Below are positions 1-51,304 of a stretch of DNA of 51,304 nucleotides, piece by piece. Source of the stretch: an uncultured Candidatus Saccharibacteria bacterium (GTDB lineage Bacteria > Patescibacteriota > UBA1384 > DTJR01). The stretch spans positions 1-51,304 of the forward strand of contig CAZAOT010000002.1 in NCBI GenBank assembly GCA_964487045.1, given 5' to 3'. Every line of letters begins with the position of its first letter. The first letter of the stretch is position 1. Below the pieces are notes generated by a model. The model was not told the origin of the DNA. It was given only the letters and a program-made list of their open reading frames with translations, and made no database searches. Made by a program: the position numbers and the translations under genes.

Positions 1-135
1 TTCTTTTTCTGGTTTCAGTACGCGAGACACAACAAACCTTCTGTCTTTCTCCCAGGGAAATGCTATGTGGAACCGCTGGCTGGATGACAGTATGTACAAA
101 ATGTAAGATTCTCGTAGATTATTTTGAAGATGTCG

Positions 136-759
136 TTAGTTAGGATCCCCTTGTAGAAATGTTCTCGGGTTTACGGGGATTCCGAAGATGTTGGTTTGGA
201 AATGCAGGTGCGGTCCGGTTGACCAGCCGGTGTTACCTCTGGTGCCTATGACTGTGCCTGCGGGGATTGTATCGCCGACATGGATGTTTGGATCAATAGT
301 ATCTAAGTGAGCATAGATTGATGTAATAAAATGTCCGTTGTCGATCTCGACATGACGACCAAAACCCCACGAGGTGTAATCGGTATAGATGACCTTTCCA
401 TCCATGAATGCGATGGCAGGATCGCCGATAGGTCCTGCAATATCAATGCCGGTATGATATGGCTGGTATGGTGATCTTTCTCCATATTCCAAGCTTACTC
501 TGCCTTGTATTGGCCACGCTACGGATTGGTTGATATGATCTACCACTTCTCCGGTTAGCGGGTCTCTGATGTCGACCACGAGGTTCTGGGGATTATATTG
601 AGCCAGAGCATTGGAAACGATGTTGATTCCGGCTTGAGTTAGGATAAGCACTGAAAAGACCGGGACCATAATAATCGCCAGGATAGTGAAAAAGAGATAC
701 TTGATCTCTTTCTTCATCGAAAAGGCAGCTGCAATTATTTTTATAGTTTGCGGGCTCAT
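136..759 (-). CDS. Membrane-anchored M23/LytM peptidoglycan hydrolase (T4SS cell-wall hydrolase, PrgK/VirB1 functional analogue)
   Basis: N-terminal TM helix; M23 zinc motifs HTGIDIA (HxxxD) and GPHLHF (HxH); 4-nt overlap with the VirB4-like ORF upstream. Confidence 0.85.
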   Translation of the reverse strand: MSPQTIKIIAAAFSMKKEIKYLFFTILAIIMVPVFSVLILTQAGINIVSNALAQYNPQNLVVDIRDPLTGEVVDHINQSVAWPIQGRVSLEYGERSPYQPYHTGIDIAGPIGDPAIAFMDGKVIYTDYTSWGFGRHVEIDNGHFITSIYAHLDTIDPNIHVGDTIPAGTVIGTRGNTGWSTGPHLHFQTNIFGIPVNPRTFLQGDPN

Positions 760-2531
760 TTTCTTTTAGTTCTCTCGGACGGATCGGTTGTAATTAGCGG
801 ATGCTCGGCTTCACTCGCGGTTATCTTAACGGCTACATGGTGCTGATCGGCAATTATTAACGCCTCGCCTCGCTCGCAAGTAAGAAGGAATCGTTGTTCG
901 TATTCGCTTAAACGGAATTCCTGTGCAACATTTCTGATAGTAGTCGTATCTTGTCTCATTAGAATTCGCAGAGCGCTTTGGGAAGCTATGGCTCTGCCGT
1001 GATTTGTTGAGAGAAAGTCATTGGCTTGCTGAGAAATAATGCTGACCCCGAGGTAATATTTTCTGGCTCTGCGGACCATGCCAGCAATAAATCTAGCTGA
1101 TTCTTCATGCTCAAGCATTAACCATGCCTCATCTATAACAAAGATTCTTTTGCAAATATCGCCTTGGACTTGGTTTTGGACGAACTGAGCGATGATTAGA
1201 TGCATTATCTGCCGGATAGATTCCGGCAAATCTTTGGTATCGAAAACTACCAGGCGGTTATCAAGTTCAATGTTGGTGTGCTCATCAAAAACCTCTGAAA
1301 GCGAGCCGGTGGTGTATTTCTGCAATCGTTTTACCAGTCTTGGTTGTTTGAGCGATCTCAAGGTTGCATAGAAGTCAAACATTCGAGGATAGTCTTTGTT
1401 TCTCTTTACTTTATTGGCGGCTTTCTTTCCGAAGCCGAACTTTTTGTAGGTTTTAAGAATGGCTTGATCGACAACCGATTTCTCTTCGGGTGAGAGTCCG
1501 TCAGCCATTAATGAAATGATCTCTGTCAGCGATTGCACATGATCAGCGAAGCTATCAGGATCGTTGACCGATAAATCAAACGGGTTGATTTTTTCCTTTG
1601 AATGAACGGACAGTTTTATTCTTGTTCCGCCAACCGAAGCGGCCAATTGCTGATATTCTCTCTCCGGATCAATAACTATAACTTTAGTTCCTTGCATCAG
1701 GTGACGAAGCACCTCGACTTTGGCGGTGTAGCTTTTACCCGCGCCTGATTGAGCAAAAAGTATCGAATTGGCATTTGGCAGGGAGAATCTATCTAGTATC
1801 ACGAGCGAGCTATTAGAGCGGTTGATGCCGTAAAGCACGCCAGACTCATGCACCAGTTCGGACGAGATAAACGGAAAGGTTAGGGCAGCGCTTGAGCTGT
1901 CGAGATTTCTTTTTTGCGCTAGCTGATTGTCGCATCTTGGCAAAGCCGACTGGAAGCCCTCGATCTGCTGATAGAGGGCGGATTTTGTGTAAAATAGTCT
2001 GGTAGCCAACACTGTTTCTAAAAGCTTTACTGTTCGGTTAAGTTCGGCCAATGTCTCGCAGGATAAAGTAATGTATAGAGAAACCTGGAAAAGGTTCTCC
2101 TGTCCGCGCTGAATTTTATCTCGAAGTTCAATGGCTGAATCAAGCGGGTCTGTTAGTTCTGCGCCGATTATCTTGCCGGCTCTCTCCATGGCACGTTTGG
2201 TTGATGTTAGCTCGGTAATTTTCCGGTTTAGTTTCGGCAAGGCCAGCATGGCGTCTATCGGTTCTATGTGATATGAGATGTCGGCGTTATGATTGAAATT
2301 GATCAGATGGTTAAGCCAGCCAGATGAAGCGGTATAGGGAAAACCGGAAACGAATAAGGTTTTCACATAGCGGCCGTCAACAATTAAATAGTCCGGATAT
2401 TCTTCAAGTCCCGAATAGGTAATAAAATCAAGCTGATCTTGAGAGCCGACATGAAAAGAAAGGGCCCGTTTTTGCTCCTCGACCTTAACTGCCTTTTGTC
2501 TTCGTCTTCTTTTAAATATAGTCCTGCTCAT
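756..2531 (-). CDS. VirB4/PrgJ-family T4SS ATPase, C-terminal (ATPase) part
   Basis: Walker A QSGAGKSYT and Walker B RIFVIDEAW; length and position after a PrgI-like gene fit VirB4; the N-terminal domain is in the preceding ORF. Confidence 0.85.
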   Translation of the reverse strand: MSRTIFKRRRRQKAVKVEEQKRALSFHVGSQDQLDFITYSGLEEYPDYLIVDGRYVKTLFVSGFPYTASSGWLNHLINFNHNADISYHIEPIDAMLALPKLNRKITELTSTKRAMERAGKIIGAELTDPLDSAIELRDKIQRGQENLFQVSLYITLSCETLAELNRTVKLLETVLATRLFYTKSALYQQIEGFQSALPRCDNQLAQKRNLDSSSAALTFPFISSELVHESGVLYGINRSNSSLVILDRFSLPNANSILFAQSGAGKSYTAKVEVLRHLMQGTKVIVIDPEREYQQLAASVGGTRIKLSVHSKEKINPFDLSVNDPDSFADHVQSLTEIISLMADGLSPEEKSVVDQAILKTYKKFGFGKKAANKVKRNKDYPRMFDFYATLRSLKQPRLVKRLQKYTTGSLSEVFDEHTNIELDNRLVVFDTKDLPESIRQIMHLIIAQFVQNQVQGDICKRIFVIDEAWLMLEHEESARFIAGMVRRARKYYLGVSIISQQANDFLSTNHGRAIASQSALRILMRQDTTTIRNVAQEFRLSEYEQRFLLTCERGEALIIADQHHVAVKITASEAEHPLITTDPSERTKRK

Positions 2532-3132
2532 TTGTCTGCCTTATTATTTGTTTCATTAACGGTTGCGTTTTTGCCTGATCTGGACGATAGAAGCTATAAA
2601 ATAGATCCAGCACTTCCAAAGTGTTCAGAGGCTTGGCGTTCATACCGAACTTTTCCAGACCTTTGATGATAATTTCCTGTTCCAAATTCAGCTGCTCTTT
2701 TACCACTTCAAATTCAACCGGAGCCTTTGAGTCGTAAGGAATTACCAAATAGAAACGGCGCGACAGTATCTTGTTGCCGGCGACTAATTTCTTGATAAAC
2801 TCGCAGTACGACTTGCTTTGGTTTACATAAATCTTTTCTTTTTCACCGGCGCATTTTTGCTCGAAGTCCTCCAGGTAACGGTCGATATCCAGCTCTCTGA
2901 CGCGGATTAATATTTGAATTGGAGAGTTCAGGGAGTTAAGAAAGGTTTGAAAAGTATCGACGATTACATCTTGTTCCTCTTCGCTTTGCAGTTCGAAATT
3001 AACCGATGAAGTTGAAAGTATGGCGCGATAACGATTAAACGGCAGAACCAGTATTCCGTCTCTGACTTCCTTGATTCCCACTTGGCTTCGAGCTGAGCCG
3101 AACTTTTCACGCTTCTTGGTATTCAACATCAA
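2512..3132 (-). CDS. VirB4 N-terminal domain encoded as a separate ORF (split VirB4)
   Basis: The N-terminal pattern IKEVRDGILVL...RAILSTSSVNFELQSEEEQDVIVDTFQTFLNSL..PIQIL is typical of Gram-positive VirB4/TcpF N-termini. 206 + 591 aa together give about 790 aa, a normal VirB4 length. It overlaps the next ORF by 20 nt. Confidence 0.5.
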   Translation of the reverse strand: MMLNTKKREKFGSARSQVGIKEVRDGILVLPFNRYRAILSTSSVNFELQSEEEQDVIVDTFQTFLNSLNSPIQILIRVRELDIDRYLEDFEQKCAGEKEKIYVNQSKSYCEFIKKLVAGNKILSRRFYLVIPYDSKAPVEFEVVKEQLNLEQEIIIKGLEKFGMNAKPLNTLEVLDLFYSFYRPDQAKTQPLMKQIIRQTNEQDYI

Positions 3133-3595
3133 ATCCTCCTTTCTTTGACGGTCGGATCGAAACTATCGAACCGGAGCTTTCAATTATTGGTCTATCAACT
3201 GATTTATTTCTCTTGTTCTTCTTTTTAGCGATTTGAGCAATCGGTGCCATTTCTTCCCGGGCAATCTTTGTCTCTACTAACTGATCTCTGCTCAAGATGT
3301 CATTTTTGGTGAAAATATAGATTCTGGGTCGAGCCTTGTATCGTAGATAAATTACCAGCCAGTCTGCCAGAATTCGTCCTTTGTAGCGAAGAGCAAGCAA
3401 GCCGAAGACTGCAAACTCGGCAATCATCAAGACGATTTTCAAAGAGCTCAGGTGAAGCTTCGGTGGAATCAGCCCGTAGAAGGCAGTGCCGATAATCAAA
3501 GAAAATACCAAAAGGATTATTTGTATGAAATTTAATGAGCCGGCAATTTTATCTTCGACTGTGGTTATTTGTGCCGGTACGACTACTGATTTCAT
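3107..3595 (-). CDS. PrgI/VirB3-like small T4SS membrane protein
   Basis: N-terminal VPAQITTVEDKIAGSLNFIQIILLV followed by two TM helices, lying between the VirB6-like and VirB4 genes as in pCF10 prgH-prgI-prgJ. Confidence 0.5.
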   Translation of the reverse strand: MKSVVVPAQITTVEDKIAGSLNFIQIILLVFSLIIGTAFYGLIPPKLHLSSLKIVLMIAEFAVFGLLALRYKGRILADWLVIYLRYKARPRIYIFTKNDILSRDQLVETKIAREEMAPIAQIAKKKNKRNKSVDRPIIESSGSIVSIRPSKKGGFDVEYQEA

Positions 3596-4857
3596 TTGGC
3601 CCTCGCTAGTTTAGTTGCTGCTCCGGCAGTTTTACCTGAATTCGAGCTAATGACATTAATTATCTGAGTTGAGAATTTCTTTAAGGTGTTGCCGGCTTGC
3701 GAAGACATGGCGAGCTGAACGGTCACTGAAGTGCTTTTGAGTAGAACGGAGAATAAGGCGACGCCGACCAGTATTCCGATGATCGGGTTCTCGCCGATTT
3801 GACCGGGTACGGTTAGGAAAGCAGAAGCCAGTTGAATAATTACCACATGCAGAAAAACGGTAAAGATTGTAACTACATATATCTTCACAGCATTACCGAC
3901 AAAGTCAGACATTTTAGTGGATAGCGATAGCAGACAGACGAGCGGAGAGATAACTGCGCCAAAAGCCAGTATCATTAAACGGCTGATGTAGAATATCAAC
4001 AAGACCACAGCCAGCAATATAAAAAGAATCGCAAATATCAAAGTTATTAAAGCGGTTGTACCGGAGAGCAGTGCTGCCGGATCAAAAGCATTTATTATCC
4101 AGGCGCTTGAGAGCCCGCCGGTTGCATGAAGAACTGTATTGACCATTACTTGGCATAGCTCTATTATCCAATCGATCCAGAAGATAGAAGTATTCGCCAG
4201 TAGAAAGGCCAAGCCAATTCTCGGCAAGAGCTCTTTTAGCGGGAGGTCATCAAATCCGAATGATGATGCGCTCATTACTCTAAATCCCAACAGTGCAATC
4301 GCAATAGCGAAAAGCGAATCAGTGATTCCAACGATAATCAGCCAGAAGTTAAAAATGACTGAGTTAGTTGAAAGCGAAGGAGTGGAAGTCAAAAACCAAA
4401 GAATGCCGTTTAGTATCGGCTTAGTCACCGAGCCGACAATGTTTTGCAAAAATCCTGAAACCGCATCCAATAGAATTTGAGTCAGAGTTCCAGCTTGCTG
4501 AGTAGGCTCAATCGGAGCCAGTTGCAATGCGGTAGCAGATCCGCCGCTTGAGCTTTGCATTAAAGATTCGCTTAAGAGATTCGACATAAAGGCGGCAGCG
4601 ATTACTATTACCAATCCGATCAGAGCATTTCTTATCGTTCTTTTGGCGTCTTCAAGCGCGGCAGGATTGCCGGTTGAGGTGATGTACAGATAACCGCCTC
4701 GAACCAGAAAGAAAACGACAGCAGTCCCAGCTAATGCCAGAATTGCCGTCATCGCGTCAGAGGCAAAATGATCGACCTCGGCGTTGGAGGCAGCAAAAGC
4801 AACTCCAGGAATTAGGAGCGGAGTTATGATCCCGATTCTAATTATTAGTTTTTTCAT
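3592..4857 (-). CDS. VirB6/TrbL-like polytopic T4SS membrane protein with an N-terminal pilin-like module
   Basis: Signal peptide plus GGYLYITSTGNPAALEDAKRTI, a paralog of the upstream pilin motif, followed by at least 6 predicted TM helices. Confidence 0.55.
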   Translation of the reverse strand: MKKLIIRIGIITPLLIPGVAFAASNAEVDHFASDAMTAILALAGTAVVFFLVRGGYLYITSTGNPAALEDAKRTIRNALIGLVIVIAAAFMSNLLSESLMQSSSGGSATALQLAPIEPTQQAGTLTQILLDAVSGFLQNIVGSVTKPILNGILWFLTSTPSLSTNSVIFNFWLIIVGITDSLFAIAIALLGFRVMSASSFGFDDLPLKELLPRIGLAFLLANTSIFWIDWIIELCQVMVNTVLHATGGLSSAWIINAFDPAALLSGTTALITLIFAILFILLAVVLLIFYISRLMILAFGAVISPLVCLLSLSTKMSDFVGNAVKIYVVTIFTVFLHVVIIQLASAFLTVPGQIGENPIIGILVGVALFSVLLKSTSVTVQLAMSSQAGNTLKKFSTQIINVISSNSGKTAGAATKLARAK

Positions 4858-4866
4858 AGATCAAAT

Positions 4867-5187
4867 CTATTTAAAAGACTGATTGGCTAAATCCGAGACT
4901 ATACCGCTTAACACCAATGCTCCGATACAAATGGCCAAGCCGATAGATGAATAAACGAGAATCTTTTTTGACCGATCAAGATTTTCCGGATTTCCGGAAG
5001 AAGTAATGTATCCGATACCGCCCATAACAAAAAAACCGGCTGCGAGCAGACCGGCGATGGTGACGAGAACCTGGATGACGTTAGTTGCGAAGTTTTGGAC
5101 TTTAGAGAGGTCGGGGGCGGCAAAGGCCGTTGAAGCCGACAACAAAACAATTAGTACGGAGACCCAAAGAGAACGGAGACGTTGCAT
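4867..5187 (-). CDS. T4SS pilin-like protein (VirB2/TrbC analogue, GNP-motif family)
   Basis: 106 aa with signal peptide, TM helix, GGIGYITSSGNPENLDRSKKIL and a second TM helix. First gene of the operon, with SD GGGAGGGGAG upstream. Confidence 0.55.
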   Translation of the reverse strand: MQRLRSLWVSVLIVLLSASTAFAAPDLSKVQNFATNVIQVLVTIAGLLAAGFFVMGGIGYITSSGNPENLDRSKKILVYSSIGLAICIGALVLSGIVSDLANQSFK

Positions 5188-5561
5188 AGTTACAACTTTC
5201 TCCCCTCCCTACTGAGGATGCTTTCGGCATCACTCAATTAATTTTTATATTAATTTGATCTCTGCCTTACGATTCAGTTTTATCACTCCTAGTTAGCGCT
5301 TGTCAAGCATTGCTGAGTTTCAAGCTCAATCAGGCTCACTTTCCACGACTCATTGTATGACAAGCTCATACTTCGCTAGACATTTATTCGTCTTGAAAGC
5401 TAGCCTGAAAACGGGGCCAATACCAATATTGTCGTGCAAATTTCATAAGCTTCGCACACTCTTTCAGAGAAAGCTTACTTATTCATTCGCCCATCATTGC
5501 TCGCTTAGCAACTTTTACTTCAATTTCATTTGCGCAAAAGATACTTGCTCGCCAAGAGAAA

Positions 5562-5957
5562 TCATCTGGAATGTTTGGCTGCGATTGATATAGCTTCTGT
5601 GATCATCTCTTGGGGGATGGCCTCATAGCTTTTGCCATCCCTGATAATAGTTCTGCAGTTACTTCCTGTCCCTGCGAGACAAGAACATGAGTGACAATAG
5701 TTTTCCGATGCTGTCGCCTCTAAAATATCCTCGATTTTTTGCCCGTTAATTAGCACTGTGTTTGAATCGGGCATTTTGTCGGCTTCGAGCTTCGTCTCTT
5801 TGTAGATAATCTCAATGTTCTTGAAATCTTTGTCTTTCAATATTGTTTCAATGGCTGCTTTGACATTATCGCCGGTATTGTTGCATCTGGTGCAGGTCTC
5901 ACCTTCTTTGTCGTAGTGCATCCACTCAATATGTAACTTTTTCAATTTCTCCTCCAA
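5562..5957 (-). CDS. DUF2703-like small Cys-rich protein
   Basis: CTRC near the N-terminus and CHSCSC...C later. Recalled to co-occur with ArsR/permease/thioredoxin-like genes; this comes from memory only. Confidence 0.45.
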   Translation of the reverse strand: MEEKLKKLHIEWMHYDKEGETCTRCNNTGDNVKAAIETILKDKDFKNIEIIYKETKLEADKMPDSNTVLINGQKIEDILEATASENYCHSCSCLAGTGSNCRTIIRDGKSYEAIPQEMITEAISIAAKHSR

Positions 5958-5958
5958 T

Positions 5959-6939
5959 TTATATAACCAGATTAAGTATATATCCCATTATCATAATTCC
6001 AATAATAGTAACTCCAAAAAACATTGCCAAGAGTTGCCATTTCATTGCCTTCTTTAGAATTAAGGCCTCTGGTATGGAAATCGTAACCACGGATGTCATA
6101 AAGGTTAATGCTGTTCCTACAGGAACACCTTTCCCGACCAAAGCTTGCATAATAGGGATAACACTTACTGAGTTTGCATACCACGGCACGCCAAGCAGAG
6201 TGGCAGCAGGGATGGCCCACCAAGTTCTCATGCCCAAGTAGCGCTGGATAAAACTCTGAGGAATGTAGCCGTGAATGAAAGCTCCGATGGCCACTCCGAG
6301 TAACACATAAGGGAATATTTTTTTGGTAATATCCATTCCGTCTTTCCACCAAATCTTTAAGCGTTGTGAAAGCGGTGGCTCTTGCCCTCCATTATCAAAG
6401 GCAACTTGAGCGCGGTCTTTAAACTTCATAAGGTCTGAATTAACATATTTGTCCATCTTGAGTCTCTGTATCAGCATTCCTCCTAAGATACTTATGACGA
6501 TCCCCAGAACATTATAGATTATGGTGATCTTAAGGCCGAAAAGCGATGGAAATAGGAATAGTGAGGCTTCATTTACGAGCGGAGAGCAAATTAGAAAAGC
6601 AAAGGTAATACCCAGTGGAATTCCTGCTCCAAGGAAACCGATAAATAACGGGATAGATGAACAGGAGCAGAATGGGGTAACAACCCCGAGAAGCGCCGCA
6701 AAAAGATAGTCCAAGCCGAACCAACGTCTTTTAGTTAGTAAATCGCGTACCTTTTCCATCGGGAAGTAGTAGCGAGTTATGGCCATAAGGTAGTTAATGA
6801 AGACAATCAAAAGTCCGATCTTGATTGTGTCGTATATCAAAAAGTCTACAGCATTTCCAAGGTAGGTGCCCTGAGCAATGTGCAGCCAATTGTATGTGGC
6901 AACGTCAGCCAAAAGCTGAATTGGTTTAAATATATCCAT
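5959..6939 (-). CDS. Permease of the UPF0718/ArsP-like family
   Basis: About 8-10 TM helices and the TPFCSCSSIP vicinal-Cys motif characteristic of this permease family. Confidence 0.7.
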   Translation of the reverse strand: MDIFKPIQLLADVATYNWLHIAQGTYLGNAVDFLIYDTIKIGLLIVFINYLMAITRYYFPMEKVRDLLTKRRWFGLDYLFAALLGVVTPFCSCSSIPLFIGFLGAGIPLGITFAFLICSPLVNEASLFLFPSLFGLKITIIYNVLGIVISILGGMLIQRLKMDKYVNSDLMKFKDRAQVAFDNGGQEPPLSQRLKIWWKDGMDITKKIFPYVLLGVAIGAFIHGYIPQSFIQRYLGMRTWWAIPAATLLGVPWYANSVSVIPIMQALVGKGVPVGTALTFMTSVVTISIPEALILKKAMKWQLLAMFFGVTIIGIMIMGYILNLVI

Positions 6940-6953
6940 TTGGGTTCCCCTCG

Positions 6954-7259
6954 CTACTTATTATCGCAGGCACAACTGATTGCTCCCTTAACAGCATCTC
7001 CAACCTTACTGGCGACAGACTTCTTCTTGCCGCTTAGAAATTCTTTTATATCGTTAGCGCTTAGAGCCTTACCGGAAGATACCACAACGCCGTCTATCAC
7101 TAGAGCAGGGACAGACATGATTCCCATTTCAATGATTTTTGTCATATCTGTGGTATATTCAACCTCTATTTGTAAATCAAGCTCTTTAATGGCTTGTAAG
7201 GTTTGCTCATGCAGTTGTTTGCATGATCCGCAACCGGGACCCAATACTTGGACTTTCAT
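6954..7259 (-). CDS. Thioredoxin-fold protein (redox-active disulfide protein 2 type)
   Basis: MKVQVLGPGCGSCKQL has CxxC at the N-terminus of a roughly 100-aa protein; 4-nt overlap with the ArsR gene. Confidence 0.75.
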   Translation of the reverse strand: MKVQVLGPGCGSCKQLHEQTLQAIKELDLQIEVEYTTDMTKIIEMGIMSVPALVIDGVVVSSGKALSANDIKEFLSGKKKSVASKVGDAVKGAISCACDNK

Positions 7260-7573
7260 ATATCTCCTTTCATCTTAATTATTTGCTCTAATAAACCACC
7301 ATACTTTGTCATCTCTCCCTGGTCGATTGAATAAAATACGTTTAATCCTTGTTTTCTGTGATTTAAGACACCAAAATCGCGAAGTATTTTTAAGTGGTGC
7401 GAGACCAAGTTCTGAGGCAAACCTAAAAATTCCTGTATCTCACAAACGCACTGCTCATTGCTTTTTTGAAGAAAGCAAATAATTCTCAGGCGGTTTTCTT
7501 CTGATATGACTCGGAGAAAGTCAGCAAGCAGAGGCAAGTTCACATCATTTTTGTTGCAACAATATTTTTCCAT
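7256..7573 (-). CDS. ArsR/SmtB-family metalloregulator
   Basis: Winged-HTH length with CVCEI metal-site motif and LSHHLKILRDFGVL recognition helix; first gene of the 4-gene operon. Confidence 0.8.
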   Translation of the reverse strand: MEKYCCNKNDVNLPLLADFLRVISEENRLRIICFLQKSNEQCVCEIQEFLGLPQNLVSHHLKILRDFGVLNHRKQGLNVFYSIDQGEMTKYGGLLEQIIKMKGDI

Positions 7574-7583
7574 AAACCAACTA

Positions 7584-7601
7584 TATCAATGCTTATTGAT
7601 A
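7584..7601. promoter_or_regulatory. Candidate ArsR operator (7-4-7 perfect palindrome)
   Basis: tatcaat-gctt-attgata lies about 10 nt upstream of the arsR-family start codon. Confidence 0.4.
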
Positions 7602-7802
7602 CATGTCAACTGACGAGTACCTTATATTGAAAAGTTCCTCCCGCCAATCTTCCCATCTTATAGAACAAACGGCCTGTCCGCCTCAAGGTCGTTCATATCG
7701 TAGTGTGCTCCACCTTGACCCGTCCATGCCATTTGTTCTTAGTCCTCCATTAGACAGGCGGGAGGTCGATCCGCTTGTTTAATTACTAATTAGGAGGTAT
7801 TT

Positions 7803-8126
7803 ATGAGTACTCGACAAATCGATAACAGGACCCAACAAGCAATATTAAACGATCAGTTTAGGAAGTTAGGCTTCGGGGCTACGATAACTAACGGTGCCGC
7901 AACGCTACCAGACATAATAGGTTTGATGAGCGCCATAAGAGCATACGATGAGTTTACTGAGGACAATGATCCGTACGGAGAGCATGACTTTGGTAGCTTA
8001 GTGTGGCACGGTGAAAAGGTTTTCTGGAAGATTGATTATTATGACCGGCAATTGAAATGTTATGAGCATCCGCTGACCGGCACCTGCAAACGGGTGATGA
8101 CAGTGATGCTTGCAGAGGAGTATTGA
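7803..8126 (+). CDS. DUF3768-like protein (plasmid/ICE-associated)
   Basis: DNDPYGEHDFG motif and about 107 aa length; SD aggagg lies 6 nt upstream. Confidence 0.5.
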   Translation: MSTRQIDNRTQQAILNDQFRKLGFGATITNGAATLPDIIGLMSAIRAYDEFTEDNDPYGEHDFGSLVWHGEKVFWKIDYYDRQLKCYEHPLTGTCKRVMTVMLAEEY

Positions 8127-8132
8127 ACAAAA

Positions 8133-8170
8133 GAGCCCCTGAGGTTTCGACCACTTCGGGGGCTTTTTTT
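8133..8170 (+). terminator. Intrinsic terminator after the DUF3768 gene
   Basis: agcccc...ggggct stem followed by ttttttt. Confidence 0.7.
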
Positions 8171-8175
8171 ATTGG

Positions 8176-8952
8176 CTATTCCCAAATCTCAGCACTGATT
8201 CCATGTTTTCGAATCTCATCATTGATCGCAAACCATGCTTCGAATTCTCCTGGGTTTTGATAATCATCAAGCAGTTTCTTCATCGTTCTTTTTGCAAAAA
8301 TCATTAGAGTCAAAGTCTGGCAAGCGAAAAGAATTGTTGGAAATGGTCGGCCTATATTTTCTTCCCATTCATTAGTAAAGAAAAATTCGATATAGTTCTT
8401 CATTCTCTTTTTAATCATGTATTTGGGCGAAACGGAATCCAATTGGACAAGAATATACTGCTTGGATTCCTTTTTGGATTCTTTAGTAAATATCAGCTGC
8501 GGGCTCAAATCTTCCATAAAAGAATATAGAGGATTTGAGGTGACACCCGCGGCTGTTTCATATGAGTATTTGATTTTCCCTTGATCGTTTATATCTAACA
8601 GATTAAGACAGATATTAGCCAGAAATATCTCCTCATCAATAAAGCTCTGCGATCTCTCATTGTCGCGGTAGAGCTTTTTGAGATAGTTGGTATTGTCATG
8701 GTTTAAAGACTTATAGTATCGAATAGCATTTATACCGGCATAGTAGATTGCCGGTTTAGTATTAGCTCCGATAGTATTTGAATATATTCTGTTTAGGTAT
8801 TGTTTCTCGTTTAGGTCTTTGAGCCAGGTGTTAATTGTTTTAGGATCTTTGTGTTTTAGGAGTTGTTGAATTTGGGCTCTGTTTAGGAATCGGAATTGAT
8901 AGACAAGAGTTAGTATCTCTGTTTGTTTGTTAGTTATTTTTGGTAATGTCAT
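8176..8952 (-). CDS. Replication-relaxation family protein (candidate relaxase/MobT-like)
   Basis: The N-terminal wHTH pattern ITNKQTEILTLVYQFRFLNRAQIQQLL is typical of Replic_Relax proteins; it lies next to the T4CP gene. Confidence 0.5.
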   Translation of the reverse strand: MTLPKITNKQTEILTLVYQFRFLNRAQIQQLLKHKDPKTINTWLKDLNEKQYLNRIYSNTIGANTKPAIYYAGINAIRYYKSLNHDNTNYLKKLYRDNERSQSFIDEEIFLANICLNLLDINDQGKIKYSYETAAGVTSNPLYSFMEDLSPQLIFTKESKKESKQYILVQLDSVSPKYMIKKRMKNYIEFFFTNEWEENIGRPFPTILFACQTLTLMIFAKRTMKKLLDDYQNPGEFEAWFAINDEIRKHGISAEIWE

Positions 8953-9087
8953 TTTAATTAAAGTTTGAGTTAGTTTACATAGTTAGCCAACCCCACCTAC
9001 TCCATACTTATGTATGGGTTAGCGCGACAAATATTTTGTACCTAGCCTCATTATTCGGCTATTCTTGCCCTAGCCCTCTAGGGCAAA

Positions 9088-11730
9088 TTAGATGCTCTTA
9101 CGGACATGCTTCAAGGTATTTATCGAAGGCTCGTCAATCAGCTTTTCCTGAATGTTTTTGGGCTTAGCCGTCGGCTCTTTCTTCTTTTTGACCATTCCCG
9201 TGAAGATCATCTCCAAATACTCATCTACCTCATCTCTTGGGGTAGCATATTTCTCCCTGGAGCGGGCTAGGACAGCTTTTTCTACTTCATCGCTTGGCGA
9301 TATATCAAGCGGAACAGTAACGCCGGAAAAGGCGTTCTCGCTGGCTTCGTTGCTGACTTTCATATAGAAGTGATATGGAGCTAGGTTTACAATATCTCCC
9401 TTTTCGACTTCCGGCTCCATAAATGGTAGTATAAACTTTTCTTCATCCGGACTAGCCTTTAGACATATAATTGTATTGGCGTTGCCGGCTACTACTTTCA
9501 AAATGCTCTGATCTTCGACTTGAGCAATGTTCTGATGGGAAGCAATCAACCCGATTCTGAACTTTCTACCTTCGCTTGTTATCTCGGAAAATCTTGGCGT
9601 GGCAAAATTTTGGAACTCATCAACATATAGAAAGAAATCCCGTCGTTTGTTTTCCGGAATCTTGGTCCGTTGATAAGCCGCCATCCAGATTATTGAAGTC
9701 AATATTGTGCCGAAGAAAAAGCTTTGGTCCTCGCCTAAGTCGCCTTTAGCTAAATTAACCAGCAAGATCTTGCCTTCATCCATGATCTGGCTGATACTAA
9801 TGGTGCTCTTTTCTTGAAGTAAAATATGGCGGGACATTTTGGCAGTAATAAAATGGCCGAGCCTTTGAGTCAGTGGAGCGGTTACGCTTGAGAGCTGCAT
9901 TTTGCCAAGCAAGGCAAACTCTTTATTCCAGAATTGTTTTAGAACCGGATCTCCGAGCGATGCAGCCGTTTTTTTCTGGAAGCTTTTATCGGTCAAAAGT
10001 CTTTGCAGGGTCCAAAGACTTGGGTTTTCGGTTTGCAGAGCCGTCAAGGTGGTATTGCGCAGGATATGTTCCATTCTTGGGCCCCAATATTCTTTAGCTG
10101 TCATCTTAGCGAAGACCGCTAGAACAGAGCTGGTAATCCACTCTTCCTCATCCTCCTTGTCTTGGAACTTAACGCCAGGTGAGAGAATATTCAATCCGAT
10201 TGGCCATTGCCTGTCGGAAGGATCAAAGACAATAACATCATCTTTCCTGTTCTCCGGAATAAGCTTTAAGAGCTCGTGAAACATATCTCCATGCGGATCA
10301 AAAACAGCTAAGCCTTTGCCGTTTACCATATCCTGATAGATTGAGCTTTTGAGCAGAGTGGTTTTTCCAGTTCCTGTTTTGCCGATGACATACATATGCT
10401 TCCGGCGTTGTTCCAGCGTTACACCGATCGGGGTTTGGTATCCAGCATAATCGTTAGACCCAAGTATAATATCTAACTCGGGATTTTCTTTCTTGAACGA
10501 TAGCGGAGCCGGCAACTCACGACTTCTGACACGAGACAAATCTTCAGCATGAACATCTGTAGTAAATGGGAAATGATAAAGCGCTCCGATTTCCGATGGG
10601 GTTAACACCAGCGATCCGCCAATGCGGTGCTTAAACTTCCATAATTGAATTGCTTGAGAAATGACACCAAAGTAATTTCTTTTAACTATTAATGTTTGTC
10701 CGCAAGTATGGCGGTAGCTCATGAATGAAGACCGCAAACCTTTTTCCCGCTCAATCATTTGACCGCTTTCGACTATTAGAAGAGTGCGGATGTTCGTCTC
10801 AAAAAGCGGAGAGCTGAGTTTTGCTTTGGACAGCTCGGAGAATTCAATGTCAGCCGGTGATGGCTCAAATTTTGTTGAAGTAATAGGAACTTTGGTTTCA
10901 TTGCCGGAAACAAATTCAGCTAGAAAAAGAATTGGAACCATTACTACATGAGTGACAAATTCCAATACCCAAACAAAGACTTTAGCTGATCTCTGAGCTT
11001 GGGTATTCTGCGACCAATCAATATGCGGATTACGCCGTAATACTTTTCTCAACCTAGCAGTTTCATGTCTCAAGCCATTTTTACTAGAGTGAATCAATGG
11101 TCTCAGAACAACCTGTAGCGATAAAAGCTCGCCGTCTTTAAGCCGCGACATGTTGGATGTCAAATACGCCAAAGGATCATGCTTGTTAAGATCGGCCTGC
11201 TCACTTAATGGCAGACAGAAATGTTTTTGCTGTGCGAACTCCAAAACCTTTACATTGTTGGAAATTGCTTGAGGTATATATTCTTTAATATGTTCGATCT
11301 TCAAATCCGGTGTATATGCTCGCAAAGTTTTTTCAATAGTTGATGCATAAGACTTTGGGGTGCGGATAACATATTGGATGCCAGTTTCTTTTTTGGAAAC
11401 AATTTCGAATGATGCGGAGATTTGCCGAAAGGTCAGTTTGTCTTTCCATGACTTTTGTTCCAACAGACCCATAATCAAATTGAATAATTGAGTGTTGGAA
11501 ACATTTTGGATCTTGGTATCAACAGGCGGAGTAATTTCCAAAAAAACATATTGCTCTTTCAAGTGGCGGAATAATCGAACTATGTATAAAACAATTACAA
11601 AAAATAGCCATAAGGCTATTAAGTAGAGAGCAATAATGACTAAGCGACTGTAGAGGCCAACCATCTGAGGAGACCAAAATATACGACTAATGCTTTGGAA
11701 GAGGGATAAATTGGAGATACTAAAATTCAT
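9088..11730 (-). CDS. Type IV coupling protein (VirD4/TraG-like ATPase)
   Basis: N-terminal TM helices, Walker A GKTGTGKTT and Walker B-like FFLYVDEFQNF; 880 aa. Confidence 0.8.
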   Translation of the reverse strand: MNFSISNLSLFQSISRIFWSPQMVGLYSRLVIIALYLIALWLFFVIVLYIVRLFRHLKEQYVFLEITPPVDTKIQNVSNTQLFNLIMGLLEQKSWKDKLTFRQISASFEIVSKKETGIQYVIRTPKSYASTIEKTLRAYTPDLKIEHIKEYIPQAISNNVKVLEFAQQKHFCLPLSEQADLNKHDPLAYLTSNMSRLKDGELLSLQVVLRPLIHSSKNGLRHETARLRKVLRRNPHIDWSQNTQAQRSAKVFVWVLEFVTHVVMVPILFLAEFVSGNETKVPITSTKFEPSPADIEFSELSKAKLSSPLFETNIRTLLIVESGQMIEREKGLRSSFMSYRHTCGQTLIVKRNYFGVISQAIQLWKFKHRIGGSLVLTPSEIGALYHFPFTTDVHAEDLSRVRSRELPAPLSFKKENPELDIILGSNDYAGYQTPIGVTLEQRRKHMYVIGKTGTGKTTLLKSSIYQDMVNGKGLAVFDPHGDMFHELLKLIPENRKDDVIVFDPSDRQWPIGLNILSPGVKFQDKEDEEEWITSSVLAVFAKMTAKEYWGPRMEHILRNTTLTALQTENPSLWTLQRLLTDKSFQKKTAASLGDPVLKQFWNKEFALLGKMQLSSVTAPLTQRLGHFITAKMSRHILLQEKSTISISQIMDEGKILLVNLAKGDLGEDQSFFFGTILTSIIWMAAYQRTKIPENKRRDFFLYVDEFQNFATPRFSEITSEGRKFRIGLIASHQNIAQVEDQSILKVVAGNANTIICLKASPDEEKFILPFMEPEVEKGDIVNLAPYHFYMKVSNEASENAFSGVTVPLDISPSDEVEKAVLARSREKYATPRDEVDEYLEMIFTGMVKKKKEPTAKPKNIQEKLIDEPSINTLKHVRKSI

Positions 11731-11827
11731 ATGCTCCTGGCCCGCCTCCTTATTCTGTTGTTAGGTTGCTATTTAAGGTTTAGCATAATGCGTGTATAAA
11801 TGTAAAGCCTGAGAGCAAAATAGCCTC

Positions 11828-11869
11828 TTGACAACTATCTGTATAAAGATATATTATCTATATATAGAT
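11828..11869 (+). promoter_or_regulatory. Sigma70-like promoter plus a 14-bp perfect palindrome upstream of the recombinase operon
   Basis: TTGACA (11828-11833), 17-nt spacer, ATATTA (11851-11856); atctatatatagat (11856-11869); then AGGAGGAGG and ATG at 11879. Confidence 0.5.
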
Positions 11870-11878
11870 AGGAGGAGG

Positions 11879-12073
11879 ATGGACGATCTAAGTGCAAATG
11901 CTCACATTAAGGCCAAAGAACCAAGCGAACTGCTCTCTATTGAAGAATGCAAGAAACAGCTTAAAAAGTATAACTTATCGGACGAGCAGATACTCCAGCT
12001 CAAGAACGGTTTAATTGGAATTGTAGACAGTATTATTAACTCGTATATAAATGAATTCGATCAAACCCGATAA
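11879..12073 (+). CDS. Small (64 aa) helical protein co-transcribed with the recombinase; function unknown
   Basis: Strong SD and ATG at 11879; overlaps the recombinase start. The track's 11828 start falls on the -35 box, so it was rejected. Confidence 0.35.
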   Translation: MDDLSANAHIKAKEPSELLSIEECKKQLKKYNLSDEQILQLKNGLIGIVDSIINSYINEFDQTR

Positions 12074-13706
12074 AGAATACACAAAGGCTGTTATTTACTG
12101 CCGCGTTTCCTCTGAGAAGCAGGTTAAGGAGGGAAACGGCTTAGATAGCCAAGAACATAGGTGCAGGGAATACGCTGCTTCTCTTGGCCTTGAGGTAGTA
12201 AATGTTTTCAGGGATGAAGGCATATCCGGCGGACTTTTTGATCGGCCGGCAATGAAATCGCTAATAAAGTTTTTGGATAATAATTGGCAAAACAAATACT
12301 GTGTCATTTTCGACGACCTCAAGAGATTTGCCAGAGATGTTCAGGTTCACATAAGACTAAAAACAGAACTAAAGGTTCGGGAAGCCAAGCCTTGCTGCTT
12401 AAATTATAATTTCGATGATAGCGCCGAGGGCGAATTTGTCGAGACAATTTTTGCAGCTCAGAATGAGCTTGAGCGCAAGCAAAATCGAAGACAAGTTTGC
12501 CAGAAAATGAAGGCTAGAATGGAGCGTGGATATTGGTGTCTTCAAGCGCCAGTTGGTTACGAGTACAAAAAAGATAAAGAGCATGGCAAGATTATTGTTC
12601 CTATTCCGGAAATTGCCAACATATTGGCGGAAGGACTGAATAAGTTTGCTGATGAACAGCTCGTCAGGCAAGTCGATTTACTTAACTTTTTCCTTTCCAA
12701 GAATTTGCAGGATTTGATGGGGATTAGGCGGCTTAGGTCTGATCATGTAAAGAACATTTTGACCAGGTCTTTGTATACCGGAATCGTTGAGTATCCTGAG
12801 TGGGGTGTAGAGCCGCGCGAAGGATATCACCAAGCCATAATCTCAAAAGATACCTACGAGCGAATACAAGTTCGCCTCAGAAGACCCGAGAGGAAACCAA
12901 GAGAAACAGATAGTTTGGAGTTTCCTTTGCGACGAGTGGTGAATTGTTCAGTCTGCGGTACTAAAATGACCGGTAGCGTCAGTAAAGGCAAAGTTAAATA
13001 TTATCCTCACTATACATGCAACAACAAAGAGTGCACCGCCAATCCGAAAAACATCACCGCTTCCAAAATGGAAGAAGATTATATTGATCTCTTGGATAAA
13101 ATCAAGGTCGAACAAGAGATATTGGAAATCGGCAAAATTGTCGCAACGAGAATATGGAAACAGAAAGTTAAAGATATTGACGCGAATCAAAAGATGAAAG
13201 AATCAGAGAAGAAAGAATTGGAACAAAAGATTTTTGAGTATATCGACTTAGTACCAAAAGCCAAATCAGACGCAGTAAGGACGCACTATGAGGCCAAAAT
13301 TGAGGATTTAGATAAGCGCATCAAAGAGCTGGATGAAAAAGTAGAAAATAAAAAAACGCCTGACTTTTTTGAGGCGCTTAAATTAACAATGAAATTCCTT
13401 GGAACACCGGCCGAAACGTGGGTAAACTCGAATAATCAGCTTAAAATTGTGCTTCACAATATGATATTTGCCGAGAACCCGAGTTATTGCTTAAATACCG
13501 GATTTGGAACACCTAAATTGTCGCTCCCATTCCATATAAAGGACCATATTGACGACGATAATGGTGATTTGGTGGACCCGACAGGATTTGAACCTGCGAC
13601 TTTCTGCATGCCATGCAGACGCTCTACCGCTGAGCTACGGGCCCAAAATGTATTTGATAACTTTGGTCTATATTACCATCTCCAAACCATATTTTCAACC
13701 CGTTAG
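12051..13706 (+). CDS. Large serine recombinase (Rec1)
   Basis: Resolvase-type catalytic N-terminus VIYCRVSSEKQ...DDLKRFARD, recombinase domain, Zn ribbon CSVCGTK...YTCNNKEC and a coiled coil. The last 45 codons run antisense across tRNA-Ala(GGC) and its promoter. Confidence 0.85.
   Translation: MNSIKPDKEYTKAVIYCRVSSEKQVKEGNGLDSQEHRCREYAASLGLEVVNVFRDEGISGGLFDRPAMKSLIKFLDNNWQNKYCVIFDDLKRFARDVQVHIRLKTELKVREAKPCCLNYNFDDSAEGEFVETIFAAQNELERKQNRRQVCQKMKARMERGYWCLQAPVGYEYKKDKEHGKIIVPIPEIANILAEGLNKFADEQLVRQVDLLNFFLSKNLQDLMGIRRLRSDHVKNILTRSLYTGIVEYPEWGVEPREGYHQAIISKDTYERIQVRLRRPERKPRETDSLEFPLRRVVNCSVCGTKMTGSVSKGKVKYYPHYTCNNKECTANPKNITASKMEEDYIDLLDKIKVEQEILEIGKIVATRIWKQKVKDIDANQKMKESEKKELEQKIFEYIDLVPKAKSDAVRTHYEAKIEDLDKRIKELDEKVENKKTPDFFEALKLTMKFLGTPAETWVNSNNQLKIVLHNMIFAENPSYCLNTGFGTPKLSLPFHIKDHIDDDNGDLVDPTGFEPATFCMPCRRSTAELRAQNVFDNFGLYYHLQTIFSTR
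13570..13644 (-). tRNA. tRNA-Ala (anticodon GGC), CCA encoded
   Basis: Hand-folded cloverleaf: GGGCCCG/CGGGTCC acceptor with G3:U70, D-stem GCTC/GAGC, anticodon loop ATGGCAT, T-arm GCAGG-TTCAAAT-CCTGT, ACCA. Confidence 0.9.
13670..13698 (-). promoter_or_regulatory. Promoter of tRNA-Ala(GGC)
   Basis: On the minus strand: TTGAAA, 17 nt, TAATAT, about 26 nt before the tRNA 5' end. Confidence 0.5.
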
Positions 13707-13792
13707 AGATCCGGAAAATCTAATTCGATTCTTTCGACCGCACAAACAACGAAAAGATAGAATTTTAGAATTAGATCAATCTCCTACGGGTT

Positions 13793-15325
13793 TCAAGGTT
13801 GGCGAGGTAAGATTAATGATTCGTCAAAGTAATCAACTTTTGGAAGACCGGAGAGCGAAATACATGTAGATGCAACATTGCTTAGACGAAGTCCTGGTTT
13901 TAATTTAAATTTGCCGTAATTGCTAACTACAATAAACGGAACTGGATTTTTCGTATGCTCTGTGTCTGGTCCGCCGTAGACTGGATTTACCATTTGTTCG
14001 ATATTACCATGGTCTGCAGTTAGGACTAAAATTATATCTTCGTCTAGGCAAACTTGGACTAACTCTTTTAGCACATCATCGATTGTCTGGACAGCCTGCA
14101 GGGCTGCCCTAAAATCACCAGTGTGGGCAACCATGTCTCCATTTGCAAAGTTGCATATATAAAATGGATAATCGGAGTTTTTTATATGTTTAATGAGTTC
14201 ATTTTTTACTCCAACTGCCGACATCTGTGGTTTTTGAGCATATGACTCAACAGCGGGAGAGGGTATTAGGATGCGATCTTCCATTGGATATGGTTCTTCT
14301 CGGTTGCCATTAATGAAAAATGTTACATGAGCAAATTTTTCTGTTTCAGCAATGTGAAATTGCTTTAAATTATTTTGAGAAATATATTCTCCGATAGTAT
14401 TTGATACTTTTGCTTTCTGAAATGCAATCTTAGCCTTTAGGTTTAATTCTTTTTCAATTCCATATGGGATAAATGAAATAAAGTCCAAATTAAGAAATTT
14501 ATCTCTTTTAAATTTATCAAAATCTTTTGCTAGAAATGCTTGAGACAACTGCCTGGTTCTATCAGATCTGAAATTGAAGAAAACGAGTATATCACCCTCG
14601 GAAATTCTTTTGCCACCCTCTATTATTCGAGGAGTAATATATTCGTCAGTTTCACCATCTCGATATGCCTGAGAGAGTGCGGCTAATGCAGATTTTGATT
14701 TAATTCCCTCGCCGTTTACTAGAGCATTATAAGCAGTCTGAGTTCTAACCCAATTTCCTTTTCTATCTAAGAGAACCCTGCCCATAATTGTAGCGATTTT
14801 TCCACATTTATACTGAGCTATAATTTGTTCTAAGCGATCAACAAATTCTAATCCCTTGTATACATCAGTATCTCTTCCGTCTGTAAATAGATGTAAATAT
14901 ATTTCGGGAGCATTCATGGAGCAGCATAATTCCAGAAGTGCGATTAAGTGGTCAATGTGAGAATGAATCCCTGCATCAGAAAGAATACCCATAAAATGAA
15001 TTGGAACTTTTCTTGCAATAGATGACTTAACCGCCTCGATTAATACCGGATTCTTGAAAAACTCCTTGTTCTTAATCGATCTATTTATTGCGGTAACATC
15101 CTGTTCGATTATGTTACCTCCACCTAAATTCATATGGCCTACCTCAGAGTTACCAACTTCGTGTCCAGGTAGTCCTACGTAACGTCCAGAGGCGTGCAGA
15201 AGGGTATTTGGATATGTTCTTAGTAATTTATAGAATGTTTTTGGATGAGCGGTTGAAATCGCATTACCACCCCAGCTAGAAGAAGACCCCCAACCATCAA
15301 GTATTACAAGAGCTAGCTTTCTCAT
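13793..15325 (-). CDS. gpmI: 2,3-bisphosphoglycerate-independent phosphoglycerate mutase, paralog 2
   Basis: LDGWG, NSEVGH (catalytic Ser), ANGDMVAHTG and TADHGN motifs; ATGA start/stop overlap with paralog 1. Confidence 0.8.
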   Translation of the reverse strand: MRKLALVILDGWGSSSSWGGNAISTAHPKTFYKLLRTYPNTLLHASGRYVGLPGHEVGNSEVGHMNLGGGNIIEQDVTAINRSIKNKEFFKNPVLIEAVKSSIARKVPIHFMGILSDAGIHSHIDHLIALLELCCSMNAPEIYLHLFTDGRDTDVYKGLEFVDRLEQIIAQYKCGKIATIMGRVLLDRKGNWVRTQTAYNALVNGEGIKSKSALAALSQAYRDGETDEYITPRIIEGGKRISEGDILVFFNFRSDRTRQLSQAFLAKDFDKFKRDKFLNLDFISFIPYGIEKELNLKAKIAFQKAKVSNTIGEYISQNNLKQFHIAETEKFAHVTFFINGNREEPYPMEDRILIPSPAVESYAQKPQMSAVGVKNELIKHIKNSDYPFYICNFANGDMVAHTGDFRAALQAVQTIDDVLKELVQVCLDEDIILVLTADHGNIEQMVNPVYGGPDTEHTKNPVPFIVVSNYGKFKLKPGLRLSNVASTCISLSGLPKVDYFDESLILPRQP

Positions 15326-16884
15326 CTTAAGGCTCCTAAAAGATTAATCCCGCTCATTTCAGCAGATTTTTCGATGCCCAATGACTGGGAAATCGTTGGG
15401 GCTATATCGGCAAGTATTCCGACTGGTTCGCTATTAAATAATTCATCCTTTGATATGTAGCGGCCTTTATATTTAAGGTCGCAATAGATAAACGGAACAG
15501 GATTGAGAGTGTGCTCTTTGTTTGGTTTGCCTGTAGCAAAATCAATCATTTCATCGCAATTACCATGGTCTGCGGTAATAATTACTCGATAATCTTTCCT
15601 AAGAAGCTCTCCGACTAATTTCCCCAATACCTGGTCAAGTATTGATACTGCGTTTTTGGTAGCTTCAAAATTTCCGGTATGACCAACCATATCTCCATTT
15701 GCAAAATTAGCTGCAATAAAATTAATCCCTGAATTTGCAGCTGCAACTATCTCGTTTGAAATTTCCACCGCTCTCATTTGTGGATACTGGTCAAAGCTTT
15801 TTACTTTCTTCGTCTGAATAATTTTATCGATTTCGCCATTAAATACTTTCTTATCGCCCCCTGCAAAGAAATATGTGATATGCGCAAACTTCTCTGTTTC
15901 TGCCACATGAAATTGCTTCAGATTATTCTGAGAAATTATTTGACTAAGTGGATTGCGCAGTGGATTTGTTTCGGGGTTGTTTAAATCGAGATTGGAAAAA
16001 AGCACATTAAGCCCCAGGTTGTCATCATAGGTAGTCATCGAATAGAAATTTCTAGTAATAGATCTTCGTTTGATGTCTGGTAAATTTGGATCCACAAAGG
16101 CGCGAGTCATTTGTACTGCTCTGTCAGATCTATAGTTTGTAAAAATAAAAACATCCTTAGTAAAATCAAAAACGTCTTCCGAGAAGCTTACCGGTTCAAT
16201 GAACTCATCGGTTTTTCCTGCGGCGTATGAATCTTCGATTACCTGATTCGGGTTGTTGGCTTTCTTACCAATTCCAGTTATTGCGTCATATGCAAGCTGT
16301 ATCCTGTCCCAATTTTTATCTCTGTCCATCGCGTAATATCTTCCCATCATTGATCCAAAACTAGTTAGTTTGCCAATTTGCTTAGAGATGTGGTCTAAAA
16401 ATAACTTAGATGATTTTTCCGCCGTATCTCTTCCATCAGTTATTGCGTGAAGGATAATTTTTGTTTTGGGCTTATCGCTTTTAATTAACTTAACTAAACT
16501 AATCAAATGATTAATATGTCCATGGACAGCTCCATCGGACATTACAAACAAGACATGAATGTTAGATCCTGACTCAGCGGAGTCAATGATTTTTTTATAC
16601 TCAGGTTTTTTTCTAAATTCACCATTTGTAAGTTTTAGAGTTATTTGTGGCAGATCTTGCAAAACAATTCTACCTAGGCCGATCGCAGTATGACCAACCT
16701 CACTAGAGCCAAATTCTCCCCAGGGAAGACCAACTTCTTCAGCCGAAGCTTTTAGGAGACACTTTGGGAATACTGGCAGGATAGCATCGAGATTCGGAGT
16801 AGGAGTATTTAAAATAGCATTTCCAGTGAGTTCTGGAGTTATTCCAAAACCATCCAATATCAGAAGCGCTACTTTTTTTGACAC
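15322..16884 (-). CDS. gpmI: 2,3-bisphosphoglycerate-independent phosphoglycerate mutase, paralog 1 (GTG start)
   Basis: LDGFG, SSEVGH, ANGDMVGHTG and TADHGN motifs; SD GGAGCGAGG upstream of the GTG. Confidence 0.85.
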   Translation of the reverse strand: MSKKVALLILDGFGITPELTGNAILNTPTPNLDAILPVFPKCLLKASAEEVGLPWGEFGSSEVGHTAIGLGRIVLQDLPQITLKLTNGEFRKKPEYKKIIDSAESGSNIHVLFVMSDGAVHGHINHLISLVKLIKSDKPKTKIILHAITDGRDTAEKSSKLFLDHISKQIGKLTSFGSMMGRYYAMDRDKNWDRIQLAYDAITGIGKKANNPNQVIEDSYAAGKTDEFIEPVSFSEDVFDFTKDVFIFTNYRSDRAVQMTRAFVDPNLPDIKRRSITRNFYSMTTYDDNLGLNVLFSNLDLNNPETNPLRNPLSQIISQNNLKQFHVAETEKFAHITYFFAGGDKKVFNGEIDKIIQTKKVKSFDQYPQMRAVEISNEIVAAANSGINFIAANFANGDMVGHTGNFEATKNAVSILDQVLGKLVGELLRKDYRVIITADHGNCDEMIDFATGKPNKEHTLNPVPFIYCDLKYKGRYISKDELFNSEPVGILADIAPTISQSLGIEKSAEMSGINLLGALR

Positions 16885-17032
16885 TTGTGCCCCTCGCTCC
16901 GTGAATTGCGCTCCAAGGCAGGAAGCAATTCCGGAAGTCCCGTCACTTTGATCCCTACTTGCCTGCCGGTAGGCAGGTTCGCAAATTTCTTAGATTAAGA
17001 ATATTGCGAGAGGGTGAAAAGTGACTGGGATA
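16885..17032 (-). repeat. Structured intergenic repeat, copy A (5' of gpmI)
   Basis: Shares ordered sequence blocks and stem positions with 18167-18290 (see findings). Confidence 0.6.
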
Positions 17033-18166
17033 TTAATTCTCCATTTTTTTTATTATATCCATTGTGATATTTTTGCTTCGCTCTACAGCAGGTTGGTCAA
17101 ATGGATTTACGTCTCTTAGGATTGATGAATAGAAAGCAACAAGATGCCAGAATGCCGTCAGCTCACCAACTGTCTTAGGAGATATTTCATTTATCGACAG
17201 TGTTACATTTGGCACATTTTTTTCGTCCGCATCTCCCTTGGTTCCTAGATATTCAGCATCGAGAGCGTCTTCATATTTAACTTGATCTACAAAAGCAAGT
17301 TTTTCGCCTTTGTAGTTAACTTCTGCTATCTCTTTCGGTACTTCGATTTTTTCGCTTGAGCCACTATTTGAGGTAATAAATGTTCCAATAACATTATCCT
17401 TGCCACCCAGGAAGCGCTGATTAGTATGGTGTTGAGCCTCTGGTCCCATCGCAAAGTAAAATGTTTGCCCCTTTCCATCCTTGCATGCAGACTCATGCAT
17501 AAGCTGGACTATAAGATTTTCAAAGCCAGCTAACGACTCTGAGTAACACGTTACATACACTTCGTTGTATCCATCACTCTCTTTATCAAAATAATACTTT
17601 GAGAGAGTATATGCTTCATTTTTTAGATTTTTGTAGCCAGAGTCCATGCCCTCTTGTATTCCTTTAATATCAATTCCGCAAAGTGCTGCTGATACAAATG
17701 TTGATGAAGTACCTCCTGAGAATCTGCCTCCTACAGTAGGATGCTCAATGACAGCCCAATTCATTTTCTTGGCTATTTCAAGCATTGTTCCACCTTCTAG
17801 ATTCGTAACTACAACTACAGGAAACTCCTTGAAGTATAATAGGGATTCTATTTGCCCCAGCGTATTTCCAGATTTCGATACTGAGACGACGATAGTATCC
17901 TCTGGCGAGTATTTAGACTTAATCTTTTTTAAGTACTGCGGATCCATTGTCCAGACAGAATCGGTAAGTTTTTCAGGTAGCAAAGCGTGACGATAAGCGT
18001 CAAAGCTAGTTATCGATCCGCCGTTACCAACAACGATAATGTTTTTTGTCGTCGGAGAGATCTTTTTAATCTCTTCTTCTAACTTTTGTAAATCTTCTCG
18101 GTAATCAAAAACTTCCGACCAATCCGAAGTTGCCTGCTCAATATTCTTGAGATCTATTTTTATCAT
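17033..18166 (-). CDS. pgi: Glucose-6-phosphate isomerase (short SIS-type)
   Basis: VSKSGNTLGQIE (SKSGxT motif), two SIS-like halves, 377 aa. Confidence 0.7.
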   Translation of the reverse strand: MIKIDLKNIEQATSDWSEVFDYREDLQKLEEEIKKISPTTKNIIVVGNGGSITSFDAYRHALLPEKLTDSVWTMDPQYLKKIKSKYSPEDTIVVSVSKSGNTLGQIESLLYFKEFPVVVVTNLEGGTMLEIAKKMNWAVIEHPTVGGRFSGGTSSTFVSAALCGIDIKGIQEGMDSGYKNLKNEAYTLSKYYFDKESDGYNEVYVTCYSESLAGFENLIVQLMHESACKDGKGQTFYFAMGPEAQHHTNQRFLGGKDNVIGTFITSNSGSSEKIEVPKEIAEVNYKGEKLAFVDQVKYEDALDAEYLGTKGDADEKNVPNVTLSINEISPKTVGELTAFWHLVAFYSSILRDVNPFDQPAVERSKNITMDIIKKMEN

Positions 18167-18290
18167 ATTTCGCTCCGTGTCCAGCTCGTTACGAAGGGCT
18201 GGACCGGAAGTCCCTCACTTTGAAAACCTATTCGTAAATTTCTCAAATTGAGAATATTGCGAGAGGTTGAAAAGTGACGGGATCAACCCT
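18167..18290 (-). repeat. Structured intergenic repeat, copy B (5' of pgi)
   Basis: Same block order as copy A; the hairpin adjacent to the SD has a different sequence but the same position and length. Confidence 0.6.
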
Positions 18291-18567
18291 TAGTTTTTAC
18301 TCTTATATCTTATCGAAAAGACATCTTTTTGCAAATAAAAAAACACCCTTCGGTGAATTGTCTAATCTGGTGGGCGCGCTTTTGGAGTGGAGCCAAAAGC
18401 TATTCCTATTGGGAATCGGTCACAAGTCGGTGCAATATTTTTTACATATGAGCGCACCGCTCGCGACCCCGCCTCCTTCATTCGCAAGCTCATTCAGTCC
18501 GGCCTTCGATTCAACATGCAACCAAATATTTTTCCCACTTGGGCTTTCGCCCAAATCGGGAAAAATC

Positions 18568-18585
18568 TGGTGGGCGAGGTGGGAA
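18568..18585 (-). repeat. Exact 18-nt copy of the tRNA-Leu(CAA) 3' end (candidate distal att site)
   Basis: tggtgggcgaggtgggaa is identical to 36185-36202 in the same orientation. On the minus strand it is followed by a strong GAAA-tetraloop hairpin (18538-18566) that looks like a native tRNA terminator. Confidence 0.6.
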
Positions 18586-18813
18586 CCTCGACGACAATTG
18601 ATATTTTGAAGGAACGTCGTCTTGCGAACCCGGGTTCGATTCATCATTTCGTCAATCAAAATATCGCCCTCACGGACGATCTTTCGATTGGTGGAGCAGT
18701 CCGGTCTGGACCTTTTGGGGGCTTTTTGAGCTGAAAATGTTACACAATGTTACAGTATAAAAAAGGAACTAAATAAGCTTGGCTAACCTGTTGTTTTATG
18801 ATAAATTGTTCTT

Positions 18814-19521
18814 ATGGCTGAAAAACCAGAATCACTTGAAGGTAGATGGGATATTTTATATAAGGATTATCCTGAAGTTTATGATGAATTTGCTCAAGTT
18901 CAGAAGACTCCACCGTTAAATCTTGCTAAAAAATATAACCTAGCAGGAAAAACAATCGCAGATATTGGATCTGGAACGGGCGACTCTTCGTTTGTTTATT
19001 CTAGAGTTGCTAAAGAAGTAATAGGTGTTGAGATTGAACCCGCTATGATTGAGGTCGCCGAAAAAAGAGCCAAGGACGAAAATATTAAAAATGTCCGATT
19101 TATTCAGGGTGAAATGGAACAAATTCCGCTAGAGGGTAATTCGGTTGATGCAGTGATTGGTGCTACTCTTGCACCTCAACACCCGGAACAATTTGAGGGT
19201 TTTTCTAAAGAAGCTGAACGGATAACAAAATCCGGCGGTGTCATTATTTTATTAAACATTGCGCCTGGCTGGACAGGCGGTGAATTACACGACGTCATTG
19301 AAGATTATGATGGTTGGGGCGAAAGAACTGATAAGGTGTTGGCTGATTGCGGATTTGAATATGAAGATTTGTATCAAGATCAAGAATATGGATCAATTGA
19401 TAAAATCGTAAGAACTTATGGCTTTATATTTGGTAAAAAAGTCATTGAGTATCTAAAAAAGCACAACAAAACAAATGTTCGGTGGAAGTTGAGAATTAGG
19501 TATAAAGTTGTTCAAAAATGA
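18814..19521 (+). CDS. Class I SAM-dependent methyltransferase
   Basis: Motif I IADIGSGTGDS and motif II-like region; no SD, with TATGAT about 12 nt upstream of the ATG (possibly leaderless). Confidence 0.75.
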   Translation: MAEKPESLEGRWDILYKDYPEVYDEFAQVQKTPPLNLAKKYNLAGKTIADIGSGTGDSSFVYSRVAKEVIGVEIEPAMIEVAEKRAKDENIKNVRFIQGEMEQIPLEGNSVDAVIGATLAPQHPEQFEGFSKEAERITKSGGVIILLNIAPGWTGGELHDVIEDYDGWGERTDKVLADCGFEYEDLYQDQEYGSIDKIVRTYGFIFGKKVIEYLKKHNKTNVRWKLRIRYKVVQK

Positions 19522-20396
19522 ATAAAGCAACTAAAACAATTCTGTTGCTCGTGCTTGCCGCAATTCTTGGCGGTGGCGTAGGAACTCTCGCAAAAATAGG
19601 CCTTAGGGAATTTCCGCCAATTCCTTTTACTTTCTTGAGATTTTTGATGACATTAATTGTTCTGCTACCGATCTTTCTGTATCAGCGAAATAAATTTAAG
19701 TTTCAGAGCTTCAAAAAATTATTTTGGATTCTGCTGTTTGGGGCGGGCAATATTTTTATGTTTATCTATGGCGTTCGCTTAACAACAGCTTCGTCATCGC
19801 AAGTTGTTTATGCTTTCTCTCCACTGATTGCAGGAATACTTTCTTATATTCTATTTAAAGAAAAATTGGGACCAAAGCGATTCTGGGGAATTATTGTCGG
19901 ATTTGTTGGAACATTGGTTGTGGTATTGTACCCCGTGGTATTCGGCAATTCAGTAATTAATGGGTCGATAGCAGGAAATTTATTAGTTCTCATTGCGGTC
20001 ACTTCTCATTCAGCCTACTCGGTTCTGTCAAAAGAAAAATTAAAAGAATTCTCTCCTCTTTATTTAACGACTTACTCAGCATTATTTACATTTATCCTCA
20101 GTCTAATACTTTTGCCATTTAACTTGACAGGGATATCTTGGACCATTCCGTCGACTGGGGCAATTTTATCTGTAGTATATGCAGGAGCACTCGGAACTGC
20201 CGCCTATTTCTTCATTTATCAGTATGCAATAAAGCAATCCTCGGGTGTAACCGCAACAATGGTTTTATATCTACAGCCGATCTTCGGTTTCTTTTGGGCT
20301 GCAACACTATTAGGAGAGCGACTGACAGCAGGACTGATAATAGGAACGATTTTAGCTTTTACGGGAGTATTCCTGGCAGTTGGACAGAAAAATTGA
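19518..20396 (+). CDS. EamA/DMT-family transporter
   Basis: 10 TM helices in two EamA-like halves; ATGA overlap with the preceding gene. Confidence 0.75.
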   Translation: MNKATKTILLLVLAAILGGGVGTLAKIGLREFPPIPFTFLRFLMTLIVLLPIFLYQRNKFKFQSFKKLFWILLFGAGNIFMFIYGVRLTTASSSQVVYAFSPLIAGILSYILFKEKLGPKRFWGIIVGFVGTLVVVLYPVVFGNSVINGSIAGNLLVLIAVTSHSAYSVLSKEKLKEFSPLYLTTYSALFTFILSLILLPFNLTGISWTIPSTGAILSVVYAGALGTAAYFFIYQYAIKQSSGVTATMVLYLQPIFGFFWAATLLGERLTAGLIIGTILAFTGVFLAVGQKN

Positions 20397-20449
20397 CTGT
20401 ATTTCGCAACTAACAACAAAATTATGGAAAGATTATAAACCGGAGTCAC

Positions 20450-21271
20450 ATGAGTAAAGTTAAAATCGCAGTTGCACAATTTGAGATAGCTCAATATAAG
20501 CCGATGGAGAATCTGCTGAAAGCCGAGCAGATGATAAAAAATGCATCAGGCAAAGCTGATCTAATTGTGTTCCCGGAAGATTTTGTAACGGGACCAATCG
20601 AAGCCAAACACGCTCTAGCATCAAAGGATGAAAAATACTTAAGATATTTTCAAAATTTAGCCGACAAATTCAAGATAGATATTGTTCCCGGCTCAATGAT
20701 TGTTGAAAAAGAGGGTAAGCTTTATAACACAAGCTACTACATTGATAATACTGGCAAAGTGTTAGGCGAATACCAAAAAATAAATTTATGGCATCCCGAG
20801 CGATCGCATTTTGAGCCAGGAAATAAAGTGCGAGTGTTTGACACCAGATTCGGCAAAGTTGGACTCGCCGTCTGTTGGGATTTGATTTTTCCCGAGCCGT
20901 TTAGAGGAATGGCCAAACTTGGTGCCGAAATTATTATTTGTCCAAGCTATTGGTGTTATGGCGACTCTGCTCCGGTAAATACAGTAAATCCCAATGCAGA
21001 AATTGACGGAGTTGATGCTCTTTGTGTTGCTAGAGCATATGAGGACAATGTGATTATGGTTTATTGTAATGCTGCTGGAAATATACAGATAGGAACTTAT
21101 AAAGATCGGCTAATTGGCCATTCACAAATTACTGCTCCAATTCTAGGAGTGATAAAAAAGTTAGATCATAATAACGAAGAACTATTCATTTCTGAAGTCG
21201 ATCTGAATATTCTAAAAGATTCCGAGTCGGTTTATAAAATCCGAGAAGATTTGAGAAAGAAAAATGATTAA
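20450..21271 (+). CDS. Carbon-nitrogen hydrolase (nitrilase superfamily)
   Basis: Catalytic E-K-C context: VFPED, YQKINLW, LAVCWDLIFPE. Confidence 0.8.
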   Translation: MSKVKIAVAQFEIAQYKPMENLLKAEQMIKNASGKADLIVFPEDFVTGPIEAKHALASKDEKYLRYFQNLADKFKIDIVPGSMIVEKEGKLYNTSYYIDNTGKVLGEYQKINLWHPERSHFEPGNKVRVFDTRFGKVGLAVCWDLIFPEPFRGMAKLGAEIIICPSYWCYGDSAPVNTVNPNAEIDGVDALCVARAYEDNVIMVYCNAAGNIQIGTYKDRLIGHSQITAPILGVIKKLDHNNEELFISEVDLNILKDSESVYKIREDLRKKND

Positions 21272-21890
21272 AGCAGTTATTTTCGATGTTGATGGTGTTT
21301 TGCTTGACTCGTTCGATGCTAATCTGAAGTTCTTTCAGGACTTAATGCTAAAAACAGGATATCCATCCCCGACACGCGAAGAATTTCCACCAATCTTTCA
21401 TCTAAATATGAAAGATGCAATCAGGAAGCTGACTAAATCTGAATCAGAAGAAGAAATACAAAGGATCTGGGAGATTGGTAAAAGCAGAGAAGTTCCGTAT
21501 GATATCAAATTATTGAAACATCCAAACAGCCTCGAAATTGTGATAAATAAATTACACGATAATTATAAATTAGGCATTGTAACGAGCAGAGTCAGAGAAA
21601 GTGTTTGGGAAGCTCCTGGCCTGAAAAAGTTGAAGAATTATTTTAAAATCGCAGTTGGCTACCAAGATACTGAGAAGCATAAACCCGAGCCAGAACCATT
21701 ACTTCTTGCCAGCGAAAGAATCGGAGTTCAGCCAGAGGATTGCGTTTATATCGGTGATGTGATAAATGATGTCACCGCAGCTCGTGCGGCAGGGATGAAT
21801 GTTATTATTTATTCAAAAAATGTTATCGATTCGGCTGACCGTCATACTACAGATTTTAAAGAGTTACCCAGATTAATTTCAGAGCTTTAG
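21264..21890 (+). CDS. HAD-superfamily hydrolase (phosphatase type)
   Basis: Motif I FDVDGVLLDS, motif III K (EKHKPEPEP), motif IV GDVINDV. Confidence 0.8.
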   Translation: MIKAVIFDVDGVLLDSFDANLKFFQDLMLKTGYPSPTREEFPPIFHLNMKDAIRKLTKSESEEEIQRIWEIGKSREVPYDIKLLKHPNSLEIVINKLHDNYKLGIVTSRVRESVWEAPGLKKLKNYFKIAVGYQDTEKHKPEPEPLLLASERIGVQPEDCVYIGDVINDVTAARAAGMNVIIYSKNVIDSADRHTTDFKELPRLISEL

Positions 21891-21894
21891 ACTA

Positions 21895-22080
21895 ATGGCA
21901 AAATCAAGCAAAAAGTTCAAAGTCGAATATGAGTGTATCTATGACTCGCTAAGTCCGGAAGAGAAAGCAAGGGCTGACTGGAACATCGAGCAAGCGTTCG
22001 ATATGATATTCGACAAGGCTTTTGATGAATTACTCCAGAAAAAATCATTTCCAGAGTTTCCGATAGTTGACAAAAAATAG
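21895..22080 (+). CDS. Hypothetical small acidic protein
   Basis: ORF only; no recognisable motif. Confidence 0.3.
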   Translation: MAKSSKKFKVEYECIYDSLSPEEKARADWNIEQAFDMIFDKAFDELLQKKSFPEFPIVDKK

Positions 22081-22265
22081 TTAATCGTATTAAAATATAA
22101 CCTAGCACGTTAAAAGAAAGTTGAACTTATCACAAGGCAATGATGTAAGCGATAGCTTATAGAGGTTGCTTTGCATCATAGCGAATTCGCTAGATAGCAA
22201 TTAAATTGGTCTTTAAGCGGGACCAGTACCTGAAGGGTACATATTAATTGCATCTAGCAAGATGA

Positions 22266-22288
22266 CCCTTCAGACGAAGGGCTTTTTT
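22266..22288 (+). terminator. Intrinsic terminator in the 22.08-22.32 kb intergenic region
   Basis: cccttc-agac-gaaggg stem followed by c-tttttt. Confidence 0.6.
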
Positions 22289-22316
22289 AGTTAACTAATG
22301 CCTAAAAGGAGGCAAA

Positions 22317-23645
22317 ATGAAAAACACACACAAAATAGAATATGTGCCAACTAAGGATTTGATCGCTAGCGATTACAATCCGCGCAAGTGGAACGATAAA
22401 CAACTTTCCGATCTTAAGGAGAGTATCAAAAAATTTGGATTTGTTGACCCAGCAATTATCAACTCGAATCCGAATCGCAAAAATATAATAATTGGCGCAC
22501 ATATGAGAATTATCGCGGCCAAAGAAATTGGAATTGAAAAAGTTCCTGTTGTCTATGTCGATATCGCAGACATCGAAAAAGAAAAAGAGCTCAACTTACG
22601 ATTAAATCGCAACACGGGAGAATTTGATTTTAAGCTTCTAGCAGAGTTTGACGAAAAATTCTTAGCCGATGTTGGATTTGATTCGGAAGAACTGGACGAT
22701 ATCTTTGATATCGAAACAGAGCCAGAACAATTCGATGTAAACCGTGAACTTGAAAAGCTCAAGATTTCAAAGATAGAAATCGAACCGGGAGATACTTACA
22801 TTCTAGGCAAAAACAGGTTGATGTGCGGAAACAGCATGGTAGAAGATGACATTATCAAGCTAATGAATGGCGAGAAAGCCGACATGTGTTTCACTGATGA
22901 GCCATATGTCCTCAATTACCTCCAGGGAAAGCGGCACGGTAAGCCGACAGACGGATTCGGAGCCAAGAAAAACAGGAAATATATCGGAACTGATGAATTG
23001 CCGCCTGATTTCATTGAGCTCTGGACAGCCAACGTCGCCAAGATCCAAAATGAAAACTTCAATATTATTGCCTTCGAGAACTGGAAAAATGTCCGCGAAC
23101 TATGGGGAGCAATGGAAAAATTCTGGACTATCCGCAATATGATAATTTGGAAAATTCCAAATAGAAATCAAGGATATTCCGCCAAGCACAAATTCTTCTC
23201 TAAATATGACATTGCTGTGGTTGGAACAACGCCCGGCAAACAGTTAAATCTTGAGCCCGAAGAAGAGCTACTGCAAAATGAGTATCAGACGGCACTGTTT
23301 GCCACATCGGGCGATGCTCAGTGGGAAGGATATGAAAAAGGCAAGAAGTATTGTCCTACCGATATGATTGAATCGAAAGCTGGCGATGAGAAAAGTACGG
23401 GGCAGGCAATTATTTTTGGGACAAAACCTGTTGAAATCCTCATTCCATACATCAAGGTTCTTACTAAAAGAGATGACCTTATTATCGAACCATTCGGCGG
23501 ATCTGGTAGTACCTTGATTGCTGCCGAGACATTAAAACGCCGATGTTATGTAATGGAAAAATGTCCGATCTATGCCGAGGTGATTAGAAACCGTTGGGAA
23601 AAATTCACCGGAGAAAAAGCAGAGTTGATCAAGAAGGCAAAATGA
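22317..23645 (+). CDS. ParB-like nuclease domain fused to an N4/N6 DNA methyltransferase (phage-type)
   Basis: N-terminal ParB/Srx-like block (DYNPRKW...GAHMRIIAAKEIG), DPPY-like TDEPY motif IV, then FGGSGST motif I (beta-class order). Confidence 0.8.
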   Translation: MKNTHKIEYVPTKDLIASDYNPRKWNDKQLSDLKESIKKFGFVDPAIINSNPNRKNIIIGAHMRIIAAKEIGIEKVPVVYVDIADIEKEKELNLRLNRNTGEFDFKLLAEFDEKFLADVGFDSEELDDIFDIETEPEQFDVNRELEKLKISKIEIEPGDTYILGKNRLMCGNSMVEDDIIKLMNGEKADMCFTDEPYVLNYLQGKRHGKPTDGFGAKKNRKYIGTDELPPDFIELWTANVAKIQNENFNIIAFENWKNVRELWGAMEKFWTIRNMIIWKIPNRNQGYSAKHKFFSKYDIAVVGTTPGKQLNLEPEEELLQNEYQTALFATSGDAQWEGYEKGKKYCPTDMIESKAGDEKSTGQAIIFGTKPVEILIPYIKVLTKRDDLIIEPFGGSGSTLIAAETLKRRCYVMEKCPIYAEVIRNRWEKFTGEKAELIKKAK

Positions 23646-24094
23646 GTGATGTAGATTCGAAGGTTCAGATCAGAACTGCGCAAAATCAAAAAATCCTAAT
23701 TGAGCAATTCATTAAAACGCCAATCATCGAAGTCGCTTGCCAAAAGGTTGGTATCAGTCGAAACACATATTACCGCTGGCGAAGAGCAAGCAAGAAATTT
23801 GCTGCTTCAAGCGACAAGGCTATCGAAGAGGGCTGCCAATTCATAAATGATTTGGCAGAAAGCAAGCTCATTACAGCGATGAAAGATAATAATCTGACCG
23901 CTGTGATGTATTGGCTTAATCACCGCCACAACGCCTACAAGAATAAGCTTGAGGTTTCCGGTGGTCTAGAAATCAAAAAAGATGAATTAACTAAGGAGCA
24001 GGAAGAGAGCATTATGAAGGCATTAGAACTGGCCTCGCTCATAACTTCCAAAGGAGGGAAGAATGAAAAGGAAAAAGAAAAACCAAATAAGTAA
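23642..24094 (+). CDS. Terminase small-subunit-like HTH protein
   Basis: HTH VACQKVGISRNTYYRWRR. Start chosen at the ATGA overlap with the methylase stop. Lies directly upstream of, and overlapping, TerL. Confidence 0.45.
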   Translation: MSDVDSKVQIRTAQNQKILIEQFIKTPIIEVACQKVGISRNTYYRWRRASKKFAASSDKAIEEGCQFINDLAESKLITAMKDNNLTAVMYWLNHRHNAYKNKLEVSGGLEIKKDELTKEQEESIMKALELASLITSKGGKNEKEKEKPNK

Positions 24095-25661
24095 AATCAT
24101 CAAAAACCAAGCAACAAGGGCAGATCTAACCAAAAAAAGCCATTTATGGTTCTTTCACACCTACTTAAGTTCATTCGTGCAGTACAAAATTGCAGAATTT
24201 CACAAAGAAATGTTTGCGATTACTGAGCGAGATGATATCAGTCTCGCAGCGATATGTAGTTTTCGCGGATCAGCCAAATCAACGCTGATGACTCTAAGCT
24301 ATCCAATCTGGGCCGTTGTTGGACGCCCACAAAAGAAGTTTGTGGTATTAATCTCACAAACTGCCGAACAAGCCAAACTTCACTTCAAGAACTTAAAACG
24401 CGAGCTTGAAACAAACGACCTGTTAAAGCGCGATCTCGGTCCGTTTCAAGAAACCGACGAGTGGAACAACTGCAGTTTAGTTATTCCCCGGTACAACGCC
24501 AAAATCATTGCCGTATCCAAGGATCAAAGCTTTCGCGGCATCAGACACGGTCGATATCGCCCGGACTTGATTGTAGCTGACGATGTTGAGAACACAGATT
24601 CGGTAAAAACGCAGGAAGCAAGAGAAAGTACCTTCAACTGGTTAACGAGCGAAGTGTTTCCTCTCGGTGATAAGGGAACCAAGATCATAATAGTCGGTAA
24701 CCTGCTTCACGAAGACAGCTTGTTAAAGCGTCTTGAAAATCTTATTGTTCACGAGAAGCTCTCGGGGATATTCAGAAAATATCCGCTACTTGATGAGTAT
24801 GACAATATTACCTGGCCTGGAAAGTATGAGGATTTGAAGGCAGTCGAAGATGAACGGCTCCGAGTTGGAGACGAAAAAACATGGAATAAAGAATATCTGC
24901 TTCACATTATTGATGACAGGGAGCGCGTCATTACCGAAGATAAGATTCAGTACTACGATAAACTGCCGGAAGACTTGCGGAATCAATCCTATAGTTTCGC
25001 CACCGGAATCGATTTGGCAATTAGTGAAAAAGCGACAGCTGATTTTACCTCGTTGGTTTCAGCAAAGGTTATTGGATCGGGAGATAACTTTGAAGTGTAT
25101 ATCTTGCCAAACCCTGTCAATGCACGCCTGAAATTTACAGAAATTCTAGAGCGTGCCGAGGATATCTGCAAAGTACACGATGGCAGATTCAGCAATAAGT
25201 TTTATGTCGAAGACACGATGCTTCAGGGCTATGTGACTCAACAGTTAAGGGAGCGCAACATCGATGCCGTTGGAGTTAAAATAAGGGGCAAGGATAAACG
25301 AGAACGGCTCGAGCTTGCTGCCAATAAGGTCTACCAGAGCAAGGTGTATTTTCCGCGAAATGGTTGCGAAGAACTAATCAAGCAACTCGTGGATTTTGGA
25401 AGAACAAGACATGACGACATGGCAGATGCATTTAGCATCTTAATTCTTGGGCTAATTGAGAAATTGCCAAGCAATTGTGGCGTGCTGTTTGTTGAGACCA
25501 ATGGTCTAATTAGTGGAACCTTAGGCAATAGACGAGGCGAAGACTGGGGAGATAAAGACGATCGAGAGATGCTCGGCAAGCTAAGACGCCATCCCTGGGG
25601 ACCGGGCAAAAGCTCCTCAATTGAATTCGGAGCAGATGGGCTGATACACAGGAAATATTAG
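24063..25661 (+). CDS. Phage terminase large subunit
   Basis: Walker A-like FRGSAKST, Walker B LIVADDVEN, C-terminal RNaseH-like acidic residues (TGIDLA, HDDMADA). Confidence 0.7.
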   Translation: MKRKKKNQISKIIKNQATRADLTKKSHLWFFHTYLSSFVQYKIAEFHKEMFAITERDDISLAAICSFRGSAKSTLMTLSYPIWAVVGRPQKKFVVLISQTAEQAKLHFKNLKRELETNDLLKRDLGPFQETDEWNNCSLVIPRYNAKIIAVSKDQSFRGIRHGRYRPDLIVADDVENTDSVKTQEARESTFNWLTSEVFPLGDKGTKIIIVGNLLHEDSLLKRLENLIVHEKLSGIFRKYPLLDEYDNITWPGKYEDLKAVEDERLRVGDEKTWNKEYLLHIIDDRERVITEDKIQYYDKLPEDLRNQSYSFATGIDLAISEKATADFTSLVSAKVIGSGDNFEVYILPNPVNARLKFTEILERAEDICKVHDGRFSNKFYVEDTMLQGYVTQQLRERNIDAVGVKIRGKDKRERLELAANKVYQSKVYFPRNGCEELIKQLVDFGRTRHDDMADAFSILILGLIEKLPSNCGVLFVETNGLISGTLGNRRGEDWGDKDDREMLGKLRRHPWGPGKSSSIEFGADGLIHRKY

Positions 25662-25806
25662 GATTGACAAAATGTAAAGTCTACATTACATTATTATCTG
25701 GGCAATCACCAAATCTGTTTGCAGGTGCGACTTCTAGGGCTTGGTCGCGAAAGCGACACGAAGAAGGTGGTTGAATCTTCGTAAATCGAAGATTGAAGGA
25801 GTCAAA

Positions 25807-26061
25807 ATGGCTTTTAGTCAAGAAACTCTCAATCAAGCATGGCGAAGAGCTGGCGGTACGTGCGAATGCACTCGTCAGTGCCCGACTCATTCAGGATATC
25901 GATGCTCCAAGGTCCTAGACCCGAGTAATAAGGTACCTGAGATGAAATGGCACGCGCACCATATAGTATCGCAAGATGCTGGTGGTCCAGATACCCTGGA
26001 TAACTGCGAAATCCTCTGTATCGCGTGTCACAAAAACACCGAAAGTTTTGGCGGCAGATAA
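25807..26061 (+). CDS. HNH endonuclease
   Basis: HAHHIV...DTLDNCEILCIACHKNT; start at ATG 25807 with SD GAAGGAG. Confidence 0.75.
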   Translation: MAFSQETLNQAWRRAGGTCECTRQCPTHSGYRCSKVLDPSNKVPEMKWHAHHIVSQDAGGPDTLDNCEILCIACHKNTESFGGR

Positions 26062-26092
26062 GTCACCTTTACTTTCGGTCTCGTAGGCGATT

Positions 26093-26118
26093 AGGGATCT
26101 TCGGATCCCTTTTCGTTT
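26093..26118 (+). terminator. Intrinsic terminator after the HNH gene
   Basis: agggatc-ttcg-gatccct followed by tttcgttt. Confidence 0.65.
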
Positions 26119-26138
26119 GATGTTATTATAATATCACA

Positions 26139-26804
26139 ATGAAAAATATTAAAGAAATCGATACTAGCGAAACAACCGAAGAACAAATACTGCAAACAAG
26201 GGAGCTTTTGAAAAGCAAATATAACCTCCGAATACCTAAACCCGACTTACTTAAACTAATTAAGCTGATGAAGGAGTTAAGTTGGTGGCTGGAGCGGGCA
26301 TCTAGTGATTCGCCCACTCATGTATCTGAAGAAAGAGCATTTGAGATCCAGAAGATGATCAAGAAGGAATATGGTAAGGATATAACACTAGCTGAGTCCT
26401 TCGATGCGGTACGGGGTTTGATGGTATTAGTTCCTTTCAAAGAAAAGCAAAGATTAGCCGATGAGATGAGAGCGATTATGGTTAAATATCAAAAAGTAAA
26501 ATATGATAAATCACTTTCGGAGAAAACGGCAAAGTTATTTCAGCTTCATTATGAAATAGAGCTTGCTGACAAGGAGTTAAAGGACTTAGTTTATTTTATA
26601 AGTAAAACGGTTTGGTACGAAGAGGGTCTCGACGAATCACCTGAACAATGTGTCGATGATCTTTTGGTTTATATAGATAAGCGCAAGCGCGGAAAACGAA
26701 CAAATTATCTCAAACTTCATGATAAAGTCCGCCAGAGTCTTGATTGGGCGGTGAAAGAAAAATTAAAAATGAAAAAATTTAAACCCCTTTACCAAAAACA
26801 GTAA
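26139..26804 (+). CDS. Hypothetical 221-aa helical protein
   Basis: ORF with coding-like composition; no motif recognised. Confidence 0.4.
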   Translation: MKNIKEIDTSETTEEQILQTRELLKSKYNLRIPKPDLLKLIKLMKELSWWLERASSDSPTHVSEERAFEIQKMIKKEYGKDITLAESFDAVRGLMVLVPFKEKQRLADEMRAIMVKYQKVKYDKSLSEKTAKLFQLHYEIELADKELKDLVYFISKTVWYEEGLDESPEQCVDDLLVYIDKRKRGKRTNYLKLHDKVRQSLDWAVKEKLKMKKFKPLYQKQ

Positions 26805-26821
26805 CCCGTTTCAGTTAGGAC

Positions 26822-26851
26822 TTGACAGCCGTACGCATCAGGACGTATGAT
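26822..26851 (+). promoter_or_regulatory. Near-consensus promoter directly in front of the STAND gene (near-leaderless)
   Basis: TTGACA (26822-26827), 18 nt, TATGAT (26846-26851), with ATG only 9 nt downstream (26861). Confidence 0.55.
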
Positions 26852-26860
26852 AATTTCATT

Positions 26861-29800
26861 ATGAAATATCGTTCTGGAATTGTAATCAAGCAAGCTAGAG
26901 AAAAAATGGGCTGGCAACAGTCAGAATTAGCTCAACGCCTTGGGGGCAAAATACGTCAACAGGCAATAAGCGGATGGGAAAGAGGCATATCGAGACCAAG
27001 GAGAAATATGTTGCCTCTTCTGTCAGAGGAGCTAGCGATTGATTTGGGTGCCCTGAGTGAGGCGTGTGATTACAACAAGGGAGAGGAGATTCCACTACCA
27101 GTAAGACCTTTGCTAACCATTCTACCTTTGCAAGATCTTAATTTTGATCAATTTGAGCAGTTCTGTAATGATTTGATTTCGGGACTATATCCTAACCAGC
27201 AAGTCCACAGGTGGGGTGGACAGGGGCACAAACAAGACGGAATTGATCTATTGCGTAGAGATCAATCAGAAAATGTCGCGGCCTATCAGTGCAAAAAATG
27301 CAAAGAATTTGGGTCTACAGATGTTAGCAACGCAGTCAATGAAGTCAAAATAAAAGCAAAAGAATATGTCATTCTCTTAAGTCGGTTCCCAGCGAGTCCC
27401 GGCTCAAGAAAAGAAATCAGTAAAAATCAAAATTGGGATATTTGGGACGCTGGAGATATTTCGAAAAAGGTAAAGGATCTCTATACCAGCAATCCAGATA
27501 ATGCAATCGCACTTGTTGATAATCACTTCCCCGGCTGGCGAGAAAATTTTCTGGGTGTTTCGACGCCAAGCCCCTGGATATCACATCAGAGATTCTTTGA
27601 GAAATTTGATTCAAATGAAATTTTCAGCCAAAGATGGCATCTTGTAGGCCGGGAGAATATTTTGAAAAGTGCAAAGAAATTTCTCTCTTCGGATGATCGT
27701 TTTATTGCTATTTTGTTGGGTCTAGGAGGAAGCGGCAAAACAAGGCTTTTAAAAGAAATTTCAGAAATCGCAGAGCGAGATCTAAAATATATTGTTCGGT
27801 TGATAGAAACCGACCAGTCTCCGACACTGCAAGACTTCGAGAAATTGCCAAAGGGCGATAAGCTACTTGTATTGATTGATGACGCGCAGCAGAGATCGAA
27901 TATCGCCGGACTAATCAATAATATTTCAAGTATTAGGAAACGAGTTAAATTTATTTTAGCCTTGCATCCTTATGGGAACTCTCAACTTTCAGAAGATCTG
28001 CGGAGAATAGGAATATTCTCCACCGAACTTGAGCAATGGGACATTGGCTCGACCGATTTGAAATTATCCGAAGCAAAAGATCTAGCCCGAGAAATATTGA
28101 GTAGCCAAGCAAATGAAGCTGAAATAGATAGAATAGCTCGTCTAACCCTTGATTGCCCATTGATTACCGTCATGGCATCTGTCCTGTTAAAAAGGGGAGA
28201 AATTAATTCATTTGTTTTTGAAGGTCAGGGTGCGATTCGATCAGTATTGATAGGTTATCAGAACACAATGATTAATTCGCTGAAAGGTAACTTAGATCCT
28301 TCGGTAATTAGGAAATTATTAAATGCCATTGCTGCGGTACAGCCCCTGAATATAGAGGATCAGAGTTTCAGAGATTCTCTTTCAGAAATAACCGGTTTAA
28401 AATTTTATGATATTGCTCCTTATATAAAGCAATTTAAAGAACACGGCATCTTAATAAGCCGACAGCAATCTCTTCGAATCGTTCCGGATCTGCTTGGGGA
28501 TGTCATTTTAGCTGATGCGTGTTTTATGAGTCCAACGAGTTATACAACTACCGGGTATGCCGAGGATTTATACAGCAAGCTCAAAGCGCTTCCACTTCAA
28601 AACTTAATAAAAAATCTAGTCCGCGTTGACTGGCAAATCAACCCAGATAATTCCGAAAGGGCTTTGTCTGAATTTGTTTGGAGTAAAATCGAAAAAGAAT
28701 TTAAACACTCGAGTATCAGTGAGCGTATTCAAATTATCCAATTTGTTAAGAAGATATCATACTTTCATCCCAAAAGAGCGTTAGGGTTAGCTCGTTGGGC
28801 TATCAATAATCCTACTCAAAAGACAAGAGAGGCCGCAGGAGTACTTTCTAAAATATATAATCCTACCTATCAAGACGTTCTGAATGAGATCCCTCCTATA
28901 TTAAAAGGTGTTGCGTATAATCTCGAATTTCTGACGGAGGCGATGAATTTGCTGTGGGAGCTTGCAAAAGTCGACAGCAGAGAGACTAACCCCTTTCCTT
29001 ATCACCCGATACGTATTTTGCAGGATCTCGCATCTTATCAAATCGGTAAACCAGTTACATTTAATAACTTAGTGATCGATGCTTGTGCAAAATGGTTGGA
29101 AGAACCAGAGTTATCAAACCACTCTCCATTCGATATACTTGATCAAATATTAGTCACCGAGAGCTCCGATGATTCTTCTGAGGGGTTCACTATTTCATTC
29201 CGTCCTTATCCCGTTAATATATCGGCCGTGAATGGACTTAGAGAACGCGTTAACGACTTAGCATTTAAGGAACTACTCTCTGATGATTTAGCAAGAGCCT
29301 CGCGAGCGGCGGAAACAATCGGTCACAGCTTAAGGTATCCGCAAGGCCTTTTTGGGCGAGTTGTAAAACGCGAGGAAAGGGAAAATTGGACTCCAGTATT
29401 TGTGACAACTATTAATCGGCTTGAAACGATCATGAAGAACGATCAACTTGATCCGCTGGTTAGAGTTTTGATCTTGGATAACTTAAGCTGGCACATTAAT
29501 TATTCAACGACTTCAACCAGAAAAGCTGCTCATAAAGTAAAAATTGCCTTACCAGATTCCTTGGAGCAGCATGTTGCGCTCGCTATGTATGATGGCTGGG
29601 GTCATTTTTTTAAGAGAATCAATGATTTTGAAAAAGCGGAACAAAGGAAACAGGATTGGCTGGAAAATATTGCCACAGAGCTGATAAAGCAAAAATCAGA
29701 TCAAGGAATAATTAAAATAATAGAGGAAAGACTGAGTAAACAATTTAAAATCAAAGGCCGTTCCGCAAATCCGCTCCCATTCATCTGGACATTAGTGAAA

Positions 29801-30979
29801 GCGAGACCTTCAATTGGAATGGCAATTTGTGAGAGAATTAAAACAGAACATAATTCTGCACTTGTAGAGGTTCTCAGTATTGTTCTCGCTGAACTCATAA
29901 AACACGATGCTAGCAGTACTATCATATTATCAAACACCTTCCTAAAGCTTAAAAATATCAAACTTGCTCGGATGGTTGCACAGGCATTCGGTTGGAATAG
30001 AGGTAATCGCACCAGCTTAGTAAAAAATGAGCTCAAGCTTTTATCAGACTTGTCGATAAGTAATGACCAGTCCGTCAGGATTAACATGATTCGTGCAGCA
30101 CAGATTATTGCTAAAGATGATCGGGTTACAGCTATCAACCTTTTATCGCTCTTGAAATTCCAAGATTCTGCCGCAATTGCAGAGGAGTACTTCTCTGTTT
30201 TTTATAGCCCTGGATTTCCTTCCTGGATATCGCTTCCAAGTAAACAATTAGACCTTATTTGGGATCAGCTAGTTTTGTGTCCATCGTTAGATGATTATCA
30301 CATTTCAAAGTTTTTGTCCGAGGCTTCTGAGGTATGCCCCGGGAAGGTCCTTAAATTGTTAAAAGTGAGAGTAGAAAAAGATGAAAAACAACACAATCGA
30401 GATGAATACAAAGCTCTGCCATACGACTGGCAACACCAACTAAAATTTAGAAACGATCCGAACTTTTTAAGTATATTAAGTGAAATCAGAAATTGGATCG
30501 CACAAAAAACCGACTCGTGGCAGAGAGCGATGATGGGGGCAAAGATTTTTACGGGCGTAGCTATAGAGTTCGACCATAATACGATTAAGATTTTAGAAGA
30601 AGGTATATTTTCGGGCACAAAGGAACAGCTCGATGCGGTAATTTCAATATTAAGAGAGGCTCCCAGAGAGTTTGTTTGGGATCATGTAGATTTTGTTAGA
30701 ACACTCTTGGATCAATCTGCTAAATATGGAGACAGCACGCTAAAAAGGGCTTCAGGGGCATTATATAATTCTGTTATTTCAGGGGTTAGAACCGGGATAC
30801 CTGGACAGCCTTTTGCCGAGGATATAGCACAACGGGATCGATCAATAAAAACACTCGAGTCGCTAAAACCTGGCTCAAGAGAAGCGATTTTTTTCAAATC
30901 ACTGGCAGAGTCAGCTATCCAGAACATCAAATCTCGAGCCGAAGAAGATGAAAAACTACGAGATTGGAGAGATTGGTAA
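26861..30979 (+). CDS. XRE-HTH + Mrr-like PD-(D/E)xK nuclease + STAND/P-loop NTPase + long helical-repeat C-terminus (Avs/NLR-like candidate defence protein)
   Basis: HTH QSELAQRLG...QAISGWERG; nuclease FEQFCNDL...DGIDLL...AAYQCKK; Walker A GLGGSGKTRLL; Walker B LLVLIDDAQ; about 1000 aa of helical repeats. Start moved to ATG 26861 because the track start is the -35 box. Confidence 0.6.
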   Translation: MKYRSGIVIKQAREKMGWQQSELAQRLGGKIRQQAISGWERGISRPRRNMLPLLSEELAIDLGALSEACDYNKGEEIPLPVRPLLTILPLQDLNFDQFEQFCNDLISGLYPNQQVHRWGGQGHKQDGIDLLRRDQSENVAAYQCKKCKEFGSTDVSNAVNEVKIKAKEYVILLSRFPASPGSRKEISKNQNWDIWDAGDISKKVKDLYTSNPDNAIALVDNHFPGWRENFLGVSTPSPWISHQRFFEKFDSNEIFSQRWHLVGRENILKSAKKFLSSDDRFIAILLGLGGSGKTRLLKEISEIAERDLKYIVRLIETDQSPTLQDFEKLPKGDKLLVLIDDAQQRSNIAGLINNISSIRKRVKFILALHPYGNSQLSEDLRRIGIFSTELEQWDIGSTDLKLSEAKDLAREILSSQANEAEIDRIARLTLDCPLITVMASVLLKRGEINSFVFEGQGAIRSVLIGYQNTMINSLKGNLDPSVIRKLLNAIAAVQPLNIEDQSFRDSLSEITGLKFYDIAPYIKQFKEHGILISRQQSLRIVPDLLGDVILADACFMSPTSYTTTGYAEDLYSKLKALPLQNLIKNLVRVDWQINPDNSERALSEFVWSKIEKEFKHSSISERIQIIQFVKKISYFHPKRALGLARWAINNPTQKTREAAGVLSKIYNPTYQDVLNEIPPILKGVAYNLEFLTEAMNLLWELAKVDSRETNPFPYHPIRILQDLASYQIGKPVTFNNLVIDACAKWLEEPELSNHSPFDILDQILVTESSDDSSEGFTISFRPYPVNISAVNGLRERVNDLAFKELLSDDLARASRAAETIGHSLRYPQGLFGRVVKREERENWTPVFVTTINRLETIMKNDQLDPLVRVLILDNLSWHINYSTTSTRKAAHKVKIALPDSLEQHVALAMYDGWGHFFKRINDFEKAEQRKQDWLENIATELIKQKSDQGIIKIIEERLSKQFKIKGRSANPLPFIWTLVKARPSIGMAICERIKTEHNSALVEVLSIVLAELIKHDASSTIILSNTFLKLKNIKLARMVAQAFGWNRGNRTSLVKNELKLLSDLSISNDQSVRINMIRAAQIIAKDDRVTAINLLSLLKFQDSAAIAEEYFSVFYSPGFPSWISLPSKQLDLIWDQLVLCPSLDDYHISKFLSEASEVCPGKVLKLLKVRVEKDEKQHNRDEYKALPYDWQHQLKFRNDPNFLSILSEIRNWIAQKTDSWQRAMMGAKIFTGVAIEFDHNTIKILEEGIFSGTKEQLDAVISILREAPREFVWDHVDFVRTLLDQSAKYGDSTLKRASGALYNSVISGVRTGIPGQPFAEDIAQRDRSIKTLESLKPGSREAIFFKSLAESAIQNIKSRAEEDEKLRDWRDW

Positions 30980-31028
30980 ATTTCTTCACATCTAAGACTG
31001 TGCTTGCAACCAAGAACTCGACTTTTGG

Positions 31029-31610
31029 CTACTTGAGTCCTACTCGATATCTTTCGTTCGAACCATCCTTATCGATCCAAAGTGAGTAATTGCTAGCATC
31101 GTTTGGAATCTCATAAACGAGAACGCCCGATTCGGCAATACTTGGAGAAAGTTCGCGTACTTCTAGGTAATTATCAATACTCATGATGGAATCGTCATAT
31201 GTTTGATATTTTCTGTTCTGATTATCTACCAGCTGCAATGTGTCATTCGGCCTAAATGTAAACTTGCCATCGGTAGTGTTTGTTACCGATAAATCAACGA
31301 TTACGAACTTGGCTCTATCCTTGGCTGATTTGGCTCCACCGAATTCGCTGCTAATAGTGCTCTTTTCCTCGGATTTGTTAACCTTAATCTTCATCTTGGT
31401 TATATCAACTTCTTCGCCAAGTTTATTGTCGACTATTTTCTTTTCTTTGTTCAACTCTGCCGACTCTCCTATGGATCCTAAATTGCTAAATGCGCTTTTA
31501 ATCTTGTTAACCCGATACGCATCACCTACAAAGAAACCGATCAAAAAAATCACGACTCCTGCTCCGATTGCAATCGCGAGCTGCTTTTTGGAAAGCGTTT
31601 GCTTTGCCAT
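31029..31610 (-). CDS. Membrane-anchored DUF4352-like (Ig-like beta-sandwich) protein
   Basis: N-terminal TM helix, then a pattern ending VLVYEIP...YSLWI that is typical of DUF4352 (from memory). Confidence 0.45.
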   Translation of the reverse strand: MAKQTLSKKQLAIAIGAGVVIFLIGFFVGDAYRVNKIKSAFSNLGSIGESAELNKEKKIVDNKLGEEVDITKMKIKVNKSEEKSTISSEFGGAKSAKDRAKFVIVDLSVTNTTDGKFTFRPNDTLQLVDNQNRKYQTYDDSIMSIDNYLEVRELSPSIAESGVLVYEIPNDASNYSLWIDKDGSNERYRVGLK

Positions 31611-31628
31611 ATTACCCCCATATATTAT

Positions 31629-32765
31629 TTATACTTTGCTATTTAATGACTTTACTGTTTTCTCGATCAATGCAATAAATCTGCTTATCGTATCGTCTGT
31701 GAGTAGTTCTAAATCCTTAATTGCTTTTCTTTTCTCATCGTAGCTGGGTAGTGTACGATAGCAATCAACATATTCGCTGATGAATGGCTTCAATTTCGGA
31801 ATATTTTCAAACGGCCACTCGCAATATCCAAACTGGAGCTCTTCTACATCCTGCTCGTTCGAGGGAGCTTTGAAAAATAAGAATGAGAATTTTGTTGTGT
31901 AGCCGGGTACGGCTAAGTCTTTAGGATATTTGGTCATTAGTGAAAAGCCGTTTTTACGCCAGACAACTTCTACACTTTCTTCTGACTCAAATTTTTTCAG
32001 AAGTGCTTCGGCAATTCTCTTGCCATTTTGTGATAATAATTTTATAAAGTCCTCTTTGGCAATCGGTGTTCGATCATAGCTGTCGTTAGACTTGGATTTC
32101 TCAGAGTAGGTAATATTTTTTCGTGGAGGGTTGGCTAGACTGGGTATCAGAAAATGCTCTTGAGCATCACCCACTAACTGCATTTCAACTACGTAAAAGT
32201 CGATTTCCTGACCCGTTCGATCATTCAGATAGTTCGCGATATCTTTAAGCTCTTGATTGGCCTGATCGACAACAATCAGAAGAGTAAAACTGCCGAGACG
32301 AAGCCGCTTTTCCAGGCCTTCTTTGAATTCAGATTCTGAGAAATTCTCTTCTCCTATCTTTTCTTTCATATATTCAGACAACGAACCTTGAAAATTGACC
32401 TTACGCTGGAGTAGGAATTTCCGAAAACAACTACTTTCAATCTCTTCATAAGATTTATTCCAAAGATAGGCGGCATAACCGAGAATTTGGCCGACAACAG
32501 TCCTCTTTACTTCAGGATTCTTCTCAAGCTTTGTTTCGATCAAAGCAATGTGGCCTTGAGGACTGACCGCCAAAACATCCAGCGCACCATTTTGAAGGCT
32601 TACTTCCTTTCCTATTGTGACGAATTTGGAATCATACCCTATTTCATCAAGCGGAAGAGTGTTAACATCGTTTGTTAATAGATCTTGAAGTTGAGCTTCA
32701 TCGTTATAGTATCGCTTTTCAACCGGAACCCATTTCTTATCCGGATTTAAATGTAATATTTTCAT
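31629..32765 (-). CDS. Hypothetical protein with an N-terminal NucS/DUF91-like PD-(D/E)xK nuclease signature
   Basis: GALDVLAV...GHIALIETKL...VGQILGYAAY; start placed at ATG 32765 (SD GAGG) rather than TTG 32798. Confidence 0.45.
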   Translation of the reverse strand: MKILHLNPDKKWVPVEKRYYNDEAQLQDLLTNDVNTLPLDEIGYDSKFVTIGKEVSLQNGALDVLAVSPQGHIALIETKLEKNPEVKRTVVGQILGYAAYLWNKSYEEIESSCFRKFLLQRKVNFQGSLSEYMKEKIGEENFSESEFKEGLEKRLRLGSFTLLIVVDQANQELKDIANYLNDRTGQEIDFYVVEMQLVGDAQEHFLIPSLANPPRKNITYSEKSKSNDSYDRTPIAKEDFIKLLSQNGKRIAEALLKKFESEESVEVVWRKNGFSLMTKYPKDLAVPGYTTKFSFLFFKAPSNEQDVEELQFGYCEWPFENIPKLKPFISEYVDCYRTLPSYDEKRKAIKDLELLTDDTISRFIALIEKTVKSLNSKV

Positions 32766-33058
32766 TTCTTTGCCTCGATTAACCGGAAGCGGATACAAAA
32801 AGCCCGCCGCCAGCGATAGCTTTTTACGGCTACCTGCAATCCTTTCGGACTACAACCGATCAAGGTGCTCTGACGACGAGCCCATTATCCTTGATCGGTT
32901 TTTATGCCATGCCTTAGAAAAATCTAAAGTTTAGGCAATGTATTCAAAATTTACAATTAACAACCTTAATGTTAGCAGATTTACTCCTGTTGTAAAGACA
33001 TTTCGGGTGATTTTTTGCTTGACTTAGCCCTGTTATTCGGGCTTCCTTTCCCTTACAA

Positions 33059-34432
33059 ATGAGCCAAGAGACCAAATTAACGAATACTGCACCGTTTCAG
33101 CTACCACAAGAAGTAAATGGGGTGTTTGCCGGGCCAATTCAGCCGCCAGATCCGGAAACGAGATACTGCCTTTACGCTCGCAAATCAAGTGAAGATGACG
33201 AGAGGCAAGCACTTTCGATCGGTTCACAAATTAACGAGATGACCAGGCAAGCAGAAACGCAAAGTTTACAGGTCGTTGAAGTTCGGCAAGAAAGTCATTC
33301 GGCAAAATATTCTGGACAAAGACCCATATTTCAACAGCTGATTGGCGATATCCAAAACGGATTATTTAACGGAATTTTAAGTTGGGCGCCCGACCGATTG
33401 TCGAGAAACGCTGGTGACTTGGGATCTATTGTTGATTTGATGGATCGAGGATTATTGAAAGAAATTCGGACTCATGGGCAAGTTTTTACAAATTCACCTA
33501 ATGATAAGTTCCTGCTGATGATTTTATGTTCACAAGCAAAGCTAGAGAATGATAATCGAGGAATCAATATCAAAAGAGGGATGAGGGCAAAATGCGAAAT
33601 GGGCTTCCGACCCAATATGGCTCCAATTGGATACCTGAATGATAAGTACGGCAATAAAGGTCAGCGAAAGGTTTATCCAGATCCTGATAGAGCACCGATC
33701 ATCAAAGAAGCTTTTGAGAAAGTCGGCTATCACGGTTGTTCTGGTCGTCAGGTCTATCTTTGGCTTAAAGACGAGGTTGCGTTTGTAACTCGAAGCGGAA
33801 AGCCGATGACTTTAAGCACAATTTATCGAACTTTGAGTAATCCCTATTATACCGGAGTATTCGAAGTGCCTGAGGGTAGCGGCAATTGGTATAAAGGGGC
33901 ATATGAACCGATCGTTTCGAAAGAGCTATTTAAAATTGTACAAGAAAAATTAACCGTAGTGCCAAAGAGCATGCCCGGAACCAAACAATTTGATTTTACC
34001 AAGTTATTAAAATGCGGAGAGTGCGGTTCTGGAATCACGGCACAGGAAAAAATTAAGCATTGGGGAAAAAGATATGTTTATTACCACTGTACGAAGTTGA
34101 GAAATTTTGAATGTCCTGAGCGATATACAAACGAAGAAAAATTAGTACAAGAATTTATAAGAATTCTATCGAAGCTGACAATCGATCAGATCAAATCCAA
34201 AAGAGAGATTTATGGCAAATTTGAGCAATTTTGTAAATTCAGATCGGACGTATTGGATTTCGAGCTAAAACCGAACCAAGCAAATTATATTGATCAGACA
34301 CGAATTAACATCGAAAAATTTGTTGAACATATTTTCGAAAAAGGTAATCGCGAAGAGAAGCGGTCGCTAATCGGTTGTCTAAGCGCAAAACTAATTCTGA
34401 AAAATCGAGAAGTTTGTTTGTTAGAACTCTAA
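33059..34432 (+). CDS. Large serine recombinase (Rec2), paralogous to Rec3
   Basis: YCLYARKSSEDDERQALSIGSQ, APDRLSRN, Zn ribbon CGECGSGITA...YYHCTK; blockwise similar to 36986-38590. Confidence 0.85.
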   Translation: MSQETKLTNTAPFQLPQEVNGVFAGPIQPPDPETRYCLYARKSSEDDERQALSIGSQINEMTRQAETQSLQVVEVRQESHSAKYSGQRPIFQQLIGDIQNGLFNGILSWAPDRLSRNAGDLGSIVDLMDRGLLKEIRTHGQVFTNSPNDKFLLMILCSQAKLENDNRGINIKRGMRAKCEMGFRPNMAPIGYLNDKYGNKGQRKVYPDPDRAPIIKEAFEKVGYHGCSGRQVYLWLKDEVAFVTRSGKPMTLSTIYRTLSNPYYTGVFEVPEGSGNWYKGAYEPIVSKELFKIVQEKLTVVPKSMPGTKQFDFTKLLKCGECGSGITAQEKIKHWGKRYVYYHCTKLRNFECPERYTNEEKLVQEFIRILSKLTIDQIKSKREIYGKFEQFCKFRSDVLDFELKPNQANYIDQTRINIEKFVEHIFEKGNREEKRSLIGCLSAKLILKNREVCLLEL

Positions 34433-34437
34433 GCAAA

Positions 34438-35175
34438 CTATTTTCTCTTTTTTTGCCACTTTACTGAAGTAAGAATTTTTCCGTAAAGGTCGTCATTAAT
34501 ATTTATTGGCATCTGTGATAATTCTTCCCCTGTAGGGTTATTCTTTTGAAAAACGACAAAGGGCAGATCGTTTATCACAGCTATCGGAGTCTGTTCTCGC
34601 CCCTCACCCATTATAAGTACCGCTGCAGCGGCTATTCCATCAGCAATATTTGCTCTTGTGCAAATCATATTTCTGCCGAATAAATCTTTTTGGCCGATAT
34701 AATTATTCAGTGCTTTAAATCCAGTGTGTGCAATTGAAATGCCAGTCGTTCCCCAGCGTAGCGGTGTCGTTTTGCTATCCGTTATGATAACTCCCAAGTG
34801 ACTGATACTATGCTGTTTTTTTAGATAACTACGAATTTTATTAGCAGATTTTTGTGGGTCACTTGGCCACAAAATATATTTTCCATTTCCATTCGACTCA
34901 TCAATTCCTGCAGTTGGGATAAGAGTATTATTTTTGATAGTAAGAAGCGCTCCGAATTTTCCTCTTCCTCTGAGAAACATATCAGCTTCTTTATATATAA
35001 GCTTTTCCTTGTCAGTATCTACTACATCAACTACGTTTCCTTCGCAAATCGAGACAATTTTAGAAGTAATGGCAACAATCGAATTCTCTGGTAATTTTCG
35101 GATGTATCTTGATAATAAATTTTCAATTGGTTGAGCTCCGGTTATTTTTAATGTTCTGATTGTTCTAATCTTCAT
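34438..35175 (-). CDS. CofE/F420-0:gamma-glutamyl ligase-family protein
   Basis: ITSKIVSICEGN, PTAGIDESNG and GVIITDSKTTPLRWGTTG motifs. An alternative start at 35214 exists; ATG 35175 has the SD-like GGAAAGGG. Confidence 0.6.
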   Translation of the reverse strand: MKIRTIRTLKITGAQPIENLLSRYIRKLPENSIVAITSKIVSICEGNVVDVVDTDKEKLIYKEADMFLRGRGKFGALLTIKNNTLIPTAGIDESNGNGKYILWPSDPQKSANKIRSYLKKQHSISHLGVIITDSKTTPLRWGTTGISIAHTGFKALNNYIGQKDLFGRNMICTRANIADGIAAAAVLIMGEGREQTPIAVINDLPFVVFQKNNPTGEELSQMPININDDLYGKILTSVKWQKKRK

Positions 35176-35824
35176 TTTTACCCTTTCCGAGCCACTTGAC
35201 GCCCAAGTAGACAAAAGGTGTCTCTATTATCGACATAGCACACTTCAACCCCCAATAGGGTAAAACTAACCCCATGATAAAGACGATGTTCTGATTAAAT
35301 GGCTTGTCCAGCGCATAGAACGCTAATATCATAAATATTGCAGTGTCAACAAACTGACTAATGAAGTTGGAAAGATTAGTCCTAAGCCATAGATTTTGCT
35401 TCCCCATTTTTTGTCTGAGCCGGTAAAAAATCGCAACATCCAGGATTTCTGCAATAGCAAAGGCAAATAAGCTGGCAAGAGAGAATCTGATCGAAATCTT
35501 GAATACTGACTCATAAGCTGCCTCTGTCGGTGAGAACCTTGATGTCGGAGGCAGAGCCACCGCTAACACGGAAAATAGGATTAACAGAATAATTACTATG
35601 ATGCCAGATCTAACTAAGCTTTGCGCCCTGTCTTTGCCTCTAGCTTCAACGATTATGTCATTAACTGCATAAGTTATCGGGAACAGAAAAATAGCCACAC
35701 TTCCGCTTAACAAGAAGTTGCCAATATGCAGGAGATTGAATGTTTTACCTCCCATCAATTCAGACGCCACAACGCAGAACATGTAGATAGCCGCTATCAA
35801 ATCAAACTTTCTTATTTTCAACAT
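35165..35824 (-). CDS. yhhQ: Queuosine-precursor transporter (YhhQ/COG1738, VUT family)
   Basis: 6 TM helices, FPITYAVNDIIVEARG and C-terminal ETPFVY patterns. Confidence 0.7.
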   Translation of the reverse strand: MLKIRKFDLIAAIYMFCVVASELMGGKTFNLLHIGNFLLSGSVAIFLFPITYAVNDIIVEARGKDRAQSLVRSGIIVIILLILFSVLAVALPPTSRFSPTEAAYESVFKISIRFSLASLFAFAIAEILDVAIFYRLRQKMGKQNLWLRTNLSNFISQFVDTAIFMILAFYALDKPFNQNIVFIMGLVLPYWGLKCAMSIIETPFVYLGVKWLGKGKNED

Positions 35825-35844
35825 TTGAGTCCTTTTTTTTAATT

Positions 35845-35868
35845 ACTAAAAAACTGCCGATACGGCAG
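35845..35868 (-). terminator. Leader terminator/attenuator upstream of yhhQ
   Basis: On the minus strand: ctgccg-tat-cggcag followed by tttttt, 23 nt before the start codon. Confidence 0.55.
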
Positions 35869-35896
35869 TCAATTCGCTTGCCAAATAATAGGCAAG

Positions 35897-35928
35897 CAGT
35901 AATTACATCTTGTGAAAACTAGACCAAG
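35897..35928 (-). ncRNA. Candidate preQ1-I-like aptamer (weak match)
   Basis: Minus strand CUUGGUCUAGUUUUCACAAGAUGUAAUUACUG: a 4-bp P1 (CUUG/CAAG), a loop containing UCUAG, and a tail with ACU that could pair with the loop UAG. The tail is less A-rich than the canonical form. Confidence 0.3.
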
Positions 35929-35962
35929 TTTGAATTTTGCGAGTTATTAACATGATGACTAA

Positions 35963-35990
35963 ATATTATCAGCTAAATTAGCGATGTAAA
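35963..35990 (-). promoter_or_regulatory. Promoter of the yhhQ leader
   Basis: Minus strand TTTACA, 16 nt, TAATAT. Confidence 0.45.
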
Positions 35991-36101
35991 GTTTTAGCTG
36001 TGATTTTTGCAAAAAGTTCCACAATTTCGCGGATGGTTCAGAGTGACAATCAGAGTACCATACCCGTTTGGGTACCTGTAAATTAGGGCGAATTTGGCAC
36101 C

Positions 36102-36121
36102 AAAAAAGACCCTTTGGGGTC
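36102..36121 (-). terminator. Terminator downstream of tRNA-Leu
   Basis: Minus strand gacccc-aaa-gggtc followed by tttttt. Confidence 0.55.
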
Positions 36122-36184
36122 ATTTTGGCTTTTGCCTTCTCCTTATACTCAATTTCGAGCAAGGCAAAAGTTCCAATTTCTAAA

Positions 36185-36271
36185 TGGTGGGCGAGGTGGG
36201 AATCGAACCCACAATCCCTTGCGAGAATAAGTTTTTGAGACTTACGCGTATACCAGTTCCGCCACTCGCCC
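36185..36271 (-). tRNA. tRNA-Leu (anticodon CAA), class II, CCA encoded
   Basis: Hand fold: GGGCGAG/CUCGCCC acceptor, anticodon arm UAAGU-CUCAAAA-ACUUA, 14-nt variable arm with GCAA loop, T-arm GUGGG-UUCGAUU-CCCAC, ACCA. Confidence 0.9.
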
Positions 36272-36293
36272 TAACCATATAATTCTAACAGAT

Positions 36294-36857
36294 TTAGTCC
36301 TCAAATGGAAGCTCGCCTTCCCTTAGAACCTTCGCTTCATCATTTGTGATATCAACGACTGTTGATGGTTGGTGGGGCTCAAATTCAGGGTCTTCTATAA
36401 TCAGATCTGCCTTGAGATAGATTTTGGCGTCTAGTGCTTTAATACTTGTAGCCGGATTATTTCCAGTTAGATTGGCTGAGGTTGCAGTTGTTGGCTTCCC
36501 GAATGCCTTTGTAATCTGAACGATAATTGAGTCTTTCGGAATTCGGACAGAAACGTCGCTCTGCAACACAAACGTAAATGGACCGGGCAAATATTTTTTT
36601 AAAATTCTAGTTTGATTTTCGTTTGGCTTTAAATATTTTTCAATCATATCGATATCTGAAAAATTAAATGAGAATTTCTGATCAGATCTTCTTCCCTTGA
36701 GATCTTCTAGCTTTTTAATTGCTTCGCCGTTTGTACCATCAACAGCAATGCCGTAAACAGTATCGGAAGGATATACAACCATTCCGCCCTTCTCCAGAAC
36801 AGATATCGCTTTATCTAGAATCTTTTTATAATTGTCTGCTGTTAATATGATTTGCAT
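36294..36857 (-). CDS. tsaC: L-threonylcarbamoyladenylate synthase (TsaC/YrdC/Sua5 family)
   Basis: VVYPSDTVYGIAVD, PGPFTFVL and KPTTATSANL motifs. Confidence 0.8.
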   Translation of the reverse strand: MQIILTADNYKKILDKAISVLEKGGMVVYPSDTVYGIAVDGTNGEAIKKLEDLKGRRSDQKFSFNFSDIDMIEKYLKPNENQTRILKKYLPGPFTFVLQSDVSVRIPKDSIIVQITKAFGKPTTATSANLTGNNPATSIKALDAKIYLKADLIIEDPEFEPHQPSTVVDITNDEAKVLREGELPFED

Positions 36858-36907
36858 ATCTTGATTATTGTCCTAATAAAATATAAAATGGCTGTTGAGC
36901 CGTATTA

Positions 36908-36936
36908 ATTCTATGCAAAAACTTGTATTCTTGCAA
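36908..36936 (-). promoter_or_regulatory. Promoter of tsaC
   Basis: Minus strand TTGCAA, 17 nt, TAGAAT. Confidence 0.4.
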
Positions 36937-36985
36937 CATGAGCTTGTACTTGCCTGCCGGCAGGCAGGGCTCAGCTGGTAGAGCA

Positions 36986-38590
36986 CTACACGCGATCCGT
37001 TAAATATTGGGCTGGTAGTTCAGCTGGTAGAACACTGCATTCGCATTGCAGAGGTAGAGGGTTCGAGTCCCTCCCAGTCCACCATTTTACATTTCGTGCC
37101 AATTCTTCCGCTTCGCTCGAGCCAACGGCTCTTGCTTGCGGTGGCAAATTCGAGAGTAATTCATATTGTTTTTGAAAATTCATAATGAGTTTTCCGCCCA
37201 GCAAAATGCGGTTCGAGCCGGCGGTTTTAAGAAAATTTCTCATAGCGGAGAAATTTTTTGTTTTAACAAAATTTCCAGCTTGGTTGGCGTCAATTATCCA
37301 GTTTTTCAAGAGTTCGAGCCAATGATTTCCTTTTCGTTCAAAATCTCTTAACTTTTCTTCAAACTCGGCTTTTTGCTCAATCAGTTTATTCTTCTTTTCT
37401 TTGTACTCTGAAAGCTCTATCGCTTGGTCTAAGTAAGCGTCAGACAAACGATCAAGCCGAGTTTTGATGGTTGCAATTTTGTTGTTTAGATTTTGAGCGA
37501 AAACAACCGACGAGTGGTATTTATCTTTTTCCCAACCTTGAACTTTTAGCATATACTTTTCTTTCCACTCGTCGGGCAAAGAAACTTTTTGACAGAGATC
37601 TTCAATTTGTTTTGCCAAAACTTCTTCGCAAACAAATTTTCTCTCGGCACAAACTTTGGTTTTGCTTTTATGAGTACAACGGTAGTAAACATATTCTCGG
37701 CCACTTGGCTTGAACTTTCTCTCGGCAGTTATGGCATAACCGCAACTTCCGCATTTGGCAAAACCAAGAAATTGAAGTTCTCTTTCCTTTCGTTTGTGCC
37801 GAGGTTTCGAGTGATCTTTTAGGGCAACTTGTATTTTGTCAAAAGTTTCTTTGGAAATCATTGGCTTATGAGAACCTTGATAAAGTTCTCCGTCATAACT
37901 TATGACGCCGTAATAAAATGGCTTCGATAGTAGTTTTTGAATTGATGACAAAGCCATTTTATGTCCGTCTTTTCCAACCAAGCCAAGAGAAAACATTTTT
38001 GCTTGAATTCCAGTCAGCGAAAACTCGCCGGTAGCAAAAAGCTCCAGCGCTTTCTTAACTAGCGAAAAAGTTTTGGGATTTGGGTCGATAGTTCGAAGTC
38101 TTGGCTCGTTGAAGTAACCGAGTGGAGCTTTTGAAGGCAATTCTCCTCGGCGAAGTTTTTGCCGTATTCCTCGCAAAATGTTTTCTCTTAAATTGTCGGT
38201 GTAATATTTGGCCTGACCAAAGGCAACGCTTAACATGAACTTTCCTTGTGGTGTTGCTTCAAACCAGAAAGTTGGGAATTTTAGCGAGGTGATTTTGCCT
38301 GTATCAACCAAGTAAATTACTCTTCCACCATCAACAGAGTTTCTGGCAAGTCGATCGGGATTCCAAGCTAAAATTCCCGAAGCGTTGCCTTTTTCAAGCT
38401 CTAAAAGCATTTGGTTAAAGATTGGTCGCCCAGGCTCCTTGGCGGTTTTGCTTTCGGTAAACTCACGAACAACAAACAAGTTATTAGTCCTGGCAAAATC
38501 TCTTAGTTCTTGGAGTTGGGCTTCAATAGACAAAATTTGTCGCTCTTCCTCTTCGGAAGATTTACGACAGTAAATGAAATACTTTTCCAT
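36986..38590 (-). CDS. Large serine recombinase (Rec3)
   Basis: YFIYCRKSSEEEERQILSIEAQ, NPDRLARN, Zn ribbon CGSCGYAITA...YYRCTH, coiled coil. The last 32 codons (after WW) are the antisense of the entire tRNA-Ala(CGC) plus 23 nt beyond it. Confidence 0.85.
   Translation of the reverse strand: MEKYFIYCRKSSEEEERQILSIEAQLQELRDFARTNNLFVVREFTESKTAKEPGRPIFNQMLLELEKGNASGILAWNPDRLARNSVDGGRVIYLVDTGKITSLKFPTFWFEATPQGKFMLSVAFGQAKYYTDNLRENILRGIRQKLRRGELPSKAPLGYFNEPRLRTIDPNPKTFSLVKKALELFATGEFSLTGIQAKMFSLGLVGKDGHKMALSSIQKLLSKPFYYGVISYDGELYQGSHKPMISKETFDKIQVALKDHSKPRHKRKERELQFLGFAKCGSCGYAITAERKFKPSGREYVYYRCTHKSKTKVCAERKFVCEEVLAKQIEDLCQKVSLPDEWKEKYMLKVQGWEKDKYHSSVVFAQNLNNKIATIKTRLDRLSDAYLDQAIELSEYKEKKNKLIEQKAEFEEKLRDFERKGNHWLELLKNWIIDANQAGNFVKTKNFSAMRNFLKTAGSNRILLGGKLIMNFQKQYELLSNLPPQARAVGSSEAEELARNVKWWTGRDSNPLPLQCECSVLPAELPAQYLTDRV
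37009..37084 (+). tRNA. tRNA-Ala (anticodon CGC), CCA encoded
   Basis: Hand fold: GGGCTGG/CCAGTCC acceptor with G3:U70, D-stem GTTC/GAAC, anticodon arm CTGCA-TTCGCAT-TGCAG, T-arm GAGGG-TTCGAGT-CCCTC, ACCA. Confidence 0.9.
37079..37214 (+). repeat. Inverted repeat arm A (covers the Rec3 3' coding end)
   Basis: Reverse complement of 38707-38842. The inner ~104-105 nt have 3 mismatches; the outer about 30 nt next to CCACCA are diverged. Confidence 0.85.
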
Positions 38591-38706
38591 TTTTCCCTCC
38601 TTAAATTTTGTCTATAACCAAATGCTTTTATACACCGACAATTTTCTGGAAATTTTGTTACCGCCGGGGCTCTAAAGAATTTCATTCTTTTCTGTGCTTC
38701 GCACAG

Positions 38707-38842
38707 GAACCGCATTTTGCTGGGCGGAAAACTCATTATGAATTTTCAAAAACAATATGAATTACTCTCGAATTTGCCCCCGCAAGCGAGAGCCATTGGC
38801 TCGAGCGAAGCGGAACAAATTAAATTAAATACAATGTGGTGG
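38707..38842 (-). repeat. Inverted repeat arm B (pseudo-copy of the Rec3 3' end upstream of the Rec3 promoter)
   Basis: The + strand reads RILLGGKLIMNFQKQYELLSNLPPQARAIGSSEAE..WW, matching Rec3 residues near the C-terminus. It ends on tggtgg, which is also the first 6 nt of IR-L. Confidence 0.85.
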
Positions 38843-39020
38843 TATGTTTTGAACGAAGCTCGAACTTTTTTCGAAAATGCTGAAATTTAATACTGATGCT
38901 CGCGACCCGCAAAGCGGGTCGCTCGCTTTATTTCCTTTTTTTCAAAATACATTTTTGCGCGGCCGTGGAGGGGTGTGGGGAGGAAACGGCCGCGCTAGCT
39001 TTTTTGGGGCGGGGCGGAAA
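38837..39020 (+). repeat. 184-bp inverted repeat, left arm (IR-L)
   Basis: Reverse complement of 42387-42570 with one mismatch (38844 a vs 42563 c). Contains hairpins at 38902-38922 and 38957-38995, each followed by a T-run. Confidence 0.95.
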
Positions 39021-39100
39021 AAATTAGACACAGATCAAATGCTTATGCTAATTATAGTATGTAGCATTAAAATTAGCAATTAGCTTATACTTGTATTAAA

Positions 39101-39313
39101 ATGAAGAAAGGTATCTTAATAAAATTTGGTGACCGAGTCCGCGAAGAACGCTTGAAACTTGGATTGTCGCAAGAAGAACTTGCTGTTAAAACTGGAGTTC
39201 ACCGAACCTATATTGGCATGATCGAACGAGCCGAGAAAAATATTACCTTGTTAAATATTGAAAAGATAGCAGGGGCTTTAAAAATCACTGTGAACCAACT
39301 ATTTAGAAAATAA
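39101..39313 (+). CDS. XRE-family HTH transcriptional regulator (70 aa)
   Basis: LGLSQEELAVKTGVHRTYIGMIERAEKNITLLNIEKIA. Confidence 0.8.
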   Translation: MKKGILIKFGDRVREERLKLGLSQEELAVKTGVHRTYIGMIERAEKNITLLNIEKIAGALKITVNQLFRK

Positions 39314-39317
39314 TTAT

Positions 39318-42300
39318 ATGGATGAATTTGGAAAATATACTCCAGAGGAAGCTTTCGACGAATCACAGCGTCTTGGAAATTCCACTGGATCTAATAAAAA
39401 TGAATTAGATGAAGCAGAATTTCAATTACTAAATGAATCTCAGCGAGAACTCGCTGATAGAATTATTGAAGACCCAGCTATTTCAATCCCAGAAGTTTAT
39501 TTTGAAAGACAACAAAATCCCGAAGCAGTCAGAAGTGTGCTATCTTTGAATATTGTACAGTCAGCATTACGAAGAGCATTGATTGATTCAATTTTTGACG
39601 GGGATGTCGGGTTAACTGAAAGTCTAATAAAAGAATACGAGTTACCAGAAAGTGTAATTTCTTCTTCTGAGTTGCAAACAAAGATAAAAGACGAAGCAAT
39701 ATTTCTTTTAGGTCATTATGATTTTGGAAAATTCCAGAAATTATTTGATCTATTTGGTTTGCCAGACGCAATTGGTGAATATAATTTAGATTTCAATATA
39801 TTTTTTAGAATAGATCGTCGATTTACTTTCTCTAGTATTTTAGAATTTGGTAGGTTTATCCAACAGCATGAAACATATTTTGGTTGGCTGGAGAATGAGA
39901 AACTTAATGGACGAGAGTCTGAATGGTTATTTGATGAACATGAGTTAGATAGCATCAAACAAAAATACCTTAGACCAGAAGAGGCCCATGTTTTGGTGTT
40001 GCATGGATTTACAGTTTCATCCAATTGGACAGAAACAGGTGGAAAAGATAGCTATGAAGAAGCGTTAAAAGTACTGTCAGCGACGGAATCACTTAAACGC
40101 TGGCAAGAATCGGATGAATTAGTGCAGTTTCTAGAAGTTTTTGATGAGGATGATCAAATAGAACCGACCCATGGGGAAAATGGTGTCCAAGAAAGGCAAA
40201 CCGAAGAAGCGACAACAATATTTGAAAGAGCGTCAAAAAGATTTGGTTACCGGTCAATGTTTCAATTCTGTTTTAGGGATGATGTAGGGATGCATGACAT
40301 GCTTCATGCGTACGATGATATCGAAGACAGTCTGTTCAAGTCCTCTGGACTCAAACCAAGTGAGTTTTTTGGCCAGATACTTTTTCAAGTTAAAATGGAT
40401 TCAGTCAACTACCAAGATGGTGCGAGTTACCACCGGCTTAATACGATCGCACAATCATTCAATCCACAAGAAGCCCAGAAAGTAATAAAAGAATTATCAC
40501 AAATTCCCGAATTTGCCGAAATGTCCGCTTCATACAAGACGGTGGAAGACATTTTTTCATCATGGGCCAGTTTAAAAAAATTCCATAAGCTCCAGACAAT
40601 CCTTGGACAGCAAGATCTACTCAACCAGTTAAAAACTCAGGGACATACGAAACTAATTGATTATATACGCCGGTTGGCTTTTGGCGGATCAAGTGTAAGC
40701 ATCGAGAAAGTACTACAATTTTGGAAAGATCCTAGTGGCTTTTTAAATATCAGCGAACGACATGCAAGAAGAGTTCATGAGTTGAAAAAGCCATCACATT
40801 ATACAGAAATACCTCACCTTGACCTAACTCCCGAAGAACTTCGCGACTCACTGGTTGAAGGAGACCTAGATTCCCTTCAAGTTTTCCACCCATTAGAAAT
40901 AGAATATACCATATCATCTAGTGCTGGAAATTTAAGAGAAAATTTGACAGAAGCATTGGGCAGTCGGGAAGCGGGAATAAAGCCAAGAGCTAAAAATCCA
41001 AAAAAATTGTATTCTGCAGTTAAAAATATTTTAGACCCAGCTGGTATCAGTCTTAAGGATTATCTTCAAGGTCAAGCTGACTTACCATCTGGTATGGAAG
41101 ATCAATTGGGTATTATCTTGAAAGACGATTCTGCAGGGCTTGTGGACCACGTTGAGGTGTATCGAGCAAAGATATATTCCAAAAGCGATCCCGAAAGTGT
41201 TGTTGCTGGAAATGATACTTCATGTTGTATGCCTTTTGGATCAGGAAAAAATAATATTTACACATTCAACCCTATCTGCTCAACGTTTGTGGTCCAGAGA
41301 CAAAACAACAATGGAAGTTGGCGGACGATAGCGCAAAGTATTTTGACAGAAGATGTTGATATTCATGAGAATATACATGAGTTAATGCAACGAATTGACT
41401 TTGCTGATAAAAGTCAATTAAGAGAATTTATTCCTCAGAGCGTATTGGAGCAATCGCCATCTGTGGTTACCGCCGACAATATTGAAGTATCACCTAATTT
41501 TGCTGCTTCCGAACAATCCAGTTTAATATTGGAACAAATATATCGTGATTTCTTTCAAGAATATAGCCGCCGATATTTACAAGGCGAGTCAAATGATGGC
41601 TCTAGAATAATCGTTGGAAAAGGGTATTCAGAAATCATGGGTCATCTACCAGAAGTAAACAATACATTTTTACCACGGACACCAGTTGCATACTCCGACA
41701 ATATAATGCAAACCGCCTATCAGTTAGACTTGTGGGGGGAGCCGAATCCTGTTATGGACTGGAAGGGGCGCATCACAGAGACATACACACCGATAGATCA
41801 GTCATCAGACTCTAGAGTTCTTTCAGATGTTGGTATCCGCGGCTTGTCATTTCTTGGTTTTAGAGACGCTCTGCCTGTTTCGTTCATCGAGGGCAAAGCA
41901 TATGAGGACAACCCAGAGCTTCTTGTATATTTACATAATATGGAAAATGCCTTAATAGCAAAAGACATCAACAACTCCAGAAAGAAACGTTCGAATATGA
42001 GCTTGAAATGGCAAGATTCTACCGGGAAAATTCATGGTTACATTCTTGCGTACGAAGGAGTTAGCGTAAGGGCTGCCGATACAGTTTCTCATCAAGCCCA
42101 AGAACGAATATTATATATTTCCGACCTAGCTTCTGATTCCGAATCGAAATTAGCCGGCGGGTACCTCATCAAAGGTTTTTTCGAACTATATAGAAGGAAT
42201 TATCTCGAGAAGGGTGATTTTATTCCAATTGTTTTTGAGGGTAGAGAGCAAACATCATATTCAATAGTAGCAAAACAAATTAGTAGGATCGCATCAAATC

Positions 42301-42386
42301 TAGGATATGAATGTTCTCTCGAGGAAGGTGAGGCCTATAAACATGGAAATGACATAATGCACCCCGTGGTCCTTCGATTTAAATAA
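39318..42386 (+). CDS. 1022-aa orphan protein, possible GNAT-like C-terminal domain
   Basis: Long uninterrupted ORF 4 nt after the XRE stop. The C-terminal about 170 aa (GYILAYEG...ILYISDLASD...LAGGYLIKGFFELY...IVFEGRE) resembles an acetyltransferase fold. No other motif was recognised. Confidence 0.7.
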   Translation: MDEFGKYTPEEAFDESQRLGNSTGSNKNELDEAEFQLLNESQRELADRIIEDPAISIPEVYFERQQNPEAVRSVLSLNIVQSALRRALIDSIFDGDVGLTESLIKEYELPESVISSSELQTKIKDEAIFLLGHYDFGKFQKLFDLFGLPDAIGEYNLDFNIFFRIDRRFTFSSILEFGRFIQQHETYFGWLENEKLNGRESEWLFDEHELDSIKQKYLRPEEAHVLVLHGFTVSSNWTETGGKDSYEEALKVLSATESLKRWQESDELVQFLEVFDEDDQIEPTHGENGVQERQTEEATTIFERASKRFGYRSMFQFCFRDDVGMHDMLHAYDDIEDSLFKSSGLKPSEFFGQILFQVKMDSVNYQDGASYHRLNTIAQSFNPQEAQKVIKELSQIPEFAEMSASYKTVEDIFSSWASLKKFHKLQTILGQQDLLNQLKTQGHTKLIDYIRRLAFGGSSVSIEKVLQFWKDPSGFLNISERHARRVHELKKPSHYTEIPHLDLTPEELRDSLVEGDLDSLQVFHPLEIEYTISSSAGNLRENLTEALGSREAGIKPRAKNPKKLYSAVKNILDPAGISLKDYLQGQADLPSGMEDQLGIILKDDSAGLVDHVEVYRAKIYSKSDPESVVAGNDTSCCMPFGSGKNNIYTFNPICSTFVVQRQNNNGSWRTIAQSILTEDVDIHENIHELMQRIDFADKSQLREFIPQSVLEQSPSVVTADNIEVSPNFAASEQSSLILEQIYRDFFQEYSRRYLQGESNDGSRIIVGKGYSEIMGHLPEVNNTFLPRTPVAYSDNIMQTAYQLDLWGEPNPVMDWKGRITETYTPIDQSSDSRVLSDVGIRGLSFLGFRDALPVSFIEGKAYEDNPELLVYLHNMENALIAKDINNSRKKRSNMSLKWQDSTGKIHGYILAYEGVSVRAADTVSHQAQERILYISDLASDSESKLAGGYLIKGFFELYRRNYLEKGDFIPIVFEGREQTSYSIVAKQISRIASNLGYECSLEEGEAYKHGNDIMHPVVLRFK

Positions 42387-42570
42387 TTTCCGCCCCGCCC
42401 CAAAAAAGCTAGCGCGGCCGTTTCCTCCCCACACCCCTCCACGGCCGCGCAAAAATGTATTTTGAAAAAAAGGAAATAAAGCGAGCGACCCGCTTTGCGG
42501 GTCGCGAGCATCAGTATTAAATTTCAGCATTTTCGAAAAAAGTTCGAGCTTCGTTCAAAACACACCACCA
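42387..42570 (-). repeat. 184-bp inverted repeat, right arm (IR-R)
   Basis: Starts on the nucleotide after the TAA stop of the 1022-aa ORF and ends in ccacca. Confidence 0.95.
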
Positions 42571-42589
42571 AGTTATTGCCCAATTTAAC

Positions 42590-42637
42590 GGGCTGAACAT
42601 TGCGGAGATGGCAGTTCGATTCTGCCTAGGTCCACCA
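42590..42637 (+). pseudogene. tRNA-Ala 3'-half remnant (anticodon-loop end, T-arm, acceptor with U70, CCA)
   Basis: GGGCTGAA-CATTGCGG-AGAT-GGCAG-TTCGATT-CTGCC-TAGGTCC-ACCA. It lacks the D-arm and the 5' anticodon stem, and parallels positions 37044-37084 of the intact tRNA. Confidence 0.65.
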
Positions 42638-42786
42638 ATTTGTATTTTGTTTAATTTGTTCCGCTTCGCACGGGATCAAACCCAACGATTCGGCTGGTAA
42701 TTCTGTATAAAGGCGAATAAATTGTATATGATTTCTTGAAAAAGAATCTATAAAATCATAATTAGCGATTCGCTAGAAAGGATATA

Positions 42787-43050
42787 ATGAATTTAGTGAT
42801 TGGGATTGTAGCGATTGTTATCGGTTTCCTGCTTAATCAGTGGATATCACATTCATTAAGCAAAGATGCATTATCAAGGCCTATGTTTTTAAACTACCCT
42901 ACAGGCGTACTTATTTCTACGGTCGTCTATATTTCAGTCTATGTCGTTGGATTGTATTTTTTATACAGAATTTCAATTTGGATACCAGTCATACTAGTTT
43001 CTTTGTTTTTATTGATAATAATTTCCAACTTATTGAAAAAATCTAAATAG
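42787..43050 (+). CDS. Small membrane protein (3 TM helices)
   Basis: Hydrophobic 87-aa ORF; no motif. Confidence 0.4.
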   Translation: MNLVIGIVAIVIGFLLNQWISHSLSKDALSRPMFLNYPTGVLISTVVYISVYVVGLYFLYRISIWIPVILVSLFLLIIISNLLKKSK

Positions 43051-43298
43051 AAAACAAATATTAGTTAGTTGTAGAAATAAGATTTTTTGGAGTTTACATG
43101 GGAGAATTATCAAGAAATGAGTGGAAGACTTTTTCCAGTTTTTTCTTGCCAGAATATAATAAGTTGAATAAAACTGGTTATATATTTTTAGATCAAGAAC
43201 CTAAAGTTTATAATTAGGATTGGGATTTTATAGATAATGACAATAATATACTCCCTATTCAACATACTAGAGCTGCAGGTACAGATAATGATGTAAGA

Positions 43299-43898
43299 AT
43301 GGAAATTACTCGTCCAAAGATTTCTGAGCAATTTATTAACGGACTTAAGAAAGAATTAGAATTAAGAGGAGTTAAAAATTGTCATATTTCATTAAATATT
43401 TCTAATCCTCCAAGTGCAAAGGAAGAGGTACGTGAAGCCTCGTATTGGATTTCAGAATGGATCAGAATAAAGTATTTCGACTCAAGCAGAAAAAAAATTT
43501 ACTCATTTGATCAGGAAGAATATGATATTTACATTAAACATTGTTTGAAATGGGTTTCAAGAATTGATTTATTTGAAGATGACGGACTCCATTTTGGATT
43601 TGGTTGGAGCAAATATCCACTAGAGTTAAATTGTGTTTTAGACAGTCCACAAAGATTTGTAAATGCAGTTATGAAAAAAGAAGCTAAAAACTATACAAAC
43701 GCAGATAAACTTGTCCTTGTTCTGGATTTCAGTCCCTTTTCTTTTGACGAAAACGATATCATTAGATTTAGAAAAATAATTAGTGAGTCTAAGACTAAAT
43801 TTAATGCTATTTGGGTTTATCAATTATGGTCTGGCGCTAGAGGTGCATTTGAAATTTATCAAACCCAATCACCTAAAGAACTTACGCTTCGTTCCTAA
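43299..43898 (+). CDS. Hypothetical protein, possibly the 3' part of a TAG-interrupted gene starting at 43098
   Basis: ORF in frame with a 39-codon ORF (ATG 43098), separated by a single TAG at 43215-43217. Confidence 0.45.
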   Translation: MEITRPKISEQFINGLKKELELRGVKNCHISLNISNPPSAKEEVREASYWISEWIRIKYFDSSRKKIYSFDQEEYDIYIKHCLKWVSRIDLFEDDGLHFGFGWSKYPLELNCVLDSPQRFVNAVMKKEAKNYTNADKLVLVLDFSPFSFDENDIIRFRKIISESKTKFNAIWVYQLWSGARGAFEIYQTQSPKELTLRS

Positions 43899-44000
43899 AT
43901 AGTTAAAGGTCACTCACCATTACTTTTTTGCCAGCATAGTAATTTAAAATCCTAAGCTATGGTCTAAAAAATCACAGACTAAAAACTTCGGAAAGATAAG

Positions 44001-45155
44001 TTATGACTCTTCGGGAGTCTTTTTTGATTGGAAAAATTGATAAAGGAAATAAACAAAACTTGCTACGAGCATTAAAGAGAGCGTCACAAGAGTGCTATGA
44101 TCAAAATTTGCAAACATTTCGTGCCAAATTAGATATAAGTTTAAGAAATAAATTCCGCTGATAACAAAATAGATTGCGAAGTTTAGTTTAGACTTTATTG
44201 CTATTGGAATAAGCAATACTAGAGTTGGTAGTAGATGGCGTTCGTGGACTCTAGTTAAAAACATGCAGACTGCAAAATTTATAAGTCCAGCTGCTGCTAG
44301 TGTGTTATCAAAATTGATTCGTTTTCTGAGGATATAAATTATAAGCAGTATAAAGAAAGCACTGATAATCAAACCCATGTTTTGATAGGAGGTAATTCCA
44401 CCTAAGCTATCAGGTACCTTGTTTAGCCCAAGCATATACCAAAAATTCAGGGCGTTTACTGAAGCAAAATGAGATTGTCCTTGCGACGAGTCTAGCAGAA
44501 ATGAAATTGATTGCTTGAAAAATCCCGAGCCATAGTAGGGTATAAAAAATAATGAATACAACAAAAGTCCACCTACTAAGATGCCTATAGTCTTGTTTAG
44601 TTTCAATTTTGAATAAACAAGCAATATATATAGGGGTAAAAATATTATTGCCGACTGCTTAACCAAGAGTGCTCCCAAGAAAGCTAAGGCGGAATAGATA
44701 GGGTATTTTGTACGCATTAGAATAAAAATACTTAAGAAGATCAAGGCAGCTACGAGTCCTTCTGTTTGGCCCCAAAGCACACTATTATAAAAGATTCCTG
44801 GATTAAGTAGATAAACTATAAAGAAAACCGGGGAGATAATTATCGAAAGTGACATCATAAGTGACTCGACCACTATAGTAGGAAGTTTATTGAAAGTAGT
44901 CCTAGCTTCATAATTTCCAGGAAATAATCTTTGCGATGACTTATCTAGATAGTAATATAGTCCAGTGATTAGAGGTGGGTAATTAGCAGCTGAAAAAGGA
45001 TAGAAATCTCTCTCGTAAAAACCTGAAAATCCAAAGTTTTTTATCGAGTCTGTCCAGTTAAGATTATTGTTAAGATCACGGTTGTAGCTCAAGGTTGATA
45101 TTGAAACTCTAGCAATCAATATTACAAAAAAAATTAACAGCCAATACTTTTTCAT
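44001..45155 (-). CDS. GT-C-type membrane glycosyltransferase-like protein (GT39/DUF2029-like)
   Basis: About 11 TM helices with a short acidic first loop; assigned by overall architecture only. Confidence 0.4.
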   Translation of the reverse strand: MKKYWLLIFFVILIARVSISTLSYNRDLNNNLNWTDSIKNFGFSGFYERDFYPFSAANYPPLITGLYYYLDKSSQRLFPGNYEARTTFNKLPTIVVESLMMSLSIIISPVFFIVYLLNPGIFYNSVLWGQTEGLVAALIFLSIFILMRTKYPIYSALAFLGALLVKQSAIIFLPLYILLVYSKLKLNKTIGILVGGLLLYSLFFIPYYGSGFFKQSISFLLDSSQGQSHFASVNALNFWYMLGLNKVPDSLGGITSYQNMGLIISAFFILLIIYILRKRINFDNTLAAAGLINFAVCMFLTRVHERHLLPTLVLLIPIAIKSKLNFAIYFVISGIYFLNLYLIWHEMFANFDHSTLVTLSLMLVASFVYFLYQFFQSKKTPEES

Positions 45156-45235
45156 AGCTAAATTTTAGCATTAATTAGAAAAACCTGTTAAATAACAGAT
45201 TAATTTGATAAAATACTCTTAATTAAGAGGAGTAT

Positions 45236-46705
45236 ATGGAAAATAATAACATTAAAGAATCCGAAAGCAGAGAAGATAAGCTTAAAAGGATTAGAGATCT
45301 GGGTATAAACCCTTATCCTGCAAAAACTGATCGAAATTTAGATATTAAATCAGCCAAAAAGACTAAGGATAAAACTGTTATTATTGCTGGCAAAATCGCT
45401 TCAGTTAGGTCGCATGGCAAATCCACATTTATGGATATTCAGGATGAAAGTGATCTAATGCAAGCTTATTTCAAGTTTGATAATTTGGGCGAAGACAAAT
45501 ACGAATTTTTAAAAAATATTGAAATAGGCGACTACATAGAGGTAAAAGGAGAGAATTTTGTTACCAAAACTGGTGAAATAACGATTGCCGCCAAAGAATA
45601 TAAGCTTCTAAATAAGACACTCCTACCCGTACCTGACAAGTGGTATGGACTTAAAGACACTGAGCTTCGATACCGCAAGAGATTCCTAGATATGATAATG
45701 AATCCTGATGTCAAAAGGAATATCGAAATTAGGTCCAAGATAGTCGAGGAACTTCGTAGCTTTATGAAGAAAAACGGCTTTATTGAAGTTGAAACTCCGA
45801 TACTTCAGGCAATTCCAGGAGGAGCTTCGGCAAAGCCTTTTGTAACACAATATAATATTCTTAAGCAGGACATGTATCTTAGAATAGCTCCGGAGCTTTT
45901 TCTTAAGAGACTTGTTGTTGGAGGATTTGAAAAGGTATATGAGATAGGTAGACAATTCCGAAACGAGGGACTATCGCATATGCACAATCCAGAATTTACC
46001 TCAATTGAGTTCTATTGGGCTTATCAAGACTATGAGGGTCTGATGAGGTTCACAGAGGAGATGATGAGTACAGTTATTAAAGAAGTTTGCGGCAAAACTA
46101 CAATTACATATCAAGGAAATGAGCTTAATTTTGCTCCACCATATCCACGCATCACCTTTGATGCTTTGATCGAAAAGGATTGTGGCATAAATATATTCCA
46201 ATACCCTGAATTCGAAGATCTAAAAAAAGAAGTAATCAAAAAGGGTATAGACTTAAACTTCAAAGAGATAAAAGTATGGCCAAAGCTTGTAGATGAGCTT
46301 TATAAAAAAGTTTCAAGGCCAAAGATAGTTGAACCAATATTTGTAATCGATCATCCTCTAGTTCTTGTTCCTTTGGCTAAAGCCAAAGAAGATGAGCCAC
46401 TCAAATCCCAAACGTTTCAGTTGGTCTGCGCGGGTGGTATCGAACTGATGAAGGCTTATTCAGAACAAAATGACCCAATCGAACAAGAAGAAAGATTCCG
46501 CGAGCAAGTTAAGCTTTCTAAGGCAGGCTGGGATGAATCTAATATGATGGACGAAAACTTCGTCGAAGCTTTGAAATATGGCTTACCGCCAACGGCTGGA
46601 TGGGGGATGGGAATTGAAAGATTTGCGATGCTTCTTACTGATCAATACTCGATCAAAGAAGTTATCGCCTTTCCTACACTAAAGAATATTTCTGGCAAAA
46701 AATGA
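45236..46705 (+). CDS. lysS: Lysine--tRNA ligase, class II
   Basis: OB-fold N-terminus, class II motifs (FRNEG, GGIELMKAYSEQNDP, GWGMGIERF). Confidence 0.9.
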   Translation: MENNNIKESESREDKLKRIRDLGINPYPAKTDRNLDIKSAKKTKDKTVIIAGKIASVRSHGKSTFMDIQDESDLMQAYFKFDNLGEDKYEFLKNIEIGDYIEVKGENFVTKTGEITIAAKEYKLLNKTLLPVPDKWYGLKDTELRYRKRFLDMIMNPDVKRNIEIRSKIVEELRSFMKKNGFIEVETPILQAIPGGASAKPFVTQYNILKQDMYLRIAPELFLKRLVVGGFEKVYEIGRQFRNEGLSHMHNPEFTSIEFYWAYQDYEGLMRFTEEMMSTVIKEVCGKTTITYQGNELNFAPPYPRITFDALIEKDCGINIFQYPEFEDLKKEVIKKGIDLNFKEIKVWPKLVDELYKKVSRPKIVEPIFVIDHPLVLVPLAKAKEDEPLKSQTFQLVCAGGIELMKAYSEQNDPIEQEERFREQVKLSKAGWDESNMMDENFVEALKYGLPPTAGWGMGIERFAMLLTDQYSIKEVIAFPTLKNISGKK

Positions 46706-47181
46706 TCTATTATCTAGTCGGAGCGTCAATTCTAATGCTCGTTGGGCTGGTAGGGATTATTATTCCAGCTGTTCCAGGAATACCTTTTATGGCGATTATT
46801 GCCCTCCTATACCAAATTTTTACAAAAGGCCTGTCGACCACAACACTCATTGTTCTTGCTGTAATAACACTGCTATCAATTATTATTGATTATTTCTCAG
46901 GAATATTAGGAGCGAGGATCTCTGGAGCTAGCGCAAAATCGATGCTTCTTGGAATACTTGGAATGCTAATCGGTATTGGTTTTATTCCACCAATTGGTGC
47001 GATTATTGGATTATTTATTGGAATCTTGGCAGGGGAGTTAATATTCAAAAAAGATGCAAAAAAAGCAATTAAAGCTGCATCTGGAAGTGCGATTTCAGTA
47101 ATTATTGGGATGATTTTAAACATAACTCTTGCTTTAGCATTTTTGATTATTTTTGTAATTAGCGGAATTTCAGGATTATGA
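46702..47181 (+). CDS. DUF456-family membrane protein
   Basis: GLVGIIIPAVPGIPFM start and 4 TM helices; ATGA overlaps on both sides. Confidence 0.55.
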   Translation: MIYYLVGASILMLVGLVGIIIPAVPGIPFMAIIALLYQIFTKGLSTTTLIVLAVITLLSIIIDYFSGILGARISGASAKSMLLGILGMLIGIGFIPPIGAIIGLFIGILAGELIFKKDAKKAIKAASGSAISVIIGMILNITLALAFLIIFVISGISGL

Positions 47182-47813
47182 TTTTTGAGAAAGGTATTTA
47201 TAATATCTACAAACCTAAGGGGCCAAGCTCTTACGACATTATTCGTCAGATAAAACGAGATGCTGTGGATAAAAAAATTGGCCATGGTGGAACTCTCGAT
47301 CCACTTGCTAGTGGAGTATTGGTAGTTGCGATTGGGCGAGAATCCACTAAGCAACTTGATAGCGTAGTTAAAGACGAAAAAGAATACAAAGCCACTATCA
47401 AACTTGGCCAAACTAGCACTACCCAGGATGAAGAAGGAAATAAAACAGAAATCAGGGTAGACCATCATCCTACTTTGGAGGAGATTAAAAATGTTTTAAT
47501 TAGTTTTATAGGTAAGATTAAGCAAACTCCGCCAATATATTCAGCTATGAAAGTTAATGGAAAAAGAGCCTATCAACTAGCCAGGAAAGGCGAAACGCCA
47601 GAGATCAAGGAGCGTGAGATCACAATTTACAAAATCGATTTAATTAATTATTCCTGGCCAATTTTGGAAATAAGAGTTTCTTGTTCGAGCGGTACATATA
47701 TTAGAACTTTAGCAAATGATATCGGAAGCAAACTTAAAACTGGCGGATATCTAGCGGACCTAATTAGAACTAAAGTAGGCAATTTTAATATCAAGGACAG
47801 TGTTAAGCTTTAA
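47178..47813 (+). CDS. truB: tRNA pseudouridine(55) synthase (short form)
   Basis: GHGGTLDPLASGVLVV catalytic Asp motif, YSAMKVNGKRAY. Confidence 0.85.
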   Translation: MIFEKGIYNIYKPKGPSSYDIIRQIKRDAVDKKIGHGGTLDPLASGVLVVAIGRESTKQLDSVVKDEKEYKATIKLGQTSTTQDEEGNKTEIRVDHHPTLEEIKNVLISFIGKIKQTPPIYSAMKVNGKRAYQLARKGETPEIKEREITIYKIDLINYSWPILEIRVSCSSGTYIRTLANDIGSKLKTGGYLADLIRTKVGNFNIKDSVKL

Positions 47814-47862
47814 TTATTCTATAGCACTAACCGTTGAACCTGTTTTTTGATAAAATAAAGCT

Positions 47863-49188
47863 ATGCATCAAGAAGCGACCGAGATTGTCAGAAAGCTTCA
47901 GGAAAACAAATTTGAAGCTTATTTTGCTGGTGGATCGGTTAGGGACATATTACTCGGGCAAGACCCTAAAGATATCGATATCGCCACGAGTGCTACTCCA
48001 GACCAAATTCAAAGACTATTTCCAGATAATATACCTATCGGTAAACAATTTGGAGTAATTTTAGTAAAAGGTAAAAATAATCAATTTGAAGTAGCCACGT
48101 TTAGAGAAGAGGGACCATATCTTGATAAGCGCCGCCCGAGCTATGTTAAATTCACAAGTGCCGAAAACGACGCTAAACGTCGCGACTTCACTATCAATGG
48201 CATGTTCTATGATCCGATAACTAACAAGATTATAGACTACGTCGGCGGCCAGGAAGACATAAAAAAGAAAACGATTCGGTTTATCGGTGATGCAGTTGAT
48301 CGAATAAAAGAGGACAATCTACGTTTAATTCGAGCCATTAGATTCAAGGTTACGCTTAATTTTCAATACTCTGATGAAACTTTTTCTCTGATAACTAATA
48401 ATTCAAGTTTGATAAAAAATGTCTCACCAGAAAGGCTAAGGGACGAATTAAATAAGATTTTACAAAGTGGAAGACGGCATATCGGACTGACTGAGCTTTC
48501 TCAGAGTAAAATTATTGATTACATAATTCCTGAAATTAATGACCTGAAAGGAGTTCCGCAACCGATTGAATATCATCATGAGGGCGATGTTTTCACTCAT
48601 ACTTATCTCGCAATTAAATCCCTTCCAAGCGATGCTCCACTTCACCTTGTCTGGGCAGTACTCCTTCATGATATTGGCAAACCGCCGACACTTATCAAAG
48701 AAGATAAGAGGATAATTTTCCACAACCACGCAGAAGTTTCTGCCGAAATGGCCTCGAAGATTCTACAAAGACTTAAATTTTCTAGTTTTGAAATTAAAAC
48801 TATATATTTCCTAATTGATAGCCATATGAAAATAGCATTAATACCTAAGATGCGACCGACTAAACAGATGGCTTTTTTGCTTGATCCGCGATTTCCAGAT
48901 TTAATCAAGCTTTGCGAAGCAGATTCCAGAGGAACCTACCCAGTAAATCTAGCTTTAGTTGAAAAATTAAAAACTGAGCTTGAGCAGGCGAAAATTGAGA
49001 AAGCTAAAATCGAGCTTGCAAAAAAATCCACCAAACTATTTACAGGTGACAATCTTATAGAATTAGGGTATAATCCATCAAAGGACTTTAAGGAAATTCT
49101 AGATGAAGTGAATGATCAAATAATTGCTGGAAATATCAAATCACTTGAGCAGGCGAAGTCATTCGTCTTAAAAAATTTCAAATCATGA
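47863..49188 (+). CDS. cca: CCA-adding enzyme / poly(A) polymerase-family nucleotidyltransferase with HD domain
   Basis: GGSVRD...DIDIAT, RRDFTING, HHEGDVFTH...LLHDIGK. Confidence 0.8.
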   Translation: MHQEATEIVRKLQENKFEAYFAGGSVRDILLGQDPKDIDIATSATPDQIQRLFPDNIPIGKQFGVILVKGKNNQFEVATFREEGPYLDKRRPSYVKFTSAENDAKRRDFTINGMFYDPITNKIIDYVGGQEDIKKKTIRFIGDAVDRIKEDNLRLIRAIRFKVTLNFQYSDETFSLITNNSSLIKNVSPERLRDELNKILQSGRRHIGLTELSQSKIIDYIIPEINDLKGVPQPIEYHHEGDVFTHTYLAIKSLPSDAPLHLVWAVLLHDIGKPPTLIKEDKRIIFHNHAEVSAEMASKILQRLKFSSFEIKTIYFLIDSHMKIALIPKMRPTKQMAFLLDPRFPDLIKLCEADSRGTYPVNLALVEKLKTELEQAKIEKAKIELAKKSTKLFTGDNLIELGYNPSKDFKEILDEVNDQIIAGNIKSLEQAKSFVLKNFKS

Positions 49189-50060
49189 AAATTACAGAAG
49201 AAGATCTTAAAGAAGTATTTTCAAGCGATACTGAGGAGCCAATTGCTAATTTGCAAGATGGCCAAGTTTCGATTAAAAAAGTAAAAAAAATCGACGAGAT
49301 CAATAAAATAAGGCGCTCAATTAAACGAATTAACCAAGAGAAGCCAAAAAGCATTGGTGGCGGATTTGAGCTTATTAACTCCCTGCTTAGGTTCACGGCA
49401 ATAGCGGGATTTAGTGGCTTTATTATTTTCGTTGGGATGAGCTGGGGCGGTTTATCCGAGCAGCTCAAGTGGGCATATTATGTTGACTTCAAAGGTGAAA
49501 GACCACCTGGCGCAGTCGCTTCAGTGACAAGTAAACCTTCCCTAACGCCTTATCCATCTCCAAAGGCATACATCTCTAGCCAACCTGTTGCTCCTGTTGA
49601 CAATCTTCCGTCACTTCATGCCGATTTTACTCAAAACAATTTGAAAATAGACAAAATTAGTATAAATGCACCAATAATGTGGGAAGTTGAGGAAGATAAA
49701 ATTCTCGACCAGCTTACAGGTGGCGTTGCTCACTATAAGGGCACCTCGCTCCCAGGCCAGGGCGGGAACATTTTTATCGTAGGGCATTCATCAAATTATT
49801 TCTGGATAAAAAGTGATTATAACAATATATTCGCTTTGCTTGATAAGCTTAGCCCTGGTGATCGAATTGAAGTTTCCAGAAACAATTCTAACTTTATTTA
49901 CGAAGTTAAGGAGACAAAGGTCATTAAGCCTGATGAAGTCCAGGTATTAGAAAATACTCCAAAAGAAACCTTATCATTAATGACTTGCTGGCCCCTCGGA
50001 ACCTCGCTCAAGAGAATGGTAGTTCAATCAGAACTTATCTATTCGTACTCAGCAGACTAA
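49185..50060 (+). CDS. Sortase-family transpeptidase
   Basis: TM anchor, IVGHSS (catalytic His), LSLMTCWP (TLxTC-type Cys), downstream Arg (LKRMVV). Confidence 0.65.
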   Translation: MKITEEDLKEVFSSDTEEPIANLQDGQVSIKKVKKIDEINKIRRSIKRINQEKPKSIGGGFELINSLLRFTAIAGFSGFIIFVGMSWGGLSEQLKWAYYVDFKGERPPGAVASVTSKPSLTPYPSPKAYISSQPVAPVDNLPSLHADFTQNNLKIDKISINAPIMWEVEEDKILDQLTGGVAHYKGTSLPGQGGNIFIVGHSSNYFWIKSDYNNIFALLDKLSPGDRIEVSRNNSNFIYEVKETKVIKPDEVQVLENTPKETLSLMTCWPLGTSLKRMVVQSELIYSYSAD

Positions 50061-50112
50061 GCAGACGCTCTCCAGCCTTGAATCAACAGGACAAATAGGT
50101 TAAAATATCGAA

Positions 50113-51021
50113 ATGGAATCCAAACAAAAGTTATTAATTGATGTTGATACAGGCATAGACGATGCGCTTGCACTAATTTTGTTATCGACAAAAATTAATA
50201 ATACCGAAGTATCAATTACCACCTCTGGAGGTAATTGCACCGTTGACGATACAACTCGTAACACTCTAGCGGTTGCTTCAATGCTTAGTCTTAACGCAAA
50301 GATCTACAAAGGCTCCAACAAGCCAATAATGCTAAAAAATTATAAGAATGCATATGATTTTCACGGAGATAATGGCCTGGCAAATATCAGACTTCCAGTA
50401 TCAAAAAAAGTTGAGTCACAAGATGCTTGCGACTTTATAGTAGATTTCCTAAAGCAAGACGAGTCATTAAAAACAATCATCTGGTTATCGGCAACTACGA
50501 ATCTCGCACTTGCATTGAAGAAGGACGCCTCAATTGCAAAATATATTGATAGACTCATTTTGATGGGCGGAACGATTGACAAGTCTGGCAATGAAACTGA
50601 ATTCGCTGAATTCAATTTTTATCAGGATCCTCACGCAACAAAAATTGTCTTTGATAATCTTGCAGAAAAAATTGTTTTAATTCCCCTAGACGTTACAGAC
50701 CAGTGCCCACTATTGGCGAAAGATCTAGATGATATTGCAGATTCTGAAATAGGAAACTTCGTTAAGAAATTGGTTGCTAATTGGTATGACTATTTTGGCT
50801 CTTCTAGAAAAAGAGATTTTTATCTTTATGACCCTCTCGCAGCTTCTGTAATTCTTAGGCCATTTTTAAAATTTAAAACAGAAAAGTTTGATTTTTTTGT
50901 TGAGGGAAAAGAGCAAGGCGCATTAATGCGTGGGTCTCAATATCAGATTAATTACGCGTATAGCGTTGACAGTAAATCTTTTATAAAGTTTTTCATTTCT
51001 ACTATAAACGACATTAAATAG
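50113..51021 (+). CDS. Inosine-uridine-preferring nucleoside hydrolase family
   Basis: N-terminal DVDTGIDDALAL aspartate cluster; 302 aa. Confidence 0.85.
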   Translation: MESKQKLLIDVDTGIDDALALILLSTKINNTEVSITTSGGNCTVDDTTRNTLAVASMLSLNAKIYKGSNKPIMLKNYKNAYDFHGDNGLANIRLPVSKKVESQDACDFIVDFLKQDESLKTIIWLSATTNLALALKKDASIAKYIDRLILMGGTIDKSGNETEFAEFNFYQDPHATKIVFDNLAEKIVLIPLDVTDQCPLLAKDLDDIADSEIGNFVKKLVANWYDYFGSSRKRDFYLYDPLAASVILRPFLKFKTEKFDFFVEGKEQGALMRGSQYQINYAYSVDSKSFIKFFISTINDIK

Positions 51022-51092
51022 CACTAACGATTGACATTTTTAAAAAAATCTATAGAATTTCGTCTTAGTACGTTAACATCAACCTCGAGGAG

Positions 51093-51304
51093 GTGAGTCA
51101 GATAGACAAGTTAGTCTTGTTGGATCTTGACCGAACGATCATCGACAGTTCATACCAGCTCGGGATGCATGACAGCGAGTTTGCCGAAAGGGTGAAATCA
51201 GCCGAAAGCCAAGGGATTATCGTCGGGCTGAACTCTGATTCACCTGCGGAAACGCTTATGATGTACGCCAAGAAGTGGAGAATGAACGGTCCGATCATCT
51301 GCGA
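51093..51304 (+). CDS. HAD-superfamily hydrolase, 5' partial (runs off the window)
   Basis: The + frame reads VSQIDKLVLLDLDRTIIDS... (DxDxT motif) after AGGAGG. The start codon is uncertain. The minus-strand ORF 51098-51298 in the track is judged to be its shadow. Confidence 0.4.
   Translation, partial: MSQIDKLVLLDLDRTIIDSSYQLGMHDSEFAERVKSAESQGIIVGLNSDSPAETLMMYAKKWRMNGPIIC

Follow-up and report, generated by a model that had tools for sequence, protein, structure and literature searches.

In the window, the 51,304-nt stretch of DNA analysed here, a tRNA-Ala(CGC) gene (37009..37084, plus strand; ARAGORN, Rfam tRNA 67.9 bits) is the putative integration target of a recombinase-bearing element. 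The recombinase Rec3 (534 aa; 36986..38590, minus strand) is a large serine recombinase (LSR) with the Pfam domains Resolvase (1.8e-19), Recombinase (2e-09) and Zn_ribbon_recom (3.6e-06), and its final ~33 codons overlap the tRNA-Ala gene in antisense. Rec3 shares 90% identity with the LSR of locus L092 and 49% with those of L097 and L098, and the best phage LSRs are ~24–25% identical to it. The coding 3' end of Rec3 (R, or A'; 37079..37214), which is the tRNA-proximal copy of the 136-nt inverted repeat I2 (IR2; 90%), is matched by a non-coding inverted copy upstream of Rec3 (R', or B; 38707..38842). The differences between R and R' cluster in the ~30 nt adjoining CCACCA. IR2 pairs also bracket the LSR in L092 (136 nt, 98.5%), L097 (82 nt, 98.8%) and L098 (78 nt, 97.4%).

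The other inverted repeat (IR1), IR-L (38837..39025, plus strand) and IR-R (42382..42570, minus strand), was returned by a repeat search of the window with a length of 189 nt including flanks and 98% complementarity. Base-by-base comparison bore out the 184-nt arms described in an earlier note on this DNA (38837-39020 and 42387-42570), with one mismatch at 38844/42563; identity falls off beyond 39020/42387. The placement of both arms was also correctly described. The stop codon (TAA) of the 1022-aa ORF occupies 42384-42386, directly ahead of the perfect part of IR-R. IR-L begins on tggtgg (38837-42), the same 6 nt with which the inverted copy of the Rec3 3' end closes. The arms are modular. 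IR-L contains an outer 41 nt that resembles a tRNA 3' end and is assigned as a P-type half-site (38837-38877, carrying the GTTCGAGC motif), hairpin 2 (38902-38922), a core hairpin (38957-38995, loop TGGAGGGGTGTGGGGAGGAAA) and a G-tract (39006-39016), and its outer 41 nt and core hairpin are separately kept in other loci. IR-R has the same modules, and its outer CCACCA (42565-70) would be the right boundary of the element.

Both hairpins were found in each arm, as previously noted. With regard to the proposal that they form inward terminators, 38902-38922 scored as terminator-like on the inward strand in both arms; the core hairpin, without a canonical short loop (21 nt, then TAGCTTTTTT), was not scorable, the scanner allowing no loop of 21 nt. 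The hairpins with inward T-runs probably stop transcription from entering the cargo. At up to 3 mismatches the 39-nt core hairpin has just two copies in the window, and matches were obtained in 0 of 100 shuffles. An independent Logan contig with an identical 1022-aa gene stops 30 nt into IR-R, which would be the behaviour of a genuine repeat in short-k-mer assembly. Our guess is that gene conversion between the two arms keeps up their near-identity.

The cargo between the arms is a self-contained unit with its own promoter region, a controller-type HTH gene and a gene for a large GNAT-domain protein. A unique AT-rich control region (39026..39100) contains TAGCA-type repeats and promoter-like sites in both directions (plus strand, 39073-39102 and 39096-39125; minus strand, 39079-39051, 10/12 matches), and is a possible operator for the HTH protein. 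This 70-aa HTH_3 protein (39101..39313, plus strand; Pfam HTH_3 6.9e-16) is like the controller (C) proteins of restriction-modification (R-M) systems, with Control_protein as its best PADLOC family (1.1e-20). The gene for the 1022-aa protein (39318..42386, plus strand) occupies the place of the nuclease in a C-protein operon; in L089, the gene after the HTH gene encodes an MvaI/BcnI restriction endonuclease. The 1022-aa protein has a variable N-terminus (residues ~1–290), a module of ~720 aa that is conserved, and a GNAT fold in its C-terminal domain. In a Foldseek search of its model against the PDB, the top matches were GNAT acetyltransferases, Naa10 and EctA among them (E 5e-4 to 1e-2, over ~190 residues); the AF2 model of residues 290–1022 has a pLDDT of 86.7 and a pTM of 0.82. 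It is not the orphan it had been called: it has no match in Pfam or PADLOC but 468 representative clusters of relatives, 294 of them at E<1e-30. The protein may be a toxic or defence effector. The earlier suggestion of an insulated toxin or defence module is compatible with that of a TIR-bounded cassette mobilised by Rec3, and agrees with the inward terminator-like hairpins, the R-M-controller-like regulator and the R-M cargo of sister cassettes.

The arm is not unique to this locus and represents a dispersed, modular repeat. A 25-mer from the main hairpin (GCGGCCGTGGAGGGGTGTGGGGAGG) was found in 21 JGI metagenome contigs. Eight of these carry it as a plus/minus pair, 1.85–4.6 kb apart, and all eight show the same topology as the window. 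The cargo between the eight paired arms is unrelated and includes restriction-modification genes. Arm identity within a locus is 93.5–100% over 91–216 nt, and between loci the hairpin is often all that is in common, in some cases together with the outer 41 nt, while the intervening stretch varies. The conservation of the hairpin is partly ascertainment, because the arm relatives were retrieved with an exact 25-mer taken from the hairpin itself.

The layout tRNA / R – LSR – R' / arm – cargo – arm / flank is shared by two LSR lineages that are 47–49% identical. It is present at tRNA-Ala in the window and L092 and at tRNA-Asn in L097 and L098. The overlap of IR1 and IR2 is 6 nt long in the window, against 7 nt in L098. 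The window and L092 share 88.9% identity over 1.8 kb, with the homology ending at the tRNA end (at 37091, ~7 nt from it) and 41 nt into the arm. Their tRNA-Ala genes differ in the T-arm and acceptor, and the visible cargo of L092 has no similarity to that of the window. The window, L083, L081 and L100 each have different cargo linked to Rec3-type modules or R remnants (89–98% nucleotide identity), and in L081 the IR-R end and the sequence from 37085 on are contiguous (160/168 identical). Sister cassettes encode a LexA-fused N6/N4 methylase with DUF5677, a C5 methylase with Vsr, Mrr_cat, an MvaI/BcnI nuclease behind a C-like HTH, and DUF3800 and DUF4238 proteins. Small HTH genes similar to that of the window adjoin an arm in L084, L089, L097 and L098. 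L084 has arms and cargo beside tRNA-Asn, but no LSR and no R; its tRNA end and a 36-nt palindromic hairpin are repeated at both junctions, an arrangement that does not fit a simple tRNA / R scheme.

The outer end of each arm copies the last 6–12 nt of the target tRNA. The arm ends are antisense to the end of the tRNA concerned (Ala/Val, tggtgg; Asn, tggctc; Pro, tggtcg), and a fourth type, tggcgg, occurs in L088. All four sequence types have a T-loop-like motif, GTTCGA(A/G)C, whose end lies 29 nt from that of the arm; the left arm of L084 (27 nt) is the sole exception. The same motif lies 24 nt from the end in real tRNAs, for example tRNA-Val in L096. In LSR attachment sites, the zinc-ribbon-domain motif sits 5 bp nearer the centre in attB than in attP (Rutherford et al., 2013; PMC3783163). 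Judged from the sequences, the +5 bp shift of the arm motif matches this geometry, and the outer ~41 nt of each arm would imitate the T-loop-to-CCA end of the target tRNA and act as an attP-type half-site.

We somewhat favour the interpretation that the arms are paired, tRNA-end-mimicking attachment arms of a small serine-recombinase mobile-element family, which bracket interchangeable defence-type cargo. The hosts of this family are uncultivated bacteria, probably of the CPR. Likewise, the stretch between the tRNA-Ala(CGC) 3' end and the outer edge of IR-R (~37085-42570) is rather likely to be one small integrative element driven by Rec3. The element would comprise two modules, each with its own inverted repeat: the recombinase between R and R', and the cargo between the 189-nt arms. 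Both repeat pairs meet on the 6 nt CCACCA/TGGTGG, which equal the tRNA end and would be the strand-exchange region. The left boundary would be CCACCA at 37079-84, the 3' end of tRNA-Ala(CGC), with tRNA / R as attL (R being the P' side of the attachment site in our model) and IR-R / flank as attR, and the element would move as a circle. IR-L / R' would then form a second complete attP-like site, inverted, inside the element; it may be inactive in the window because R' differs from R mainly beside the crossover. The cassette is most likely an exchangeable cargo module of a mobile unit that includes Rec3. The earlier proposal of a TIR-bounded, non-autonomous cassette mobilised by Rec3 comes close to the evidence, and an LSR-less version does exist in L084; the arms, however, resemble attP-type half-sites, not transposon ends with target duplications, and the mobile unit of the window most likely includes Rec3 itself.

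To the right of IR-R and outside the element, a relic (42590..42672, plus strand) combines a tRNA-Ala pseudogene with an internal deletion (~42590-42637) and, after it, 35 nt that are similar to R. It forms a direct repeat (D1, 37061-37119 / 42614-42672, 71%) and an inverted repeat with 38802-38842 (I3, 88%), and ARAGORN called no tRNA within it. We read this relic as probably left by an element that previously occupied the site. To judge by the 27 nt and the tRNA pseudogene on the right of IR-R, the history here is layered, and the crossover could lie elsewhere, such as in the anticodon loop.

Several other explanations of the arms were considered. They are unlikely to be passive repeats, that is, REP/MITE-like terminator modules homogenised by gene conversion with no role in mobility. 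The hairpin module is dispersed, resembles an intrinsic terminator and occurs as single 25-mer copies on many contigs, most of which are short and may be truncated. The earlier note had asked whether the arm is a dispersed repeat with unrelated neighbours, and parts of it are indeed dispersed, but always in the same LSR/tRNA-linked architecture, which argues against a passive repeat. Passive modules would also leave aside the single topology of the eight pairs, the agreement between the outer ends and the end of the cognate tRNA, at a fixed +5 spacing, across four sequence types, the abutment of arms on LSR modules through a 6–7-nt overlap in two lineages, and the sister-element homology breakpoints at module edges.

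An invertible switch, in which Rec3 or host recombination flips the XRE and 1022-aa cassette and changes its expression in the manner of Gin, Hin or Cin, is improbable. A serine recombinase directly adjoins long, near-identical inverted repeats, and the arms are nearly identical at every locus, which suggests that exchange between the two is frequent. In L089 and L090/L099 the regulator/promoter side has its arm towards the non-LSR flank, and in the window, L097 and L098 towards the LSR, so both cargo orientations may exist in the family. However, Rec3 is a 534-aa LSR and not a ~190-aa invertase, and the promoter-like region and regulator lie inside the cassette between two like arms, so inversion would recreate the same junctions with no obvious change in expression. 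Unrelated cargo, too, is bracketed by these arms at element boundaries, and there are cassettes that lack an LSR. In addition, the LSR rules set out in PMC3783163 allow recombination only of attP with attB and, where a directionality factor is present, of attL with attR. The recombinase-flipped cassette suggested earlier is thus poorly supported.

There is also only a small chance that the arms act at the RNA level, with outward transcripts carrying a structured RNA whose C-rich loop (CCUCCCCACACCCCUCC) could pair with SD-like or G-rich sequences and regulate translation or stability. These transcripts would be the 3' UTR of the 1022-aa mRNA and a leftward transcript towards Rec3. The outward strand folds much better than shuffled sequences (z = -4.56, 0/200 as stable), unlike the inward strand (z = -1.69), arms that cannot otherwise be aligned share the loop sequence, and the leftward promoter-like site at 39079-39051 faces IR-L and Rec3. 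Against this, the arms match no Rfam family, the loop conservation is biased by the search pattern, the arm stems are invariant and so offer no covariation, and the tRNA-mimic ends are left unexplained. Very improbable is an autonomous TIR transposon with the 1022-aa protein as a novel transposase acting on 184-bp terminal inverted repeats: IR-R does begin directly 3' of the stop codon, and in L001 inverted repeats (at least 82 nt, 99%) bracket a 41% identical homologue, again starting at its stop codon, but the reading is largely refuted by arms around R-M and other genes where this protein has no relative and by the lack of a target-site duplication in the base-by-base check of the window arms, and it is further opposed by the 75 loci with relatives in GTDB genomes that are without such arms or bracketing repeats, the ordinary chromosomal neighbours in L002 and L003, and a Foldseek result in which GNAT is the sole recognisable fold, with no nuclease or DDE-like match.

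Among known systems, Hin/hix, Gin/gix and Cin/cix also have a serine recombinase gene beside a segment bounded by inverted repeats. These are small invertases that use ~26-bp sites and an enhancer to flip promoters or alternative gene ends, whereas the window has an LSR and 189-nt repeats, and flipping would not change what is expressed. In the yeast 2-micron plasmid (Flp/FRT), the recombination sites lie in inverted repeats of 599 bp; Flp belongs to the tyrosine recombinases and recombines its two identical sites, and the plasmid replicates. If the window element circularises, its site-bearing inverted repeats would likewise split the circle into two unique segments, although we know of no attP x attP activity or replication function for it.

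The LSR elements and prophages (phiC31, Bxb1, A118/LI), in which attP x attB yields attL and attR, share with Rec3 the Resolvase, Recombinase and zinc-ribbon domains and have the recombination site at the end of the recombinase gene, as in the window. For LI integrase, the element side has the motif 5 bp farther from the centre when compared with the host side (PMC3783163), again as in the window. The window element differs in that its target is a tRNA gene 3' end and its attP arm a mimic of that end. It has two inverted P arms (130–190 nt each) and two inverted P' arms, so the integrated element would keep a whole extra attP-like site. Window-type elements are also tiny (~5.5 kb), and no phage or conjugation genes were seen in that of the window. 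Compact, inverted-repeat-bracketed R-M units that are like the window cassette have been described, and so has the insertion of R-M genes together with an integrase into a tRNA gene (Furuta, Abe and Kobayashi, 2010; PMC2853133). Those units have 26–65-bp repeats, with 8-bp target duplications in the two clean empty-site cases, and no recombinase was assigned and no shared-arm family described (PMC2853133). The window arms, in contrast, belong to a family that is linked with an LSR and with tRNA ends and shows no target duplication. The tRNA-targeting islands and tycheposons mostly have tyrosine integrases and direct repeats of a tRNA fragment at their ends, with LSRs in a minority of tycheposons (Hackl et al., bioRxiv 10.1101/2020.12.28.424599). 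The conspicuous repeats of the window are instead inverted and lie inside the element around the cargo, and its tRNA-like ends are re-spaced mimics, not displaced fragments. Nevertheless, these islands (bioRxiv 10.1101/2020.12.28.424599; Islander-type) are like the window element in being small, located at tRNA genes and equipped with modular, exchangeable cargo, and they also show adjoining relics of earlier occupants and arrays at the same tRNA.

The inverted-repeat arms around the cargo of the window (IR-L, 38837-39025; IR-R, 42382-42570) were detected by the repeat tool as 189 nt with 98% complementarity. They bracket a helix-turn-helix (HTH) gene (39101-39313) and a 1022-aa ORF (39318-42386). 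The base-by-base comparison agreed with the earlier note, which had described 38837-39020 and 42387-42570 as reverse complements over 184 nt with a single mismatch (38844/42563); identity decays further in. As the note had also stated, this 184-nt unit begins in IR-R right after the TAA of the 1022-aa ORF (42384-42386), each arm holds two GC-rich hairpins, and IR-L starts on a tggtgg. The latter (38837-38842) is also the end of a second, 136-nt repeat with 90% identity (R, 37079-37214; R', 38707-38842), whose left copy is the coding 3' end of the neighboring recombinase, and the boundaries of both repeat pairs in the window fall together on CCACCA. Two copies of the 39-nt hairpin are present in the window, against none in 100 shuffles. 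The flanks (...aatacaatg before the arm and agttattgcc after it) contain no direct repeat, and thus no target-site duplication was found around the arms in the window. A gene identical to the 1022-aa gene was found on a Logan contig (SRR11845625) that ends 30 nt inside IR-R, which would fit a genuine repeat in an independent assembly.

The recombinase Rec3, a 534-aa ORF at 36986-38590 (-), contains Resolvase (PF00239, 1.8e-19), Recombinase (PF07508, 2e-09) and zinc ribbon (PF13408, 3.6e-06) domains in Pfam and is therefore a large serine recombinase (LSR). Its final ~33 codons overlap, in antisense, an intact tRNA-Ala(CGC) (37009-37084, +) that both ARAGORN and Rfam predict. An exact-sequence look-up of Rec3 returned no record. 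The 10 best LSR relatives in IMG/VR share 33-43% identity with Rec3 and none has the inverted-repeat architecture; in two of these 10, a tRNA gene is located downstream of the LSR on the opposite strand, at ~260 nt past the LSR match in the relative L104.

The arm is not confined to this locus: a 25-nt piece of the hairpin (GCGGCCGTGGAGGGGTGTGGGGAGG) is present, exactly, in 21 JGI metagenome contigs from several projects. Two copies are present in 8/21 contigs, spaced by 1.85-4.6 kb and always in the order + then -, which is the topology of the window whatever the orientation of the contig. The arms of a pair share 93.5-100% identity over 91-216 nt. Arms of different loci diverge outside the hairpin, and several unrelated versions exist of the stretch from the outer 41 nt to the hairpin; the arms of two contigs (L089 and L096) are near the window arms over the entire length (87-92%). 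Conservation of the hairpin is partly by construction, the search pattern being an exact 25-mer taken from it; the informative point is the identical hairpin within otherwise unalignable arms, beside recombinases that are 47-49% identical. The hairpin had 0 matches in IMG/VR viral contigs and was absent from 777 kb of loci L001-L079, which include the homologue loci of the 1022-aa gene, bar one chance-like match with 4 mismatches; the whole arm had no match among PLSDB plasmids. One arm-bearing contig (L080) encodes a protein with 83% identity to that of a window gene, and another (L081) shares 80-90% nucleotide identity with the tRNA-Leu region of the window. The hosts of these contigs are relatives of the window organism and, on indirect evidence, probably CPR bacteria.

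The design tRNA / R - LSR - R' / arm - cargo - arm / flank is kept in two LSR lineages (the window and the arm-carrying contigs L092, L097 and L098). L098 contains a tRNA-Asn (6310-6384, -), an LSR (4876-6345, +), R and R' (6238-6315 and 4744-4821; 78 nt, 97.4%) and two arms (4616-4750 and 735-869; 135 nt, 98.5%), with R' and the arm overlapping by 7 nt. L097 also has a tRNA-Asn, an LSR and an R/R' pair (82 nt, 98.8%), the locus being partial with respect to the arms. L092 has a tRNA-Ala(CGC), an LSR 90% identical to Rec3, and an R/R' pair of 136 nt (98.5%). Homology between the window and L092 elements is 88.9%; it stops ~7 nt from the 3' end of the tRNA, the two tRNA genes being different, and breaks ~41 nt into the arm, at window position 38877. 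The visible cargo of L092 shows no similarity to that of the window. Likewise, Rec3-type modules or R remnants with 89-98% nucleotide identity are joined to differing cargo in the window, L083, L081 and L100. In L100, a Mutator-family transposase fragment (1179-1757, +) occupies the LSR position between the R remnant and the cargo, suggesting that its recombinase module was disrupted by an insertion sequence.

Several of the cargo genes are of restriction-modification (R-M) type. L098 carries a small HTH gene, a 354-aa ORF, a LexA-fused N6/N4 methylase and a DUF5677 protein; L084 a C5 methylase with Vsr and a LexA-like repressor; L087 an Mrr-type nuclease; L089 a C-like HTH followed by an MvaI/BcnI nuclease; and L096 an N6/N4 methylase. 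L081 and L083 carry DUF3800 and DUF4238 proteins, respectively, and several proteins without a family are found among the cargoes of these loci. Judged from these comparisons, the arms are most probably paired attachment arms belonging to a small family of tRNA-targeting LSR elements, whose cargo is interchangeable and mostly of defense type.

The outer ends of the arms resemble the ends of tRNA genes. Read from outside, the first nucleotides of each arm are antisense to the terminal 6-12 nt of a tRNA. The ends are tggtgg (Ala/Val, ...CCACCA) in the window, L081, L083, L089, L091-L093 and L096, tggctc(tc)cctg (Asn, ...GAGCCA) in L080, L084, L097 and L098, tggtcg (Pro, ...CGACCA) in L082, L085 and L086, and tggcgggg in L088. 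A T-loop-like motif, the antisense of GTTCGA(A/G)C (GTTCGAGC), ends 29 nt from the arm end in 4/4 arm types, with the exception of the left arm of L084, in which a 2-nt deletion places it at 27 nt. In real tRNAs, for example the tRNA-Val in L096, only 24 nt separate the end of this motif (G53-A58) from the CCA end. A tRNA fragment that had been displaced and had decayed would not retain the same 5-nt insertion in four lineages. In the LI integrase, the motif bound by the zinc-ribbon domain lies 5 bp nearer the center in attB than in attP (Rutherford et al., 2013; PMC3783163). The arm motif likewise lies ~5 bp further out than the tRNA motif, and by this analogy GTTCGA(A/G)C may be the site of the zinc-ribbon domain. 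If strand exchange took place in the first CC/CA of CCACCA, the motif would be located at ~16-24 in the arm and ~11-19 in the tRNA, the positions reported in PMC3783163.

In our preferred reading, which we hold to be rather probable, ~37085-42570 is one small LSR element with a recombinase module between R and R' and a cargo module between the arms. The arm end would serve as the P-type half-site and the tRNA end as the B-type half-site, with R as the P' side. Accordingly named, tRNA-Ala / R would be attL, IR-R / flank would be attR, and IR-L / R' would be a complete attP-like site in inverted orientation. The predicted excised junction, ...CAAAACACACCACCA|TTTTACATTTCGTGCC, joins IR-R to 37085 onward, and the predicted empty site is tRNA-Ala|AGTTATTGCCC. 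No empty site was found among the scanned genome and metagenome contigs, and no candidate for a directionality factor (RDF) was identified. Differences between R' and R in the window are mostly within the 30 nt adjoining CCACCA; therefore, the internal site is possibly degenerate in the window copy. Such an element belongs to a known kind, the LSR integrative islands at tRNA genes, of which it is a variant and not a new category. It shares with them the resolvase catalytic, recombinase and zinc beta-ribbon domains of Rec3, the hybrid host/element junctions and the sharp boundary at the tRNA end. The closest parallels found in the literature are the R-M units flanked by inverted repeats (PMC2853133), the tRNA-targeting tycheposons (bioRxiv 10.1101/2020.12.28.424599) and the site geometry of serine integrases (PMC3783163); literature searches for related elements yielded no description of a double inverted-repeat, double attP-like design or of a re-spaced T-loop mimic.

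The predicted excised junction is contiguous in L081 (160/168 identical, exact across the junction). It may represent the internal site of L081 itself. The distal arm of L081 borders on another LSR gene at its 3' end (27% identity to the first LSR of the window), as would be expected of a second integration at the same tRNA. L081 was also considered as evidence of a flipped LSR segment. This was rejected, as a normal internal site would equally produce an arm/R junction and tandem integration accounts for the contact between the other arm and a second LSR. Other contigs depart further from the standard layout. In L084, arms and cargo lie beside a tRNA-Asn with neither LSR nor R; a 36-nt palindromic hairpin separates the tRNA end from the inverted arm and recurs after the other arm, which gives a 47-nt direct repeat. 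A circle of this cassette would hold one long palindromic site made of both arms. In L090 and L099, an arm with the regulator-side promoter is joined straight to a 110-nt LSR 3' remnant and a tRNA-Gln, an orientation that would need inversion and deletion from the standard layout. A ~27-nt segment (ATCATCGGCTCGAA.TTCATTTTG) occurs at two places, immediately past the regulator-side promoter and close to the 3' end of the LSR (L098, ~4560-4590 and 6213-6240, in inverted orientation; L084, ~4075-4100; L090, ~11390-11420), and coincides with the rearrangement junction in L090 and L099.

A tRNA-Ala-like sequence with its middle deleted (~42590-42637) is located ~20 nt right of IR-R; the next 35 nt resemble the 3' flank of the recombinase. 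The 41-nt tRNA fragment at this place suggested a crossover in the anticodon loop, which is less likely because the fragment resembles a complete tRNA that has lost an internal part and has an R-like tail of its own, and because the L092 homology is lost at the 3' end of the tRNA. Immediately ahead of tRNA-Ala(CGC), a fragment at 36965-36997 (+) resembles a tRNA 5' half (GCTCAGCTGGTAGAGCAC...) and is probably another relic of rearrangements at this site.

The 70-aa HTH protein in the cassette belongs to HTH_3 (Pfam), and its best PADLOC matches are R-M controller proteins (Control_protein, 1.1e-20). Its gene ends 4 nt ahead of the 1022-aa ORF and directly upstream of it, as in C-protein operons. 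The cassette resembles a C-protein R-M operon in this placement of a small controller gene before an effector-position gene, but lacks the restriction endonuclease and cognate methyltransferase, which sister cassettes carry. Pfam, PADLOC and a PDB profile search assigned no nuclease or methylase family to the 1022-aa protein, and the cassette contains no further gene. The protein has no Pfam or PADLOC family at all (eight other cargo proteins likewise have no PADLOC match), and its best PDB profile match was not meaningful (E 0.38).

This protein is nevertheless not the orphan it was taken for. An exhaustive search retrieved 468 representative clusters of relatives, 294 of them below 1e-30, and superseded a word-index search that had found only 3 relatives and was falsely orphan-like. 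The relatives have a common ~720-aa C-terminal module and variable N-termini. An AlphaFold model of residues 290-1022 from 51 sequences reached pLDDT 86.7 and pTM 0.82, replacing an unusable model from 4 sequences (pLDDT 50). Foldseek matched it in the PDB to GNAT acetyltransferases only (E from 5e-4), over the last ~190 residues; the remainder is helical and unmatched. The protein thus belongs to a large uncharacterized family ending in a GNAT fold; it is no orphan, and it is not recognizable as a transposase. GNAT toxin-antitoxin pairs of the TacAT/AtaRT type consist of a small (~170 aa) stand-alone GNAT toxin and its cognate antitoxin. Here, however, the GNAT fold is the end of a 1022-aa protein, whose partner is an HTH_3 protein of controller type.

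A scan of GTDB genomes yielded 75 loci with relatives of the 1022-aa gene, mostly labeled as Patescibacteria/CPR groups or plain 'bacterium', with further labels of Peregrinibacteria/Peribacteria, Gracilibacteria, SR1, Obscuribacterales and Bdellovibrionota. Roughly a dozen loci come from bins labeled Gammaproteobacteria, and we suspect mis-binning here. Self-BLAST found bracketing repeats at 0/75 of these loci, and two homologues inspected directly have housekeeping genes as neighbors. Bracketing repeats were therefore rejected as a property of the gene family, the only exception being L001, a 4.4-kb contig in which a 41%-identical homologue lies between inverted repeats of at least 82 nt (99%; 1-82 and 3534-3615). 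Its left arm is cut by the contig end and its right arm begins on the stop codon; in the flank past the right arm (3616-3800), GC-rich hairpins occur together with a GAAAAAAGTTCG motif, which can be aligned with the outer arm ends studied here. The L001 repeats possibly belong to the same arm family, at a greater distance. In the GTDB loci (L004-L078), the relatives are very often at the extreme end of short MAG contigs, for example starting within the first 50 nt, a possible sign of repeats or strain variation near genes of this family in general. Two of the loci, L018 and L019, are both ends of JAAZJX010000069.1 (58.6 kb), exact reverse complements over at least 8,629 nt that each contain a relative; this duplication is probably a palindromic assembly artefact.

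The earlier note had offered three functions for the cassette, one of which, an insulated toxin or defense module, is compatible with the LSR element. The terminator scan scored the hairpin with a 9-bp stem and 3-nt loop as terminator-like on the inward-reading strand of both arms; T-runs follow both hairpins on the inward side, and the scanner calls one hairpin per arm. Such inward terminators would fit the insulation of controller-gated, possibly toxic cargo from outside transcription. This part of the proposal is also supported by the controller-like HTH and the R-M genes of sister cassettes. A less probable reading is that the arms act at the RNA level. The outward-reading strand folds much more stably than its shuffles (z = -4.56), unlike the inward strand (z = -1.69), the main loop of the outward-reading strand is C-rich (CCUCCCCACACCCCUCC), and a leftward promoter-like site (39079-39051) faces IR-L and Rec3. 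No Rfam family was assigned to the arms in a gathering search of the whole window or a permissive search of 38600-39150.

An invertible cassette is poorly compatible with its own layout: the promoter-like sites and the regulator are inside, the arms are identical, and both orientations give the same junction types. In serine invertase switches of the Hin/Gin type, inversion changes the connected promoter or gene end, which would not happen here, and the invertase is small (~190 aa) with a C-terminal HTH, in contrast to the 534-aa Rec3 with its LSR domains. A self-mobile transposon bounded by terminal inverted repeats is also poorly supported, given the missing target-site duplication, unrelated cargo between the arms across loci, a 1022-aa protein with a GNAT fold only, and no element-encoded transposase conserved among copies sharing ends, as insertion sequences would have. 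Integron gene cassettes depend on the tyrosine integrase IntI and direct-orientation attC hairpins, unlike the serine enzyme and inverted arms found here.

If the LSR element model is true, the way in which a group of serine integrases recognizes its sites would be legible from sequence alone: on the host side, the half-site would be the T-loop-to-CCA end of a tRNA, and on the element side a mimic with the motif out by 5 bp, a scheme that recurs across tRNA targets. This would be a natural experiment in re-targeting serine integrases, enzymes widely used for genome engineering. Very small reduced-genome bacteria would move and exchange defense genes on 5-kb elements with insulated and controller-gated cargo, and a large, widespread, uncharacterized family (a ~720-aa module with a GNAT-fold end) in toxic-effector position would gain a first functional hypothesis. 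If the arms are passive, the finding is an ordinary island beside a tRNA gene. A bolder and rather doubtful extension is a natural cassette-exchange platform, in which the LSR family would anchor on the universal tRNA T-loop and re-target (Ala/Val, Asn, Pro and others) via acceptor-proximal contacts only, the doubled inverted attP would allow integration in either orientation and cargo swap or capture, and the conserved G-rich/C-rich hairpin would act as an accessory site common to the elements or as a regulatory RNA.

Two further LSR genes are present in the window. One (551 aa, 12051-13706, +) ends antisense across a tRNA-Ala(GGC) (13570-13644, -), like Rec3; arm-type inverted repeats are absent alongside it. 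A TrwB/VirD4-like ATPase (9088-11730) is encoded to its left, and the two may belong to a larger, different element. The other (33059-34432, +; 457 aa) is 36% identical to Rec3 and has neither the C-terminal extension nor an adjacent tRNA. The neighboring chromosomal genes are ordinary, including Sua5/YrdC, tRNA-Leu, a class II aminoacyl-tRNA synthetase, a poly(A) polymerase/CCA-adding-type nucleotidyltransferase and phosphoglycerate mutases. The latter include tandem cofactor-independent paralogues (13793-15325 and 15322-16884, -) that adjoin the tRNA-Ala(GGC)/LSR junction and are ~77-81% identical in repeated DNA stretches. Direct repeats of 51 nt (16978-17028 and 18231-18281; 88%) surround a 377-aa ORF with a weak phosphoglucose isomerase match. 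A LOOT RNA (RF03000; 32815-32937, -) was found by Rfam as a full-length match (93.7 bits, E 9.5e-17) just upstream of a 389-aa ORF (31629-32798) with no Pfam family. A 1385-aa protein (26822-30979, +) near the cassette combines an N-terminal HTH_3 with a STAND-type NTPase domain (nSTAND_NTPase5), a defense-like architecture.

Follow-up and report, generated by a model that had tools for sequence, protein, structure and literature searches.

A single tRNA locus in an uncultured Candidatus Saccharibacteria bacterium is probably composed of three superimposed layers: an outer tRNA-Ala(CGC) gene, a tRNA-carrying cassette that split it, and an island encoding a large serine recombinase (LSR) that later settled on the inner tRNA of the cassette. 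The window is the whole stretch of DNA that was analysed, 51,304 nt in length. Read from its letters, the locus would be a stack of three selfish-DNA layers at one tRNA gene, with the order of the layers still legible. The anatomy, the recurrence of the arrangement elsewhere and the order of the layers are supported directly by the evidence below, which also includes a candidate empty site.

The proposed history has three steps. The first layer would be an older tRNA-Ala(CGC) gene, referred to as the shell. The second would be a small cassette with inverted-repeat arms and its own complete tRNA-Ala(CGC), which would have entered the shell between anticodon positions 35 and 36. This entry would have killed the shell tRNA and brought its replacement, leaving the shell as a 5' part and a 3' part (Table 1) with the cassette arms at 36995-37008 and 42578-42597 next to them. 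The third layer would be the 5.5-kb LSR island (37085-42570). It would have entered by conservative attP x attB recombination, with the discriminator-CCA end of the inner tRNA as a 6-nt core, and would have moved the cassette right arm and the shell 3' half 5.5 kb downstream.

Table 1. Layers of the tRNA-Ala locus, in order of position in the window
Feature	Position	Strand	Basis or content
Palindrome gcctgccggcaggc	36952..36967	.	Sequence; where the outer tRNA 5' acceptor strand should be
5' shell, decayed front (about positions 10-35) of outer tRNA-Ala(CGC)	36969..36994	+	D-arm, 5' anticodon-stem strand, CGCG
Large serine recombinase gene, 534 aa	36986..38590	-	Domains, translation, PHROG integrase 8.6e-72
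Cassette left arm ATCCGTTAAATATT	36995..37008	+	Family consensus: ..NNCG, then CCCCGTTAGA...
Inner, live tRNA-Ala(CGC)	37009..37084	+	ARAGORN; Rfam tRNA 67.9 bits; G3:U70; encoded CCA
R arm: P'-type half site and antisense of LSR 3' coding end	37079..37214	+	One arm of 136-nt inverted repeat
Second R-arm copy	38707..38842	-	With 38837-39025 forms site 2, inverted and attP-like; core 38837-38842
P arm, left copy	38837..39025	-	189-nt inverted repeat, 98% complementary
Island cargo	39101..42386	+	HTH_3 regulator 39101-39313; 1022-aa protein 39318-42386 without family match
P arm, right copy	42382..42570	+	Ends in attR core (site 3), CCACCA 42565-42570
Cassette trailer and right arm	42571..42597	+	agttatt, GCCCAATTTAACGG (42578-42591), gc, TGAA (42594-42597); family alignment: ..AGTTATCTAACGGGGTGAA, then CAT..
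3' shell, positions 36-76 of outer tRNA-Ala(CGC) (remnant of the initial annotation)	42598..42637	+	Identity to tRNA-Ala(CGC) of L037 and L053
Probable relic R arm, 35 nt	42638..42672	+	Homologous to island R arm; attL-type junction with 3' shell

The split tRNA and its cassette

The 3' shell was originally believed to begin at 42590. Its T-arm (GGCAG/TTCGATT/CTGCC), acceptor strand TAGGTCC, A73 and CCA are present at 42610-42637, but homology to tRNA-Ala starts at 42598. From this position to 42637, the 3' shell is identical at 39 of 40 positions to the 3' part of a tRNA-Ala(CGC) in two other Patescibacteria genomes (L037 and L053), with 27 of the 40 nt being pattern-fixed. The three tRNA-Ala genes of the genome itself reach at most 22/40. 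The initial annotation's view that the remnant and the intact tRNA stem from different tRNA-Ala genes is upheld. Aligned ungapped from the 3' end, the intact inner tRNA reaches 21/40; the identity is limited to the generic T-loop and CCACCA, and the local score was reached by 179 of 5000 shuffles. Intact tRNAs of other organisms, seen as loose ends, diverge from the window exactly at 42598, which is position 35/36. ARAGORN made no gene call on the remnant, and the Rfam tRNA model gave no score there; its T-arm and acceptor strand were overlapped by tmRNA models alone (E 0.0015). Even with as many as 3 mismatches tolerated, a 28-nt pattern from the remnant had no match in the 15 genomes of the same order, so the 3' shell is not a near copy of any tRNA of a close relative. 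Rfam matches to HPnc0260, Plastid-ycf2 and tmRNA around both sites lie far below gathering scores and were set aside as side effects of tRNA-likeness.

The 5' shell is located directly upstream of the intact tRNA and was absent from the initial annotation. It contains a D-arm (GCTC/AGCTGGTA/GAGC), A26, the 5' anticodon-stem strand CTACA, and then CGCG, which family alignment places at loop positions 32-35, the last two being the first two anticodon bases, C34 and G35. A repeat search of the window found it 90% identical to the inner tRNA D-arm over 20 nt. A 5' half occupies the corresponding place in 7 of 9 family loci. As a point against the model, the fit of the 5' shell to native tRNA-Ala of the order is about equal to its fit to any other (scores 16-19 of 26).

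The break in the shell lies in the anticodon. The 5' fragment ends with CTACA CGCG at 36994, and the 3' fragment begins with CAT TGCGG at 42598; paired as an anticodon stem, CTACA and TGCGG leave one mismatch and form one G-U pair. Fully complementary acceptor and anticodon stems were not found between the two fragments, which fits either decay or a deeper nest. The incomplete shell counts against the three-layer model. Its 5' acceptor strand is missing, and the palindrome gcctgccggcaggc in its place is a multi-copy element with copies of ~20 nt elsewhere in the genome. Because of the missing strand and the imperfect stem, the fragments may belong to separate shells within a deeper nest. As a separate candidate, a third and more decayed shell after the relic arm (ACGGGATCAA... 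from 42673) was rejected, as its score of 13 was equalled by 1409 of 5000 shuffles.

The cassette is recognised by a complete inner tRNA lying between the 5' and 3' fragments of another tRNA with the same anticodon. The arms CCGTTAAATATTGGGC (36997-37012) and GCCCAATTTAACGG (42578-42591) are inverted copies that agree at 14 of 16 positions once a 2-nt gap is allowed, and the left one takes in the opening 4 nt of the inner tRNA. The score was reached by 4 of 5000 shuffles but is equalled by the best chance matches elsewhere in the 51-kb window, so what makes the pair significant is its location and the recurrence of this geometry in other genomes. Both arms are homologous to those of the cassette family: the window aligns with CCCCGTTAGA.../...TCTAACGGGGTGAA in nine loci. 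The inverted leader of the initial annotation is thus present, but the ccgttaaatattgggc motif that was read as an inversion scar belongs to the terminal arms of a cassette. The same junctions in island-free loci also speak against an inversion product. In 10 of 12 metagenome matches and in several genomes, the 5' and 3' junction sequences of the window flank an inner tRNA-Ala with no island in the cassette.

Members of the family vary in preservation. Nested geometry with intact, mutually complementary halves is found in L045, L032, L052, L087 and L071, and many other members, including L100, L102, L104 and L106, are truncated or mismatched. Of the eight loci inspected after a search with the pattern TCGGGACAWN{12,15}GTTCRA, only four have true cassette termini in tRNA anticodon loops: L086 and L087 (tRNA-Ala), L089 (tRNA-Trp) and L095 (tRNA-Cys). 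The intron mode of ARAGORN gave many chimeric calls from neighbouring tRNAs, and calls verified by eye are the ones used here. The pattern TCGGGACAWN{12,15}GTTCRA was not enriched in 401 Patescibacteria genomes, with 11 matches and a similar number for the control. A search of the literature on nested or split tRNAs in CPR bacteria yielded no description of a tRNA-in-tRNA cassette.

Most cassettes, including that of the window, contain no gene. One candidate for the enzyme that moves them is a small GIY-YIG nuclease, the gene for which is found inside the cassette of L052 and directly upstream of tRNA-Ala in L029, a relative from the same order. T4 SegB, a free-standing GIY-YIG homing endonuclease, promotes inheritance of a tRNA gene region (PMC2330249). 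The candidate genes resemble SegB in being of the GIY-YIG type and in their place next to a tRNA or in a cassette. Unlike SegB, the encoded proteins are 85-89 aa and possess only the catalytic domain. GIY-YIG homing by repair needs no terminal inverted repeats, whereas the cassettes have inverted-repeat arms. In the tRNA-dependent lysogeny of actinobacteriophages (Guerrero-Bustamante and Hatfull 2024, PMC10865867), the unit is an entire prophage that encodes a tyrosine integrase. The unit here is instead ~100-400 nt with inverted-repeat arms and no recombinase gene, and cassettes occupy precisely position 35/36 of the anticodon and can be stacked inside one another in several layers.

The serine recombinase island and its attachment sites

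The LSR of the island possesses Resolvase (PF00239, 1.8e-19), Recombinase (PF07508, 2e-9) and zinc-ribbon (Zn_ribbon_recom, PF13408, 3.6e-6) domains. Its reading frame abuts site 1 and runs antisense through attL and the entire tRNA. In viral contigs, LSR matches were partial or distant only.

The island ends are defined by sites that pair a GTTCGA motif with CCACCA. The four such sites listed in the initial annotation were recovered at their coordinates: the pattern GTTCGAK-N11-16-CCACCA has five matches in the window against 0.01 expected from shuffles, the fifth being in a tRNA-Leu (36185-36208). The arms of the first three follow a simple logic, with T.core.R at site 1, P.core.R at site 2 and P.core.X at site 3, and only the short core is common to them. 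Site 1 would be attL, T being the 3' part of the inner tRNA, which serves as B arm (core 37079-37084). Site 3 would be attR, X being the cassette trailer and right arm, which double as B' arm. Site 2 would be a full attP-like copy, inverted, between the recombinase gene and the cargo, and site 4 the shell 3' end followed by 35 nt of R arm. The two copies of the R arm (37079-37214 and 38707-38842) form a 136-nt inverted repeat that is 90% complementary and overlaps the P-arm pair by exactly the 6-nt core. As a point against the model, the 24 nt of the R arm nearest the core are not the same at sites 1 and 2, a difference absent from the other three islands of the genome.

These three islands are located at a tRNA-Leu, a tRNA-Arg and a tRNA-Pro and repeat the layout T.core.R[LSR]R'.core.P'[cargo]P.core.X with unrelated arm sequences. 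Their cores CCACCA, GTACCAG and CGACCAA are the 3' ends of the respective tRNAs, and the core is 6-7 nt long across the islands of the genome. In all four islands, GTTCGA is offset from the core by 18 nt in tRNA arms and by 23 nt in P arms. A half-turn offset between attB and attP half sites, with the outer motif of attP ~5 bp farther out, was reportedly described by Rutherford et al. in 2013. A relative of 66% identity, on a contig that ends inside the island, has a visible attL, LSR gene and inverted attP copy. With an LSR gene adjoining, a shared 6-nt core and the layout repeated in three islands, the reading of sites 1-3 as serine-recombinase att sites holds, and catalysis at these sites by the LSR is the probable route, judged from sequence. 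The inverted attP-like site 2 is a fixed feature of the island family; it may act as an autoregulatory operator or as a spare site.

A candidate empty site is a joint of 37078 to 42565 (6 nt shared, shorter side 24 nt) in wastewater contigs of runs X5 and X6, assembled in another study; the comparison with these runs covers the parts of the stretch that have contig cover. This joint is probably an empty attB and could belong to a never-occupied strain instead of being an excision product. Contigs of the same runs also have a joint of 42571 to 37086 (side 33-34 nt), which corresponds to P.core.R and could be a variant of site 2 and not a circle.

The island is similar to those of large serine integrases such as phiC31, Bxb1, A118/LI and SPbeta SprA in the domains of its recombinase, a short core in common, attP and attB half sites that are asymmetric, with an outer motif displaced by 5 bp, and a putative precise empty site. 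Unlike these, it targets the extreme 3' end of a tRNA (discriminator and CCA), its recombinase frame crosses attP/attL, and it retains, upstream of the gene, another attP-like copy of full length in inverted orientation. None of these three features was found described in the literature on characterised serine integrases, nor was the CCA-end arrangement in that on serine integrases at tRNA genes.

Origin of the remnant and of the probable relic arm

Sites 1-3 on the one hand, and the remnant with site 4 on the other, have two different origins. In line with the att-site reading of the initial annotation, site 4 (core 42632-42637) carries an attL-type junction, in which a tRNA arm and CCACCA are followed by an R-like arm. 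The similarity of the ~45-nt flanks that the annotation had pointed out is above background: the flank of site 4 matches the R arm of site 2 at 30/33 positions (0 of 5000 shuffles) and that of site 1 at 15/17 (3 of 5000), and sites 2 and 4 share a repeat of 41 nt at 88%. Most likely, the 35 nt after the shell CCACCA are the leftover attL of a sibling island that had occupied the shell tRNA before being deleted. The closest relative of the LSR is located at a tRNA-Ala that matches the shell at 38/40 positions of the 3' part, and R-like stretches also occur in L019, where they separate an inner tRNA from the cassette arm, and in L071, where they follow the shell. Against this, an LSR that excises precisely leaves nothing of the R arm behind, and a separate deletion has to be assumed for the relic. 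The relic-arm motif had no match in viral contigs.

Instead of a decayed island, the 35 nt may have travelled with the shell 3' half from a donor, by co-conversion or transfer with the cassette, or may be a chance-conserved B' flank; this is unlikely. Imported flanks would fit the shell, whose 3' half matches tRNAs of distant Patescibacteria at 39/40 positions and whose 5' fragment looks closer to the type of the order, and cassette trailers and R arms open with similar a(a/g)tt(a/g)t motifs. The similarity to the R arm, however, is 33 nt long and spans part of the coding region for the LSR C-terminus (ttccgcttcgc), far beyond a half-site resemblance, and the 35 nt are closest to the arm of the island's own site 2.

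A single origin for everything, in which nested integrations and inversions by serine recombinases left all four sites, the remnant and the leader as scars and the recombinase displaced or rearranged the tRNA end, was the view of the initial annotation and is quite improbable. All four sites do share the T-arm-like motif and CCACCA, three share the R flank, and inverted repeats are plentiful around the recombinase gene. The remnant cannot be credited to the LSR, as a crossover at a 6-7-nt core at the tRNA CCA end duplicates no tRNA sequence, and the leader and 3' half occur with identical junctions in loci without an island in the cassette. Nor does the internal inverted site record a past inversion. 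The order of attL, inverted attP and attR is constant in the four islands of the genome, and its first two sites recur in the visible part of the island of a distant relative, as a feature of the design. In all five islands counted, the LSR frame points at the tRNA and enters it (tblastn, ORFs; a sixth, G003/L030, lies outside the count), and there is thus no sign of flipping.

The remnant could also be the 3' end of the host tRNA, displaced by a tyrosine-integrase island that rebuilt the tRNA from its attP copy, a reading that is hardly credible here. A tRNA 3' fragment downstream of a tRNA-adjacent island is the textbook signature of such an event and the likeness of this locus to tyrosine-integrase islands. 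The anticodon loop is a known crossover sublocation of tyrosine integrases, and the shell is broken there. The locus differs from such islands in lacking a tyrosine integrase, in a remnant unlike the live tRNA and in the extra 5' fragment upstream. A tyrosine recombinase is absent in and near the island, whose ORFs are the LSR, an HTH protein and the 1022-aa protein, and PF00589 is found in the whole genome only at C1:90637-91170. At 21/40 ungapped from the 3' end, the remnant and the intact tRNA are not an att repeat. A 5' fragment upstream of a complete tRNA is no product of this mechanism, and the LSR sites fully account for the island ends.

Equally hard to sustain is a living shell, whose halves and paired arms would form a precursor giving a second tRNA-Ala by splicing or trans-joining: the halves in other genomes are perfectly complementary in acceptor and anticodon stems with sequences that differ per genome, and the arms would bring them together, but such complementarity is expected from common ancestry alone, the window lacks the 5' acceptor strand and has its halves 5.6 kb apart, many family members are damaged (L100, L102, L104 and L106), arms of the TCCCGA/TCGGGA type read by eye form no bulge-helix-bulge, and Rfam scans of both junction regions matched no intron family and no group I intron model.

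Two kinds of selfish DNA at tRNA genes

Under the three-layer model, the locus is a clean natural case of a shell, then a cassette, then an island, with the order taken directly from sequence. It corrects a tempting misreading, in which every tRNA fragment on the far side of an island is taken for an att duplication. The sites are candidate minimal att sites for serine integrases aimed at the last nucleotides of a tRNA. Four cognate att sets of ~50-60 bp each, with different cores, are present in one genome and are testable as orthogonal integration tools.

Cassettes and CCA-end islands occur together at shared loci, which helps explain both the piles of tRNA fragments that flank tRNA genes in these tiny genomes and the frequent assembly breaks at these genes. 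A tentative extension, for which the odds are low, is that tRNA genes of the ultra-small CPR bacteria are contested by two interacting kinds of selfish DNA: islands that occupy the CCA end, and cassettes that split the gene and supply a fresh copy. If true, each new inner tRNA would be an unoccupied attB, with the B' half site of the island inside the conserved cassette trailer. Cassette insertion could then be selected for freeing the tRNA from the antisense-read integrase gene of an island. Cassettes and islands would ratchet each other, and ordered shells and relic att arms would record the history of the locus.

Layout of the locus

The genome is 0.97 Mb in five contigs with 41% G+C. Its relatives are Patescibacteria (also known as CPR), and contig C2 begins with the window (51 kb). 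The pattern GTTCGAK-N11-16-CCACCA has five matches in the window against 0.01 expected. Four are the sites recognized in the initial annotation (sites 1 to 4), and the fifth is the 3' end of tRNA-Leu(CAA), which lies beside the locus on the minus strand (36185-36271). Past this tRNA, at a distance of 2 kb, is a gene for a more distant serine recombinase (33161-34201, 37% identity), and the tRNA may host a further island.

Features of the tRNA-Ala locus, in window coordinates
Feature	Positions	Strand	Remarks
Sua5-family gene	36294-36857	minus	left neighbor of the locus
Palindrome	36952-36967		between Sua5-family gene and tRNA 5' fragment
tRNA 5' fragment, 26 nt	36969-36994	plus	followed by 14 nt to the intact tRNA
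Large serine recombinase (LSR) gene, 534 aa	36986-38590	minus	frame antisense through the tRNA
Leader motif	36997-37012 / 42578-42591		inverted pair
Intact tRNA-Ala(CGC)	37009-37084	plus	
Site 1	37062-37084		end of the intact tRNA
Inverted-repeat pair	37079-37214 / 38707-38842		136 nt, 90%
Inverted-repeat pair	38837-39025 / 42382-42570		189 nt, 98%
Overlap of the two pairs	38837-38842		exactly six bases, TGGTGG
Site 2	38837-38865	minus	
HTH gene and 1022-aa orphan gene	39101-42386		
Site 3	42542-42570		
tRNA 3' fragment (remnant), 40 nt	42598-42637	plus	27 nt separate it from the island end
Site 4	42615-42637		end of the remnant
35-nt stretch (probable relic)	42638-42672		directly after the 3' fragment; resembles sequence downstream of the intact tRNA

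The large serine recombinase island

Sites 1 to 3 are the attachment sites of a single LSR island (37085-42570). Read toward the core, site 1 is composed of tRNA arm.CCACCA.R, site 2 (minus strand) of P.CCACCA.R, and site 3 of P.CCACCA.X, where R and P are half-site arms of the island and X is the cassette trailer beyond it. In serine-integrase terms, site 1 is attL (B.O.P'), site 2 is an attP copy (P.O.P'), and site 3 is attR (P.O.B').

The genome encodes three close LSR paralogues (42-45% identity), each beside a tRNA: tRNA-Leu(TAG), tRNA-Arg(GCG), and tRNA-Pro(CGG). All three islands possess the same two inverted-repeat pairs, a 6-7-nt overlap, and the full set of three site types; between islands, the arms are unrelated in sequence. 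The cores are the last bases of the respective tRNA, i.e., CCACCA (Leu), GTACCAG (Arg), and CGACCAA (Pro). From the start of GTTCGA to the core there are 18 nt in the tRNA arm and 23 nt in the P arm in all four islands. Rutherford et al. (2013) are reported to have placed the outer motif 5 bp further inward in attB than in attP half sites, which lets serine integrases distinguish the two. A Parcubacteria genome also has an LSR (66% identical) at a tRNA-Ala, and the visible attL, gene, and inverted attP copy there fit the layout (the contig ends inside the island). Because this layout recurs in the paralogue islands and the Parcubacteria relative, the inverted attP-like site inside the island is a fixed element of the family's design and not, as first proposed, the scar of a local inversion. 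The LSR frame runs toward and into the tRNA in 5/5 islands, based on tblastn matches and ORFs (a sixth, L030 in relative G003, is outside this count), and there is thus no sign of segment flipping.

Cargo varies. The Ala island carries an HTH protein and the 1022-aa orphan, the Leu island an FAD oxidoreductase, the Arg island an ORF without a family match, and the Pro island proteins with weak S26-peptidase and weak F5/8-type C matches. In the Ala island, site 1 (37085-37108) and site 2 (38813-38836) have different R-arm sequences over the 24 nt nearest the core and 96% identity over the rest of the arm. At site 1, this stretch matches the R arm beside a tRNA-Ile on C3; at site 2, it matches the relic. 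In the Leu, Arg, and Pro islands, the two R copies are the same all the way to the core.

At the tRNA-Arg island (L003; C1:43190-46082 of this genome, G000), the tRNA-Arg 3' end is repeated exactly, over 22 nt and in direct orientation, 138 nt past attR, with an inverted T-arm copy between attR and the repeat. Here, too, a tRNA fragment lies beyond an LSR island.

The island works like phage-type serine integrase systems. Unlike these, it targets the last bases of tRNA genes, has an att site within the 3' end of the LSR gene, and contains an inverted spare attP copy. A literature search found no published description of this architecture or of tRNA-in-tRNA cassettes.

A tRNA-Ala split by a tRNA-Ala cassette

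A crossover within the 6-nt core duplicates nothing, so the remnant has an origin other than the recombinase; the earlier assignment of all four sites to serine recombination holds for sites 1 to 3, and site 4 carries an attL-type junction. The remnant's derivation from a different tRNA-Ala was borne out, with 39/40 nt matching two foreign tRNAs and at most 22/40 matching the genome's own tRNA-Ala genes.

The last 27 nt of the remnant are found exactly in 51 species-representative genomes, mostly Patescibacteria, and in most of them these 27 nt close an intact tRNA-Ala gene (CGC or TGC). In six of the loci, the matching 3' part is separated from the 5' half. At L045, L032, and L071, the two halves of a single tRNA-Ala, with complementary acceptor and anticodon stems (the shell), enclose a short insert holding a complete second tRNA-Ala (the cassette). 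The inserts have short inverted-repeat ends and lie between anticodon positions 35 and 36. L052 and L087 have the same tRNA-Ala-in-tRNA-Ala arrangement.

The 3' junction of the window, TTTAACGGGCTGAA/CATTGCGGAGA, is nearly equal to that of L045. A metagenome scan with this junction gave 12 matches, ten of which are tRNA-Ala(CGC)-in-tRNA-Ala loci with both junctions window-like (in common, 5' NNCG/CCCCGTTAGA and 3' TCTAACGGGGTGAA/CAT). If the island is taken out of the alignment, the window and the metagenome cassette loci correspond column by column. The 5' fragment, overlooked in the initial annotation, stands where the 5' half sits in family loci. Loose ends in the wastewater contig comparison independently support a break at position 35/36: intact tRNA-Ala genes of other organisms agree with the window from 42598 onward, and their preceding sequence, which ends in TTCG, differs from it.

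The leader motif matches at 14/16 positions with a 2-nt gap (4/5000 shuffles), and equal scores occur elsewhere in the window; alone, it would be weak evidence. Aligned with island-free cassette loci, the motif is the cassette's two arms, in place of the inversion scar once suggested.

In four relatives (G013, G008, G002, and G001; L008, L012, L013, and L014), tRNA-Ala(CGC) is located <400 nt from a contig end. This suggests frequent assembly breaks at the locus, which a polymorphic or repeat-rich region would be expected to cause.

The only tyrosine recombinase in the genome is far from the locus. A small GIY-YIG nuclease is one candidate for moving the cassette: the cassette at L052 holds an 89-aa GIY-YIG gene, and most cassettes are without any gene. 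Small TCCCGA...TCGGGA hairpin elements lacking a tRNA likewise insert just before CA in tRNA genes (L089 and L029). At L029 (order relative G010, reverse complement 4100-4521), a tRNA-Ala is cut off after 12 nt by a 54-nt TTCCGA...TCGGGA hairpin element placed before CA in the D-loop; an 85-aa GIY-YIG gene comes next, directly ahead of an intact tRNA-Ala(CGC). tRNA-less hairpin elements therefore use the same kind of target. GIY-YIG homing seems no more likely than a trans-acting enzyme that recognizes the hairpin ends. The cassette resembles tRNA-dependent lysogeny (PMC10865867) in that a tRNA gene is broken and a spare is brought along, but it is a gene-less unit of 100-400 nt.

Outside the window (G000 C1:180238-180770), an 83-aa GIY-YIG-like ORF directly precedes a tRNA-Thr(TGT) with a 195-nt anticodon-loop insert. 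The insert resembles a group I intron (it contains gatatagtcc), and this tRNA is not called by standard ARAGORN.

The window's shell tRNA is dead, with a multi-copy palindrome in place of the 5' acceptor strand and an anticodon stem (CTACA/TGCGG) that contains one mismatch and one G-U pair. Similarly truncated or mismatched shells are found at L100, L102, L104, and L106, and no intron model matches either junction region of the window. The shells are thus read as wreckage rather than exons. The two window fragments may come from different shells of a deeper nest.

The palindrome, (t)gcctgccggcaggc(a), recurs in the window at about 16956-16977 and elsewhere in G000 at C1:90142, C1:241794, C2:120950, C2:274549, C3:83006, and C3:85369. 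One related palindrome breaks up a tRNA-Ile fragment on C3; at metagenome locus L102, another precedes the cassette. A possible third shell beyond the relic did not reach significance.

Probable relic flank, possible excision, and order of events

Similarity of the flank of site 4 to those of the other sites had been proposed and is above background: 30/33 aligned positions with site 2 (0/5000 shuffles reach the score) and 15/17 with site 1 (3/5000). Site 4 is the shell 3' end with attB-type spacing (GTTCGA 18 nt from the core). The 35 nt after its core are homologous to the island R arm, including the stretch encoding the LSR C-terminus; beyond them, similarity ends. Together, these features make site 4 an attL-type junction, most likely with nearly all of its island gone. 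Three observations fit this reading as a relic. The tRNA-Ala occupied by the closest LSR relative agrees with the shell at 38/40 positions of its 3' part. R-like stretches follow the shell in L071 and lie between the inner tRNA and the cassette arm in L019. On C3 (222620-225200; L001 3621-6201), the 5' two-thirds of tRNA-Ile(GAT) are duplicated upstream of the gene, and three 3' fragments stand in tandem downstream, all with CCACCA at their ends; joined to the outermost one are, in this order, an R-arm homologue, a 580-aa orphan cargo gene, and a P-arm homologue. Lacking an LSR gene, the unit resembles a sibling island that is non-autonomous and stranded behind stacked tRNA shells. Import of the relic flank together with the shell is possible.

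Logan contigs of four wastewater runs were compared with 36600-43000. One contig from run X5 (of a study other than that of the probable source) joins 37078 to 42565, skipping 5486 nt, with 6 nt fitting either side. This joint is exactly T1.core.X (T1, the tRNA arm), the empty attB, though in an assembled contig a never-occupied strain would look identical. X5 and X6 contigs join 42571 back to 37086, i.e., P.core.R with the site-1-type R arm. Taken together, the two joints, with shorter sides of 24-34 nt in assembled contigs, match what excision would produce. The P.core.R joint would also arise in a strain with the site-1-type R arm at site 2.

A shell tRNA-Ala was present first, at some time probably bearing a sibling island. 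The cassette with the present tRNA then entered the shell at position 35/36. Finally, the present island integrated at the CCA end of the new tRNA, between the cassette's two arms, using the cassette trailer (agttatt...) as B' arm. The empty-site contig makes this integration the most recent step, and it may still be reversible. In the simplest reading, islands dock on the live tRNA copy, are stranded once a cassette replaces that copy, and then decay.
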